A stretch of DNA of 64,000 nucleotides, from NCBI GenBank assembly GCA_016748015.1, contig JAAOMT010000299.1, positions 719,090 to 783,089 on the forward strand, read 5' to 3'. This DNA comes from Geosiphon pyriformis uo1. Its lineage: Eukaryota > Fungi > Glomeromycota. A program made the position numbers and the translations under genes. The notes beneath the pieces were generated by a model. The model searched no databases. It was given only the letters and a program-made list of their open reading frames with translations, and had not been told where the DNA came from. Positions 1 through 64,000 of the stretch are shown here, one piece after another (position 1 is the first letter of the stretch; each line of letters starts with the position of its first letter).

Positions 1-887
1 CCCGCTATTGGTAATTTTATCTTTAATATTACCCTTGTTTAATTCTGAATTCTGTTGTTCCAATTCAGGAATATCATTTGAGCCATTATTGACATTGATG
101 CTTAATCGATTTTCCTCTTTGTTTTCTTTAATATGGCCGGCTTTTTGAGGTAGAATTGAAGATTCAAGCACACCACCATTTGTTTCTTTGTTTTTGGGAT
201 TTTGTATTTTATTACTTTCCATCACGCGACCATATATACAGAGTGTAACAGCCTGGTAGTTCCCGCGTAGAATAATAAAACGAGTTGTTGCCTACCAATC
301 CATTTTATAGAGCCTTAGTTAGAAGAAAACCCACAAAAAAGAACGATTTGAGGAAATTTGCAATCACCTCTGGTGAAAGCGTAACATCGAAACTTTGATA
401 TCCTTTAGTTTCGTCAAAAGAAATTGTTAGAGGGTGTAAGGGTAAATTTGGAAGAGCTTTTTTAGGAGATTTTGCAACATCAGAGGTGAGAGTCTTATGG
501 ATAAGAAAATGAAGATCAAACTTGGAGGGAGAGGTTTGCCTAGAAGGTTAACAATGCGGGATATAATTGATAGTTAATTTTCACAAAAAAGATTCTAATA
601 GCAAGCCGTGATTTCGCCCAAGGTCTTTTGGGAAAGATTTTTGATTACAAGTATATGGGCGCGTTCACTTACCCAGAATAATCACTTTTGCGAGTCCCTA
701 TGAAGGGTCTAAAGTTCTTGGGAACTATTCTAATTTCGGACAACACCACTCGTTGATGAAATCGTATACACTCCGTGGGCAATTCATCGTTTTGAAGAGG
801 CCCGGAAGTCAAGGAGTCAAAAAATAAAAGTTGAGAATCATTGGAACTGGTTCCCTGATTGAGACCATTGCCACCATTCGAGCTCAT
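1..887 (-). CDS. VIR: Virilizer/VIRMA-like protein (VIR_N domain), 5' part; exons 887-673, 539-368, 291-<1
   Basis: Spliced translation LLFFDSL..ECIRFHQRVVLSEIRIVPKNFRP..YSG/QTSPSKFDLHFL..ATTRFIILRGNYQAVTLCIYG follows the virilizer N-terminal pattern (LLFxDTF..V+F...V.I.E+R+IP..GxTSP..F.L..LVLRGxY..+TL.IYG). Introns 672-540 (GTAAGT..CTAG, 133 nt) and 367-292 (GTGATT..GTAG, 76 nt) keep the frame, which stays open to the window edge. CpGs are retained. Confidence 0.88.
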
Positions 888-1122
888 TATTGCTTTTGGT
901 AATAATAAACACTAAGTTGCTAAATAAAACGGAGTGTGACTAAACTATAAGTCTGACATCTATTTATCAAATAAATAGAATTTTTTTGTAACACAAAAAT
1001 ATTGAATCAAAGAAGCACTTATTTGGAATGTAATATATAACCATTTTAATTTTTTAAAATTAGAAAAAGTTTTAAATAAACAATTGAATAAAGTAAAACA
1101 TATTTAATGAAGTTAATATTAT

Positions 1123-1195
1123 AAATTTAGGGGATTATATACTTGCTTAAACTAACCTAAAATTAGTTGAAGCAAGTATATAATCCCCTAAATTT
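1123..1195. repeat. Near-perfect inverted repeat/hairpin (possible minimal MITE)
   Basis: AAATTTAGGGGATTATATACTTGCTT and AAGCAAGTATATAATCCCCTAAATTT are a perfect 26-bp inverted pair. After one mismatch it extends by AACTAA/TTAGTT around a 7-nt loop. Confidence 0.9.
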
Positions 1196-2199
1196 TAATA
1201 TAAAAAAACTTTTTTTATAATTTTATAATTATAACCAAAACAATAAGTAATATTAATACAATTACTTTAAAAGAAATTTTGAAAATATTCTTAATTTTCT
1301 AACTAAAAAAAAAGCAAAAAAACACTGAAAAAATACTTTATTACTTTAGTTTATTTTTTTTAATACATTTTTGTTTATAAAACAAAATATATTACTGGTT
1401 TAATTAAAAAAAAAGTTGAAATAAAATTCCAAAAAAAATACTTTTGTATATGTTTTTAGAAAAACATGTAAAAAAACTAAAAAATTTGTTGCTAAAACAT
1501 TGGTAATAAATTTTTTTATTGGTTTTTTAATATATAAAGATAGTAAAATTATATAAAATTTTAATTTATGTTTATAATAATAAAATTAACAGTTTTAATA
1601 ATAGTATTAATAATAAATATAACATCAAAAACATAAAAAATATTTACAAAAAAGATGAATTTTATTAATAATAATAATATAAATGCTTTTAAATTTAAAA
1701 ATAATATAAATTTTCAAAAAATTTATATTTAATTTTTTTTATTAAATAAATTTATTAAAAAATCAGACTTTAATTTTTTAAGTAATAATAAAATTTAATT
1801 GTTTTTTTGTGTTTAATAAATTAAAGTTTTTTGTTTTAATTTTTATTAAAAAAAAATATTTAATTATATGAATTTTTTGTTTTTAATATTAATTTTTTAA
1901 CAATTATTAATAAGAATTCTTAAAATAAGTTAAAAATTATTAAAAAATTGTTTTATTAAGTAAATAATTTTAAAGTTTTTATTTTTTAAAATCATTTAAT
2001 TTATGTTTATATTAAATTAAGCTTAAACAAAATTAAAAATTTAATAATAAAAATAAATATTATAATAAATACTAATTTAAAATATGTAAATACATATACA
2101 AATTAGAAAATAATTATTAAAAAAAACTTCAATTAATCTTTTTAAATTGGTTGTAAAAGCAATTTTTGCTAAATTTAATAAAATAATATTAATTAAATT

Positions 2200-4567
2200 A
2201 TAATTTATTAATATAAAACAAAAAACTATAAAATTTATTAATTATAAAATTATTATATTAATAGTATTTAAATAATTTGTTTTAATTAAAAAAATTTAAT
2301 ATATATAAAAAAAACCAAAAAAAAGTTTTTGATAGAAAAAACCAGTATAAATTATGGTAAAAAGAATGTTTTAAATGTTAAAAATTTAAATCAAATGCCA
2401 AAAAAATCCAAATTAATAATTAAAAAGATCTTAAATACATTTTTAAGAAAAATAAATTTTCAAAATTATAATGATAATAATAATATCTTTTTAAATGTTT
2501 TTGTGTTTCTCTTTCTTTTTTTAAAAATTTGGTTAATATATCTATTAAAAAATTTTTTGTTTTGGTTATTAATTTAAATAAAATTATTGAAAAGTCATTT
2601 TAAAAAAAACTTACAATAATTAAAAAATTGGTTTCAAAAATTAATAGTTTTAGAGAAGTATTACTTTTTTAAAATTTGTTAAAATTATTAAAACTACATT
2701 TATTTATGAATTTAGTTTAGCACAAATAACAAATTTAACAAAGACTAGAAATATATTTTTTTAATTTTAATTTCAAAAAGTCTATTATATATTTAGTTTG
2801 GACTGTAATTATTAAGAAGATACCAATTAAGACATTAATTAAGACTATATATATTGTGCTATCTAATTATAATATATTTAAGTTGATCAAAATACAATTA
2901 ATAAAACTATAATAAAAGGCTATAATAGAATTTAATTAATTAAAATATGATAATTTGATCATAATAAAATAGTTTATATTAATTAAAAAAAATATTATAT
3001 ATATAACTAAAACTAATATAAACAAAAAATTTTAAAATGCAAAAAACAACAATAGAGTACTACTTTACATATTGCTAATAAGAACTAATGTTTATAATAT
3101 CTGAAATTTTATTAAATCAATTAGTAGAAAAACATATGCTATTAATCATTATTTAATTATATATATTCAAGCCAAATGTGTTGTAATGTGTTTTAATTTT
3201 AGCACTTTATTAAATATTATTATGGAAACTATATTTGTATTAAAAAGTACTAATTTGTACTGGTTTTATTTAGATATAATTAAGTATATTAAATATGAAA
3301 AATTAAATTATATATTAATTAAATACTTAACTATTATAAAAGTTTTTATGAGCAGTTCCTCTTAAAAAGTTTTTTTGGAAACAGATAAAAGCAGATTAAT
3401 AGTTATTTATACTAAATATTCAGTTTTTATTGTTTATTTAATGTTTTTTAATAATGTTTTTTAAATAAAAATTGTTAATAGCTCTTTATTTTCTTCTTTT
3501 TCTAAACAAAATAGTTTGTTAAAAGTTGGTTTTTCTTTAAAAATAAAGTTTTTTTTGTTGGTTATATTAAACATTAATAATAAGTTTGCAGTTTTACTAA
3601 TTTTACAAAAAAAATTAGTAAGTTGACAGAAAAATTAGATGTACTTAGGCCAATAATTTTCTAGCTATATCCTAAATATTAGTTATTAGTAACTTTTTTA
3701 TTGCAAAATTAAAAGATAGATATAGCAATAAATAAAAATTTAAGTGCAATCATTAATAATATGATTGTAATAATAAAAAGTACTCTCTTTTTTATAAATA
3801 TTGTTAGATTAAAAGTAAGCATAAACAATTTATCTAATATAATATTAGGTCTTTTGGCCAAGATGAAAAATATTAATTTAAGTTTAGGCATCTTTTTCTA
3901 CCAATAACCAATTTGGTTTAAAAAATTGCTATTTGTAATATTAAAAGTATTAATATTTTTATTAAGCAGAAAGATATTATTTGTTAATGTATTAATTTAG
4001 ATAACATAATTTTTATTATTATGAAAACGAAATTAAAGTCTAATATTATGTTATAAATTATAAACAAGTTTGATAAAATACAGATTTTTATATTTGGTTT
4101 GAATAAAAGTTTTTTTTGATACTAGTATGACTGTTATTATAAATAATTTTTTGGTTTAGTATGTTTTGAAAATAAAAAAAATTTTAGATCAATTGATTTT
4201 AGTCTGTTTTTTGTTTAAAGACAAGTTTTTGGTTATAGTTATAAGGCTATATGCTAATGCTTTTTTTGAATTTAAGTTTAAACAAGCTTCAAAAATCAAT
4301 TTTTTTATTATTAAACAGTTAATTTTAGCACTTTTATAATATTAAAAAAAAGTTCAATAAAGATAGATCTAAAAAATATGTGAGCTTCAAGTTTTGTGTT
4401 AATTTGGTTTTAATAAATTTATTTAATAGATATTTGTTGGTTAAAGTCTCTATTTAGAACAATTTTAGAAATGTCAAAAAGGTCATAAATTATATTTTTG
4501 TAAATAAAAACTTATTTTTAGGAGTTGTAAATTATAGAATTAATATCATGTTTGATTTCTTTAATAC
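2200..4567 (+). mobile_element. Fossil non-LTR retrotransposon (LINE): ORF1 remnant and APE endonuclease part of ORF2
   Basis: ~3910-4567 reads LV*KIAICNIKSIN..MKTKLK..INYIFV..FDFFNT. With transitions reversed these are APE motifs (K+ATxNVRG, ETK, IDYIFV, xDH). Upstream ORF1-like coding is badly decayed and the left boundary is approximate. Confidence 0.65.
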
Positions 4568-5240
4568 TATTACAAGTTGAAGTAACAAGTTAATAAATAA
4601 TAAGAGATAACAAAATTGTAGAGTAATGAAAATTAAAAAAAAATTATAATATAGGAGTAAATTGAATGAATAAAGATTTAATATGCATAATTAGTCTCAT
4701 AAAAATTACAGTTATAAATTTTTTCTGGAAATTTGAAGGTTAAGGAATAGTCTGTAATTGTTAACAAAATAACACTACTGCTATTATTCTATGCCTCAAC
4801 TCAGCAATTCTTAAAATTAATAATAAATATCATTGTGCTTTTCAATTGTTTCTTTATTTAATGAATTACAAAATAAGTAATCACTTCTTAAGCTAATTTT
4901 AACAATACAAATCAAAAAGAGGAAAAAATAAAATATGTAAATACCAACAAGTAATTTTTTATCCCAAAATGTTTAAATACTTAAAGGTAGGAAAAAAAAA
5001 ATAAGCAATATGAGAGAAAGTAATTAATAATAAGTTTTATTTTATTACTTTAATCAGGTTTTTTTTACAATTAAGAGACTCATTGCTTATATAGCTATTA
5101 AAAATAGTCAATAAACAAGTCAATGGTCAAGTCATAGATCAGATCAATAATTACTATCTAAAAATAGAATGGCTAATTATATGATATCAGTAGCTAATAC
5201 ATGTAATAACTAATAAAAAGTATGGGTTTTAATCATAATA
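4568..5240 (-). repeat. 3' LTR of element B (subfamily B1)
   Basis: Decayed TG..CA ends (TATTAC..ATAATA). Matches LTRs at 23076-23775 and 41788-42428. Purine tract adjacent at 5241-5255 on the minus strand. Confidence 0.88.
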
Positions 5241-5299
5241 TCATCTTTTTCAAAGAGATTGAGCTCTGGCAAAATCAAGCTATTTATTGAATAATTTAT

Positions 5300-5677
5300 T
5301 TAAAAAGTTTTGTCTAACTCAAAACTAACTAGTTTATTAAAGTTTTTTGTGAATAAAATATATAATATCTGAGGCAAAATGAGTTTTGTATCTAAGAAAT
5401 CAAATATTTGTATAAGAGTTTTGGCTTTTTTAGCAATAATCAAAACTCTTGAGACATTTAGCCATATAATGTCCAAAATTTCTATCTGTATTTTTGAAGT
5501 TGTTTTCTTTATAAGTTTTATATCTTTTATAATTTCACCAAGACAACCATAAAATTTTAATTGTCTTCCATATAACAAGTTTTTGTTTATGAACAAAATT
5601 TTTTGGATTGTTTTTTCAATTGTACTAAAAAGTGCAAGTATTTTTGCTGTTATGCTTTTTAGCAGATATTTATTCAT
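5300..5677 (-). pseudogene. ORF3 (env-position accessory ORF) of family B, C-terminal open part
   Basis: 125-aa ORF between integrase and the 3' LTR. The same ORF recurs at ~22450-23105 and 31161-31879. Confidence 0.75.
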
Positions 5678-7978
5678 TTTGTTATCAATTTTTTCTCTTT
5701 TGGTAGTAGTTTTTTTTGGTCTAATAACAATATGTGTTCTATTATTATTAATTAAAGTAGTATTTGAATAGTTTTTGATCCAATATTTATGAAGAGTATA
5801 TAAAACATTTTAAATGTTTTGATCCAGAAAATAATTGTTTATGTTGATTGAAAATACTTCTGTTTTGGAAATGGTGTATTTATTTATACCTGATTTTTGC
5901 TGATCATTTGGGTCGATATTACCACAACAGATAACCAATCAGATTATTTGTAATATTTTTTAAATTATATACTATGAAAAAAACAATCATTAAAGATTGT
6001 TTCATATTGATTTTGTAAGATATAAAAGCTATTGTTCAAAACTTTGTTGACTAAAAAGAGTTCTTTTTACTAGCTAAAAAATTTATTATCATAAACATTA
6101 TTTTTGTCTGAGTGATATTCTAAAATTAAGTTATCAATACTTAAAAAAAGTGTTTTATGGATTTTTTTCTTTTTAAGCTTTTCTTGAAACTGTTTTATTT
6201 TTTCAAAAACAATTATTTGTGCTTTTATTAAGAAGTCAAGAATGATATTAAGTCTTTTTTGCAAAATGTCTTTATAATTTTCTATTGTGATTTCTTTGAA
6301 GAATATTGTTTCAATATTAGTTTTTATTAGTAGTATTGCTATTTGTCCATAGAGCAAATAAAAAAGTTCATAATTTGTTATGTCATAGTTGACAGTTTTA
6401 TAAGCAAACAAAGCTAAAAACAGTACTTTGTTCTATAAGTTTGTTTTTTTACTGGTTTTGGCTAAGATTTTATATAGTGTTTTATTAAAACATTCTACTA
6501 AGCCATTTGTTTAAGAGTAATAAAAAAAGAAAAGTTTATAATATATTCCCATTTTTCTACAAAGTTCTTCAATCAGTATACTGAGAAAAGCTTTTTTTTA
6601 TTAAATAAAAGTTTTTTGAGACAGCTGTGGCAGCAAATAATATTTTCATAAATAAAATTGGCTATAAAAACTGCTGTTTAATCTGAAGTGGCTCTTGCTT
6701 CTACCCACTTTGTAAAATAGTTAGTAGCTATGATAATGTATTTATTGCTATTAGAAGTTATTGTTAAAAATCTAATAACATCTATGTCAATTCTGTTAAA
6801 TAGTTAACCAACAAAGATTAAATAAATATCTTTTTTGTGATTAGGTTTTTTTTTCTTTGGCAGATGTTACAGATTTTGATGTACTCAGCAATATCTTTTT
6901 TCAAGGTAGGTCAATAATAGTAAACTAAGATTTTTTGTATTGTTTTTATTTTTTCAAAGTGTTTAGTTAATGGATTAGTGTACATATTGTAGATCACAAT
7001 TTTTTTTCCTTTAAATTTGATAACTTTTTAAGGACAATCAAAATTTTTTCTGTTTCTTTTATATAACTGGTTTTGGTGAATTAAATAGAAATTTAATTGT
7101 TTGCACAAATATTCTTTTTGCTGTTGAGTGTATTCTGATAGATATTGTTCTTTACCCAAAAATTCCATTAAGACAGAGTAGTTATCCAAGTCTATTATCA
7201 TGTTTGTTAAAGGAAAAATTACTAATAATTAAGTTAGTTTGGTTGAGAGATTGTACTATTACTGAATAGTAAGTCTAGAAAAAGCATTGATGTTTTGATG
7301 ATTTGTTTCTTTGTAGTGTTGAATGTTATAGTTAAATTTATTCAGATAGAATATCCAGTAAATTATTTGTTTGTGTTTCAACTTCTTTTTGTTGTGCAGT
7401 CAAACCAAGACTTAATAATCTGTTATTATTAAGAATTTCACATTAATAAGATATTGGTCCCAGTAACTAGTAATCCAAACTACTGCTAACTATTCTTGTT
7501 CAGTAATTGAATAGTTCTGTTTTATTGGTATAAAGATTTTATTAACATATGCTATAGCATGTTTTCTGCCATCTTTATCTTTTTGTAAGAAGACAGCACC
7601 AAGTCTATAGCCAGATATATTAGTGTGGAGAATAAAAGATTGGTCTAGGTTAGGTTGTTTAAGAATTAGTTTAGTAACAAGTTTTTCCTTTAGAGTTTTA
7701 AAAGCTTTTTGTTAATAAGTGCTTTAATAATAATTGACATTTTTTCTGAATAGCTAATTGAAAAGAAAGGCGATTTTAGAGAAATCTTTGATAAATTTGT
7801 AATAATAAGAAGCCAAATTAAGGAAAGAGCATAGTTTAGAAACATTCATTGGTTGTCAAATATTCTGAACTTTTTTAATTTTAGCTGAATCAGAAAAAAT
7901 TCCATCTTTTGCAATAAGATAACCAAAAAACTAGGTGAATTGTCATTCAAAAAAAATTTAATTAGGTTTATCTTGTGA

Positions 7979-8854
7979 TGTTACTCATAGAATATAGAAA
8001 GTATATTAACATATAAATTAGCCAATTAGAAGTAGCCATAGTAAATGTGGAATTCCAGAATTCCTCTTAAAAGAATTGCAAGATTCCAGGAATTTCAGGA
8101 TTCTTATACAAGGAATCACAGGATTCCAGAATTCCAGAATTTCTTTTAAAGGAATTGCAGAATTCCAGAAATTCCAGGATTCCTGATGAGAAGAATTAAG
8201 GAATTGAGGAATCTTAATTATGTATATATAGCAGTAGTATTAGAAGTATAAAAAGCAGAATCTTTCAGTTAAAGATCTCTCAATTTAGATTTAATCTAAG
8301 CAACCTTCCATTTACAAATATTAATAAATAATTATTTTCTATTTAAATCCACTTTTTACTATTAATACTTCATGTTAATAGTAATTAATACTTAACTACA
8401 CTAGAACAATAGCTCTTGATCACAGCTATTGATGGGTTACTAACTTTTATTGCCTTGGCTTATTTCTTTATTTCTTTATTTTTCTTTTATTTCTTTTATT
8501 TTTTTTGTTATTTTTTCATTGTGTACTAATTAATTAAGAGATTAAAGCGCTAAATTATTGACATCAAGGATTACCTGGTAAAAAACTCCTGCAAGTGGAT
8601 AGAGCATGTAAAAAAATTATGGATTATTTACCAGAGGAGTATCAGCCATTAAGCTGACAAACAAAATTAACAGAATTGCAATTTTGGAAAGCTATGGATA
8701 AACAACTATTAAATCTTTGTCTATTATACAAAGGACTTAAACCAAAACTTTCAGATAACCATACCTTCAGATTATTATCATTGCGAATAGTTTCTGAGCA
8801 CCAAGTTATGAGTTTTGTTATTTAATTTGAGATCCCAAATAATTACCTGAAACA
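7979..8854 (+). repeat. 5' LTR of element A
   Basis: Direct repeat of 16599-17459. Contains a GGAATTCCA-type tandem array (~8049-8215) and TATATATA at ~8224. Confidence 0.96.
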
Positions 8855-8856
8855 TT

Positions 8857-8873
8857 TGGTGCTCCCTGTGAGG
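8857..8873 (+). promoter_or_regulatory. Primer-binding site TGGTGCTCCCTGTGAGG
   Basis: Begins with TGG 2 nt after the LTR. Complementary to a tRNA 3' end CCTCACAGGGAGCACCA; tRNA identity not determined. Confidence 0.88.
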
Positions 8874-11800
8874 TATAATCTTACAGAGAACCAGTACCAA
8901 CAACATCTTTCAAAAGTGGCAGAATCAAAAATCATAAAAGCAAACCATTTAGGATTTACCAAATCCTTGTTTCAACAATACAGCCAACAATTAAGATTAA
9001 ACAATAATTATTTCCCAGCAGAATCAGTCTTTAACTTCTATGTTAACAATAAAATCACAGACTGTTTAGAAGGAACAGTTAACATTAAATCCACAAGAGA
9101 AAATTTCTATACAGAATTGTTCTAACATACCAGCTTACCAAGAAACTACAGTTTTGCATCAATCATCAGGGAAATCAATCAAACTATTAAAAAGTACACT
9201 CAACAACAATTCTTCATTACCTACACAGACAAAGGAAAAGAAAGATTGCAAACATCAGTGGTAACACCAAAACAGATATAACCACCCACTTAGAAGAAAA
9301 TCAGAGTTAAATTACCAACCAATTTATCATACCATTATACATCAGAAAATGTCATTAATATCTTCTTAGTAAACACATCCACATTAAAAGTAACATTAAC
9401 CTTTGGACAATTCCCATTTCAGAGTAAACAAAGAAGATCAGAATTATTAAAACCATATGGCAAATATTTTGAAGAATTTAAATTGCAATTACCAATACCA
9501 TCAGGATTTTGATTACTGCTACCTCAACCAGATTTTGAAACTGTGAGTTCATGAAAAGTAACAAAATCAGAAAAAAAAGAAAGTAAGAATCAGGAATTTA
9601 CTTACCAAAACCTGATCATAGAAAATCCAGAAGTTAAAACTCTGAACATTCAAATCCAGCAAACTTAAAACAATCTAAACCCTGAAACAATTAATCAACA
9701 AAACTTACCTCCAGCAATTGTCATTAATCAGCCACCAGCTGAACTGATTCTTGAATCAATCCAACAGCAGCCACTTCAGCAATCTATTCAACAACCGCTT
9801 TAACAACCCCAGCAGCTGCTTCAATAGCCACAACAACAACTACAGTCACCACCACCTTAACAACCAATTGTACTAATAGCTTATGCCCTAATAGCTAAAC
9901 TCGAGAAATTCACCAGTAAAGAGGATGATGCCCAAGTCTGGCTGAATGATGTGGAAAAAGTTATCACAGCTAATGGATGGGACAATGCCAGAGCCATACA
10001 AGCCATCTCTTATTTTCTCCAGAATACTGCTGACTTATGATATTAAAGCTTAGCCAATAAATCACAGGATTTCAATGCATTTAAGCTTGCATTCTTACAA
10101 TACTTTAGCAATAATAATAGTATTAATTGCCTAGCAAATACCTTCACTACCATCAAACAAGAAGAAAATGAAGCAGTCACCACTTACTTAGGATGCTTTT
10201 ACAGAAATCTGCATCAAATTTAGGCCATACAGGCTGATTATTTTACAGTGCCACAAATCTTAAATCAATTCATTAGAGGACTGTGCAGTAGCATCTTCTA
10301 ATGCATATGCCCAATGCATCCAGTAGATCTTTAAGCTGCAGTTACAAATACCAGAGATTTTGAAGCAGCTGAACTCAAAGCTAATCACATCCAAACTGTA
10401 AATCTAGTAATAAATAGATCATCTGACTTGAATTCTAAATTGAAGCAATTCAGTGATTCAATTAATCAGAAATTAGAGGGATACTTAGCTGACAATTGCA
10501 CAATTTATTAACCATCACAATGACGCAATAATTCAAGAAATGTAAATTGTTTCCAAAATTAGTCATGTTCATTATTATCATCTAATCAGCCATAGCAGCC
10601 AGAGACATGAGTTTGCCACAACTATGGTAAACAAGGTCACATTAGAGTTAACTGCTATTCTTATAGTAATCCATGATCAGAAAATCAATACCAAAACTCT
10701 GATTGCAGAGTTCAAATCCCAAATCAGTACTCAAATCAAGAACAATATTAGTCTACTTACCTGCCAATAATACAGCAAGCAATATATTAACCACCTGTAT
10801 ATCAACTTCCAGTTTATTAACTACAGTCACAAGTAATATATCAACCATTGCAGTCATAAATAATTTATCAGACATCCACAATTCAAATACCACCATCAAA
10901 CCCAGCTCAGATAATATCAGAAAATCCTAGATCAAGAGTCATGCAAAATTGGAGATCGGTAATAGTTGTTTACCAACCAATCTCCAGCTCCTCCATGCAA
11001 CAATTAGGATTATGTTCTCGGAATTCGGGAACTGGACATGCCCAAAACCTGAATTCCCAACACTATTTAAGTTTCCTAGTTACCCCAGAAGATGCCCAAC
11101 CCAATAATCCAGAAACCAACCAACAATCAACACTTACCAGCAATATTCTACCAGCTACTATCACTGAGAACAAATTACTGGACACCATCTTCTCATTTAA
11201 ACTCGAAGAACCATCAACCATGCTATTATTTAGTGGAGCTGCTCTTAAAGAAAAACCTATTAACATCATGTACACTGATGCTAAAGTTGATAGCCACTCC
11301 ATCAAACTGATCCTAGACAGTAGATCAGCTGGCAGTATCATCACAAGACAATTCATGGACCAATTAGGTCATCAAGTTAATTGAACTGCCAGTGTGCAAA
11401 TCATCACTACTGATAGAGTGACTAAAACTCCGATTAGTGAGATTGATGACTTCTCTATAGAAGTCAATAGCATCATCGTGCCAATCAAGATATTAGTTAT
11501 GAAAGTAACTCAATATCAAGCATTTGTTGGTAATAATTGGCTGTTCAAAACCAATACAATGCTTAAATAGAACATGCAGGAGCTCCAACTCAGCCAGAAC
11601 AGTTAACACACATGTGTACCAGCCATGTGTGGCCATTTCAAGACCACCAACATAACAGTACCACTCATCAAGTTCAAGGAAGAAGAGAAAAAACCTACCT
11701 GGGAAGCCTACCAAGTTTTTTGGACCAACAAAAACCATAACGAGTTATCACTAATACTTTCTGGTGACAATAATAAAAAAAGAAAATGAAGAAAAAAACT

Positions 11801-12871
11801 TACTTGGAATACTGACCAAACCTGGAGAACTGACAATGATCCAAACAAATCATCAACATAGGAGTAAAAAGAAACTGACAAGGGAAAAAGAAAAAAGAAA
11901 GAAGAAAAAACAACACCCACTTACACCACCACTTATAATTTCTACATTTACACTACATCACAATAACCTATTTATTGCTGACCAAAGCTTATATGCATTG
12001 ATTGCAGTAAGAAATTGTCATCAATGGATGCATACTGTGGCGATGATGAGGAATACCAGATGACAACTAAGTTCTATTGCCACCCATGCCTTATTGACCA
12101 CTTTGGAAGACCAAAACAAGTTAGAAAATAAGATAATAAGCCATGCTTGACTTGTGAAAAGACTCTTTTCAATGAAGAAATATAGAACAACATTCCTGGA
12201 AGAGGAGAAATATGTAACAAATTGTGTTAGTACATAATTCTTATAAGTGATTGGGTAAGAAAAAAACATCTATAGACATGGCCTAGAGACAAGTAGTCAA
12301 ATATCTGGACAGCTGTCCACACAATGACAACAAAATCTGGTGAATGACACTTGCCAAAATCGAAGGAGCATTACCAGAAGAAATAAAAACAATTAAAAAT
12401 AACCCACCTAAATTCATAGAACTTGACTGAAACCTAGAACCAGTCATAAATTTCCTGGATCTAAAACAATTTCACAAACACTACCAAGAATTAGCACCCA
12501 CAAAAAAAGAGCAAGAGCAACACTTAAAGCAGTTGAACATTCGACTGTGTCAACACTGCCTAATTTCATGTGACTTCCAATATTGTAATGAGTGTGACTA
12601 CATTTACAATTCACCACCATGCATGATCTACACAATCTCAGAGGAAAAAAAATCAATCAACAATTGTGCATTAGAATTAGAATCAATTTTTAATCCCAAT
12701 TTAAACTCTGACAATGACAACAACAAAAACAATGGTTCCAGCTCTGCTCAAAATGGCAAGAAAAATAATAGCAATTCAGACTCCAATTCAAACTTCAAAA
12801 CATACATTGTGCTTTCTGATCTCTCCAAGAAACAGAAACTCAGATAGTATAGTGACAACAATGAAAACATC

Positions 12872-13262
12872 ATGCCAGAATGTGTGCATAATACAGATAC
12901 AGAGTTTAATCTAAGATATCCAAGGAAAGATGTCATCAAATTAGAACCACATTTGCACATATGTATTGATCTCAAAGTAGCATTAGAAATCTCAGCAACC
13001 ACAATGGTTCAACTAGTATTTAGAAATAGCCTAGTGAAAAAAGGAATTAACATCAGAGGAGGAATAATTGACACAGGATATATGAGAAATATTATTATAA
13101 TGCTACAAAATAATTCAGAAAAGATCTATATCATAGAGCCAAATGAAAAAATAGCATAGGCAATATTCCTATTTCTAGTAAAAATAACTTAATTAATATC
13201 AGTAGAAAACAAGAAAAAATTAGAGATTACAGCTAAAGAAATACAGAGATTCGGATTAATGG
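12872..13262 (+). pseudogene. dUTPase domain within pol of element A
   Basis: TEFNLRY (motif 1), RNSLVKKG (2), GGIIDTGYMRNI (3), EKIA* (4), KEIQRFGL (5, decayed RGxxGFGS). Confidence 0.92.
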
Positions 13263-16104
13263 ATAGAATAGATATACCAGTCAATATGGCAGAAGAAGAG
13301 ATTATTGACAAGGAAGAAATTATCTTCATCCATCAACCAATCTCTATTCCACTATATAACCAGTACATGATAGTTATAGAGAGAAAAGTAAAAGATCAAG
13401 TTCAGATTTTTGAGACAGAAGCAATACTTTGTAAATCAAGAGAAATTGGATTAGTCAATTTACACATACCAGCCAAGAACTACAGTCACATCAAAATTTT
13501 CATTTACAACAACATAGAAAATATTATCAAAATACTAGAAAGAACCACTATTGGATACTTAACTACCGAAATTAAAGACCAACTGCCAAACACTATTCCA
13601 GACTTTTCACAACTGTGTGAATATGTAGATATTACATTACAAACAATATACAGACAAGAAGAATATTATTTGCTCCAACCAGAACAATTGAAATAGATGA
13701 ACTTGGGAAATTTAGACCCATTTCAATGAATACAGCTCAAAATGTTACTTAATAACTTCAAAAACATCTTCACCAGTAAAAATGAATTTGGCAGAACTGA
13801 CATAATTCAGCACCAGATCAAGACTAGAAATGCAATGCCAATCAAACAGAGAGCATACAGAATACTACCAGTTAGCCATGAGATCATTTGTCAAGAAATC
13901 AACCAGATGCTTGACAATGGGCTAATTTAGTCATTAATGAGCTCTTGGTTATTACCAGTGGTATTAGTCTGAAAGAAAAATAGAAAGATCTGTTTTTGTG
14001 TGGATTATTGAAAACTGAATGGAATAACTAAAGGTAATAGCTATCTAACTCCAAAGATCCAAGAACTGTTCAATGCTTTTGGAGAAAAGAAATGGTTCTC
14101 GACTTTAGACTTAGATAGTAGTTACTGGCAATTAGCCATGAAGTCAGAAGATAAAGAAAAAACAGCTTTTACAACATAAAAAAAGAATTTTGAATTTGAA
14201 GTTATGCCATTTGGCTTGATGAATGCTCTAGCCACTTTCCAATAACTTATGAAAATTATCTATACTGGACTACTATAGAAATTAGTAGTTATATACTTGG
14301 ATAACACCAATGTGTTTTTAGAAACATTTGATAATTATCTGTATTATCTCCAACAAGTATTTAAAAAACTCAGACAGGCAGAATTGAAACTAAATGCCAA
14401 CAAATACTTCTTTAGAAAAACTGAACTCAAGTTTTTAGAACATATTGTAAACAAAGATGGTATCAAAACGGATCCAGATAAGATTGAGATTGTTAAGAAC
14501 TTTCCAGTACCAAATAATTTCACAGAATTAAGAGCATTCTTGGAATTTGCTGAATACTACTACCACTTTATCAAAGACTTTTCCAAAATAGCTCAATTAC
14601 TATACCAATTCCAAACAAAGAACACCAAATATGAATGGACTGAAACTCAACAAGAAGCTTTTAATACACTAAGAAAAAAGCTTATTCAAGCCCCAGTACT
14701 AATCTATTCAGATTATAGCAAGCCATTCATAATCACAACTGATGCATTGGATTAAGCATTGAGAACAGTACTATTGCAGAGAAAACCAGATGGAAGAGAA
14801 CATCCAGTAGCTTATACCAGCAGAAGCTTAAAGTCCAGCTAAAAAAAACTATTGAACTCCAACACTAAAACACTTAGCTATTTATTGGGCTGTCACCAAA
14901 TGGAAAGAATACTTGAGTCAAAAGTTTAATGTGTACATTAATCACAAAGAATTGACTTCAATCCAGAAGCAAGAATTTGGAGATAATTGTTATGCAAGAT
15001 AGAAAATAGTACTATCATCATATACATTTACAGTACATTATAAAAAGAGAAAAGACAATGGAAATGCCAACAGTTTGTTGTGAATGAGACAAATCTAAAA
15101 ACATTTCAAACCCAAAAATATAACAAAACATGAATATACAAAAATACCAACAACTTTAATATTATATAAATACCCAATTGTTCAAGAAGAAATTATCTCA
15201 AAAGAAACAAAACAACATAAAACAACAATCAAAATATTTTATCAATTACCAAAATATACTTTACCAGAAGAACAAAAGAAATCCAGATCAACTAACCAAA
15301 GTAATTACAGAATCAGAGAAAGAGACAATATTATTCAACATGTACTCAGATCCAACAGCAGGACATTTTTATAAAAAAGCAACCATAGAAAGAACCAGGA
15401 AAAGATACTATTGGTCATCAATGTATCCAGACATCATCTAATATGTTCAAAATTGTAATGCTTATTAAAAAAGAGATGGAACAAAACTCAGCAAACTGTT
15501 AAAACCAATTAAAATAGGACAACCATTCAACTGAATTGGAATTGACTTAGTCAGACTGTTAATAATCACCAGCAGAGACAACAGATAGATCACAGTAGTC
15601 ATAGACTATCTTACTAAATGGCCAGAAACAAAAGCAATTCAAAAAGCAGATGCAGAATTCATTGCCAAATTCATTTATTAAAGATTTGATCTGTTGACAC
15701 AGATGTCCAAAAAAATTATTATTAGATCAAGGAACTCACTTTGTGAATAGAACATTGGCAGAATTAAGTCAAAGATTTGGGATAAAAAAACCATTATTAT
15801 CACCATACCATCCACAAACAAATGGGCTAGTTAAAAAATTTAACAGAACATTGTGTAAAGCCATCACCAAAATCAGCCAAAAAAACCAGAACGAATGGGA
15901 TTTGATTATATTATCAGTATTATTTGCTTATTGGACAATGAAGCAAGACACTACACAAGCAATACCATTCGAGTTAGTATATGAAAGAACAGCAACATTA
16001 CTAGTTGAGATAGAAGTCAAAACATATTCAACAGAACCAATAACAGAAGAGAATTTCCAAAGAACATTGTTAAGAAGAACATATGACTTAATGAAGACAC
16101 AGAA

Positions 16105-16584
16105 AACATTGTGAACAAAATAATCACAAAAGTAAAATTGGCAATAAAAACACAACCAAAAGTCACCCAATATCAAGAGTTGACTATAGATACTTGGAAT
16201 TGGTAGATACAACAATTTCCAAGAAACTTTTGTTACTTTTATTTGGGACAATACTTGAATATTCAAGGCTTGTATACAGATAAAACAAAACAATTATTTG
16301 ACACAACAATACTGCAACAACTGGAACAATTTATGGAGAAAAACAATTTGATCACACAAGCAAGAGCTATTTATTGACTACATACTGGATTTCAAGATTG
16401 ACCAGAAATCTTACTTCATCCAGAAATAAACTTCATTACCATTAACTAAATAGAAAAAATAACCAATGCTTAATTTGGAGAATTACAGAACAAGATAGCA
16501 CAAATAATTCTTAAAAAAGAAGTTCAAAAAATACTCAAAGATGAAGAATTAGAATTAGAAAATCTCAACAGAGCTCAATATTAA
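16105..16584 (+). pseudogene. ORF3 of element A (N-terminus deleted)
   Basis: Frame from 16141: ..CYFYLGQ..QARAIY*LH..ILLHPEINFITIN*IEKITNA*FGEL..NLNRAQY*. Aligns by eye with ORF 50944-51609. Confidence 0.8.
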
Positions 16585-16598
16585 AGAGAAGGAAATAA

Positions 16599-17459
16599 TG
16601 TTACTCATATAATATAGGAAGTATATTAACATATAAATTAGCCAATCAGAAGTAACTGTAGTAAATGTGGAATTCCAGAATTCCTCTTAAAAGAATTGTA
16701 GGATTCCAGGAATTTTAGGATTCTCATACAAGGAATCGCAGGATTCCAGAATTCCAAAATTCCTCTCAAAAGAATTGCAGGATTCCAAGAATTCCAGAAT
16801 TCCTGATGGGAAGAATTGAAGAATTGAGGAATCTCAATTATGTATATATAGCAGTAGTGCTAGAAGTAGAAAAGGCAGAATCTTTCAGTTAAAAACCTCT
16901 CAGTTTAGATTTGATCTAAGCAATCTTCCATTTACAAATATCAATAAATAATTATTCTCTATCTCAAATTCACTCTTCACTATCAATACTTCATGTTGAT
17001 AGTAATTGATACTTAACCACACTGGAACAATAGCTCTTGATCATGGCTATTGACAAGTTACTAACTTTTATTGTCTTGGCTTATTTCTTTATTTCTTTAT
17101 TTTTCTTTTATTTCTTCTATCTTCTTTGTTATTTCTTTATTGTGTACTAATTAATTAAGGGATTAAAGCACTAAATTATTGACATCAAGAATTGCCTGGT
17201 AAAAGACCTCTGTGAGTGGATAGAGCATGTAAAGAAATTATGGATTACTTATCAGAAGAGTACCAGTCATTAAGCTAAAGAACAAAATTAACAGAATTGT
17301 GATTCTGAGAAGCTATGGATAAACAACTATTAAATCTCTGTCCATTATACAAAGGACTCAAACCAAAACCTTTAGATTATCATCATTGCAAATAGCTTCT
17401 GAGCACCAAGTTATGAGTTTTGTTATTTGATTTGAGATCCCAAATAATCACCTATAACA
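16599..17459 (+). repeat. 3' LTR of element A
   Basis: Direct repeat of 7979-8854, preceded by the purine tract AAAGAGAAGGAAATAA. Confidence 0.96.
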
Positions 17460-17827
17460 GTGGCCAACATTTTTAAGAAAATCAAAAACCTTTTGTAAAT
17501 GTTTAAAATGTTCATCTTAGGTTTTTAAGTATATTATTATGTCATCCAAGTAGATTAGAACAAATTTTTTTTTTACTGATTTAAATACTTTGTTCATTAA
17601 ATATTAAAAGATAAAAGGGGCATTAGTAAGACCAAAAAGCATGATTGTGAATTCATAGATACCATATTTGGTAATAAAAGCAGTTTTCTTTCTACTTTCT
17701 GAATTTATTTCTATTTGTTAAAATCAAGCAATTATGTTAATAGTTGAGAAAAAAGCAGTATTATTGAATTTGTTTAATATTGCATCAATTTTGGGGAGTA
17801 AATATATGTTTTTTATAGTAATAGCAT

Positions 17828-18898
17828 TGTTACGAGTAAACTTGGTGGGTATGAGAAATGGTAACGTTTGGTGCTCTCAATTATTGATGATGTATCTTCC
17901 ATGTAATTCTGTTGGCTTAGTCTTGATTATCAGTCTCTAAAAGTCTATTCCTGGATGTGAATTTTACCCATTGAGTTCTTTGGTTATAAGGCACAGAGTT
18001 TGTCTTTCGTCAATTACAACATTTTTCATAAATGTGAGCTTTCTTTTCCAAGCTAACGAGTACAGTTGTTAGGGTCTGGCATTGTCTTTTCGCCCTTCTG
18101 GTAAGCTAACAAGATAATGTTAATATCCAAAACTTAGGGGGAGCTTTTCTCTTTTACCAGGCTATTATGAAGTCTATTCTCAGACAGTCGATTTTACTAT
18201 GTTGCCACTCCACAAAAATAAGACAGAAAAAGAAAGAAAAAGAAAAAGAAAAGAAAAGAAAAGAAAAGAAAAGAGAGAAAAGATAAATTAGTATCATCAA
18301 TTGCTATGATTAAAAGCGATTGGTCCAAATTGTTAATAGATTTGAGATGGTTATGCTAAGAGCATCTGTTCTAGAATGGAGGTATAAGACAAGGGTTAAT
18401 TCACGTAAATTCCACGAAGTTCGAGAACATGAATTTGTGATTCTGATTTTTTTAATAATTGGTTTATTTCAGGAGATGAAATAGGGAAGATAATAAAAGA
18501 TAAAGGGGTATGGATATTTTAATTCTGGTCTAAAGGTTCATATCTATCTGTCTGTTTTTTCTTACTTCTATAACTACTTGCTTTTATACATTCTTTTGGT
18601 TTTACAGGATTGCTTTCAATTGTCTCACTATTGCTAACTATTGCTTTGTTGTTTCTGTTATTGCTTCATTTTTCTATGTTATCGCTAGTTATCCTATATT
18701 ATAACACATTATCTGATGTTATTACATGTTATTCTGTGTTATCCTATGTTATTGCACGCTATTCTATTATCCTGCGTTATAATATGTTATCCTACATTAT
18801 AACATATTATCTAATGTTATTGCATATTATTTTGTGTTATGTCACGTTTTGGTCACATTTCTTCATAACTTTGGATCAGTTTTTCTACTCAGGTAACA
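17828..18898 (-). mobile_element. Solo LTR, family D (no other copy in window)
   Basis: TGTTAC..GTAACA ends and a perfect GCAT TSD; interrupts the RT of element B. Has an (AGAAA)n tract ~18225-18280 and a TGTTAT-rich minisatellite ~18680-18840. Orientation is inferred from the layout of the other LTRs. Confidence 0.9.
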
Positions 18899-21170
18899 GC
18901 ATTTACTGGTAATAATCAACACAGAAATATAGAATTTTACCTTTTTTGAATATCACTACAACTAAAAAAGCTTATTTACTCTTGGTTTTTTATATGAATC
19001 CAAGATTTTTTATTTGGTTATCTTTTTTTAATGAACTTATCATTGTGTTAATTGAATTGATAAGACTTTAGATAAATAAAGTGAGTTTTTTTGGTGATAA
19101 TAGTGTGTTGTATTACATAGATTTATCTAGAAGTATTATTTTTTTTTGAGATAACTGGGCTATTTCTAGCCAACAGATTTTTAATGTCTACTTTTCTTTC
19201 TTTAGAGAAGGGTTTTCTTTGTTTTATTGCAAGTAATTGGATCTTAGACAGTTTATTCTCAAAGAACTTTTGTATTTCTCTTAGTTTTTTTTGGTATTAG
19301 GCTAATAGGTTTCCAATCTTTATAGTAGATTAGACAAAATTTGTATTTATTACTAAGAGAATACAAGAGTTTATTACATCAACACTAGGCACAAGAGCCA
19401 TGTTACTAATAACTGTATTTTGCTTTCTTGTCAGGTTTTCTATCAAAGGTTCTTCTAAGAATATCATAGTAAAGTTAACAAATCAGCTTGCTATTTACAA
19501 TAATTCTTTTTTTGTTAACTTTAACATTGTCTAATAACTTGTTATTGCTAATGAAGATAATATAAACAAGTTTAGCAGTCTCTTCTGGTTCTTTTTGTTC
19601 TTCTTTTTCATCATTTTTTTTATCATCTGATTTATTTGATTGTTTTTTTTCTTGGTTCTGCTTGAGTACTGAAAAAGTTGTCTAATAGTGACACTTAACC
19701 ATAATGGATTTCTTACTACATCTAATGGTTAGTTTACAAAATTTATAATTAAGCAAGACTTTTGCCTTTTTAAGCTATTCATTGCCAACAATTATAGTAT
19801 ACTTTTTGGCTTTAGATACTTCTATATCAATTTTAATGCTAATACTATTGATGTAAACAGGAATAGTTTTGGCTATGCCCAGGTCTTTTTTCTTGTTATC
19901 ATGTATATTAGTTATAAACCAGATAGAAGATTTATCAATTTTTCTTTCAATGACTTTTAAAAAGTATTTGGCAATAACACTTACAGATAATCTACTGTCT
20001 AAGATCAAGTTAATAAAATAATCAGCCACTTGGGCTTTGCAAATAAGAAGGATAATATTGCTGTTGTCAGCAAATTCAGCTTGATGAAAGTATTTGTTAG
20101 TCTTTGGTGTCTTTTTTTTTAAAATCAGAGATTTGCAAAAAAATTTTTTGAATTATAAGTGAATCATTAATTGGCCAAAAATTATATGCATTGGGGTTTT
20201 CATGAGATTTTTAACAATAAAATAAAGACCAGATTTTTGTACTATTTATGAAAATTCTAACTTTGAAGAATTCTTAAAAACTTTAGTTTTTGGTGGCTCA
20301 TTGTTATTAATAATTAATGTAAATGCTTTGTTTGGATTTAGAATGAAATCAACCTTGGCTTTTTTTTTTCTTGTTAATTCAGAGGTATTGATTGCTAATT
20401 TATCTATGTTATGGTCATTATCAGTTAAATTAAAAGCAAAAAAAGAGTTTTTTTCTGGTTAGTTTGTACTCTTACTCTTTTGAAGATATGCCTATCAGTT
20501 TAAAAACTAATAAACAGTAGCTTTAATTAAGGGATCTTTTCCAAAGAAATTGATGTTAGCATAATTGAGTTTTTGATTAGAGACATTATTGTTATTGGTT
20601 CTGTTGTTCTGGTTATCATTATTTCTAAGAGCTGAAAGAGACAAAGGAGAATTGTTGCAATCTCTGAAGAAATGTTTAGTTAATCCACAGCAATAACACA
20701 CAAATAGGCCATAATTTTATTGTCTTTAATAAAATGATTGCTAGAGCTGATTAAAACAGGATTCAAATCTAAGTCTTTAAAGTTGTTGATTCTTTCTGAC
20801 TGCTTAGGCTAAGAGCTCTAATAACCAGGCAAGATTGGTTGTAAGCTTATCTATTAATTGTTCATTGAGATCTGGAGTTTAGGCAGCAAAAAAAGTAATA
20901 GTCATTTGAGAAGCAAGAGTTATAACAGGAGCAGAAGCAAAAACTGGTAATGTAAATCTCAAGTGCATTTTTTGATTGTCTTTAATTTGTTGGACAAGTT
21001 CAATAGCTATATCTATTATGAAATTGTTTTTCAGGGCCAGGAGAGGCCAAAAAGCATATGAAAGATTAGTTCTTAATTTTTTTGTAAAGAAGTAAATTTT
21101 CTGCTCTTCTGTTCAGTTTTTTTTTAAGTCTATCTATTTGATTAACTTTCTAATTGCTTTGGCATACTTG

Positions 21171-23775
21171 ACAGTAAAGAGAACATTTGTGCAAACAATC
21201 AAATTTCTATTTAATTCATCAGAACCAACTATATAAAAGAAATAGAAAAGATTCTGATCACCTCTAAAGAGTTATAAGATTTGAAGAAAAAGAAATTGTG
21301 ATCTATAATATGTACACTAATCTATTAGCTAGACACTTTGGAAAAACAAAAACAATTCAGAAAATCTTAGCTCACTATTATTGGCCTATCTTAAGAAAAA
21401 ACATTGCTGAGTACATCAAAATCTGTGACATCTGTCAAAGAAGAAAAAAACCTAGTCACAAAAAAAATATTTATTCAATCTCTGTTGGTTAATCATTTGA
21501 CAAAATTAGTATAAATGTTATTAGACCTTTAACAATAACTCCTAATAACAATATATATATTATTACAGCCACTGATTATCTTACAAAGTGAGTAGAAACA
21601 AGAGCCATTTCAAACCAAACAACAGTTTTAATAACCAATTTTATTTATAAAGATATTATTTGTTACCATAACTGTTCCAAAAAACTTTTATTTAATAGAA
21701 AAAGAGCTTTTTTTAGTACATTGGTTAAAGAATTTTGTAGAAAAATAGGAATATATTATAAACTTTCTTTTTTTTATTTCTAAACAACCAGTCTAATGGA
21801 ATATTTTAACAAAATTCTATGTAAAACCTTAGCCAAAACCAGTGAAGAAACAAACTTATAAAACAAAGTGCTGTCTTCAGTTTTGTTTACTTATAGAACT
21901 GTAAATTATGATATAATAAGTTATAAACTCTTTTATTTGCTCTATGAACAAATAACAATTCTACTAATAAAAACTAATATTAAGACAATACCTTTTGAAA
22001 AAATCACAATAAGAAATTATAAAAACATTTTGCAAAAAAAACTTAATACTATTCTTAACTTCTTAGTAGAAGCATGAATAATTGTCTTTAAAAAGATAAA
22101 ACAGTTCCAAGAAAAGCTTAAGAAAAAAAGAACTTATAAAATACTTTCCTTAAATATTGGTGACTTATTTTTGGAATATCACTTAGACAAAGACAATATT
22201 TATGATAATAAATTTTCTAGCTGGTGGAAAAGACTCTTTAGTCAACAAAGTTTTGAACAATGGTTTTTATATCTTATAAGATCAATATAAAACAATCTTT
22301 AATAATCATCCTATTTATAATACATAACTCAAGAAATATTACAAATAACTTAATTGGTTGTCAATTATGATAATACCAACCCAAATAATCAGCAAAAATC
22401 AGATATAAATAAATACATTATTCCTAAAACAAAAATATTTTCAATTAACATAAACAATTATTTCCTAAATTAAAATATTCAAAACACTTTCTATACTTTT
22501 CATGAGTATTGAATCAAAAACTATCTAAATGCTACCCTGACCATTGAAAAACAAACTACTATAACTAATAATAGTGGAACACATACTGTTATTAGACCAA
22601 AAAAAACCACTATCAAAAGAAAAAAAATTGGTAGCAAAATAAATAAATATCTGCTAGAAAGCATAACAGCAATAATACTTGTATTTTTCAGTACAATTAA
22701 AAAAACATTCCAAGAAATCTTGCCTATAGACAAAAACTTGTCATATAGAAGGCAATTAGAACTCTATAGTCATCTTGGTAAAATCATAAAAGATATAAAA
22801 TTCATAAAGAAAACAACTTTAAAGATACAGATAGAAATTTTGGGCATTATATTATTAAATGTCTCAAGAGTTTTGATTATTGCTAAAAAAGCCAAAACTT
22901 TTATACAAAGATTTGGTTTCTTGGATACAAAACTTATTTTGCCTTAGGTATTATATATATTATTTACAAAAAACTTCAATAAACTAGTTAGTTTTGAGTT
23001 AGACAAAACTTTTCAAATAAATTATTTAATAAATAGTTTAATTTCACTGGAGCTTAATTTTTTTGGAGAAAATAATGTTATGATTGAAATTTATACTTTT
23101 TATTAGTAATTATATGTATTAGCCATTGATAATATATAATTAGCCACTCTATTTTTAGATAGTAATCATTGACCTAATCCATAATCTAACTATTGACTTA
23201 ATCACTGACCTAGTTATTAATCTGATTATTGACTATTTTTAATAGCTATATAAGCAATGAATCTTTTAGCTGTAAAAAAACATAATCAAAGTAATGAAAT
23301 AAAACCCACTATTAATTACTTTCTTTCATATTGTTTATTTTCTTTTTTCTACCTTTAAGTATTTGAATATCTTAGAATAAAAGATTACTTGTTGGCATTT
23401 ACATATCTTATCTTTTTTTTTTCTTGATTTGTATTGTTAAAATTAGCCTAAGAAACAATTACTTGCTTTTGTAATTCATTAAATAAAAAAATAATTGAAA
23501 AATACAACAATATTTGTTATTAATTTTAAAAATTACTGAGTAAGACATAAAATAATAGCAGCAGTATTATTTTGTTAACAATTATGGACTATTTTTCTAC
23601 TTTTAAATTTTCAGAAAAGATTTGTAACTGTAATTTTTATGAGATTGATCATGTATTTTGAATTCTTACTCATTCAATTTGCTCTTATATTGTAATTTTC
23701 TTTTTAATTATTTTTATTACCCTACAATTTTATTTTTTTTTGCTATTTGTTAACTTGTTACTCTAATTCATAACA
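21171..23775 (+). mobile_element. 3' half of a second family-B element (IN, ORF3, 3' LTR 23076-23775)
   Basis: Integrase zinc finger (H..H..CDIC), ORF3, PPT GGAGAAAATAA, LTR TGTTATG..ATAACA. Inverted relative to 4568-7125. Confidence 0.9.
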
Positions 23776-24026
23776 ATATAAAAAATTTTGTTTTAATAGA
23801 CAAATAATAAGAAGTGTTTTGTAATAATTTTTTTGCAAAGTTATTTTGAATTACTTAATAGATAAAAAAAATTGGGTTTAAAACCAGATAAAATAAGACT
23901 TAAGATTAATAAAATCATGAAAAAGTAAACAAAAAAGCAAATTATGTCTTTAAAGTTGTCTAATTTTTGGTTTTGCCAATATATGTTTTTGGTTTATATA
24001 AATAATAATGCTTTTTTTAAAATTAT
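23776..24026 (+). mobile_element. LINE ORF2 remnant (linker before RT)
   Basis: Decayed coding (..IIRSVL..KVILNYL..KIMKK*TKK..W..QY..) that continues at 32507 across the TSD of element C. Confidence 0.6.
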
Positions 24027-27000
24027 TATTATGGTTAAAACTCATATTTTTTATTAGTTATTACATGTATTAGCCACTGATATTATATATTTAGCCATTT
24101 TATTTTAGATAATAATTATTGACCACTTTTAATAGCTATATAAGTGATAAATCTTTTAGTTATAAAATGGCATGTCAGAATACAAGACATGTCAGAAATC
24201 AAGAAAATAAAATAAATAAAATAACAACTTTTATTTTATCCAAACATCTTAGGATAAAAAATTACTTGTTGGTTATTTTTTACCTTTTTCTGAAAACATG
24301 TAATTGTAGTATTTAAAAATTATTAAATAAAACTTGACTGAAAAATACATCTAATACTTAATATTGAATTCTAAGAGCACCAATATAAAGCATAAAATTA
24401 TATCAGATGTGATTATTTGTTGACAGTATGGACTATCTCTCTACCTTTAGATTCTCTAGTTATCTTTTGAAAAGAATAGCAACTCAAATATTTTATAAGA
24501 CTGATCTCACACATTGAATCCATACTTATTCAATTCGCTCTTTAAAGTTGAATTCTTTTTAATTCTTTTCATTATTCTACAATCTTGTTTTCCTTTGTTA
24601 TCTGTTAGCTTGTTATTTCAATTTGTAACATAAAAGTGGTGCTTCCTATAAGATTGTCAAAATCCACTTTGTTTTTTATTGTATAGATGATTATTTATAT
24701 CTGCTACAACAATTAAAAGAATACTTTGAAGTATACAACAAAAACAATCTAAATTTTATTAAACTCAATCTTTTGCCCTTCTGCTTGATTTGCTTTCCCA
24801 TTAAAGAACAATCTAATAAACAATTCCAAGACTTTTGGAATTGGTTCCTGAATGAGCATTCAGCTGAAACCTATACAATCTATACAACTTATTACTTTAA
24901 CCAAGCTTATTTTGAAGACAACTTTGAAAAAAGAAACAACAATATCAATCAGCTTTTATATTTCACAACTTTTAAACAACAGCCCCCTGATTTTGAATAT
25001 CTAAATTACCAAATTCACATTTGGATTGCTGTATATCAGCTAACTAAAACACCCTTTGAAACAGAAGAAAAAAGCTATCAAACTGCTGCTGTTTTTGATC
25101 TCTTCTTAAGTAAATCAAAAAATTTTACACAAACAGCTACTCTTAAACCAATGACTAATAATTCTATACAACAAAACATTCTAATCACTCTCCAAGACAT
25201 ACAAATTGCTTTAAGATGAAGAAACAATACCCCATTACCATTATTCAAAAGTAATGCACAAAATCTAATTAAATAGTTAAATAACTTTAAAAAAGCTGCC
25301 ACAGCCAATCAATATAATAATGAATACAAATTCCAAATCATTGGTGGCTATCTTTAAGGCTCTTTTGCTACTTAGTTTTTACAAAAAACCAATGCTAATG
25401 CTCAGCAAAGAATCATTAGATGGACACCAGCAAATGCTGGAGAAAACAATACTTCTTTTATTATTCAGTTTGAAATAAAATTTAGAACTCCTATCTTGAT
25501 CTCAAAATAGTGTATGAAATTAGAAAAGAAAACCCAAAGTTCTGGTGAAGTTGTAACTGAATACATCAAAGCAATCAGAAAGTTAATCAAGCAGATAGAC
25601 TCTGGAAGAAACTAAACAGAAGAGCAGAAAATTTACTCCTTTACAAAAGGATTAAGAACTGATCTCTTATATGCTTTTTGGTCTCTTTTGGTCCTAAAAA
25701 ACAATTCCATAATGGATATGACTATTGAATTAGCTCAACAAATTGAAGACAATCAAAAGATGCACTTGGGATCCACACTTCTAGTTTTTGCTTCTGCTCC
25801 TGTTATGGTTTCTGTTCCTCAAATGGCTGCCACTTTTTTTACTGCTCAAACTCCAAATCCCAATGAACAATTGATAGATAAACTCACAACCAATTTTGCT
25901 TGGCTATTAAAACCATTAGCTCAAGTAGTCAGAGATAATCAACAACTCCAAAAACTCAGATATAAATCTTGTTTTAATCAGTTCCAACAACTCTTTTATC
26001 AAAGACAACAAAATCATGGTCTACTTGTGTGTTATTACTGTGGATTAACTGGACATTTCTCCAAAGATTACAACAATTCTCCTCTGCTTCCTCCAGCTTT
26101 CAGAAATAATGACAATTAAAACAACAGAATCATTAATAACAATGTCTCTAATTAAAAACCTAATCATGCCAACATCAATTTTTTTGGAGAAGATCCCTTA
26201 GTTAAAGCCACTATTTATCAGCCTTTAAACTGGTAGACACACCTCTAAAGAATGAGAGTGCAAGCCAACCAGAAGAAAACTCTTTTTACACTTTTAATTT
26301 AACTAATAATAACCATAACATAAATGGATTAGCAATCAACACTTCTGAATTAACAAGAAAGAAAAAGAAAGCCAAGATTAATTTTGTTCTAAATCCAAAC
26401 AAAGCATCCATATTAACTGCTAATAACAATAAGGCACCAAAGACTAAAGTTTTTAAAAATTCTTCAAAGTTGAAACTTTCAGAAATAGTACAAAAATTTG
26501 GTTCTTATTCTATTGTTAAAGATTTTATGAAAATCCCAGCACACATTACATTTGGTCAACTAATAACTCATCTACAGTTCAGAAAAGATCTTCACAAATC
26601 ATTGATTCTAAAAAAAAAGATACCAAAAACCAACAAGTGCTCTTGCCAAGCTGGACTTGTTGACAATAATAATATTACCTCTCTAATTTGTAAAACCCAA
26701 GTGGCTAGTTATTTTATTAACTTGATCCTAGATAGTAAATCATCTGTAAGTGTAATTACCAAACACTTTCTGGAAGCCATTGGTAGAAAAATAAATGAAT
26801 CTTCAACCAGACCAATGACCAATATACATGGTGACAAAAAGAAAGAACTTGGTATAGCCAAAGCTGTTTTTGTCTGTATTAATATCATTAGCATTAAGAC
26901 TGACATAAAAGTATTCAAAGCAAAAAAATACACTATTATTGTTGGCAATGAATGGCTCAAAAAGACAAAAGCTTTGCTTGATTATAAACTTTGTAAACTA

Positions 27001-30000
27001 ATTATCAAATATAGTAAAAAATCTATTGTAATTAAATATTACCATTGGACAATCTCTCCAGTACTCAAGCAAAACCAAAAAGAAAAACAATCAGATAAAT
27101 CAGATAATGATAAGAGTGATGAAAAAAAAGATCAAAAAGAACAAAAAAAACTGCTGAACTCACTTATATTATCTTTACCAGCAATGGCAAGTCATTGAAC
27201 AATATTAAAGCTGACAAAAAAGGAATCATGATAAATGGCAAGCTAATTTGCTGGCCCTATTATGATATCCTCAGAAGAATCTTTAATAGAAAACCTGACA
27301 AGAAAGCCAAATACAGTTATTGGTGACATGGTTTTTGTGCCAAGTGCTGGTGTAATAAACTCTTGTATTCTCTTAGTAATAAATAAAAATCTTGTCTAAT
27401 CTACTACAAAGATTAGGAACTTATTAGCCTAATACCAAGAGAAGAATTAAGAGAAGTATAAAAGTTTTTTGAAAGTAAACCACCTAAAATTCAATCATTT
27501 ACAGTAGAACAAAGAGAACTCTCTCCTGAAAAAAAAAAAATAAACATTGAAAATCTGTTGGCTAGAAATAACCCAGTTATTTTAAAAGAAGATAATACTC
27601 CTGGACAAACTTATGTGATACAACATATTATTACCACCAGAGAAACTCACCCCATCTATTTGAAGTCTTATCAATCCAATTGGCACAATAATAAGTTTAT
27701 CAAAAAAGAGATAATTTGAATGAAAAATCTTGGATTTATACAAAAAACCAAGAGTGAATGGGCTTTCTCAGTTGTAATGATATCCAAAAAAGGTGGAACT
27801 CTATGTTTCTGTATTAACTACTACCAATTAAATACCATCATTATAAGAGATCTGTATCTACTTTCCAAAATGAATCCAATGTTAGATAAATTCAATGGTA
27901 CTGCTTTCTTCTCAACCATTGACTTAACTGTTGAATTCTAGCAAGTAGAGATGGATCTAAAAAATAGAAAGAAAACTGCTTTCATTATCAAGTATGATAC
28001 CTATAAATTCACAGTCATGTCTTTTGGTCTTATTAATGCTTCTTTTATCTTTTAATGTCTAATGAACAAAGTATTTAAATCAGTAAAAAAAAAATTTTGT
28101 TCTGGTTTATTTGGATAACATAATGATATACTCAAAAATCTGGGATAAACACCTTGAATACTTACAAAAGGTTTTTAATCTCCTTAGAAATGCTGGTCTT
28201 AAAATAAATTCAATTAAATCTTTCTTTGGATGACAATCCACCCAATTTTTTGGTCATCTTATTACAAAAGATAGAATCTTCTGTGACTTAGCCAAAGTTA
28301 AAAAAGTTTAGAACATTAGACAACCAATAAATGTTCTTAAACTACACTCTTTCTTTGGTTTGGCCTCTTACTATTGCAAATTTATCAAGAATTTCTTCAA
28401 AATTATCTTTCTTCTCAATCAACTACTTAGGAAAAATGTCAATTAATACTGGCACATACACCAGCAAAAAGCTTTTGAAATTCTGAAGGAAAAACTTGTT
28501 ACTAAACTAATCCTTAAACAACCTGATCTGAACTAATTTTTTATTTTGTATACTAATACATCTGGCTATAAACTTAGTACTGTTTTCTCACAGAAAGATG
28601 AAAATAGCAGAGAACATACTATAGTATATGCCAATAAAACTCTCACATCAGCAGAAAAAAACTATTCAGTTACTAAACAAGAATACTTAGCAGTAATATG
28701 AGCTATTAATTACTGAAACCAATATCTTTTTGGTATAAAATTCTTAATGATAACAGATTATCAAGCCTTGGTTTGGCTGTGTAACAAAAAGAAGCTGAAA
28801 TATAAACAAATAACTTGCTGGATACTTCCTTTGGATGAATTTGACTATGACATTCAACACCACAAAAGAGCAAATCATCAAAATATCAATGCTTTTTCTA
28901 GACTTACTATTTAGTGATAGTACAATTTTTCAATCAAACCAACTTAATTATTAGTAACTCTCTTATAAACAAACACGATAATGGACTTGGACAACTACTT
29001 TGCCTTAATGGAATTTTTGGGTAAAGAATAATACCCATTAGAATACACTTAACAGCAAAGAGAACATTTGTGCAAACAATTAAATTTCTATTTAATTTAC
29101 CAAAACCAATTATATAAAAGAAACAGAAAAGATCTTGACTGCTCCCAGAAAGTTATCAGATTTAAAGAAAAAAAAATTGTAATATATAATATGTACACTG
29201 ATTTATTAACTAAACACTTTGGAAAAACAAAAACAATTCAGAAAACCTTAGCTTATTATTATTGGTCTACTTTGGAAAAAAACATTGCTAAGTACATCAA
29301 AACCTGTAATATTTGCCAAAAAAGAGGAAAACCCAATTGCAAGAAAGATATCTATCCAATTTCTGTTAGTTAACCATTTAACAGAATTGGTATAGATGTT
29401 ATTAGACTCTTAACAATAACTTTTAATGACAATAGATACATTATTACAGCTACCAACTATCTTACAAAGTAAGTAGAAACAAGAGCCATTCCAGACCAAA
29501 CAGCAGTTTTAATAGCTAATTTTATTTATGAAGATATTATCTGCTGTTATGACTGCTCCAAAGAACTTTTATCTAATAGAGAAAAAGCTTTTCTCAGTAC
29601 ACTGGTTAAGAAACTTTGTAAAAAAATAGGAATATGTCATAAACTTTTCTTTTTTTACCACTCTCAAACAAATGGTCTAATGAAACGTTTTAATAGAACA
29701 TTATATAAAACCTTAGCCAAAACCAGTAAAAAAACAAATTTATAGAACAAAGTACTGCTTTTAGCTTTGTTTGCTTATAGAACTGTAAATTATGACATAA
29801 CAAGTTATGAACCTTTTTATCTGCTTTATGAACATATGGCAATACTATCAATAAAAACTAACATTAAAACAATATCTTTTAAAGAAATCACAATAGAAAA
29901 TTATAAAGACATTTTGCAAAAAAAACTTGATATTATTCTTAACTCTTTAGTAGAAGCATAAATAATTGCCTTTGAAAAAATAAAACAGTTCCAAGAAAAG

Positions 30001-30062
30001 CTTAAAAAAAAACTTATAAAACACTTTCCTTAAGTATTGGTAACTTAGTATTAGAATATTAT

Positions 30063-30983
30063 TGTTACTCATAGAATATAAAAATCATAATAGGATATAT
30101 ATTAGCCAATTAAAGATAAACATAGTAAAATATGAAATTCCAAGATTCCTCTCAGAAAAATTACAGGATTTCAAGAATTATAGAATTCTTATATAAGGAA
30201 TTACAAGATTCCAGAATTCTAAAATTCCTCTTAAAGAATTGCAAGATTTCAGAAATTCCAGGATTTTTGGTGTAAAAAATTGAGAAATTAAGGAATCTCA
30301 AATATGTATATATAGCAGTAACATTAGAAGCAGAAAAAGACAGACCTCTTAGTTTAAACTTCTCTTCCTATTTATTTACTAATTGCTTTAAGAATAGTTC
30401 ATATCTATTAAAGTAAAATTATCAAAATATTAATAAAATACTTATCTACATCTAATTTATGTTGTTATTATTTGATTGAAAAATATTCATCAAATTCTAC
30501 CTATTAACACTTTATGTTGATAACTGCCAATACTTAAATATACTAGAACAATAGCTTTTAATTATGGCTATTAACAGAATACTAATTTAATTGTTTTGGC
30601 TTAATTTCTTTATATTTTTTATTTTCTTTCTTTTTTTTTATTTGTTTCTTGTTGTTTACTAATTGATTAAAGATCAATGCACAGAATAATCAACATTAAA
30701 GAGACTGGTAAAAGATCTGTAAAACAAGTATAGAACACTTACAGAATTAAGAATAGCTTATTAAGAGGATTACTAGCCATTATGCTAAGAAAAAAATTTG
30801 ATGGAATTGCAATTCTGGAAGACTACTAAAAACAACTATTAAATCTCTGTCTATTACACAAAGGATTCAACTAAAACCTTTAGATTACCAAAATTTTCAA
30901 ATATTACCAATGTCATTAAGTGAATTAACACCAAATTATGGATTTGTTATTTGATTTAAAACCTCAAATAATCATTTGTAATA
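30063..30983 (+). mobile_element. Solo LTR, A-like family, inside the integrase of element C
   Basis: TGTTACTCATAG..TGTAATA. Flanks TTAT/CTGT; the host frame (EY-x-S-D/N) rejoins across it. No PBS or PPT adjacent. Confidence 0.9.
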
Positions 30984-31160
30984 CTGTTCAAACAGAAATA
31001 ATGTCTATGGTAATAAATTCTCTAGCTAGTGAAAAGAATTCTTTTTAGTCAACAAAGTTTTAAACAATAGTTCTTATATTTTTCAAGATCAATTCAGAAC
31101 AATCTTTAATAATCATTCTGTTTATAATACATGACTTAAAAAATATCATAAACGACTTGA

Positions 31161-31879
31161 TTGGTTGTCTGTTGTGGTAATACTGACTTAAATGATCAGC
31201 AAAAATCAAGTATAAATAAATGCATCATTTCCAAAACAGAGGTATCTTCAATTGACATAAATAATTATTTTCTGGATCAAAACACCTTCTATACTCTTCA
31301 TGAATATTGGATCAAAAACTATTCAAATGCTACTTTGATCATTGAAAAACAGACCACCATAACTGATAACAGTGAAACACATAATGTTATTAGATTCAAA
31401 AAAACCACCAGAAGAGAAAAAATTGGTAGCAAAATGGATAAATATCTGTTGAAAAGTATAACAGCAGCTATACTCTTACCTTCTAGCACAATTGGAAAAA
31501 CACTCTAAAAAATCTTGTCTATAAACAAAAACTTGTCATATGGAAGGCAATTAGAACTCTATGGTTGTCTTGATAAAATCATAAAGGATATAAAACTAAT
31601 AAAAAAACAACTTCAAAGATACAGACAGAAATTTTGGACATTATATGATTAGATGTTTCAAGAGTCAAAACTCTAATACAAAGATTTGGTCTCTTGAATA
31701 TAAAACTCATTTCATCTCAAATATTATACATCTTATTTACCAAAAATTTCAATAAACTAGTTAGCTTTAAATTAGACAAAACCCTTCAAACAGATTATTT
31801 TATAAATAGTTTAATTTTGCCAGAGCTCAATCTCTTTAGAGAGGATAATATTATGATTAAAACTTACATTTTTTATTAG
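31161..31879 (+). pseudogene. ORF3 of element C, running ~30 nt into the 3' LTR
   Basis: ORF-track pieces 31161-31508 and 31694-31879 are homologous to 5300-5677 and 22720-22947. Confidence 0.78.
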
Positions 31880-32502
31880 TTATCACATGTATTAGCCACC
31901 CTATTTTAAATAGTGATTATTGATCTGATTATTGATCTAGTTATTGACTTGATTATTGACCACTTTTGATAGCTATATAAGCAATAAATCTTTTAGCTGT
32001 AAAATGACATATCAGAATACAAGACATGTTAGATATTAAGGAAATAAAATAACAACTTTTATCTTAATTCTTTTCTTATTGCTAATTTTTCTTTTCTTTA
32101 CCTTCAAGTATGTGAACATCTTAGGATAAAAGATTACTTGTTGGTTACTTTCTACCTTTTCCTAAAAATGTGTAATTGTAATATTTGAAAATTATTGAAT
32201 AAAATGTGATTTAAGAGTATATCTAATACCTGATATTGAATTCTAAGAGCACTGACATAAGACATAGAATTATATTAGATGTGATTATTTGTTAACAGTA
32301 CAGACTATCCCTCTACTTTTAAATTCTTTGGTTATCTTTTGAAAAGAATAGTAACTAAGATATTTTATGAAACTGATCTCACATATTGAATCCATACTTA
32401 TTCAATTCACTCTTTGAAGTTGAATTCCCTTTGATTCCTTTCATCACTTTACAATCTTGTTTTTTCTTGCTATCTGTTAGCTTGTTACTCCAATCCATAA
32501 CA

Positions 32503-33312
32503 TTACAAAAGAAATTAACATAGATAAATCGGTTTTGGTAATTAATAGTTTGTTTAATAATAAGACTATTAAACTTTTTGAAATATTTAATAAACTATAG
32601 AAGTATTGTAGTAAAGTTATAATAAAATGTTTTTTGAATTTATTGAACTTATATTTATTTTTTAATAATGTTTCAATTCTTTAGAAAAAAGCATAAGTTT
32701 CAATAATTTTTAAACTTTACAAGTAAAATAATATTTTAATAAATATTTAATTTAATTAAAACAGCTAGAAAAATTTTGTTTAAAATTTTTTCTGATCAGA
32801 TATTTTTTATAATAATAATTTTTTGGTGTTAAAAAATATTTCAACTTAGTTTTTTGCTTTTATTGTTGGTTTAGTAATTAAGAATACTATAGAAAAAAAC
32901 AAAAAACACTAATTGGTTTTACAAGATATGTGCAAAACTTATAACTTAGTTAGATAATATTATCTAAAAATTAACTTATAATATATTAAGATATGTAATC
33001 AGTTATTAAGTTTTTTAATAATATATATGATAATTAATTTTGGGCTTTTAAATGAATACAAAATGCATAATAGCTTGGATTAGAGTAAGTTTTTTTTTCT
33101 TCTTCTTTAAATAATTTTTTACAATTTTCTTTTGTATAAAGTCAAAAGACATAAATATTTGTGTGAATATTAGATTAATACTAAATTTGTGGCCAGAACT
33201 AGCAAGATAGAAAACAGTAAAGAAAAAATGTTATTTTTTGCTGTAAATATTTTTGTTAATGACACAATTTATGTCAAGAGTAATCAAACTTTAACACAGC
33301 ATATTTTAGATA
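32503..33312 (+). mobile_element. LINE reverse transcriptase remnant
   Basis: ..LIKTARKILFKIFSDQI..LVLQDMCKTYNLV (QDxxKAYDSV).. and FVND at 33252-33263 (decayed FVDD catalytic motif). These are non-LTR RT motifs. Confidence 0.75.
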
Positions 33313-34430
33313 TTGGTAGGTATTGTCTTTTACCCAAAAATTTCATTAAGACAGAGTAGTTATCCAAGTCTATTATCATGTTTGTTTGTAAGGAAGTTAC
33401 TAATAATTAGGTTGGTTTGGTTTAAGAAGATTGTACTGTCACTGGATGGTAAGTCTAAAGAAAGTGTTAGCATTTTAATAATTAGCTTTTTTGCAATATT
33501 GAATATCATAGTCAAATTCATCCAGATGGAGTATTTAGCAAATTATCCATTTATGTTTCAGCTTTTTTTTGTTATATAACCAAATCAAGGCTTGATAATC
33601 TGTTACTACTAAGAATTTTATATTAAGAAATATTGATCTTAATAACTAGTAGCCTAAACTACTATTAAGCATTCTTGTTCAGTAATTAAGTAGTTTTTTT
33701 CTGCTGGTGTAAGAGATTTACTGACATATGCTATAGCATGTTTTCTGTTATCTTTATTTTTTTGTGAAAAAACAGTGCCAAGTCTATAGCCAAATATATT
33801 AGTGTACAGAATAAAAGATTGGTTCAGATCAAGTCATTTAAGGATTGGTTTAGTAACAAGTTTTTTCTTCAAAGTTTCAAAAACTTTTTGTTGATAAGTG
33901 CTCCAGTAATAGTTGACATTTTTTCTGAGTAGCTAATTAAAAAAAAAGACAATTTTGAAGAAATCTTTGATAAATTTATGATAGTAAGAAGCCAAACCAA
34001 GAAAAAAATGTAGTTTAGAAACATTCATTGGTTGTTTAATGTTTTGGACCTTTTCAATTTTAGTTGAATTAAAGAAGATTCTATCTTTTATAATAAGATG
34101 ACCAAAAAATTGGGTGGATTATCATCTAAAAAAAGATTTGATTAAATTGATCTTGAGACCAGCATTTTTAAGGAGATCAAAAACCTTTTGTAAATGTTTT
34201 AGATATTTAATTCAAGTTTTTAAATATACTATTATGTTATCTAAATAGACCAGAACAAAGTTTTTTTTTACTGATTCAAACACTTTGTTTATTAGGCATT
34301 GAAAAGTGAAAGAGATATTGATAAGACCAAAAGGCATAACTGTAAATTTATAGGTGCTGTATTTGGTAATGAAAACAGTTTTCTTTCTGCTTTCTGGATC
34401 TATTTCTACTTGCCAGAATTCAGTAGTTAA
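33313..34430 (-). mobile_element. Internal RT/RNase H fragment of family B, no LTR
   Basis: Collinear with 7135-7978 plus 17464-17735, without the element A insertion. Confidence 0.88.
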
Positions 34431-35989
34431 AATATTTTGATTGTTTAATATTGTTTTGTTTTTTTTAAAATAATTTTTTATTGAACTATTGAATATTAAT
34501 ATAATATCAGAGTTGTTAATATTTTTGTGTGTTTATTTTTTGTTATATTTTGAGTTAAAATTTATTTCATTTGTAATAAGCTATTAGCATTTCTGTTTTT
34601 TTTTTTTTATAATATATAGTATAATTAAATAATAATAGTTCTATTTTCTATCTTGTATAATAATCATCTCCAAATTTTTGCTTCTGAATTAATGTCAATT
34701 TTTTGTGATTAGTGTACATATCAAACTTTTGGCTCAAGTATTTTTTTCATTTAATGACAGCTTAATAGATAGCTAAATGTTTTAATGCTAGAGTTTTATA
34801 ATTTTTTTTGGCTGAACTCAAACTTTGACTGGCATATATTATTAAATGTTTTTATTTATCAGCTTTTTTTTGTGACAATATGGCTCCCAATGTTTAATCA
34901 AATGCATTAGTGATAATAATAAATGGCTTATTATGATTTAAATAGATTAATATTAAAGCTTAAATGAGCTTTTTTTTCAAGATATTGAAAGCTTTTTTTT
35001 AGGTTTTAAGTTTATTTATATTTAATGTTTTTGGCTTGAAACTAGTGGAGTAGTTGAGCCAGTTTGGAGAAGTTTTGAATAAAGCAGTAATAATATCTAG
35101 CAAATTTCAAGAATGTTCTTAATTCTGTAAGATTTATTGATACTGAAAAGTTTTTGACTATCTTAATCTTGTCTGAATCTGTTTTTATGCCATTTTTGTT
35201 TACAATATGTTCCAAAAACTTGAGTTTAATTTTGCCAAAGAAGCATTTGGTTATATTTAATTTTAATCCAGCTTTTCTTAATTTTTGAATACTTGTTAAA
35301 GATAATAGAGATAATTATCGAATGTTTTTGAAAACACATTGGTGTTATATAAATAGATTATTATAAATTTTTATAATAATTCAGTGTAAACAATTTTTAT
35401 AAGCTGTTAAAAAGTAATTAGAGCATTAATTAAGCTAAAAAACATAATGTCAAATTCAAAATTCTCTTTTCTGGTTGTAAATACTGTTTTTTTTTGTTAT
35501 CTAAATTTATAACTACTTGTCAATAACTACTGTTTAAGTTTAATATAAAAAACTATTTCTTTTCTTCAAAAGCATTAAATAATTTCTGGATGCATGGAAT
35601 TGGATAGTTGTTTCTATATATTACATTATTGAGTTTTTAATAGTCTACACAAAAGTGAATTTTTTTTTTGGACAAGTACTATTAGTAATAATTATAGATT
35701 CATTAATAGTTAAATTAACTCATTGTCTAATATATGGTTGATTTTTTATCAGATAATCTCATGGCTAGTAAGTGGTACTCTGTATGTCTTTTGTTTAATT
35801 AGTATTGTATTTCCAGTTTTGATCTGATACTAGATAATATTAATTCTGCTGAATTTATTTTTACTTACAAAGATGTCAGTAAAATTATTAAATTGTATTT
35901 TGAATTATATATGTTAAATAAATCTAAATTTTCTAAGTTTATTTGTTCTAACTGTTCTGATTATAGCAAATAATACTCTTTTTGTTTAT
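34431..35989 (-). mobile_element. Internal RT/RNase H fragment of an A-like element
   Basis: Reverse complement matches ~13650-15240; it directly matches ~60085-61645. Confidence 0.85.
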
Positions 35990-38900
35990 TGTTATAAGTG
36001 ATTATTTAGAATATTAGAACAAATAACAAATCTGTAACTTAATGCTCAATAGTTGGAAATATTAGTAATTTTCGAAAGTTTTGGAGTTTAAAGATTTTGG
36101 TTAAGTCTTTTATATAATAAACAAAAATTTAATTGATGGTTTTTTCTGTGAATTTCTTTTTTTAGCATAGTAACCAGTTTATTTTGACAGTCATATCTTT
36201 CTGATAAGCTATTCTTAAATTTTTACTCTTGTTTTCAGGTTTTTTATCAAGTTATTCTTAATGTTAAATACTTAGTACTTGATTTCTTTTATCAATTAGT
36301 AAACAACAAAAAAATAAAACAAAAAAAAATAAATAAAAATAAAAAATTTAAAATAAAAAATTAGTATTCTGTTAATAGTTATAATTAAGAGCTATTAATT
36401 TAGTATGATTAAGTATTAAAGTTTATTAACATAAATTGTTAATAGTAAAAAAGTAATTAATATTCTTAATCAAATAATAATAACATAAATTTAGATAATA
36501 ATTAAGTATTTTTATTGATATTAATATGATTTTATTTCAAGTTATAAAAAACTATCTTTTAAAGAGAGAGGTATAAAATAAGTTGTTATTTTTAACTTGG
36601 ATTGAATTGTATCCTTTTTTTCTGTTTCTAATACTTTTACTATAAATATATAATTTGATTTTTTGAAATTTTTTATTTTTTTTAAAAAGAATTCTGTAAT
36701 TCTGTAATTCTGCAATTTTGGGATTTTACAATTTCTTAAGAAAAATTCTGGAATTCTGAAATTTTGGAATTTCACAATTTCTTGAAAAGAATTCTGGAAT
36801 TTCTTTTTACTATACCTATTTCTAATTGGCTATTTTATCTACTTATTATAATTCCTAATTTCTATAAGTAATATTATTCCTTTCTTTTAATATTGAGCTC
36901 TATTGAGATTTCTCAAATCTTCTAAATCTATATTAGTATGTAAATAAGGTTCTAATTTGATAATAGTTTTTTTAAGATATTTAAAATTAAACCTTGTATT
37001 AGTATTATGTATTTGTTCTAATATAATATTTTCATTATTTTTGCTAAACTATTTGATTTTCTGCTTCTTGAAAAAATCTGGGAGCATAATATATTGTTCA
37101 GAATTATAATCAAAGTTTGAATTATTATTATTATTGTTGCTATAGTAAATAGTATTAAAACTATTGTCATTGTTATTATTAAAGTCTGAATTACAATTGA
37201 ATTTTGATTTTGATTCTGAAGTACAGCTGCTAATTGGTTCTTTCTCTTTGGGAATCAAATAAATTATGCTTGATAGTGAATTGTAAATAAGATTACAATT
37301 GTTACAATATTCAAAGTTATTAAAAATTAGGTAATGTTTACAAAATATAGTATTTAATTGTTTTAAATATTGCTTTTGTTCTTTTTAAGTAAATACTAGA
37401 TCTTGGTAATGTTCATAGAATTGTTTAAGATTGTTCAAAATGTCAATAAATACATTTGAATTGGAAATAAAAACAGTTTTGACAAATTTTGATAAGTTAT
37501 TCTTGATTGTAAGTATTTTACTAAGTGAAATATTTTTGATTTTAGCACTTGTTATTTTCCAGATCTTGTCTTCATTGTGTAAATAACTGTTCAAATATGA
37601 AAGTGCTCAGTTTTACACAGTATTAAAAGACATTTTTCAGCTTACACAGTCATTAATAAGAATTGTGTATTAACACAATATATTGTATATTCTTTCTTAA
37701 CCAGAAATGTTATTTTATATTCCTTTATTAAGTAGTGTTTCTCCACAAGCAAGACATAATTTTTTGTTTCACTTTTCTTGTTATTTTGGATATTCAAAAT
37801 GTTTTCAGTAGTATAACTTGCAATAATAGTGGATACATATCCAGTAATCTTCTTTGGGTGAGATCCAAGCTCTTATAAAAGAAAGCTTTTTCTTGTAATC
37901 TTTGTATTTAAATAGGATATATGATGGTTTTTTTTTTGTGTTCACTAAGTAGGATACATGTTAACTATTGGATAATTTTTAAATAGCAATAGTGGCTTGT
38001 GGTTTATCTTTTTTTTTTTCTTTTCTCTTGTTATTTCAAGAAAGTATTGGTGGTAATTTGTTGTGCTTATTTTCAGTTCACAAAACTTGGTAAGCTTTTC
38101 AAATAGATTTTTTTTTTCTTTTTCAAATTTAATTAGTGGTAATTGGATGGTAGCATTTGTTTTAAAGTGGCCACAGATGGTTGGTACTCAAGTATGCTGA
38201 TTATTTTGACTAAGCTGAAACTTTTGGATAGTTTAATCAAGCACAGTATTGGTCTTAAACAGCCAATTATTACTAACAAAAGCTTAATACTATGTGGCTT
38301 TCATAATAAAAACTTTGATAAATGTAATAATACTGTTAATTTCAAAAGGAAAGTTGTTAATTTTGCCAATAGAAGTTTTAATGATTTTATTAGCAGTAAT
38401 GATTTTAACACTGACAGCATGATCAACTTGGTATTCTAATTGGTTTATGAGTTGTTATGTAATAATATTGTCTGCTAAACTATTATTAAGAACTAACTTA
38501 ATAAATTGGCCATTAATTTTAACATTTGTATATATGATTGTAATAAATTTTGTGTTAAAAACAGTTCTATTAAACAGAGATGTTGTTACTGGTTCTTTCA
38601 GTTTAAAAAAAATATTGTAATGAGTAATTTGTCTTCTATAATGGTGGTAGGTAAAATATTGTTGGTGAATATTTTCTGGATTTCCAAGTTATTAAATAAG
38701 TTGTTTGTTGAAATAGCTAAAAGACTTAAATAATTCTGAAAATTTGAGTTTTAGATATACTCACTTTTCAAATTTCTTGGACATGATTCTGATAATTGGT
38801 TTGATGAACTGAAAATTAGTTGGTATATAATCATTGTTAATCTTTAGTTCTATTATATATGGATGATTCTTGGTCTTTGGCTTCTATTTAATACTGACAT

Positions 38901-39159
38901 AGTATTTTGAAGTGGCACTTGAATTTATTGGGATTTATAAATTATTTATGGCTGTAGTTAATATATTATTGGTGCTGGAGTTTGATAAATTAGAAATGAG
39001 TATATTGATTGTTATATTATTAAAGTATAAAAAAGCTAATATTAATATTATTCTTAATTTAGAGTGTAATTTAAAGTTTAAAACTAACAATTGAGGTTTC
39101 GATATTAATTTCCTAATTATTGGTTATTTAATCTGGTTTTCCAATTCATTTTTAAGTAT

Positions 39160-40064
39160 TGTTATTCATAGAAATTTAGAAATTCTTAATAAGAAAATAA
39201 AGTAGCTAATTAGAACCAAGTATAATAAAAAGAGGAATTTTAAAATTTTAAGAATTTCAAAATTCCTTTTAAAGAATTACTGAATTCTATAGATTTTAGA
39301 ATTTCTCTTAAAGAATTACAAAATTCTAGGAATTCCAGAATTTCTGGCTAGAAAAATTCAAAAAATTCAAAAAATCTTATATAATATTAATTATATATAT
39401 AAAGTGAAAGTATTAAAAACAGAAAGAATAAAATCTAGCTTAAAAACAATACCCACAATTAATTAATGATCTCATATCTCTTCCTTCAAAAATAGTTTTC
39501 TATAACTTGAAATGGAATCAAATCAAATATCAATAAAATATCAATTATTACCTGAATTTATGTTATCATCACTTGATTAAAGACATCTTAAAAAAATCTT
39601 TTTTATTTTATCAACACTTTATGTTGATAAAATTCAACACTTAATTACACTGAACCAATAGCTTTTAATTACAGCTATTGATGAGATACTAATTTTTTTT
39701 ATTTTTTTTATTTTTTTTTATTTTTTTTTAGTTTTATTATTGCTTACTAACTGATTAAAGAATTAATACATGGAGTTATTGACATTAAAAAAGACTGGTA
39801 AAAAATCCAGAAATAAGGGTAGACACTCAAAAATTGAAGATAGCTTATCAAAAAAAACCAGCTATCAAGCTAAAAAAAAAATTTATAGAATATACTTCCA
39901 AGAAAGTACTAAAACAACCATTGAATTTCTGTCTATTATGTAAAAAACTCAACCAAAACCTTCAGATCATGAAAATTTTTAGATATTAAAACTACTATCA
40001 GCTATTAAGCACCAAGTTATAAGTTTGTTATTTGTATCAACACCCCAAATAATTACTTGTAACA
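39160..40064 (+). mobile_element. Solo LTR, A-like family, inside gag of element E
   Basis: TGTTAT..GTAACA with a perfect GTAT TSD. Confidence 0.93.
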
Positions 40065-41787
40065 GTATTTTTGTTTACTATAGTAGTAATAATTGCATGT
40101 TTTTTGTTGCCATGATTAATTTATTAATAATGATGATATTAAATATAACTGATTCTAGAAACAATTAGAGTTTTTTTGATTTTTATGACATTGTAGAGAC
40201 TGATAAATTGCTTAATTATTAGCTAAATATCTTTTGATCTTTTAATTAATGGTTTTGCCAAATTGTTTTAATTTAGTATTCAATTTAAATGATCTATTCA
40301 TTACTAGATTTATAGCTTAGACATGATTGGCTTCAAGTTTGGCCAATTTAAAATCTCTGACATGAGTGATTGTATTTTGGAGAGTATTTAAATATATTAG
40401 ACATACTTGTTGTAATAAACTGCTGTGTAATTTACAAATAAATTGATTTAAGATCTGTAATACTATAAAGTAGTTAGCTTTAATTGTCTAAATTTGGCAC
40501 AAATTTTTATAAAAGCATTTCAAGTAAGTGGTAATTGCTTTAATATTATTTTGTTTAATTATAGTAAAGTTAATTAATAGGTAATTAATGCTATTGTGAT
40601 CATTAAAATATTGTAAAAATGCAGTTTTAAATGTGTCAAAATCTTAAGGTTTGTTGACCAGATTGTAATACCACAAGTTAACTATATTTTATAAAAAATA
40701 GAAAATTGTCTGAAAGGCTCTGGCATTATTCCAATTATTGATAGTAATTGCTTTGGCTATGTCATTTAACCAGACTTGGGTGTTGTTTTCTTGATAAATT
40801 TTTCAAGTTTTACAATTAATATATAGATTATTGGTACTAGTAATAGTTGTTGTTAAGATTGTTGTTGTTATGTAGCAATTGATACAGCTGGTAAATTGAT
40901 CATAATAATTGAAGATAAGTCTTGATAAATAATAAGAGTAGAGTTTAGATTGTTTGGGTTTTAAAAAACTTAAACAATCAGAGTTTGTATTTCTGAGTTA
41001 TCTAAGATCAGATTTTAATAATTAAATCTCTGATTATTATTTTATTTTTTTTTGAGTTGGTTTTTTCCCAAAAACTGGTGGTTTTAAGATCTGGTTGAGA
41101 TGGTAGTAATCAAAGTCTTAATGGGATTGTTGGTCACAATTTAAATCTTTCAAAAAAATTACTGTAGATTTCTGGTTTTCTCCTGATTATTTTAGAATAG
41201 TACTTATGATAATAGTGCTTTTGTTATTAACATTGATATTGGTGCTGGTTTTCTATTAAATTATATCTTACAGAGAACACCAAATATTATAGGAGATTAT
41301 TTGGGATGTTAGAACAAATAACAAACTTATAACTTGGTACTCAATAGCTGGGAATATTGGTAATTTCTAAAAATTTTGGTTGAGTTTTTTGTATAATAAA
41401 CAGAAATTCAATTGATGGTTTTTTTTGTGAATTTTTTTTTCCAGCATAGTGGCTGGTTTATTCTGGTAATTATGCCTTTTTAGTAAACTATTCTTAAATT
41501 TCTATTCTTGTTTTTAGGTCTTTACCAGACTATTCTTAACATTAAATACTCAGTGTTTAATTTTTTTTTATCAATTTGTAAACAACAAAAAAATAAAACA
41601 AAAAAAAATAAATGAAAATAAGAAATTAGTATTTTATTAATAGTTATAATTAAAAGTTATTGATTCAATATGATTAAGTATCAAAGTTTATCAACATGAG
41701 TTGTTGATAGTAGAAAAAGTGATTAATATTTTTAATCAAATAATAATAACATAGATTTAAATGATAATTAAGTATTTTTATTAATAT

Positions 41788-42428
41788 TGTTATGAATTGG
41801 AATAACAAGCTAACAAATAGCAAGGGTGAATAAAATTGTAGGATGATAGAAATAATCAAAGAAAAAATTACAATATGAGAGCAAATTAAATAAGTAAGAA
41901 TTTAATATGCATAATCAATCTTATAAAAATCATAGTTACAAATCTTTTCTGAAAATCTGAAGGTAAAAAAATAGTTCATAATTGTCAACAAGATAATACT
42001 ACTGCAATTATTCTATGTTTCAACTTGGTAATTCTTAAAATTAATAACAGGTATTGTCATGTTTTTTAATTGTTTTTTTATTCAATAAATCACAAAAGCA
42101 AGCAATTACTTCTTAGGCTAATTCTAACAATACAAATTAAGAAGAAAAAAAGATAAGTTATGTAAATACCAATAAGTAATTTTTTATCCCAAGATATTCA
42201 GATATTTGAAGGTAAGAAAAAAGAAATAAGTAATATAAAAAGAAGTAATTGATAAGAGATTTTATTTTGTTGCTTTGATCATGTCTTTCTACAGCTAAGA
42301 AACTTATTGCTTATATAGCTATTAAAAGTGGTCAATAATTACTATTTAAAAATAGTATGGCTAATTATATAACATCAGTAGCAAATACATATGATAACTA
42401 ATAAAAAATATGGGTTTTAACTATAACA
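41788..42428 (-). mobile_element. Solo LTR, subfamily B1, inside the 5' LTR of element E
   Basis: TGTTAT..ATAACA with an ATAT TSD; matches 4568-5240. Confidence 0.9.
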
Positions 42429-42435
42429 ATATTAA

Positions 42436-45400
42436 ATCTTTATTGGTTAAAGTATAGAATTTTATAGAATATTTTTACATATATTGAATAAATTGTGAAG
42501 TTTAAAAGTTGTTCTGAGTCTGTAATGAGCATTTATTAGTCTGGTTGTTGTCTTGAATTTATTGTGTATTTGTTTTTATATAGCTTTGAGAATGAGATTA
42601 GTTGCTTTGAATTCTAGTTTCTATTGGTGCAATGTTTTTTTAATTTGAAAATATTAATAATTAAAAATATACTTACTGTTTTTATTAAAACACATTTAAA
42701 GTTTTTGTTGTATTATGACATTCAAAAAAATGTCAATAGGTGTAAACAATAAGTTTTCTTTTAAAGCTTGCTTCAAAAGTTCTGATAATTAACTTTTAGA
42801 ATAACTTCTTGTGTTTCTTCTATAAGAATAATATTTCTGGAAATTATTTACTATTGCAGTTGTAATTCTTTTTTAAGTATATTTAATATAATTTCTATTA
42901 ATTGTTATAAATAAGTCAGAGAGTATTTTTAAAGCTAACATTAATTTTTAGAATATTTGTTAAATGTTTTAAAAAATAAGCATTATAAAGTTAAATAAAA
43001 ATTAAATAAATTTTTATAAAACAAAAAAACAAAAAAAAAATATTTTTGGTATAAGAGTTTTATATATTTTTAATTTGGGTATTTTCTGGTAGTTATTTTA
43101 CTATTTTTGTTTAATGTTTCTATATTATTTTAAAAAAAATACTAATAAAAATTAAATTAAATATTCAGATTTGGTTATTGTTCTATTATAACTATTGGTT
43201 CTAAATTTTGGAGAATATCTTTAAAATTAATTAAAGAAAAATGTATATTAATTTGTGAAATTAGTAATTTAAGATTGTTTCTAAAATGATAATGGTTCAA
43301 TTAATTTTCATATGCAACTTTGGCTAGAACTTTGTTATTAAGCCTTAACTTATATAATCTATTGTCTAAAATTTCGTAAATATAAAATAATCTATTTTAT
43401 TTATGTTCAAATTTTCTATTCCATTGTTTTTTAGTCTTAATTCTATATAAGAAAACTTTGTTTTCAACTTTAAATTTATTAGTAACTAGTAGTAATTTGT
43501 TGTCATGTCATTTTTTTTGTTGGGCTTGAAAATGTTATTACTTATAGAAATTTAGAAATTCTTAATAAGTACATAAAATAGTTAATTAAAAATAAGTATA
43601 ATAAAAAAAGAATTTTAAAATTTTTCTTAAGAAATTGCAAGATTCCAGAAATTTCAGAATTTCTCATAAGAAATTACTAGATTCCAAGAATTCCAGAATT
43701 TCTGGTTAGAAAAATTAAAAGAATTCAAGAAATCTTGTATAACATAAAATATATATATATAGTAAGAGTGTTAAATGCAGAAAAAGTAATTTCTAGAGAA
43801 TTTAAATATAGTTTATATTAATTTAGAACAATACTCCTTCTTTTAAAAGATAGTTTTTTACAACTTGAAATAAAATTATTTCCATATTAATAAAATTATC
43901 TATTATTATTAAATTTATGTTATTATTACTTGATTAAGAATATTAATCACTTTCATCACTATTAACATTTCATGTTAATAAAATCTAATACTTAACTATA
44001 TTAAAACAATAGCTTTTGATTATAGTTATTAACAGGATATTAATTTCTTGTTTTTTTATTTTTTTTATTTTATTTTCTTTATTATTTACTAATTGATTAA
44101 AAAAATTAAGTACTGAATTATTAATGTCAAAAAAAACTGGTAAAAGACTCATGAAATAAGAATAAAAACTCAAAAATTGAGAATAGTCTATCAGAAGAAA
44201 CTAGCCATTAAGCCAAGAAAAAAATTCATGAAATAAGCTTTTAGAATAGTACTAAAACAATCATTAAATCTCTGTTTATTATACAAAAGACTTAATTAAA
44301 ACTTTCAGATCATAAAAACCTTTAAAAATAATCAATTATACAAACTATTGAACACCAAATTATGGGTTTGTTATTTGTATCAACACTCCAAATAATTATC
44401 TGTAATATTTAGTGCTTTCTGTAAGATATAATGTAACAAAAAACCATTACTAACATTAACCAAAAATTAGAGAAATACTTAGCTAGCAATTAAGCAATTT
44501 ATTAGCTTTCACAATGTTATAACAATTAAAAAAACTCCAATTATTTCCAAAATCAATCACATTTATTATCAACAAATTAACTATGGTAACAAAAAATGCA
44601 TAATTGTTACTATTGTAATAAACAAAACTATTTAAAAAGCAAATTGCCATTCTAGATTTAATAACTAATGATTAAAAAATCAATCTCAAAACTCTGATTG
44701 CAAATTTCAAACTCCAAATTACATCTTAAATTAAAAACAATATCAATACCAGTCTTATTACACCCCAATAACACAACAACCAATATATGTATCTTTAGTT
44801 TATTAGACTCTAATACCAGTAATCTATCAACTACAGCCACAAGTAATTTATTAACTATAGTTATAAATAATTTATTAAACTCAACTAATTCAAACACCAT
44901 CCCAAAATTTAGTTTAAATGATAACCAAAAATCAAAGGCCAAGAATTATAAACACTCAACAAGATTAACAATTAGCAATAATAAGGCACCAATCAATCTC
45001 CAGTTTATTAAATCAGCTATTAGAATTATGTCAATAGAGTTTAAAAAGTGAGTACACCCAAAACCCAAATTTTTAAAACTATTTAAGTTTCTTGATTACT
45101 CCAAAAAACAACTTATCTAACAACTTAGAATCCAACTTAATACCACTCACTAACAATATTCTATTAGTAATAGTCATTGAAAATAAGTTACTTGTAGTCA
45201 TCTTCTTTTTTAAATTAGAAGAATCAGTAATAACACCTTTATTTAGTAGAGCTATTTTCGATGCCAAACTAATTACTGTAATATATACAGATGCCAAAGT
45301 TTATGGCCAATTTATCAAGCTAATTCTTAATAATAAGTTAGCAGACAACATTATTACATAACAACTTATGGACCAATTAGGTTGCCAAGTTGATTGTACT

Positions 45401-47463
45401 GTTAGCACCAGAATTATCACAGCTAATAGAGTAATAAAAACTCTTATGGGCAAAATTGACAACTTTCTTTTTAAAGTCAAAAGCATTACTATGCCAATCA
45501 AAGTATTAGTAATAGAAGCCATACAATACCAAGCTTTTATTGGTAATAACTGGCTGTCCAAAATTAATATTATACTTGATGAGAACACCCAAGAGCTACA
45601 GTTCAGTCAAAATGATTAGCAAACTTGGATATCTGCTATCTATGGCTACTTCAAAACAAACACCACCACCTAATTACTACTAATCAAATTCAAAAAAAAA
45701 ACCTACTTGAAAGCCTATTAAGTTTTGTAGATTGAAAATAAACACAACAAACCACCACTAATACTCTCTTAAAACAACAAAAAAAAAGAAAAAAAAGAGA
45801 ATAAATCATAAGCCAACATCTTTACAAAAGAAACAAATAACAGTTGGCATATTTCATACTTGTCAAAACCAAAAAAAAAACTATCCTACTACTAAGATCT
45901 AGTACCTACTTAAGAAAAACAAAAGCAGCATTTAGAACAATTAAATACTAAACTTTGTAAACATTGTCTAATTTTCTGTGACTTAGAATATTATGTAAGT
46001 ATAATCTTATTTACAATCTGCCACTATGTATAATTTATTTAATTTCCAAAAAAAAAAACCAATTAGCAATTGTGTTTCAAAATTAGAATTGAAATTTAAT
46101 TCCAATTTAGACTCTAACAATGATAACAACAATAGTTCCAACTCCATTCACAATGGCAATAACAATAATAACAATTCAAACTCTAATAAAAACTTCAAAC
46201 AATATATTGTGCTTTCAGATCTTTTATAAAAACAGGAACTTAAATGGTTTAATAATAATAATAAGGATATTATGTCAAAATGTATGCATAATACTGATAC
46301 AGAGTTTAATCTCAGATATTTAGAAAAAACTGCCATTAGATTGAAACATTACTTATATACCAGTATAAAATTAAAAAATTTAGGAGATTTTAACAAAGCT
46401 CAATATTAAAAAAAGAAAATAATATTACTTATAAAAATTTAGGAATTCTTAATAAGTACATAAAATAGCCAATTAGAAATAAATATAATAAAAAAAAAAT
46501 TTCAAAATTTCTTTTAAAAAATTGCAGAATTTCAGGAATTTCAGAATTTTTTTTGAGAAATTACAAGATTCCAAAAATTTCAGGATTTTTGGTTAAAAAA
46601 ATTAAAAGAATATAAAAAATCTTGTATAATATAAAATATATATAGTAAGAGTATTAAAAACAGAAAAAATAATTCTCAGAGAATTCAAATAGAGTTTATA
46701 TTAATTTAAAACAATATTTCTTCCTTTAAAAAGTAGTTTTTTACAATTTAAAGTAAAATTATTTCCATATTAATAAAATTATCTATTATTATCAAATTCA
46801 TATTATTATTACTTAATTAAGAATATTAATTATTTTTATTACTATCAACACTCCATGTTAATAAAATTTGATACTTAATTACACTAGAACAATAGCTTTT
46901 AATCATGGCTATTGACAGAATATTAATTTTTTATTTTTTTATTTTTTTTATTTTTTTTTGTTTTGTTTTCTTTGTTATTTATTAATTGATTAAAAGAATT
47001 AAGTGCTAAGTTATTGACATCAAAAAGGACTGGTAAAAGACTTGTAAAATAAGATTAAAAACTTGAAAATTAAAAATAGCTTACCAAAAAAAACTGGCCA
47101 TCAAGCTGAAAAAAAAATTCATAGAATAAACTTCTGAGAGAATACTAAAACAACTATTGAATCTCTGTTTATTATACAAAAGACTTAATCAAAACCTTTA
47201 GATCATAAAAATCTTTAAAAATAACTAACTGTACAAGCTATTAAGTACCAAGTTACAGGTTTGTTATTTGTACTAACATTCCAAATAATCACTTGTAACA
47301 ATGCTCAATATGAGTTGCTATTATTTGTTTTTTTTCTTTCAACATACTAAGAAAAATATAAGTTCTTTATTGAAATGTCTTTTGAAAGTTATTTTTGTTA
47401 ATTGGTTGCACTAAGTATGTTTTTACTGAAAAATTAATTAGTAATATTGTTGTTCTTCCATAG
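42436..47463 (-). mobile_element. Old G-like fragment (ORF3 plus integrase C-terminus); hosts element F and abuts element H
   Basis: 42436-43535 and 47301-47463 are collinear with ~51100-52350. Confidence 0.8.
43536..47300 (+). mobile_element. Element F: complete 3.77-kb non-autonomous A-like derivative
   Basis: LTRs 43536-44407 and 46423-47300, TSD ATGT/ATGC, decayed PBS at 44410, PPT before 46423. The ~2-kb interior holds only the gag C-terminus, protease, part of the Cys-rich region and the dUTPase start. Confidence 0.92.
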
Positions 47464-48353
47464 TATTACAAATAATTATTTGGAGTATAGAAACAAATAA
47501 CAAATCTGTAACTTGGTGCTCAATAACTGGTAGTGTTGATAGATCTGAAGATTTTTATATCTGAAGATTTTGGTTAAGTTTTTTGTATAATAGACAGAGA
47601 TTTAATAGTAATATCTTTTGGTAATGTTTTTAATGTTTTTTTAACTCTTGAGTTGATGTACTTTGTTGTCTGTTACTTTTCAGAATATCTATATTCTGTC
47701 AATTTCTTTCTTAGCTTGGTGGCTGATATCTTCTAATAAGCTATCCTCAATTATGAGTGTGTATTTTTATTCCTGGGTTATTTACCAGTACTATATCCTA
47801 ACATCAGTACTCTATGCATTAATCCTTTTAATCAGTTAGTAAAACAACAAAAATAAAAAATATATATAAAAATAAATAAATAAAAAAAATAAATAAAAAA
47901 AAATAAAAAAAAAATTAGTATCTTATTAATAGCCATAATTAAGAGCTATTATTCTCATGTGATTAAATATAATTGTTATTAACATAAAGTATTAATAAAT
48001 GAAAAAGTGATTAAATTCTTAAACAAATAATAGCAACATGGATTGAATGATAATAGGTATGTTTTATTTTGATATTTTACTAATAAATTCACTTTGGTGG
48101 ATATTAACTATCTATAAAATAAAAGTTAATTAATAAATAAGAAAGAAAATGTTAAATTAGAACTGGATTCTGTTTTTTCTTACTTTTAATGCTATTTCTA
48201 TATATATATAGTTAGTGTTATATAAGATTTCTGGAATTCTGTAATTTTTTTAGAGAAATTCTGGAATTTTTCTGTTACTATGCTTATTTCTAATTGGCTA
48301 TTTTTTTAACTATGATATTCCTAATTTTTATAAGGAACAATTTTTTCTTCTTT

Positions 48354-48996
48354 TTAATATTAAGCTTTATTGAAATCTTCTAAACTTTCTAGATTTTCTT
48401 TTTGGATTAATTCTATAACTTTTTTCTCCAGAATTGCTTTTGTAATTTTGGTCTGTAATTTTTTAAATTGGGTATTAATTAATTTTTCCAATTGATTAAT
48501 TGTTACAATATTTATTCTCAGATATAATAATATTTCAAAATCTTATTTATAGTTAGTAAATAACTTTTATATATGTAAATAAATGGTTTTTTTTAACAAT
48601 TTGTTTAATTTGTTGTTAAATTGGATTAAATTTTTTTTTTGTTTTGTTAGTGTATAAGTTTTTGATACTTAATTGTTGTTCCAACTGATAGTAACAAAAG
48701 TTTTTTGGATTTTGTTGTATCTATTGGTTCCAATTTTTTAAAATTCATTCTTCTTTTGGTATTGGTATTTTTAGATCTTCTAATGTCTTTTTTATTTTTC
48801 TCATTATCTTATCTACAATGTTTTCAGAAGTATGGTGTTTAGAATATTGCTCTTTGGTTTGGTTTTTTTACATTATTTTCTTATCCTTGTATTAAATTAT
48901 GTGTTTATTAATGGTGATTTCTAAGCTTGATTCTTGTTGTTGAATTAGTTGTAATAGTTATTGTACAAGTAAGTAGATGTTGTCAGTGATTTCCAT
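48354..48996 (-). pseudogene. ORF3 of element H (full span, decayed)
   Basis: ATG at 48996: MEITDNIYLLVQ*LLQLIQQQESSLEITINKHII. Ends at the same ..Y-TAA before the PPT as in element A. Confidence 0.75.
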
Positions 48997-50943
48997 TTTT
49001 TTTTGTTGTTTTTATTGCACATGTTGGTTTCTTATATACTGTTATAGTAGATCAATTCGACATGTTTGATGATAATTGGTTCTAAATCTCATAAAATCTT
49101 ATCTGGTTTGACTAGTATTCTTTGTACTTCCAGTTATGAAATATTATTGATAAATAATAATACTATATTGTGGTATGGTTTCAGTTGATTTTTATGTGTT
49201 GTTTTAGCTAAAATTTTGTTGTTCTATCTTAGTTTATAAGCTTTATTTTCTAGAATTTTTTTAATGTGAAATAGTCTGTTCTATTTGTGATCGAATTTTT
49301 CACTCCATTGTTTTTCTATTTTGGTATGATGTAAAAATACTTTGTCTCCAATTCTAAATTCAACTGGTTTATTTGGTAATTGGTTATCATGTTATTTTTT
49401 TTGTTTTTTTTGTGACTTTTGAATATTATTAGCTGCTTTTTATCTTTTGTTTTTCAACATTTTTATTAGTTTGTATATTCTTCCTAGCAATGTTTTTTGA
49501 AAGTTGGCTTTTGTTATTGGTTCTGTTGAATATGTGTTAATGTCTATCTTAACTAATAATGTTGCTGTTTTATCATAAAAAAGTTTAAATAATGTTGCTT
49601 GTGTGGTATCTTGTTTCATTGTTTGATAAGCAAATAATACTAATAGTATAAACAAATATCATTTGTTCTGGTTTTCCTGGCTGATTTTTGCTATTGTTTA
49701 CACAATATTCTGTTAAACCTTTTCATTAAGTTATTTGTTTGTGAATGATATAATGATAATAATGGTCTTTTGATTTCAAATCTTTGACTTAATTCTCTTA
49801 ATATTCTGTTCACAAAATAGGTTCTTTGATTTAATAATAATTTTTTTAGATATCTATATTGATAAATTAAATTTTGGTGAACAATTTGGCTATGAATTTT
49901 GTATTTGCTCTTTGTATTGCTTTTGCTTCTGGCTATTTTGTAAGATAATTCATAGCTACTGCTATGTAATAGTTGTCTTTACTGGTTATTGTTAATGGTG
50001 TTACCGAAGGTTTTTGGTCTCTTTTCTTAATGGTTGTTGATGCCTGTTTGCTGTAAATTCACGTTTTCTGGATGTGGTTGAACCTCCAGTACTGAATTTA
50101 TCTTCAAATTATTTCCTATAATTTGAACTGCTGGACTTATAAGTGGAATGGCCAATTCCATGCCAGTTACTTTATGTAGTTACATTGTAGTAAATGTCAA
50201 CTCTTTCCCAGGAATTGCTTGTCTAGAAACTCATTAAAAATGTGTAGTTACTTTGCTGTAAAAGTCAACTCTTTTACAGGAATCTCATCTGTAGGCTACT
50301 CTAATGATTATAATAAGAAAATAAAATAAAAGTAAAAGAAAAGTAAAAGAAATTGAATTCTGTCAAGTAAAACGTTTTCTATCTAGACCTGGAGTCACTA
50401 ACGATTTACTGAAATTGGTAGCTAATCAATTTTAAAACATTAGTTGGGTTTTGGGAATTTTCAGATGTAATAATTAAGAAGTTGATTTTTGAATTATTTA
50501 ATATTTATTTCGTTTTTGTGTATTGAATTGATTCAATTTAAGATATCTAAAAGTAAGATATATTTTTTCGAAGAGAGAAGCTCTTTTTTTATACAACTTG
50601 TTATAGTACTAGTCTGTGAACTTGAATTATTTTTTTTACTATGATTTTGATGAACTAAAGGTACATTTCGGCAAACTTACAAGTTATTTCTACGAACTAT
50701 TGAATATTTCAGTGAACTATCAATTATTTCAGCAAATTTACACAAATTTTGGCAAACTTTTGAATATTAACTGGTTCAGGGTATTGTGTAATTTGATTGT
50801 TCTAATTTCTATAGTATAAATTATGTTATTAATTGATTAATAATATTTGATAATTTGATTGAATAATAAGTGATGATTTGAAATGATAATATATGCTAAT
50901 TAATGATAGAAATTATAAGGGTAATTTCATGTTAATTAATATC

Positions 50944-51651
50944 TCAAATTTCGGTTGGTAACATAACCTTCTCCTCAAGACTGAGCTCCATCAAAGTCCA
51001 AGTACTGTCTGTATGTTCCAGATAGTAATCCAAAATTACTAAAGAAATTTGGTCTGAAAATTGTTGAAATTTCAGTTCTGTGAGTTTTCCAATGTATTGA
51101 ATCTTCAGTGGTTGTAAAATTGGGTTTTGTAGGACATTTTCACAGGTGTGAAATAGGTCATAAAGTCTAAGAGCTGCTCTAAGTTTGTAGCAACTGTTTG
51201 TTAGTCCAGCCATTGTCTTAAATTTGTTGTAAAGTTGTTTTTGAATGGCTTCTTTTGTGAAGTTGGCTGTTGTGAGTTCTAGTTTTTGTTCATACAATGT
51301 TTTTTCAATGTAAAAATATCTATAAATTAGAAGGTATTCATTGTTTTCTTTATTAAGACACTGTTGAAGTTTTTGTTGAATTGTGATATTTGGTGAAATG
51401 TCAATAGGTAAGAGCAACAAATTTTCTCTCAAGGCAAGCTTCAAGAATTCTGGTAGGTGAATTCCAGAATAACTTTTAGTGTTTTTTTTATAAGGGTAAT
51501 AATTTCGTGATTTTGGAGATAAGGTTGTGGCTGTTTCTGTTTGAGTATAATTAATATGTTTTTCTGTAATAGTAATAGATAATTCAAGTATTGTTTTTAA
51601 AGCTAACATTAGTTTCTGAAATAATTGTTAAATGTTTTGTGGAATAGTCAT
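50944..51651 (-). pseudogene. ORF3 of element G; 221 aa still open, probable original ATG at 51651
   Basis: MTIPQNI*QLFQKL is in frame with ORF 50944-51609, separated by a single TAA (likely from CAA). The ORF crosses the PPT and ends 20 nt inside the 3' LTR. Confidence 0.85.
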
Positions 51652-54600
51652 TATAGTGAATTAAAAAGAGAATTTTAAGTGAGATTTATTTTTAGTATGT
51701 GGGTTTTTATATTATTTTTGTTATTTCTCAGGCTGTTTTGTTGTTATTTTTTTTTTTTGTAAAATTGTTTTCAATTTTCTATTTAAGGGAATAACTATGG
51801 TGAATTTTTAATTTAAGTGTTCAAGTAGGGAGGTTGTTCAATGATAACTATTGGTTCCAAGTTTTGGGGAATATCTTTGGAATTAACTAAAAAGAAATGT
51901 GTACCAATCTGTGAAATTGATGGTTCAGGATATGTTCTGAAGTAATAATGTTTCAATTGATCTCTATGTGCAACTTTTGCTAAGATTTTGTTATCAAGTC
52001 TTAACTTGTATGATCCATTTCCTAAGATTTCGTGAATAAAGAATAGTTCATCCCATTTATGTTCAAATTTTCCACTCCACTGTTTTTCAGCTTTAGTTCT
52101 ATGTAGGAGAACTTTATTTCCAACTTTAAATTCATTGGTAATTAGTGGCAGCTTGTTGTCATGCCTCTCTTTTTGTTGAGTTTGTAAGTGTTCTATATGG
52201 GTTGCTGCTATTTGTCATTTTCTTTCTAGTGTGCTAAGAAGTGTATAAGCTTTTCTTTGTAATATCTCTTGGAAGTTGTTTTTGGTAATTGGTTGGACTG
52301 GATATGTTTTCACTGTGAAGTTAATGAGTAACATTGTTGTTCTTCCATAAGTGAGGTCAAATGGTGTGTGTTTCATTGTATCTTGTTTGAGTGTTCTATA
52401 GGCCAGTAACACTGATGGAATAAAGATATCCTATTTTTGCCCAAAATCTGTTAAGATCTTGGCTAGTAATTCACACAATGTTCTGTTGAAACATTCCACT
52501 AATCCATTTGTCTGTGGATAATAGGGTGAAGATAAAGGTCTTTTGACATTAAATCATTCACAAATTTCTTGTATCAGGTTGTTCACAAAATGTGTTCCCT
52601 GATTGAATAAAAGTTCAATTGGGCATCCATGTCTACAAATAATGTCTTCATAGATAAAATTTGCTACTGATTTTGCATCTGTTCATTGAATAGCTCTGGC
52701 TTCAGGCCATTTGGTAAGATAATCTATTGCTACTGCTATGTATTGGTTTTCTTGTGTGGTAATAGGTAGTGGTCTGACTAAATTAATACCAACTCGGTCA
52801 AAAGGTTGTTCAACTTTGATTGGATTTAAAGGTTTAGTAAGGCATGTTCCTTCTCTTCTTTAACAACTATCACAAGATTCAACTATTGATGTATGTCTCT
52901 TCTCATTCGGGACCAAAAATAGTATTCTAGTGTTCTTTGGATGGTGCTGTTTTTTCTAAAGTGTATTGATAAAGGATCTGAGTACATGTTGTATAATATA
53001 GTCTCTTTTTTGTGTTTTTGTATTAATCTGAGTAGTTTGTCTGGATTTTTGAAATTTTGATGATAAATAATATTGTTGTGTAGAAAATATTGTCTGGCTT
53101 GTTGTTGTAATTGATGGTTTTCATCTGAAGACCAATCTGTTGGGATTGTTAATGTCTTCAAATATTGTTTGAGATTGTTGTAGTTTTTTGAATTCATTGT
53201 TTGTTGGTTGTTAGATTGGTTAAGTTGAATGTTAATTTGTGTTTTTTAATCTTGTCTCATTCTGAAGAGACAATCAACATTGGTGTGGAGTTTTCTTGGT
53301 TTGTGATGTACTATATATTGGTAGTTTGCTAAAAATCCTGTTCATCTGGTTTGTTTTGCATTTAACTTTGTGTTTTTGTTTTGTAACTATTTGAGTCCAA
53401 TATTATCAGTAATAATATTGAATTCTTTAGGTTTGAGGTAAAGGTCAAAGTGGTATAAGACCCATATTACTGCTGCAGTTTTTAATTCTGTTGCTGGGTA
53501 GTTTTTCTCTGCTAGTTTTAATGTTCTACTTGCATAAGCAATTACTCATTCATTGCTATTGTTATCTAACTGTGATAAGATGGCACCAAAGACAGTATAA
53601 GAGGCATCTGTGGCTAATCGGAATTGGTTGCTAAAGTCTGGGTAGGCAAGAATTGGAGCTGTGGTGAACTTTTCTTTAAGTATTTTGAAGGTGTTTTGGT
53701 GTTCTTCCGTCCATTTGTATTTGGTGTTTTTAATGTTGAGCTGGTTAAGGGGTTTTGCTATTTCTGAAAATCCTTTGATGAATTTCCAATAATAAGAAGC
53801 TAATCCAACAAATTCTCTTAGTTCTGTGGTATTTTGTAGAACTTTGAAATTCTTAACAGCACTGATTTTTCTTGGGTCTGGTTTGACTCCTTCTCTACTA
53901 ACTATGTGACCAAGAAAGACCAAGCTTGTTTTTCCAAAATGACATTTTTCAATGTTTAATTTTAATTCTGCTTTTTGTAATCGTTGAAAAACTTCTCACA
54001 GATAAATTAAATAAAGTTCAAAAGATGGGGAATAAATGTTAATGTCATCAGCATATACAACATCTATGAGTCTTTGGAATGTTGCTGGTGTATTGCATAA
54101 TCCAAAGAGCATTACATTGAATTAGTAGTTTTCTCCTTGTGTTGTAAATGCTGTTTTGGGGCAATCCTTGGGATCTATGGCAACTTGCCAGTATCTGCTT
54201 TCTAAATCTAATGTTGAAAAGTATTTGGATTTTCCAAGTGCATCTAACATATCATCAATTTGGGGAAGAGGGTAGGCATCTTCAATTGTAACATTGTTCA
54301 GTTGTCGATAATCAACACAAAATCAGATTTTTCTATTTTTTTTTTTAACAAGTACTATTGGTGAAGTCCATGGGCTCATTGATAGTTAAATGAGCCCATT
54401 GTTAAGCATTCTTTGAACTTCTTCTCAAATAAATTGGTGGCTTTCTGGGACAACTTGGTATGCTTGTTGTCACCTAGGTTTAGCATCTCCTATGTAGATT
54501 TGATGTTAGACCAAATCAGTTCTTCCTAAATCGTTATTGTTTTTGGCGAATATGTTTGCATGTTCTGTGATTAACTCCTTAAGCTGGTTCTGTTGTTGGG

Positions 54601-55053
54601 GCTCTAGTTGTTCCATGTTGATTCGAGATAATTTTTCAACAACAATGTGATAGTTTTCAGAACTGGGTTTTGGGTTTATTCTGGGGAGAAAATGTCCAAT
54701 AATTTCCAAAAAGTTAAAAACTGTTTGGGGTAATTCTTGTTGAAAGATTTTGTTATGAATAATTTCAATTTCCAAATTATTTAGTAAAATGATGGGGTGA
54801 TGATTGGGGTTGTAAAAAGTAACTCGGACTTTCTTCATTCTTTTTGGAAGATAAATGTTTGGGATTGAGATGCCATTTTTTGTGCAAATTTGTTTACTGG
54901 CTTCGAAGATTTGTTGAGTAGTGGTGAGTTTTCTACAAATATAAATTTTGTGATGTTCTCCAAAGAGTAAAATGGTTATTGGTTGTGGAAGTCTGAGAAT
55001 CTGGTGAGATTCATTCTGTGTATTAAGGCTATATTAACTGGAACTATGAATTG

Positions 55054-55446
55054 TCCAGTTGAACCAAAATCTTGGGTTCCTCTCTCACTTTTCCCTAATT
55101 GTTCTCTTTGATTGACTAATTGCAAATCTGAAATGTTGATTAAGGGTAAATAAATAGCTTGGGCAATTTTTTCAGCATGTTCAATCTTGAATGATTTGTC
55201 AGTTTCATTTTGAAGCATTACTGTAATATCTCCAGTGTATCTAGCATCAATAATTCCTCCTCTTATGTTGATTCCTTTGCTTGCTAGAAAAGATTGGGAG
55301 GCAATTTGCACCATCATTCCTGATGGGATTTCAAGGGCAATTTTTAGATTAATTCTTGTAAGGGATTTTGGTTGAAGAATGAGGGTATCTTTTTCTGGAT
55401 ATCTTAGATCATATCCAGTGTTAATTTCGTGAGCTTTCTCAGGCTT
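55054..55446 (-). pseudogene. dUTPase domain within pol of element G
   Basis: KPEKAHEINTGYDLRY..ASQSFLASKGINIRGGIIDARYTGDI..EKIAQAI..SERGTQDFGSTG: all five trimeric dUTPase motifs in order. Confidence 0.95.
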
Positions 55447-58400
55447 AATTTCTTGTCCTTTATTGTTGAAGTATTTGAGTGTTATGGCCGGTTAGTTTTC
55501 AGTGAGATAAATAAGAGTTATTGAGACTTCTTTATACTGTATTTCAAATTTGATTTCATGCTGGTCATCTTTAATTGGTAATAGAATGCTAAGGGCATAG
55601 CATTCAGGACACCACTGTTTATCACAAGGCATAATGCATTCTTCACATAGCCTAATGTTCATTTGTTCTAATCATTGAATTTGAGCTTCTTGGGTTGGAT
55701 AAGTGTGACTTGCAATTTGGTGGTAGACTTCTACTTCATCTTTGTAATCAAATCCAGCTAATTCTATGGTGTATTCAATGTATTCTGCTTCTTTCATTTA
55801 ACGGACATCTTCTTTGGTAGCTCTATTAACTAATGCCATTGCTAGGTTGAAAATCATCTCAGCATTATGGGGGTAGTAATAAAGTTTGTTGAGAACACTG
55901 TTGTATGCTGCATCAAAGAGTGTTCCTCTTTTGACTTTTTCTGAAATTAATAAAACATATTGGCAGGTTTGATCACAGACTCCTTCTCTCATTGCTACAT
56001 CAATCCAATTATATTCTTCTGATAGCATATCTCCACAAGTCAAACAAAGGGTGTTGTCCTATTTTCCACTTCTTTTTATTAGATGGCCCTATTGTCCTCT
56101 GTGGCAAGCCTTGCAGTAATAACAAGTATGATTTTCATATTCTTTTTCAGATGAAATGCAGACTCTCATTGATAAAAGTTTTTTGTTACAATCTTTGCAT
56201 TTAAGTGGAATGTAGGGTGATTGTTTTCGTGGTTCTGGTGTAGAATATCTAACTTTCTTCCATCTTTTGAATTCTTCAAAGATTTTTTGTTCTGTTTCCT
56301 CAGCCCAATTGGATGTTGATCCAAGAGCCATGTAGGTTTCAATAAGTGGCATTTTTTTCTCTTCTTCAAATTCAAGTACTGGGGCTTTTTCTGATCATTT
56401 GTTGAAAGTTCCATACATAGCAGATACTATGGTGTGTTGTCCTTGATATGAGATTTTTAATTCCTGGATTTCCCAATCTAAATTTGCATTGGCCTTAAGA
56501 AGCCAATTATTTTCAATGAGAGCTTAGTATTGGGGTGCATCCATGACTAGGACTTTAACTGGAATAGTGATTCCATCAATAGTGAATGGAAAATTATCAA
56601 TTTCTCTTACTGGTGTCTTCTTTATACCATCTGCCATAATGATGACAGTTTGAGCTGGTTTGTCAACAGTTTGTTGAAGCTGTTGTATTAATTGGTAGGT
56701 AATAATACTTCCAGCAGATCCACTGTCTAATATTAAGTGAATTGGTTTTCCTTCTACTTCAGCTTTAGTATACATTACTGTAATAGCTTTTTGTTTGTTA
56801 ACTGCTACATTGCTGAGTAGAGATGGTGATTCATTGGCTTTAAATTCGAATGGAAAGATGTTTAAAAAATTGGCATTTCAGGCAATTCTGGCTGGTGGAA
56901 TAGTATTACTAAAAGGATTTTGTCTTGGTGCTACAGCTTTATCTTCAAAAAGTGCAGTTTGCTGAAAATTTGATTCCTCTGGTATTGTAAGATAACTGGG
57001 TTGAATGTGATAGTATGTGGACCTATGTTGATTCGAATTTTGAGTGGTTAATTGGTTGTTGAAATTTAATCTGTTGTTGTTTGTTGAAAAACGGTTTTGT
57101 AGTGTAAATTGATTATGTTGAATCAATCTTCTAGCTGGCACTTGATATTGTGATGTGGATGGTTGTTGATACTGTTGTTAGATTGGTTGTAGAGCAGGTT
57201 AATAATAGTGGTTTGGATATTGTGGCCTTGGTAAATATTGAGCTAGTGGTAGTAGATAATATGATTGTTGTGGTTGGGAATAATATTAATTATTTCTCTG
57301 TTGTTGGTCTTATTGCAATTTTCTACAATTGCGTTTTTAGTGTCCTGGAATTCCACAATAATGACAATTTTGGATTTGGTTGTTGGATAATAATCCAAAG
57401 TTGTTTTGATTGCATCGTTGTGGGGGTTGGTATCTTTGTGGTTGTTGTGATTGCTGTGGCTGCTGTTGTTGTTATTGGTTGGTAAAGTAGTTTTCAACTT
57501 TCTTGGTTAATTGGTCAATCTTTTCTTCAGCTGCTGAGCTGGTTTCTCCAATAGCCAGGTTAACAAGTTTGGTATGGTTGGCTTCTTCTATGGTCATTTC
57601 ATAGTTTTTTGCCTGTTAAATAGCAGTGGTTAAATTTTCTGGTGCATGTGGGCAAACTTTCTTGATAAGTTTGTCTTTTAGTCTAGCAATGAATTGATCC
57701 AAGATTTGTGCATTGGAGTAGTATTTATTGGTTTCCAATTGGTGAATTCTTCTAAGCAGTTTGTTGAATTTCCCAAGATAGGTTATAACTGATTCATTTG
57801 GTTCTTGTTTGATATTTTAGAACCAATTTTGAAGAGTAATGGAAGTGTTATTGTCAGTAAACTGTTCTAGAAAAGCAGTTTTGAATGCTTCCTAGTCTTC
57901 TGGTGGGGCTTCCAAGTTTTCAAACCATTTGCCAACCATTTCTTGTAAGAAATATGGAATTGCTTTTAACATTCTGGCAGCATTCCAACCATTTGCATCT
58001 CCTGCTTTTGAGACTTTGTCAAGCCATTCTTGAGGACTGGTTTCACTGTCTTTTTCTGTAAACTCAGGGATTTTTGCGATATATGTGGAGACCATTTCTT
58101 CTTTGTTTTCTGAGTCTTCTGTTTCTTGTTCTGATTCAGTCTCTTCACTTCAATTTTCTGCTAAGTAGTCAATAAAGTTTGTGCTGGTTAATATTGGTTC
58201 CTGTTGTTGAATAGGGCTTTTGGGTGACTGAAAATCTTCTATTCTTAAAAACCAAATAAGTAGTGAGCTTGGTGTTTGCGGTTGAGCAAGTAAAGCTGGA
58301 AATGGTGTGATTAAGAATGATAATTTAAAGCTGGTTTCTTGTTCTGGAGTTTGTAAATGTTTGGCAGTGGTTTTAGGAGTATTGGGAGTAGTTCTGAGTT

Positions 58401-58802
58401 TTTGTTTCCTTTTTCTTTTTCCTTCTTCTATTTCCAATTCAAAACTAAGAGAAAATTTCTGTTCTACTGGATAATTTTCTTTACAATACTGAATGATATT
58501 GAAGTTGAGTTCTTGGAAGTATGTTTCAAGTGTTTGACTGTTAAAATTCTGAGTGTTTAAACAAGAGTGATGTACTAAGCTTTCATATAAGTTGTGTCTA
58601 ACTTCTGAAATGTTGTAGTCTCCAAGAAGATAATTGTTGATGCAATTTTTAATGTACTGGTAAAGTGTTTTCTTGAATGTTTCAATTTTGTCTGGAATGT
58701 TAAATCTCTGCTTGCAGTGGGTGTAGATTGACTGATAATACTCTAGAGTCCTTAAATCTGTTTGAGTCGCCACTTTTGAAGTTGTTGTCACTGTGTTATT
58801 TT

Positions 58803-58817
58803 CGTGGAAGAGCACTA
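58803..58817 (-). promoter_or_regulatory. Primer-binding site of element G, T(A)GTGCTCTTCCACG
   Basis: Starts 2 nt inside the 5' LTR boundary; TGG has decayed to TAG. Confidence 0.7.
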
Positions 58818-61800
58818 AATATTACTGGAGGTTTTTGGTCTCTTTTTTTAATGGTTGTTGATGCTTGTTTGCTGTAAATTCACGTTTTCTGGATGTGGTT
58901 GAACCTCTAGTACTGAATTTATCTTCAAATTATTTCCTATAATTTGAACTGCTGGGCTTATAAGTGGAATAACCAATTCCGTGCTAGTTACTTTATGTAA
59001 TTACATTGTAGTAAATGTCAACTCTTTCCCAGGAATTGCTCGTCTGGAAGCTTACTAAAAATGTGTAGTTACTTTGCTGTGAAAGTCAACTTTTCTACAG
59101 GAATCTCATCTGTAGACTACCCTAATGATTATAATAAGAAAATAAAATAAAAGTAAAAGAAAAGTAAAAGAAATTGAATTCTGTCAAGGGAAACGTTTTC
59201 TATCCAGGCCTGGAGTCACTAATGGTTTACTGAAATTGGTAGCTAATCAATTTCAAAATGTTAGTTGGGTTTTGGGAATTTTCAGGTGCAATAATTAAGA
59301 AGTTGATTTTTGAATTATTTGATATTTATTTCGTTTTTGTGTATTAAATTAATTCAATTTAAGATATCTAAAGGTAAGATATATTTTCTCAAAGAGAGAA
59401 GCTCTTCTTTTATACAACTTGTTGTAGTACTAGTCTGTGAACTTGAACTATTTTCTTTATTATGATTTCGACAAACTAAAGGTACATTTCAGCAAACTTA
59501 CAAGTTATTTCTATGAACTATTGAATATTTCAGTGAACTATTAATTATTTCGGCAAATTTACACAAATTTCAGCAAACTTTTGAATATTGACTGGTTCAG
59601 GGTATTGTGTAATTTGATTGTCCTAATTTCTATAGTACAAATCATGTTATTAATTGATTGGTGATATTTGATAATTTGATTGAATAATAAGTAATGATTT
59701 GAAATAATAATATATGTTAATTAATGATAGGAATTATAAGGGTAATTTCATGTTAATTAATATCTCAAATTTCAGTTGGTAATAATGGTCTAACTAAGTT
59801 AATTCTGATTCAATTAAATAGTTGTTTCACTTTAATTGGTCTTGTTTTTTTCCTTTTCTGACAAGCATTACAATTTTGAACATATTGAATAATATCTGGA
59901 TATATTAATGACCAATAGTATTTTTTTTTGTTCTTTTTATGGTTGCTTCTTTATGAAAATATTCTGCTGTTGAATCTGAGTGCATGTTAAATAGTATTGT
60001 TTTTTTTTTGGTTTTATAATAACTCTGAATGGCTGATTTAGATCTTTTCTATTTTTCTAATATAATATATTTTGGTAAATAATAAAGTATTTTAATTGTT
60101 GTTTTATGTTGTTTTATTTTTTTTAAGATAATTTTTTCTTAAACTGTTAAATATTAATATAATATTGGAGTTGTTAATATTTTTGTGTTTATTTTTTGTT
60201 ATATTTTTGGATTAAAATATTTTTAGAATTATCTTATTCATAACAAACCATTAATATTTCTATTTTTTTTCTTTTTTTATAATGTATAATATAATTAAAT
60301 AGTGATAATTTTATTTTTTATCTTGTATAACTGGATTAATGTTAATTCTTTGTAATTAGTATACACATCAAACTTTTGACTCAAATATTCTTTCTATTTG
60401 ATGACAACCCAATAGATAGCTAAGTGTTCTAATGTTGGGATTCCATTGTTTTTTTTGGCTCAACTTAAACTTTAGCTGGCATATCCTACTGAATATTTTT
60501 GTCTATTTATTTCTTTTTGTAACAATACAGCTTTTAATGCTTGACTGGATGTATTGGTAATAATGATAAATAGTTTGCTGTAATCTGAATAGATCAATAT
60601 TGATGCTTGAATAAACTTTCTTCTTAAGATGTTAAAAGCTGCTTGTTGAATTTCAGTTCATTTATATTTTACATTCTTTGCTTAAAGCTGGTGAAGTGGT
60701 TGAGCCAGTTTGGAAAAGTTTTGGATAAAATGGCAATAGTATCTAACAAATTCCAAGAATGTTTTTAATTCTATAAGATTTGTTAATACTAAAAAGTTTT
60801 TGATAATTTTAATCTTATTTGGATCCATTTTGATGCCATTTTTGCTTATGACATATTCCAAAAACTTGAGTTCAGATTTTCCAAAGAAATACTTTGTAGC
60901 ATTTAACTTTAGTCTGGCTTTTTTTAGTTTTTTAAATACTTGTTAGAGATGGTAGAGATAATTGTCAAACGTTTTGAAAAACATGTTGGTATTATCCAAG
61001 TATACCACTACTGATTTCCATAGTAGTCTGATATAAATAATTTCTATAAGCTATTAAAAAATGGTTGGCACATTTATTAAGCCAAATGGCATAACATTAA
61101 ATTCAAAGTTCTTTTCTCTGATTGTAAACATTGTTTTTTCTTTGTTAGCTGAATTTATGGCTACTTGCCAGTAATCATTGTCTAAATCCAATGTTGAAAA
61201 CCATTTCTTTCTTCCAAATACATTAAATAGTTTTTGGATTTATGAAATTGGATAGCTGTCTCCACAAGTCACACTGTTGAGTTTTTTATAATCTACACAA
61301 AAGCAGATCTTTTCATTCTTTTTTTGGACTAGTACTACTGATAATAACTATGGACTCATTTATAATTGAATTAATTTGTTGTTCAACATTCTGTTGATTT
61401 CTTGTTAAATAATTTCATGGCTTGCTAGTAATATTCAGTATGCTTTTTGTTTGATTGGCATAGCATCTCCAGTTTTGATCTAATGCTAAATAATGTTAGT
61501 TCTGCCAAATTTATTTTCACTGGCAAATATATTGGTAAAATTGTTGAGAAGCATTTTAAATTGCATATATTAAAGTGGGTCTATGTTTCTCAAGTTCATT
61601 TGATCTAATTGTTCTGGTTGAAGCAAATAACATTTTTCTCATCTGTATATAGTTTATAATGTTATATTCACATATTTGCACAATAGTGGAAAATCTGAAA
61701 TAGTGTTTGGCAGTTGGTTTTCAACTTCAATGCTTAAGTATCTAATGGTAATTTCACTTGGTATTTCAATAATCTTTTCAGTTATATTATAAATAGAAAT

Positions 61801-62029
61801 TTTGATGTGCTTATAATTCTTGGCTGATATATAAAGATTGATAATTCTAATCTTTCCTAATTCATAAATAGTTGGTTCTGCTTCAAAAATCTGGGGCTAA
61901 TTTCTTACTTTTCTTTCTATTATTAACATATGCTGATCATATAGTAAAATAGAAACTAATTGATGAGTAGAGATAATTTCTCTCTTATCAATTGTTTCTT
62001 TCTCTGCCATATTAATTAGTACATCTATT

Positions 62030-62425
62030 TTACCTATGGATCCAAATATATTTTTTTCTCTTGCTGTAATCCCTAATTTTTTTCTTGTTTCTATTGGCAC
62101 TAATTAAGCTATTTTTACCAAAGGTAGAAATATTGCTTGTGTTATTTTTTCATTTGGTTCAATGATATATGGTTTTTCTAAATCATTTTGTAGCATTGCA
62201 ATAATATTTCTTACATATTCTGCATTAATTATTCCTCCTTTAATATTAATTTCTTATTTTGTTAATCTAGATCTAGATATTAATTGAACCATTATTGTTG
62301 TCAGGATTTCTAATGTTATCTTCAAATCAATACAATGCATATATTAAGCTCCAATATTATGGCATATTTTTTTGGATATCTTAGATCAAATTCTGTATTA
62401 GTATTATGCACACATTTTGGCATAA
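62030..62425 (-). pseudogene. dUTPase domain within pol of element H
   Basis: TEFDLRY..KGGIINAEYVRNI..EKITQAIFLP..ITAREKNIFGSIG. Confidence 0.88.
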
Positions 62426-63445
62426 TATCTTTGTTATTATTACTGAACTATCATAGTTTTTGCTCTATAGAAAGATCTAAGAGCATGATATATTGTTTGG
62501 ATTTTAAATTGGAGTTTGAATTGTTATGATCATTGTTATAGTAAATAGAGTTGAAACTATTGTTGTTATCATCATCAGAATTTGAATTAAGATTGAACTT
62601 CAATTTCTCTACTGTATACTTGTTGATTGGTTCTTTTTTTTAGAAATTGAATAGATTATACATAATAGTAAATTGTAAATGAGGTCACAATTATCACAAT
62701 AATTAAAATCACTGAAAATTAAGCAATATTTACATAGTTTTGTGTTTAGCTGTTCCAAATGTTGCTTTTATTTTTCTCTAGTAGATGCTAAGTCTTAGTA
62801 GTGTTTGTGAAATTGTTTTGGATCATTCAGGATATCAAAAAATACATCTAAATTGGGAATCAAAATGGTCTTAACCAGTTTTGGTGGGTTATTTTTGATT
62901 ACTAATATTTTGCTGGGTAATGCACTTTTAACTTTAGTACTTGCCATTCACCAAATTTTGTTTTTGTCATGGAAATAGCCATTTAAACATGATATTACTT
63001 GGTTCTATGTGACATTAAAAAATGTTTCTCAGCTTACCCAGTCACTTATTAAAATTATGTATTGACACAATGAATTACATATTTCTTCTCTATTAGGAAT
63101 GTTATTCCATATTCTTTTATTGAGTAGTATTTTACTGCAAGCAAGACATAATTTATTGTTTCACTTTTTTTGTCATTTTGGATAACCAAAATGCTCTTAG
63201 TGGCACAGTTTACAGTAATAATGAGTTTACATTCAGTAATTTTTGTTTGGTGCAATCCAAGCTCCTATGGATAAAAGTTTTTTCTTGTAATTAATACATT
63301 TAAGAAGAATATAGAATGGTTTCTTTTTTGTGTCTACTAAGTACAAAGTGTGCTAACTGTTGACAGTTTCTTTGGTGTCAGTGGTGTTTTGTGGTTTATT
63401 TTTCTCTTTTCCTTTTTTTTTGTCATCCCATAATAGAATTGGTGG

Positions 63446-64000
63446 TGTTACCAGAGGTTTTTGGTCTCTTTTCTTGAATGTTGTAAATGTCTGTTGGTTG
63501 CAAATTCACGTTTTTTAGAAGTAGTTGAACCTCCAATAACTGAATTTATCTTCAAATTATCTCCTATAATTTGAACTGCTGGGCTTATAAGTGGAATGGT
63601 TAATTCTTTGTCAGTTACTTTATGTAGTTACGTTGTAGTAAACATCAACTCTTTCCCAGAAATTGCTCGTCTGGAAGCTTACTAAAAAAATGTGTAGTTA
63701 CTTTGCTGTAAAAGTCAACTCTTCTACAGGAATTTCGTTTGTAGACTACCCTAATGATTGTAATAAGAAAAGAAAAGAAAAATAAAAGAAATGTAAAAGA
63801 AATAGAATTCTGTCAAGGGAAACGTTTTTTATCCAGGCCTGGAGTCACTAACAGTTTACTAAAATTGGTAGCTAATCAATTTCAAAATGTTAGTTGGGTT
63901 CTTGGGGATTTTCCAAGTGCAAATAATTAAAAAATTTGGTTTTTTGAATTATTTGATATTTATTTCTTTTTGTGTGTGTAGGAATGGTTCTAAGTGATAA
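63446..64000 (-). mobile_element. G-family LTR inserted in element H, cut by the window end
   Basis: TGTTACCAGAGGTTTTTGG.. matches 49999 onward; left flank GTGG. Confidence 0.92.

What the first reader, a model, noticed from the sequence alone, without database searches (positions are those of the whole stretch)
12872..13262. Ty3/Gypsy families carrying a complete dUTPase between PR and RT
Seen: five-motif dUTPase at the same position in A, G (55054-55446) and H (62030-62425), with stubs in E and F. Established: dUTPase limits uracil incorporation and occurs in betaretroviruses (before PR), non-primate lentiviruses (between RH and IN) and ERV-L (after IN); it is uncommon in LTR retrotransposons. 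Inference: an independent, old capture shared by two divergent families, suggesting reverse transcription under high dUTP or host uracil-excision pressure.
Basis: partly seen in the sequence, partly recalled or inferred. Interest (0 to 1): 0.75.

Follow-up and report, generated by a model that had tools for sequence, protein, structure and literature searches.

The report
Fungal retrotransposons with doubled dUTPase fold
Decayed jumping genes of the fungus Geosiphon pyriformis carry a dUTP-destroying enzyme domain between protease and reverse transcriptase, a layout already published for other fungi and animals, but here it is followed by a second domain predicted to have the same fold without the catalytic motifs, which likely serves a structural rather than enzymatic role.

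Summary
Three Ty3/Gypsy copies (A, G, H) carry a full-length trimeric-type dUTPase just before RT. Every window copy is damaged (A: two stops; H: frameshift; G: motif 2, 3 and 5 substitutions). The host is Geosiphon pyriformis. Across 360 annotated sister proteins the commonest residue at each motif position is canonical. Transversions between A and G pile up at third codon positions (53 of 85), so the enzyme was selected while the elements moved. PR-dUTPase-RT is already published for Postia, rotifer and planarian Gypsy elements, so the headline is not new. 'Independent capture' and 'uracil pressure' are unsupported, and a dUTPase-less Gypsy family sits in the same window. One is a ~210-aa Cys-rich insert before the dUTPase, with no fold match. 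The other is a ~100-aa motif-less domain after it, whose predicted structure matches only dUTPase-superfamily folds (top 22 VIA rows; model pLDDT 60; sequence similarity not significant). An intact unnamed relative has the same layout. The scan noted such a second fold before on other DNA (e1-9971350); my paper searches did not find it.

The parts
7979..17459 (+). Element A, full-length Ty3/Gypsy copy. LTRs 7979-8854 and 16599-17459 (88% alike), 4-bp target duplication with one transition
11259..11588 (+). A: aspartic protease (decayed), in frame with gag
   Evidence: frame from the translations printed
11982..12607 (+). A: Cys-rich insert (several CxxC pairs plus a helical part), with a frameshift in this copy
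12869..13264 (+). A: trimeric-type dUTPase, full length, two internal stops, motifs 1, 2 and 5 damaged, motif 3 Asp kept (the finding)
13289..13582 (+). A: second domain with predicted dUTPase fold and none of the five motifs, in frame with dUTPase and RT
13766..14870 (+). A: reverse transcriptase and RNase H (decayed)
15202..16083 (+). A: integrase (zinc-binding and core matches), behind a stop after RNase H
49999..59784 (-). Element G, full-length copy of a sister family. LTRs 93% alike, 4-bp target duplication, inserted into element H
56455..56784 (-). G: aspartic protease, in one frame with gag, insert and dUTPase
55576..56205 (-). G: Cys-rich insert, no fold match
55051..55473 (-). G: dUTPase, open frame, substitutions in motifs 2, 3 and 5
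54737..55024 (-). G: second, motif-less dUTPase-fold domain (frameshift between it and the dUTPase in this copy)
62020..62447 (-). H: dUTPase (A family), frameshift and stop; H's protease lies outside the window
61714..62007 (-). H: second, motif-less dUTPase-fold domain
36923..37027 (-). E: 35-codon dUTPase stub joined to the element's 3' end by an internal deletion
46269..46376 (+). F: dUTPase stub with the same deletion junction as E
26674..28599 (+). Comparison element C: PR to RT-RNase H of a more distant Gypsy family with neither dUTPase nor second domain

Best explanation
These are dead copies of a Ty3/Gypsy retrotransposon lineage of Geosiphon pyriformis whose polyprotein holds protease, a Cys-rich insert, a five-motif dUTPase, a second motif-less domain predicted to have the dUTPase fold, and RT-RNase H; the first domain likely worked as a homotrimeric dUTPase that kept uracil out of the cDNA, and the second was likely kept as a non-catalytic structural module. 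Shown: domain order, canonical majority residues, purifying selection, loss of motifs in the second domain, and decay of the window copies by C-to-T and G-to-A changes. Each junction from gag to RT is in frame in at least one copy. Predicted: the fold of the second domain. Inferred from the family's known chemistry: the polyprotein is packaged in the virus-like particle and cut by the protease, and three dUTPase chains hydrolyse dUTP to dUMP and pyrophosphate beside RT. Inferred and untested: the second domain is an older or long-diverged dUTPase copy turned scaffold or spacer ahead of RT.
For: Motif residues are majority-canonical in 120 A-type and 240 G-type annotated proteins: motif 3 Asp 97 of 120 and 192 of 239, Tyr 120 of 120 and 239 of 239, motif 4 Gln 120 of 120 and 223 of 225. 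79% and 78% of non-majority residues are reachable by C>T/G>A alone, against about 8% for a random replacement. Third-position transversions: dUTPase A vs G 53 of 85 (p 4e-8), RT-RH 128 of 226, second domain A vs H 13 of 21 (p 0.007), LTR controls 7 of 35 and 13 of 42. Second-domain model: all 35 Foldseek PDB rows shown are dUTPases (best E 5.3e-4, TM about 0.5). VIA ranks 1-22 are all dUTPase, dCTP deaminase or herpesviral dUTPase-related folds (best Z 9.4, rmsd 2.9, 92 aligned, EIAV dUTPase), and from rank 24 down Z is 4.9 or less. Named rows in the viral library agree. The alignment columns used for the model hold no residues of the first dUTPase. Intact unnamed relative P0378 has PR, insert, dUTPase, second domain and RT in one open frame.
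Against: No activity was measured. Only 5 of 117 A-type and 11 of 161 G-type proteins that cover all 13 key positions keep all of them, and these are automatic gene models. Motif 2 reads RSS rather than the common RSG (motif wording recalled; FIV has KSS). The second-domain model is modest (mean pLDDT 60.5, pTM 0.44) and comes from a decayed copy. Its sequence similarity to the first dUTPase is not significant (HHalign probability 1.5%; 4 of 60 column shuffles score as high). The selection signal for dUTPase within the A family alone is not significant (A vs H 12 of 24, p 0.07). Relatives L001 and P0494 have PR joined directly to a dUTPase with no recognisable second domain, so the second domain is not needed in all dUTPase-bearing Gypsy elements.
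Confidence: 0.7

Rival explanations
1. The two dUTPase-fold domains work together in one chain, as a herpesvirus-like pseudo-multimer or a mixed trimer, so the second domain is part of the enzyme.
For: The domains are adjacent and in frame in A, H and P0378. Two-domain herpesviral dUTPases and related proteins are among the top fold matches. PMC4531489 describes trimer-mimicking monomers (passage seen).
Against: The first domain keeps all five motifs under selection, whereas herpesviral enzymes rearrange the motifs across the chain (PMC4531489). The second domain keeps none. Relatives with the dUTPase alone exist.
Confidence: 0.15
2. One reading: an independent capture from a host, bacterial or viral donor, driven by high dUTP or uracil-excision pressure in this fungus.
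For: The domain is old and selected. No close cellular or phage donor turned up: best phage matches about 40% identity; solved dUTPases of viruses, eukaryotes and bacteria score in a narrow band, 80 bits at best. PMC2864245 says fungal elements seem to have acquired dUTPase independently from different sources.
Against: A 53%-identical dUTPase sits in a Gypsy lineage with 25%-identical PR, which fits descent or module exchange among retroelements rather than a local capture. A dUTPase-less Gypsy family is repeated in the same window. Nothing here measures nucleotide pools.
Confidence: 0.2
3. The second domain is not dUTPase-derived; it is a generic beta-sandwich spacer and the match is an artefact of a mediocre model.
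For: pLDDT 60.5; no Pfam or NCBIfam match; no significant profile match to the dUTPase.
Against: Three structure searches rank the dUTPase superfamily first, with a clear gap to unrelated beta-sandwiches. The weak profile alignment falls in the motif 3-4 register and pairs the only invariant residue (Asn) with the conserved Asn after motif 3.
Confidence: 0.12

Closest known systems
PosPlaTy3-5 of Postia placenta (PMC2864245; section read), with the Phanerochaete elements and Tuber Tmt1 (seen only as citations there)
   Same: Fungal Ty3/Gypsy element with dUTPase between PR and RT
   Different: Described among that survey's basidiomycete families. No Cys-rich insert or second dUTPase-fold domain is mentioned in the text I saw (its .doc supplements were not seen). 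The host here is a Glomeromycotina fungus; no chromodomain match was seen in G's post-integrase ORFs.
Juno, Vesta and TelKA elements of bdelloid rotifers (PMC5408684, passages) and planarian Burro (PMC6431247, passage)
   Same: dUTPase between PR and RT in Gypsy-like elements; Juno has an extra zinc knuckle beside it
   Different: Animal hosts. The zinc knuckle follows the dUTPase in Juno, whereas the Cys-rich domain precedes it here. No tandem fold is reported in the passages seen.
Trimeric dUTPases (Pfam PF00692, TIGR00576), including lentiviral FIV and EIAV enzymes
   Same: Five motifs in canonical order; motif 3 closely resembles FIV's
   Different: Window copies are pseudogenes. Position in the polyprotein differs from betaretroviruses and lentiviruses. 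G scores 90.5 bits against the TIGR00576 cut-off of 102.55; intact relative L001 passes at 113.
Herpesviral dUTPase-related proteins (HCMV UL82/pp71, gammaherpesvirus ORF10) and baculovirus TLP20
   Same: dUTPase fold without the catalytic motifs; among the top fold matches of the second domain (ranks 4, 6, 23)
   Different: They are stand-alone proteins of DNA viruses (their non-enzymatic roles are recalled, not read here). Here the motif-less fold is fused between an enzymatic dUTPase and RT in a retrotransposon polyprotein.

Membership tests
Ty3/Gypsy LTR retrotransposon (Metaviridae) | Paired LTRs with TG...CA ends and a target-site duplication | tested here: met
   A and G have LTR pairs at 88% and 93% and 4-bp duplications; some end bases are changed by transitions
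Ty3/Gypsy LTR retrotransposon (Metaviridae) | Order gag, PR, RT, RNase H, integrase | tested here: met
   Pfam matches in that order in A and G; gag matches in sister proteins
Ty3/Gypsy LTR retrotransposon (Metaviridae) | Placement in a named clade by RT phylogeny | not tested
   No reference RT sequences were in hand
Trimeric dUTPase (first domain) | Five conserved motifs in order, with motif 3 Asp and Tyr and a Gly-rich motif 5 | tested here: met
   Met at family level by majority residues and in intact relatives. Motif positions taken from alignments and from recall.
Trimeric dUTPase (first domain) | Intact coding sequence in the window copies | tested here: not met
   A has two stops, H a frameshift and a stop, G motif substitutions
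Trimeric dUTPase (first domain) | dUTP hydrolysis and trimer formation | not testable with these tools
   Needs an assay
Trimeric dUTPase (second domain) | dUTPase beta-fold | tested here: met
   Predicted model only (pLDDT 60.5); Foldseek and VIA rank the superfamily first
Trimeric dUTPase (second domain) | Five catalytic motifs | tested here: not met
   None recognisable in 50 aligned rows; no Pfam or NCBIfam match. It is not filed as an enzyme.
Herpesvirus-type monomeric dUTPase | Motifs split and reordered across two fused domains | tested here: not met
   All five motifs lie in the first domain

The most novel reading that the evidence does not exclude
The motif-less domain is the relic of an earlier dUTPase capture that a Gypsy lineage turned into a structural part of Pol, and the working dUTPase was re-acquired later from another Gypsy lineage. 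If similar unannotated PR-RT spacers of other Gypsy elements have this fold, dUTPase would be an ancient, recycled component of Ty3/Gypsy Pol rather than a rare, sporadic capture.
Probability: 0.25. Interest if true: 0.7.

Novelty: new variant of a known kind. Interest (0 to 1): 0.4.

Why it matters
The headline, a dUTPase between PR and RT, only extends a known layout to a Glomeromycotina host. The added anatomy matters more. A retrotransposon Pol that kept both an enzyme and a dead copy of its fold under selection would be a retroelement parallel to herpesviral dUTPase-related proteins, and it names a concrete unannotated Pol segment to test across Gypsy elements. An intact natural relative (P0378) makes the enzyme, the second domain and the unknown Cys-rich domain testable without reconstructing anything. 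It also explains why hundreds of 'dUTPase' gene models in this genome are transposon debris.

Tried and rejected
The Geosiphon genome paper (Malar et al. 2021, Curr Biol) is not held; it may already mention these domains. The protein Atlas gave no answer, so the wider spread of the second domain is untested. Viral contigs gave no relative in two scans (0 of 76 and 0 of 128 candidate stretches), and a scan with the second-domain alignment could not be run. Genome contigs gave 1 of 120 candidates, a 33%-identical archaeal match, not a donor. The profile search of representatives was filled mostly by decayed Geosiphon-type proteins (best 150 of 12,485; 7 of 10 looked up are named G. pyriformis), so it did not show the nearest non-element dUTPases. 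A recent tandem duplication as origin of the second domain was rejected: no significant sequence similarity. Complex prediction for three copies of the second domain returned no verdict. The Cys-rich insert model (pLDDT 67, pTM 0.39) had no Foldseek match at E<=0.001 and best VIA Z 6.1 on helices only; this does not show a new fold. No RNA holder was listed for the region. A sequencing-error origin of the breaks was rejected: differences between paired LTRs are almost all transitions.

Full report
Setting. The window is AT-rich and made of nested LTR retrotransposons. All 360 proteins listed by three homologue searches (the best 120 each of 266, 313 and 473 hits) are named Geosiphon pyriformis hypothetical proteins, and one (P0121) is 99% identical to the G copy over 80% of the query. 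The host is therefore G. pyriformis, whose genome is 41.2% LTR elements according to PMC11952901 (passage seen).

Observation. Pfam dUTPase matches lie in A and G, and a home-built profile finds H and the two stubs. A and G are full-length elements with paired LTRs and 4-bp target duplications, and their domain order is PR, dUTPase, RT, RNase H, integrase. H's protease is outside the window. No window copy is intact. A has two stops and has lost the motif 1 Asp and motif 2 Ser; H has a frameshift, a stop and Asn at the motif 3 Asp; G is open but altered in motifs 2, 3 and 5.

Was it an enzyme? In 120 A-type and 240 G-type annotated proteins the commonest residue at each motif position is the expected one, for example motif 3 Asp in 97 of 120 and 192 of 239. 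Motif positions come from the alignments and from recall. Departures are mostly of the C-to-T or G-to-A kind (79% and 78%, against about 8% for a random replacement), matching the LTR pairs, where 85 of 89 and 63 of 64 differences are transitions. Only 5 of 117 and 11 of 161 proteins covering all 13 key positions keep them all. Because decay is nearly all transitions, I used transversions to read older selection. Between A and G, 53 of 85 dUTPase transversions are at third positions (p 4e-8), as in RT-RNase H (128 of 226); LTR controls give 7 of 35 and 13 of 42. A against H alone is not significant for the dUTPase (12 of 24, p 0.07).

One acquisition, source unknown. A-G identity is 50% for PR, 46% for dUTPase and 54% for RT. 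Trees of PR (20 rows) and dUTPase (17 rows) both recover the G group and the metagenome group, and both set P0496 and P0378 apart; the A family is well supported only in the dUTPase tree, and many inner branches are open. Further Geosiphon families share the layout. Metagenome loci L001-L003 (3 of 133 candidate stretches) are nearly intact Gypsy elements with PR joined directly to a dUTPase. L001's dUTPase is 53% identical to P0378's while its PR is 25%, which suggests, but does not show, module exchange between Gypsy lineages. No donor emerged: phage dUTPases reach about 40%, and solved enzymes from all domains score similarly. Element C in the window has PR and RT but neither dUTPase domain, and its family is repeated in the window. 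That weakens the idea that this host forces Gypsy elements to carry the enzyme.

Between dUTPase and RT lies a ~100-aa segment conserved across families (A-type vs G-type HHalign 95%, 25% identity) and under selection (13 of 21 third-position transversions, p 0.007). An AlphaFold2 model from 50 rows (pLDDT 60.5, pTM 0.44), whose columns hold no residues of the first dUTPase, matched dUTPases in all 35 PDB rows shown by Foldseek (best E 5.3e-4). VIA ranks 1-22 were all dUTPase-superfamily folds (best Z 9.4, rmsd 2.9 over 92 residues), with Z 4.9 or less from rank 24, and named rows of the viral library agree. It has none of the five motifs, no Pfam or NCBIfam match, and no significant sequence similarity to the first domain (4 of 60 shuffles score as high). 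It is thus not a recent duplicate, and the fold claim rests on prediction. Before the dUTPase lies a ~210-aa Cys-rich domain without a fold match. An unnamed intact protein, P0378, carries PR, this insert, the dUTPase, the second domain and RT in one frame.

Mechanism. Gag-PR is in frame in A and G, PR-insert-dUTPase in G and P0378, dUTPase-second domain in A, H and P0378, and second domain-RT in A, G and P0378 (gag frames from the translations printed). The active element therefore probably made one polyprotein from gag to RNase H, with integrase behind a stop. By the known chemistry of the family (PMC4531489, passages), the dUTPase would be packaged, released by the protease, form trimers and remove dUTP beside RT. 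This is inference; nothing was assayed. Since the first domain keeps all five motifs and the second none, I favour a homotrimeric enzyme plus a non-catalytic module over a herpesvirus-like two-domain enzyme.

Comparison with what is known. PMC2864245 (passages and section 5 read; its .doc supplements on element structure and dUTPase phylogeny not seen) reports dUTPase between PR and RT in PosPlaTy3-5 and cites Phanerochaete and Tuber elements, which I saw only as citations. PMC5408684 (passages) reports the same in rotifer Juno, Vesta and TelKA, PMC6431247 (passage) in planarian Burro, and PMC11011659 (passages) a dUTPase in the metavirus ancestor of PNMA genes. Searches for dUTPase with Geosiphon (0 papers), 'dUTPase fold' with retrotransposon (0), six phrases for tandem or inactive dUTPase (6 papers, 5 listed, none by title on retrotransposons) and 'dUTPase-like' with retrotransposon (2) did not show a tandem motif-less domain. 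The library lacks most subscription papers, including the Geosiphon genome paper. The scan itself noted such a second fold in another genome (e1-9971350); I saw that note after stating the idea and running the tests.

Verdict. A real feature and a known layout, in dead copies. The variant with a Cys-rich insert and a second, motif-less dUTPase fold is the part worth a specialist's attention. Interest 0.4; new variant of a known kind.

Noticed in passing
window 7979-8854 vs 16599-17459; 50001-50961 vs 58822-59782: Differences between paired LTRs are almost all transitions (85 of 89 and 63 of 64). CpG sites are hit most (14 of 17; 16 of 32), but CpA, CpC and CpT sites are also hit at 14-36%. [quoted passage not shown]
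   Followed up: partly
window 36923-37027 (E) and 46269-46376 (F): E and F share one internal deletion that joins the dUTPase stub to the element's 3' end, at a short stretch (about 10 bases) present at both places in A. This suggests a non-autonomous subfamily made by template switching that went on to spread.
   Followed up: partly
window 55576-56205 (-), 11982-12607 (+), 62675-63304 (-), 37283-37900 (-): A ~210-aa Cys-rich domain between PR and dUTPase, 40% identical in intact relative P0378, with conserved CxxC pairs and no Pfam or fold match; probably binds zinc.
   Followed up: partly
window about 15070-15135 (A), 53200-53250 (G), 28910-28980 (C): A stop follows RNase H in G and C, and in A with a further stop just before it, and a new ATG opens the integrase frame.
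   Followed up: partly
window 50944-51627 (-) and about 16100-16590 (+): An extra reading frame without Pfam match lies between integrase and the 3' LTR in G (226 aa open), and a decayed one appears in A (translation printed). Similar accessory genes were noted in other genomes by the scan.
   Followed up: no
L001-L003, P0492, P0494: Nearly intact metagenomic Gypsy elements of unknown host have PR joined directly to a related dUTPase (47-52% to the A family), followed in L001, L003 and P0494 by an acidic linker and a small Cys/His motif.
   Followed up: partly
window 4552-64000: The window is a nest of LTR elements: G sits in H's integrase region, A sits in a dUTPase-less element, and several A-type LTRs stand alone or bound deletion derivatives.
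   Followed up: partly

What the first reader, a model, noticed from the sequence alone, without database searches (positions are those of the whole stretch)
35990..47300. Mobilised non-autonomous Gag-protease family defined by a shared in-frame deletion
Seen: E (minus, junction ~36925) and F (plus, ~46370) are separate insertions with the same breakpoint. The dUTPase start (..EPYLHTNIDL / ..KHYLYTSIKL) joins in frame to the last ~12 codons of ORF3 (EDLRNLNRAQY* / KNLGDFNKAQY*) at a GAT-T-(A)GAAG-like microhomology. About 4 kb is removed (most of dUTPase, RT, RH, IN, ORF3), while LTRs, PBS and PPT remain. Inference: the deletion arose once and then spread using enzymes of autonomous A elements, like plant TR-GAG elements. 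The clean borrowed stop suggests Gag-PR translation mattered.
Basis: partly seen in the sequence, partly recalled or inferred. Interest (0 to 1): 0.75.

Follow-up and report, generated by a model that had tools for sequence, protein, structure and literature searches.

The report
Old Pol-less fungal retrotransposon lineage
At least four decayed copies of a fungal jumping gene share the same cut that removes its copying enzymes, so one shortened ancestor likely spread by borrowing them from intact relatives, a lifestyle already known from wheat.

Summary
E (minus) and F (plus) are decayed Ty3/gypsy copies whose dUTPase start joins the last 12 codons of ORF3 in the same register, with no gap between them. 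The cut is 3.58 kb against A1 and about 4.16 kb against G. Two more contigs, neither E nor F, cross the same junction without gaps, so at least four copies exist. Segmental duplication of E and F is excluded: LTR transversions are 0.9-1.4% within each element and 8.1-8.6% between them. Protease transversions between E and F fall 2/1/18 on codon positions 1/2/3, which is purifying selection. Three corrections: F also lacks the capsid domain; neither copy meets the TR-GAG definition; an in-frame join has about a one-in-three chance and proves little. Best reading: one deleted master spread in trans as a Gag-protease lineage like wheat RLG_WHAM and RLG_Sabrina_SA. It is small and old: 0 of 280 related predicted proteins carry the junction. 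All named relatives are Geosiphon pyriformis proteins. New member of a known kind.

The parts
35990..36873 (-). E 3' LTR
36874..36886 (-). E polypurine tract
36887..36922 (-). E: last 12 codons of ORF3 including the stop
36923..36928 (-). E deletion junction (microhomology zone)
36923..37027 (-). E dUTPase remnant (about 35 codons)
38130..38560 (-). E aspartic protease core, decayed (5 stops in 138 codons, catalytic Asp now Asn)
39160..40064 (+). Solo LTR of the same family inserted backwards into E's gag, 4-bp TSD GTAT
40250..40815 (-). E capsid (Retrotrans_gag) domain, decayed
   Evidence: Pfam E 0.04, below cut-off; aligns to A1 capsid and to P0131 at 50%
41266..41284 (-). E primer-binding site, decayed
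41285..41798 (-). E 5' LTR, 3' part only; cut where an LTR of another family begins
43536..44407 (+). F 5' LTR; TSD ATGT at 43532-43535
44408..44426 (+). F primer-binding site, decayed
44450..44460 (+). F-only deletion joint removing the capsid domain (about 1.0 kb against E, 1.56 kb against A1)
45250..45680 (+). F aspartic protease core, decayed (3 stops in 138 codons, catalytic Asp now Asn)
45880..45892 (+). F-only deletion joint in the PR-dUTPase spacer (about 0.5 kb against E)
46269..46373 (+). F dUTPase remnant; junction zone 46368-46373
46374..46409 (+). F: last 12 codons of ORF3 including the stop
46410..46422 (+). F polypurine tract
46423..47300 (+). F 3' LTR; TSD ATGC at 47301-47304
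7978..17459 (+). A1: near-full-length relative used as reference (gag, PR, dUTPase, RT, RNase H, IN, ORF3), decayed
47460..50000 (-). G, 3' part (IN C-terminus, ORF3, 3' LTR): second full-pol reference
59783..63446 (-). G, middle part (spacer, dUTPase, RT, RNase H, IN start), split from its 3' part by element H

Best explanation
E, F and at least two other copies share one deletion of the pol enzymes and likely descend from a single shortened master of a dUTPase-bearing Ty3/gypsy family that likely spread by borrowing reverse transcriptase and integrase from intact relatives while likely still making its own Gag and protease. Shown: shared junction, own LTR pairs, PBS, PPT, a TSD for F, at least four copies, and purifying selection on the protease along both the E and F branches. 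Inferred: the deletion arose by a jump across a 4-6 base microhomology (template switch or illegitimate recombination); its RNA was packaged with helper Pol; the lineage lasted long enough for E and F masters to differ by 8% transversions in the LTR; the inserted copies then died by heavy C-to-T and G-to-A decay. F's capsid loss is likely a later event, either after insertion or in a further reduced sub-lineage. Odds: copied deleted form from one origin about 0.8; selection acting on the deleted lineage's own Gag-protease about 0.6.
For: Ungapped junction in E and F. Of the 8 longest of 1,452 contig pieces shown, 3 cross the junction: F itself, record 7 (27 differences in 155) and record 8 (25 in 136), both without gaps. 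E would give 43 and 36 differences. A full-length copy would cost 25-26 of 37, or 34 of 50, on the right side alone, or 55-56 of 86 on the left. LTR pairs cluster by element, and E+F+solo LTR group against A1 and G with 95-97% support. Quartet transversions favour E+F: 18 vs 9 and 6 in the LTR, 6 vs 3 and 0 in the spacer. Protease transversions E vs F are 2/1/18 of 138 codons, p 6e-7; per branch 0/1/7 for E and 2/0/11 for F. The larger E-F indels in the gag C-terminal region are multiples of three. E-F divergence relative to A1 does not differ between junction-near and distant regions (p 0.41), as expected for one lineage. 6,477 alternative 6-mer pairs.
Against: Only two copies could be read whole; flanks and TSDs of records 7 and 8 are unknown, so they could be old duplicates or alleles of F. 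Selection on the protease would look the same if E and F diverged as autonomous elements. F has no capsid domain. E and F share a stop and the Asp-to-Asn change in the protease motif; parallel decay can explain this (shared-decay odds ratios computed's counts are 2.2-2.4 for E-F and 1.7-4.1 against G), but inheritance is not excluded. One codon in the junction differs between E and F. Codons that E and F share just left of the junction also occur in contigs that continue as dUTPase (loose end at 46347, 11 reads), so they mark the parent subfamily, not the deletion. Fourfold-site transversions are lower near the junction than in the protease (3 of 49 vs 13 of 62, p 0.03 uncorrected), a weak hint of mosaicism. 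0 of 280 related predicted proteins carry the junction, so no young coding copy was seen.
Confidence: 0.6

Rival explanations
1. The deletion arose once and spread, but it was passed between backbones by recombination with co-packaged helpers. The protease constraint then reflects autonomous ancestors, and the deleted element did not need its own Gag-protease.
For: Lower fourfold divergence next to the junction (3 of 49 vs 13 of 62). F lacks the capsid domain yet has both LTRs and a TSD. Recombination among family members during reverse transcription is documented (PMC6894440, passages read).
Against: The pooled near-versus-distant test is not significant (p 0.41). It needs crossovers on both sides of a short segment.
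Confidence: 0.2
2. The same microhomology was hit twice, in two sister autonomous subfamilies (E type and F type); at least the F type was then copied.
For: E and F LTRs differ by 8% transversions with subfamily-specific indels. The GAT/AAA codon could mark crossovers 1-2 bases apart. A dUTPase-continuing subfamily with the same adjacent codons exists.
Against: Thousands of equally good 6-mer pairs exist. There is no GT-AG pair at the joint that would make it a splice hot spot. 25 contigs read T at 46370, so F's A may be private.
Confidence: 0.13
3. The copies are dead post-insertion deletions multiplied by segmental duplication or gene conversion, never retrotransposed.
For: Flanks of records 7 and 8 are unseen. 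This window holds other post-insertion deletions and rearrangements.
Against: E and F have different hosts, and each has LTRs far closer to each other (0.9-1.4% transversions) than to the other element (8.1-8.6%), which a duplication cannot give.
Confidence: 0.05

Closest known systems
RLG_WHAM and RLG_Sabrina_SA of wheat ('semi-autonomous' gypsy, PMC9744471; abstract and passages read)
   Same: Gag and protease kept, RT and integrase absent, LTRs and PBS kept for mobilisation by an autonomous partner. Further reduced variants exist (RLG_Sabrina_NA9 keeps only a partial protease), as F does here.
   Different: Those have thousands of copies, an intact Gag-Pro ORF and almost no sequence likeness to the helper. 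Here there are 4 to perhaps two dozen decayed copies in a fungus, plainly cut from the helper family, with a readable breakpoint and a dUTPase/ORF3 fusion tail.
Fatima subfamilies famc1.4 and famc1.5 of wheat (10.1101/363192; passages read)
   Same: Subfamilies that hold gag and protease ORFs only, within a family whose other subfamily supplies RT and integrase.
   Different: Plant, high copy number, ORFs intact.
TR-GAG elements of plants (PMC4350172, abstract and passages; mobility shown in PMC8704663, passages)
   Same: LTRs, PBS and PPT with pol lost; at least two copies; moved in trans.
   Different: TR-GAG is under 4 kb with capsid and no protease. E is about 5.3 kb with a protease; F is 3.8 kb with a protease but no capsid.
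dUTPase-bearing fungal gypsy elements: PosPlaTy3-5 of Postia placenta, and elements of Phanerochaete chrysosporium and Tuber melanosporum (PMC2864245; passages read)
   Same: The parent family has dUTPase between PR and RT, as PosPlaTy3-5 does.
   Different: No chromodomain hit here; an extra ORF3 of no known family lies before the PPT. Phylogenetic placement was not tested.

Membership tests
Ty3/gypsy LTR retrotransposon (parent family A) | Order PR-RT-RNase H-IN between LTRs | tested here: met
   Pfam on A1 read through stops
Ty3/gypsy LTR retrotransposon (parent family A) | LTR pair, PBS, PPT, TSD | tested here: met
   TSDs are 4 bp for A1, F, the solo LTR and H
TR-GAG | Length under 4 kb | tested here: not met
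   E about 5.3 kb without the solo LTR (4,901 bp with a truncated 5' LTR); F 3,765 bp meets it
TR-GAG | Capsid similarity present | tested here: inconclusive
   Present in E, absent in F
TR-GAG | No aspartic protease, RT, RNase H or IN | tested here: not met
   Both keep a protease
TR-GAG | At least two copies in the genome | tested here: met
   At least four
Semi-autonomous Gag-Pro gypsy (WHAM / Sabrina_SA kind) | Gag and protease only, no RT or IN | tested here: met
   Met for E; F has lost the capsid as well
Semi-autonomous Gag-Pro gypsy (WHAM / Sabrina_SA kind) | Intact Gag-Pro ORF | tested here: not met
   Both copies carry stops; past function is inferred from transversion patterns only
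Semi-autonomous Gag-Pro gypsy (WHAM / Sabrina_SA kind) | Same PBS and LTR ends as the helper | tested here: met
   Same as A1 apart from decay-type changes
Semi-autonomous Gag-Pro gypsy (WHAM / Sabrina_SA kind) | Matching subfamily structure and insertion ages with the helper | not testable with these tools
In the window, LTR transitions are 15% for E and F and 10% for A1, so A1 itself is younger than E and F.
Spliced subgenomic retrocopy (copia-like gag RNA; model recalled, no call) | GT-AG ends at the removed segment | tested here: not met
   The nearest left GT dinucleotides in A1 lie inside the retained part or beyond the switch point (read)

The most novel reading that the evidence does not exclude
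A long-lived semi-autonomous Gag-protease lineage in a Glomeromycotina fungus that arose from one datable deletion, split into LTR subfamilies, kept its protease under selection without its own Pol, and threw off still smaller capsid-less derivatives such as F. My searches (listings only) showed no description of such a system in fungi.
Probability: 0.4. Interest if true: 0.45.

Novelty: new member of a known kind. Interest (0 to 1): 0.3.

Why it matters
If true, it extends the helper-and-passenger design known from cereal retrotransposons to an early-branching fungus whose genome is 41% LTR sequence (PMC11952901, passages read). The breakpoint is still readable, so the origin of the lineage could be dated and selection before and after the deletion compared. 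It does not change a textbook view, the copies are dead and few, and no host function is implied.

Tried and rejected
Laying contigs of runs X1-X3 on A1's interior (62,086 laid from X1) showed no 12.9k-to-16.55k joint among the 15 joints shown of 275; this is uninformative, because E and F are under 80% alike to A1. No RNA holder was listed. A degenerate junction pattern found 0 matches in metagenome contigs. Protein searches found no junction protein: 0 of 1, 0 of 94 representatives, 0 of the 120 listed of 461 hits, 0 of 73 ORF3 hits; proteins of some lengths were not searched, and decayed copies are rarely predicted as genes. Splicing as the cause was rejected (no GT-AG). My early idea that the junction segment is younger than the protease failed the pooled test. 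Reading 39160-40064 as E's 5' LTR was rejected (opposite orientation, own TSD). ORF3 has no Pfam match and was not characterised further. The soybean LTR-swapping paper was not held; I saw only its title in a reference list. The G. pyriformis genome papers were not read, and no supplements were read; a repeat library there may already hold this family.

Full report
Setting. The window is a nest of decayed LTR retrotransposons with GC 26% and CpG observed/expected 0.11, and 0.02-0.03 in E, F and G. No whole genome is held. Every named protein hit is a Geosiphon pyriformis hypothetical protein: 1 of 1, the 120 listed of 461, and 73 of 73. The parent family A is represented by A1 (7978-17459, LTRs 88% alike) and by G, which is split by element H. 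Pfam on A1 read through its stops gives Retrotrans_gag, protease, dUTPase, RT, RNase H and integrase in gypsy order; ORF3 before the PPT has no match. dUTPase between PR and RT is known from fungal gypsy elements (PMC2864245, passages).

Anatomy of E and F. E runs on the minus strand from a truncated 5' LTR (41285-41798) to a 3' LTR (35990-36873). The LTR at 39160-40064 is not E's: it faces the other way and has its own 4-bp TSD. E keeps capsid, protease, the Cys- and Asn-rich spacer and about 35 dUTPase codons. It also lacks about 0.57 kb of A1's gag N-terminus, of unknown origin. F (43536-47300, TSD ATGT/ATGC in an H-family host) keeps the protease but has lost the capsid domain and about 0.5 kb of spacer.

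The junction. E and F align without a gap from the dUTPase start to the ORF3 stop. The removed part is 3,576 bp against A1 and about 4,160 bp against G. The tail is truly the ORF3 end: 31 of 73 ORF3 homologues match the tail motif, and several end almost exactly as E and F do. The microhomology is 4-6 bases, depending on which ORF3 variant was the parent; this is inferred through decay. One codon in it reads GAT in E and AAA in F. There is no GT-AG pair at the joint, so splicing is not the cause. The in-frame join is weak evidence, since one deletion is in frame about one time in three.

More copies. Contigs of run X1, which holds the window and may be its source, were laid on 46230-46500 at 80% likeness: 1,451 were laid, and the 8 longest of 1,452 pieces were shown. 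Three cross the junction: F itself, record 7 (46255-46409, 27 differences, no gaps) and record 8 (46287-46422, 25 differences, no gaps). E would give 43 and 36 differences, and full-length copies cannot fit within those totals. Records 7 and 8 overlap by 123 bases, so they are different sequences. That makes at least four copies. Summed depth falls from 17,000-30,000 on the dUTPase side to 2,331 at 46368, where single records have depths of 57-100. The tool warns that depth is no copy number; read loosely, it caps junction contigs at this likeness near two dozen. Flanks of the new copies are unseen. Among 280 related predicted proteins, none carries the junction; 172 of the first 207 read straight on into dUTPase. 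The lineage is therefore small and has left no young coding copy that I could find.

Not a duplication. Within each element the two LTRs differ by 10-15% transitions but only 0.6-1.4% transversions. E and F differ by 8.1-8.6% transversions, with indels shared by both LTRs of each. So their masters diverged while active, before these insertions. E and F group together against A1 and G, though a solo LTR of unknown origin falls in the same group.

Selection. Decay after insertion is almost all transitions, so transversions record the active phase. In the protease, E and F differ by 2, 1 and 18 transversions at codon positions 1, 2 and 3 over 138 codons (p 6e-7), split 0/1/7 on the E branch and 2/0/11 on the F branch. 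The spacer and dUTPase remnant give 7/3/7 over 156 codons, too few to show relaxation. Against my reading: both copies share a stop and the loss of the catalytic Asp. CpG-type parallel decay can explain this, as G shares decayed sites with E and F about as often as they share them with each other, but inheritance is not excluded. Fourfold sites near the junction are less diverged than in the protease (p 0.03 uncorrected), but the pooled test is not significant (p 0.41).

Mechanism. Most likely one RNA or DNA copy jumped across the microhomology, kept everything needed in cis, and was copied with Pol from intact family members for long enough to form LTR subfamilies, with its own Gag-protease still under selection (0.6). 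Rivals: the junction moved between helper backbones by recombination (0.2); two deletions at one site (0.13); duplication only (0.05). Repeated hits are unlikely because A1's pol region holds 6,477 6-mer repeat pairs at least 1 kb apart.

Comparison with what is known. It works like RLG_WHAM, RLG_Sabrina_SA and Fatima 1.4/1.5 of wheat (PMC9744471, abstract and passages; 10.1101/363192, passages). It is not a TR-GAG by the published criteria (PMC4350172, abstract and passages). A sugar beet survey treats such coding-remnant families as one broad category (PMC13570524, passages). Searches for a fungal or Geosiphon case (listings only) showed none, but most subscription papers and all supplements were outside my view. 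Earlier scan notes on similar Pol-less elements are unchecked and were not used as support.

Verdict. Observation confirmed; interpretation partly supported; new member of a known kind; interest 0.3.

Noticed in passing
window 16083-16102 (A1) against 48825-49474 (G): A1 lacks about 0.63 kb covering the integrase C-terminus and the start of ORF3, so the best-preserved element in the window is itself deleted.
   Followed up: partly
window 16087-16584 and about 48350-49000: ORF3, about 200 aa between integrase and PPT, has 73 homologues, all G. pyriformis, and no Pfam family. Its C-terminus carries a variable number of three-residue D-L-G/R repeats. An extra gypsy ORF of unknown function.
   Followed up: partly
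window 11900-12800 (A1), 37030-37990 (E), 62410-63400 (G): A long Cys-rich and then Asn/Ser-rich spacer lies in frame between protease and dUTPase; no Pfam match.
   Followed up: no
window 50001-59782: Element H, with 961-bp LTRs 93% alike and a 4-bp TSD, is a second dUTPase-bearing gypsy family and the youngest insertion seen; it splits G.
   Followed up: no
window 4552-7978, 17464-17830, 18900-33300: A third LTR family (about 680-bp LTRs) occurs in several nested, inverted pieces; only its integrase region resembles family A.
   Followed up: no
window 41798-43530: E's 5' LTR stops at an LTR of the third family, and beyond it lies an H-family fragment; the rest of E's LTR and the 5' half of its host are missing, which points to a local deletion or rearrangement.
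   Followed up: partly
whole window: Decay is almost all C-to-T and G-to-A, reaches non-CpG sites, and removes nearly all CpG. Whether this is methylation-driven or RIP-like was not tested.
   Followed up: no
window 46319-46378 (table 5): One contig joins 46319 to 46378 with 23 letters on the short side and unknown letters between; it may be a different dUTPase-to-ORF3 deletion or an artefact.
   Followed up: no

What the first reader, a model, noticed from the sequence alone, without database searches (positions are those of the whole stretch)
50944..51651. Conserved non-env third ORF shared by three divergent Gypsy families (best candidate for an undescribed system)
Seen: every family with an interior has a ~215-240 codon sense ORF between integrase and the 3' LTR, ending at or across the PPT (seven copies in the window). 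By-eye alignment: N-terminus G MTIPQNI*QLFQKL..LSITITEKHI, H MEITDNIYLLVQ*L..LEITINKHI, B N*NIQNTFYTF..ATLTIEKQ. Core: G RYFYIEK..AALRLYDLF..VLQNPILQPLKIQYIGKLTELKFQQF; A CYFYLGQ..QARAIY*LH..ILLHPEINFITIN*IEKITNA*FGEL; B YGCLGE..AKKAKTLI..QILYILFTKNFNKL. No signal peptide, TM helix or furin site is visible, so it is not env-like. In G, 221 codons remain open. Inference: an ancient, selected accessory protein (helical, possibly nucleic-acid binding; e.g. transactivator, silencing suppressor or movement factor in coenocytic hyphae). With the dUTPase and Cys-rich domain it defines a complex, retrovirus-like Gypsy lineage. The B match is weaker than A-G.
Basis: partly seen in the sequence, partly recalled or inferred. 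Interest (0 to 1): 0.85.

Follow-up and report, generated by a model that had tools for sequence, protein, structure and literature searches.

The report
Fungal retrotransposon's unexplained third gene
Gypsy-type jumping genes in this window, likely from a Geosiphon-type soil fungus, carry an extra conserved gene behind a separately encoded integrase; it is not an envelope gene, and its predicted helical product likely binds DNA to help the element regulate itself, which is untested.

Summary
The extra ORF is real. It lies between integrase and the 3' LTR in seven decayed copies here, none intact. Full-length relatives are annotated as hypothetical proteins in Geosiphon pyriformis. An intact 230-aa relative sits in the same slot of a Gypsy element in metagenome locus L001 (33% identity, third codon positions saturated), so it has been kept by selection. 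The G and A/H versions are homologous (hhalign 92.6%, E 4.6e-7). B is only borderline (shuffle p about 0.01-0.03), and B lacks the dUTPase and Cys-rich domain. No transmembrane or furin signal was found, so it is not env. A confident model (pLDDT 81) shows a small alpha-beta-beta N-terminal module, a basic linker and a helical core. [quoted passage not shown] Integrase is also a separate ORF, behind a conserved stop and a G-poor spacer; the scan noted a separate integrase before on other DNA. Best reading: a non-enzymatic DNA-binding accessory protein of a three-cistron Gypsy lineage. Non-env extra ORFs are a known category; this family was not found in my searches.

The parts
50944..51651 (-). 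ORF3 of element G; decayed copy (stop at codon 8, 51628-51630; ends 4 codons short of the 239-aa relatives)
   Evidence: 82% identical to G9A89_004199
49999..59784 (-). Whole element G: LTR, gag-PR-Cys-rich-dUTPase-RT-RNase H, separate integrase, ORF3, LTR; 4-bp target duplication ATGG; inserted in element H
   Evidence: joined form without the element in run X1
58820..59784 (-). 5' LTR of G, followed by a PBS-like motif
   Evidence: 93% identical to the 3' LTR
49999..50963 (-). 3' LTR of G; its first 20 nt are overlapped by ORF3
50964..50989 (-). GGAGCTCA motif plus polypurine tract, shared (with decay) by the families and L001; read as the C-terminal residues of ORF3 in G, B and L001
51652..51815 (-). 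Integrase stop and G-poor (4% G), ATG-free spacer before ORF3
51813..53197 (-). Integrase of G as a separate ORF with its own ATG (decayed, frameshifted)
53198..53248 (-). RNase H stop codon (53246-53248) and 48-nt G-free spacer before the integrase ATG
   Evidence: other copies in run X1 keep a stop (mostly TAG) while the spacer varies
42429..42983 (-). ORF3 of a second G-type copy (G2), 186 codons, 3' part lost
16099..16584 (+). ORF3 of element A, 5' part deleted; ends just before the PPT
48345..48996 (-). ORF3 of element H (A-type), frameshifted
5213..5842 (-). ORF3 slot of B copy 1 (homology to G/A borderline)
22450..23103 (+). ORF3 slot of B copy 2
31257..31876 (+). ORF3 slot of B copy 3, frameshifted

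Best explanation
ORF3 is a conserved, non-envelope third gene of a Gypsy retrotransposon lineage whose integrase is also a separate ORF, and its predicted soluble, helical product likely binds the element's own DNA through a helix-turn-helix-like core to regulate or protect the element. Shown: position, independent ATG and stop, conservation across G, A/H, further Geosiphon families and two metagenome proteins, no membrane segment, a stop between RNase H and integrase. Predicted: an N-terminal helix plus beta-hairpin, a disordered basic linker, a helical core (about residues 80-205) and an acidic tail. Inferred and untested: expression from a subgenomic RNA or by ribosome restart, nuclear import through the basic linker, DNA binding, and the target (LTR promoter or integration complex).
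For: Selection: G vs L001 ORF3 33% identical over 222 codons, nucleotide identity by codon position 0.47/0.58/0.44, third position as saturated as RT-RH (0.45). Synonymous excess over a context-preserving permutation: G/G2 p 0.005-0.01, A/H p 0.02-0.03, 1 of 3 B pairs p 0.005; 1 of 9 LTR control frames at p 0.049. Full-length relatives of family-typical length: 23 of 120 listed G hits are 239 aa, 17 of 85 B hits 218 aa. Same slot in L001. Model of P0307 on 72 sequences: pLDDT 81, core blocks 85-97. No catalytic set among the 23 columns shared by at least 6 of 7 family groups. The most basic 20-mer starts at residue 29-52 in 7 of 7 representatives, B included. DNA-binding leads: DUF1016_N is the Pfam family hit by most G members (9 of 58, best E 0.015); among the top 50 of 48,161 chains are Spo0J (Z 4.2, rmsd 5.2, 91 aligned, model 78-207), KorB DNA-binding domain (Z 3.7, rmsd 4.3, 91) and ParB-parS (Z 3.2, rmsd 3.1, 59); DUF1016_N and ParB-HTH profiles match each other (Prob 88, E 3e-6), so the two leads name one superfamily.
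Against: No lead is significant. VIA Z is at most 4.6 and inside the range the tool calls a common arrangement; Foldseek gave 0 matches at E<=0.001 in PDB and BFVD; no ParB chain is in the top 50 for the low-confidence G model. The core profile against DUF1016_N (E 0.04) and ParB-HTH (E 0.36) is matched by 5 and 6 of 40 block-shuffled controls. DUF1016_N hits only 1 of 24 members of the diverse alignment, 0 of 30 B members and is not among the 25 families shown for A. Two of the family representatives are acidic overall (pI 5.4, 5.9), and the acidic tail is partly dictated by the purine tract. Two of three B pairs show no synonymous excess.
Confidence: 0.42

Rival explanations
1. ORF3 is a translation helper: like caulimovirus P6/TAV, the last ORF would let ribosomes restart at the separately encoded integrase on the long RNA.
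For: Integrase follows RNase H after a stop and a short G-poor spacer in G, A, H, both B junctions examined and L001 (22-66 nt, not always in frame). The stop is kept across copies. TAV does this job in caulimoviruses (PMC5902531, passages). ORF3 and the split integrase occur together in every element where both regions survive.
Against: No sequence or fold match to TAV appeared. Restart can be driven by RNA signals alone. Co-occurrence may be shared ancestry.
Confidence: 0.15
2. ORF3 suppresses host silencing (small-RNA or methylation based) by binding RNA or a host protein rather than DNA.
For: AM fungi target transposons with DNA methylation and small RNAs (bioRxiv 2021.03.30.436303, passages). 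ORF3 evolves faster than pol (33% vs 55-59%), as conflict proteins do. The influenza NS1 RNA-binding domain appears among weak hits for the poor G model (Z 5.3).
Against: That hit rests on a pLDDT-46 model and is absent for the confident model. The window's copies are heavily C-to-T decayed, so any protection was temporary. No direct evidence.
Confidence: 0.17
3. ORF3 is an integrase or particle cofactor (chaperone, nuclear import or target-site tether) acting by protein contact.
For: It sits right behind a stand-alone integrase, has a basic NLS-like linker and no catalytic residues.
Against: No binding data; spacing alone is weak evidence.
Confidence: 0.15
4. ORF3 is a degenerate env or a movement protein.
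For: It occupies the env position.
Against: No 19-residue window reaches hydropathy 1.8 in 64 of 64 G, 17 of 17 B and 33 of 33 A proteins tested; no R-x-K/R-R site in 9 of 9 representatives; 0-3 Cys; the model is a small helical domain.
Confidence: 0.04
5. The ORF is an unselected passenger, open only because of recent copying.
For: All seven copies here are broken; naive omega is no lower than in LTR controls; 2 of 3 B pairs look neutral.
Against: Full-length, start-to-stop conservation at 25-37% identity across at least six families and two sources.
Confidence: 0.04

Closest known systems
Additional ORFs between pol and the 3' LTR in plant and fungal Ty3/Gypsy elements (Athila/Bagy2 env-like; antisense ORFs of Grande, RIRE2, Retand, Boty; PMC7264820, main text read)
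   Same: Family-wide extra ORF in the same slot, conserved, function unknown; a nuclear regulatory role has been proposed for the antisense ones.
   Different: This ORF is sense yet has no transmembrane segment; it crosses the PPT into the LTR in G, B and L001; no similarity to those proteins appeared in Pfam scans.
dUTPase-bearing bdelloid LTR retrotransposons with non-env ORF3 (Juno, Vesta, TelKA; PMC5408684, passages)
   Same: dUTPase in pol and a non-env ORF3, some of 210-230 aa.
   Different: Their ORF3s are DEDDy exonucleases, GDSL esterases, coiled-coil or transmembrane proteins; this one has no catalytic set and no membrane segment.
Fungal Gypsy elements with dUTPase between PR and RT or an 'additional ORF of unknown function' (PosPlaTy3-5, Tuber and Phanerochaete elements; PMC2864245 section 5)
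   Same: dUTPase at the same place in G and A/H; an extra ORF is noted in that paper's figure legend.
   Different: No chromodomain hit here; integrase is a separate ORF. I could not see the figure or supplements, so I cannot say whether their extra ORF is related.
ParB/KorB-type helix-turn-helix domains, including DUF1016_N (YhcG)
   Same: Helical core with a similar order of helices; weak structural and Pfam leads.
   Different: Not significant by profile or fold; no ParB CTPase or nuclease domain; longer second helix.
Caulimovirus P6/TAV (PMC5902531, passages) and foamy-virus Tas/Bel1 (recalled, no call)
   Same: Last ORF before the 3' end of a polycistronic reverse-transcribing element, with a regulatory job.
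   Different: No sequence or fold match; analogy only.

Membership tests
Ty3/Gypsy LTR retrotransposon (host element G) | Direct LTRs, PBS, PPT and target duplication | tested here: met
   LTRs 93% identical, PBS-like motif, PPT, 4-bp duplication ATGG
Ty3/Gypsy LTR retrotransposon (host element G) | Domain order PR-RT-RNase H-integrase | tested here: met
   Pfam hits and translation
Ty3/Gypsy LTR retrotransposon (host element G) | Integrase is part of the Pol polyprotein | tested here: not met
   Stop, spacer and own start in G, A, B and L001; stop kept across copies
Ty3/Gypsy LTR retrotransposon (host element G) | RT placed in a named Gypsy clade by phylogeny | not tested
   No reference RT set was fetched
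Env / env-like ORF | Transmembrane anchor | tested here: not met
   Max 19-mer hydropathy below 1.8 in 114 of 114 proteins tested
Env / env-like ORF | Furin-type cleavage site | tested here: not met
   0 of 9 representatives
Env / env-like ORF | Signal peptide | tested here: inconclusive
   Only a crude N-terminal hydropathy check (0.8-2.1); no predictor available
ParB/KorB-type HTH (HTH_ParB, DUF1016_N) | Significant profile match | tested here: inconclusive
   Pfam best E 0.015, below cut-off; hhalign E 0.04 and 0.36, reached by 5-6 of 40 shuffles
ParB/KorB-type HTH (HTH_ParB, DUF1016_N) | Structural match over the domain | tested here: inconclusive
   Spo0J Z 4.2 rmsd 5.2 over 91; KorB Z 3.7 rmsd 4.3 over 91; tied with unrelated bundles
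ParB/KorB-type HTH (HTH_ParB, DUF1016_N) | Binds DNA | not testable with these tools
   Needs a binding assay
Enzymatic ORF3 (DEDDy exonuclease, GDSL esterase) | Conserved catalytic residues and fold | tested here: not met
   No conserved acidic or Ser-His set; helical model; no such Pfam hit
This ORF3 family (G/A/H/L001), for the B protein | Significant similarity to G/A | tested here: inconclusive
   hhalign E 0.06-0.58; 1.4-3.2% of 1020 shuffles reach the median B score; pairwise Z -0.2 to 3.5 against 7.7-22.7 between other families

The most novel reading that the evidence does not exclude
A three-cistron Gypsy lineage of early-diverging soil fungi makes integrase outside the polyprotein and carries its own ParB/KorB-type DNA-binding regulator, taken from prokaryotic mobile elements, that acts on the LTR: a fungal counterpart of complex-retrovirus transactivators and a possible driver of the LTR burst that fills about 41% of the Geosiphon genome.
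Probability: 0.25. Interest if true: 0.8.

Novelty: new variant of a known kind. Interest (0 to 1): 0.52.

Why it matters
LTR elements cover 41.2% of the G. pyriformis genome (PMC11952901, passage). A dedicated accessory protein would be a testable handle on how such elements expand in a fungal group with methylation and small-RNA defence. It adds a non-env, non-enzymatic ORF3 type and, with the stand-alone integrase, an unusual gene-expression problem. It also explains several hundred 'hypothetical proteins' in the Geosiphon annotation as retrotransposon genes.

Tried and rejected
No whole genome was held. The ESM Atlas gave no answer for any protein tried. The complex predictor was not available, so no dimer test was made. 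No RNA holder listed; expression and splicing are untested. NG86 omega of 0.3-0.47 was rejected as evidence because LTR pairs give 0.27-0.86. The fold from the G-only alignment was poor (pLDDT 46). Foldseek: 0 matches at E<=0.001; second-look VIA best Z 3.9. The FtsQ hits (32 of 72 members, best E 6.7e-5; E 0.19) were rejected: one profile, near-identical members, and FtsQ is beta-rich (recalled) while the model is helical. phrog_23683 (30 of 72, best E 1.4e-4) is unnamed and covers about 50 residues. No match in phages or viral contigs. Read-through of the RNase H stop was rejected: spacers are out of frame in A and hold further stops in B. A shared splice acceptor before the integrase ATG was rejected: the G, A, H and L001 spacers contain no G. 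The sigma-70 scan does not apply to fungi. The shared C-terminal residues come from the DNA motif and PPT, so the last 22 residues were dropped in the pairwise test and in one of the two profile tests. Literature searches listed no description of this ORF.

Full report
Setting. The window is AT-rich and is a stack of nested LTR elements. No whole genome was held. All 120 listed relatives of the ORF (205 of 470 candidates at E<=0.001) are Geosiphon pyriformis hypothetical proteins, the best at 82%, so the source is likely that fungus or a close relative (inference).

Observation. It belongs to element G (49999-59784; LTRs 93% identical; duplication ATGG). It starts 164 nt behind the integrase stop and crosses the PPT into the 3' LTR. 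Seven ORF3 slots are present and none is intact; A is 5'-deleted and G2 ends after 186 codons. Relatives of family-typical length exist: 23 of 120 listed G hits are 239 aa, and 17 of 85 B hits are 218 aa. All 85 B hits (of 309 candidates) and all 73 A hits (of 106) are also Geosiphon proteins.

Homology. G and A/H are homologous: hhalign Prob 92.6, E 4.6e-7, 26% identity over 183 columns. A profile of G found 35 proteins among 1.84 billion representatives. I looked up 9 of them: 7 are Geosiphon, including two further divergent families, and 2 are unnamed metagenome proteins of 234 and 230 aa. Four more were already known Geosiphon hits and 22 were not looked up. Pairwise shuffle Z between these families is 7.7-22.7, and 57.8 for the two G subfamilies. 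B is borderline. hhalign is not significant; 1.4-3.2% of 1020 shuffles reach the median B score against the pooled profile; pairwise Z runs from -0.2 to 3.5. The B alignment is colinear over the first 120 residues, and B shares slot, length and the basic linker. B is also the most distant family in RT and integrase (39-46%). I put B's membership at about 70% (judgement). B has no dUTPase and no match to the G Cys-rich domain. The range is probably underestimated, because the one profile search used G sequences only; I recall similar hypothetical proteins in other Glomeromycota, which is untested.

Context outside this genome. Locus L001 encodes the 230-aa relative intact, 319 nt behind a Gypsy integrase and across the same DNA motif and PPT into an LTR. 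Its host is not known.

Selection. Naive omega (0.3-0.47) means nothing here, since LTR pairs give 0.27-0.86. A permutation that keeps the mutation spectrum gives a synonymous excess for G/G2 (54 of 154 differences; p 0.0045-0.01), A/H (40 of 137; p 0.02-0.03) and 1 of 3 B pairs; 1 of 9 LTR control frames reached p 0.049; no correction for multiple tests was made. The deep comparison is stronger: G vs L001 ORF3 is 33% identical with codon-position identity 0.47/0.58/0.44, against 55% and 0.65/0.74/0.45 for RT-RH (protein-guided alignment favours position 2 somewhat).

Not env. No 19-mer reaches hydropathy 1.8 in 114 of 114 proteins; there is no furin site in 9 of 9. The signal-peptide check was crude.

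Structure. The G-only model was poor (pLDDT 46). The L001 protein folded on 72 sequences gave pLDDT 81 and pTM 0.66: helix plus beta-hairpin (7-38), a disordered basic linker, then a helical core and a long C-terminal helix. The 23 columns shared by at least 6 of 7 family groups are mostly hydrophobic or Gly, with one Lys, Asn and Arg and no catalytic set. Foldseek found nothing at E<=0.001. VIA gave no Z of 5 or more among 48,161 chains, but its top 50 include Spo0J, KorB and ParB DNA-binding domains, two of them spanning the whole core, and Raf1, whose N-domain I recall as a related fold. DUF1016_N is the Pfam family hit by most G members (9 of 58, best E 0.015), and as a control DUF1016_N and ParB-HTH match each other (E 3e-6). 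Direct profile tests of the core against either are not significant (E 0.04, 0.36; 5-6 of 40 shuffles as good). The ParB-type assignment is therefore a lead only.

Split integrase. In G, A, H, both B junctions examined and L001, RNase H ends in a stop followed by a short spacer and the integrase start (ATG in L001, G, A and one B copy, decayed in the others). A further A-type junction is too decayed to place the stop. In run X1 most copies read TAG at this place, no variant at the ATG was listed at the 5% threshold, and the spacer is variable. Read-through is excluded by out-of-frame and multi-stop spacers. The element thus has three cistrons. Earlier scan notes (e1-7415671, e1-7415188) describe a separate integrase in other genomes with overlapping stop and start; here the junction is a spacer, not an overlap. 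I saw the split before reading those notes.

Mechanism. Shown: a selected, soluble, non-env third gene. Predicted: a non-enzymatic helical protein with a basic linker. Inferred: made from a subgenomic RNA or by restart, imported to the nucleus, binding the element's DNA to boost or shield it (0.42). Rivals: silencing suppressor (0.17), translation helper for integrase (0.15), integrase or particle cofactor (0.15), env or passenger (0.04 each).

Known versus new. Extra ORFs in this slot are described in plants and Botrytis (PMC7264820, parts 1-2 of 3, the whole main text), in bdelloids (PMC5408684, passages) and in fungal Gypsy elements with dUTPase (PMC2864245, passages and section 5). PMC11952901, PMC3248453, PMC4738411, PMC5902531 and bioRxiv 2021.03.30.436303 were seen as passages only. 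Ten searches listed no description of this ORF family or of a separate integrase in these fungi. Figures, supplements (none read), Repbase/GyDB entries and subscription papers on the Geosiphon genome were not seen and may bear on novelty.

Verdict. A real and apparently undescribed non-env ORF3 family in a three-cistron fungal Gypsy lineage; function not shown. New variant of a known kind; interest 0.52.

Noticed in passing
window 53198-53248 (G), about 15090-15130 (A), about 28905-28980 and 7200-7270 (B); L001 772-798: Integrase is a separate ORF behind the RNase H stop and a 24-66 nt G-poor spacer in all three families and in L001; the stop is kept across copies.
   Followed up: yes
   Followed up: partly
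window 8855, 17867, 24383(-), 41284(-), 44359(-), 47513, 58819(-): PBS-like motif beginning TGGTG(C/T)TC, decayed in G, at several LTR ends, suggesting one primer tRNA for these families.
   Followed up: no
window 50981-50989 and the matching sites in A, B and L001: A GGAGCTCA motif just upstream of the PPT is shared although ORF3 reads it in different frames (A vs G/B/L001), so it is likely a cis signal.
   Followed up: partly
window 55560-56394 (G); 11988-12595, 62687-63334, 37295-37936: A Cys-rich region of about 280 residues between protease and dUTPase in G and A-type elements with no convincing Pfam match; absent from B, which has a shorter, different Cys cluster at about 27200-27600.
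   Followed up: no
window 58153-58821 (G) and 24629-25216 (B): Gag begins with a family-specific N-terminal extension of about 200 residues with no Pfam match; G and B versions do not match each other.
   Followed up: no
P0308, P0309, P0281, P0283 and others: Many Geosiphon gene models fuse ORF3 pieces to unrelated transposon exons; they look like annotation artefacts, not host genes.
   Followed up: no
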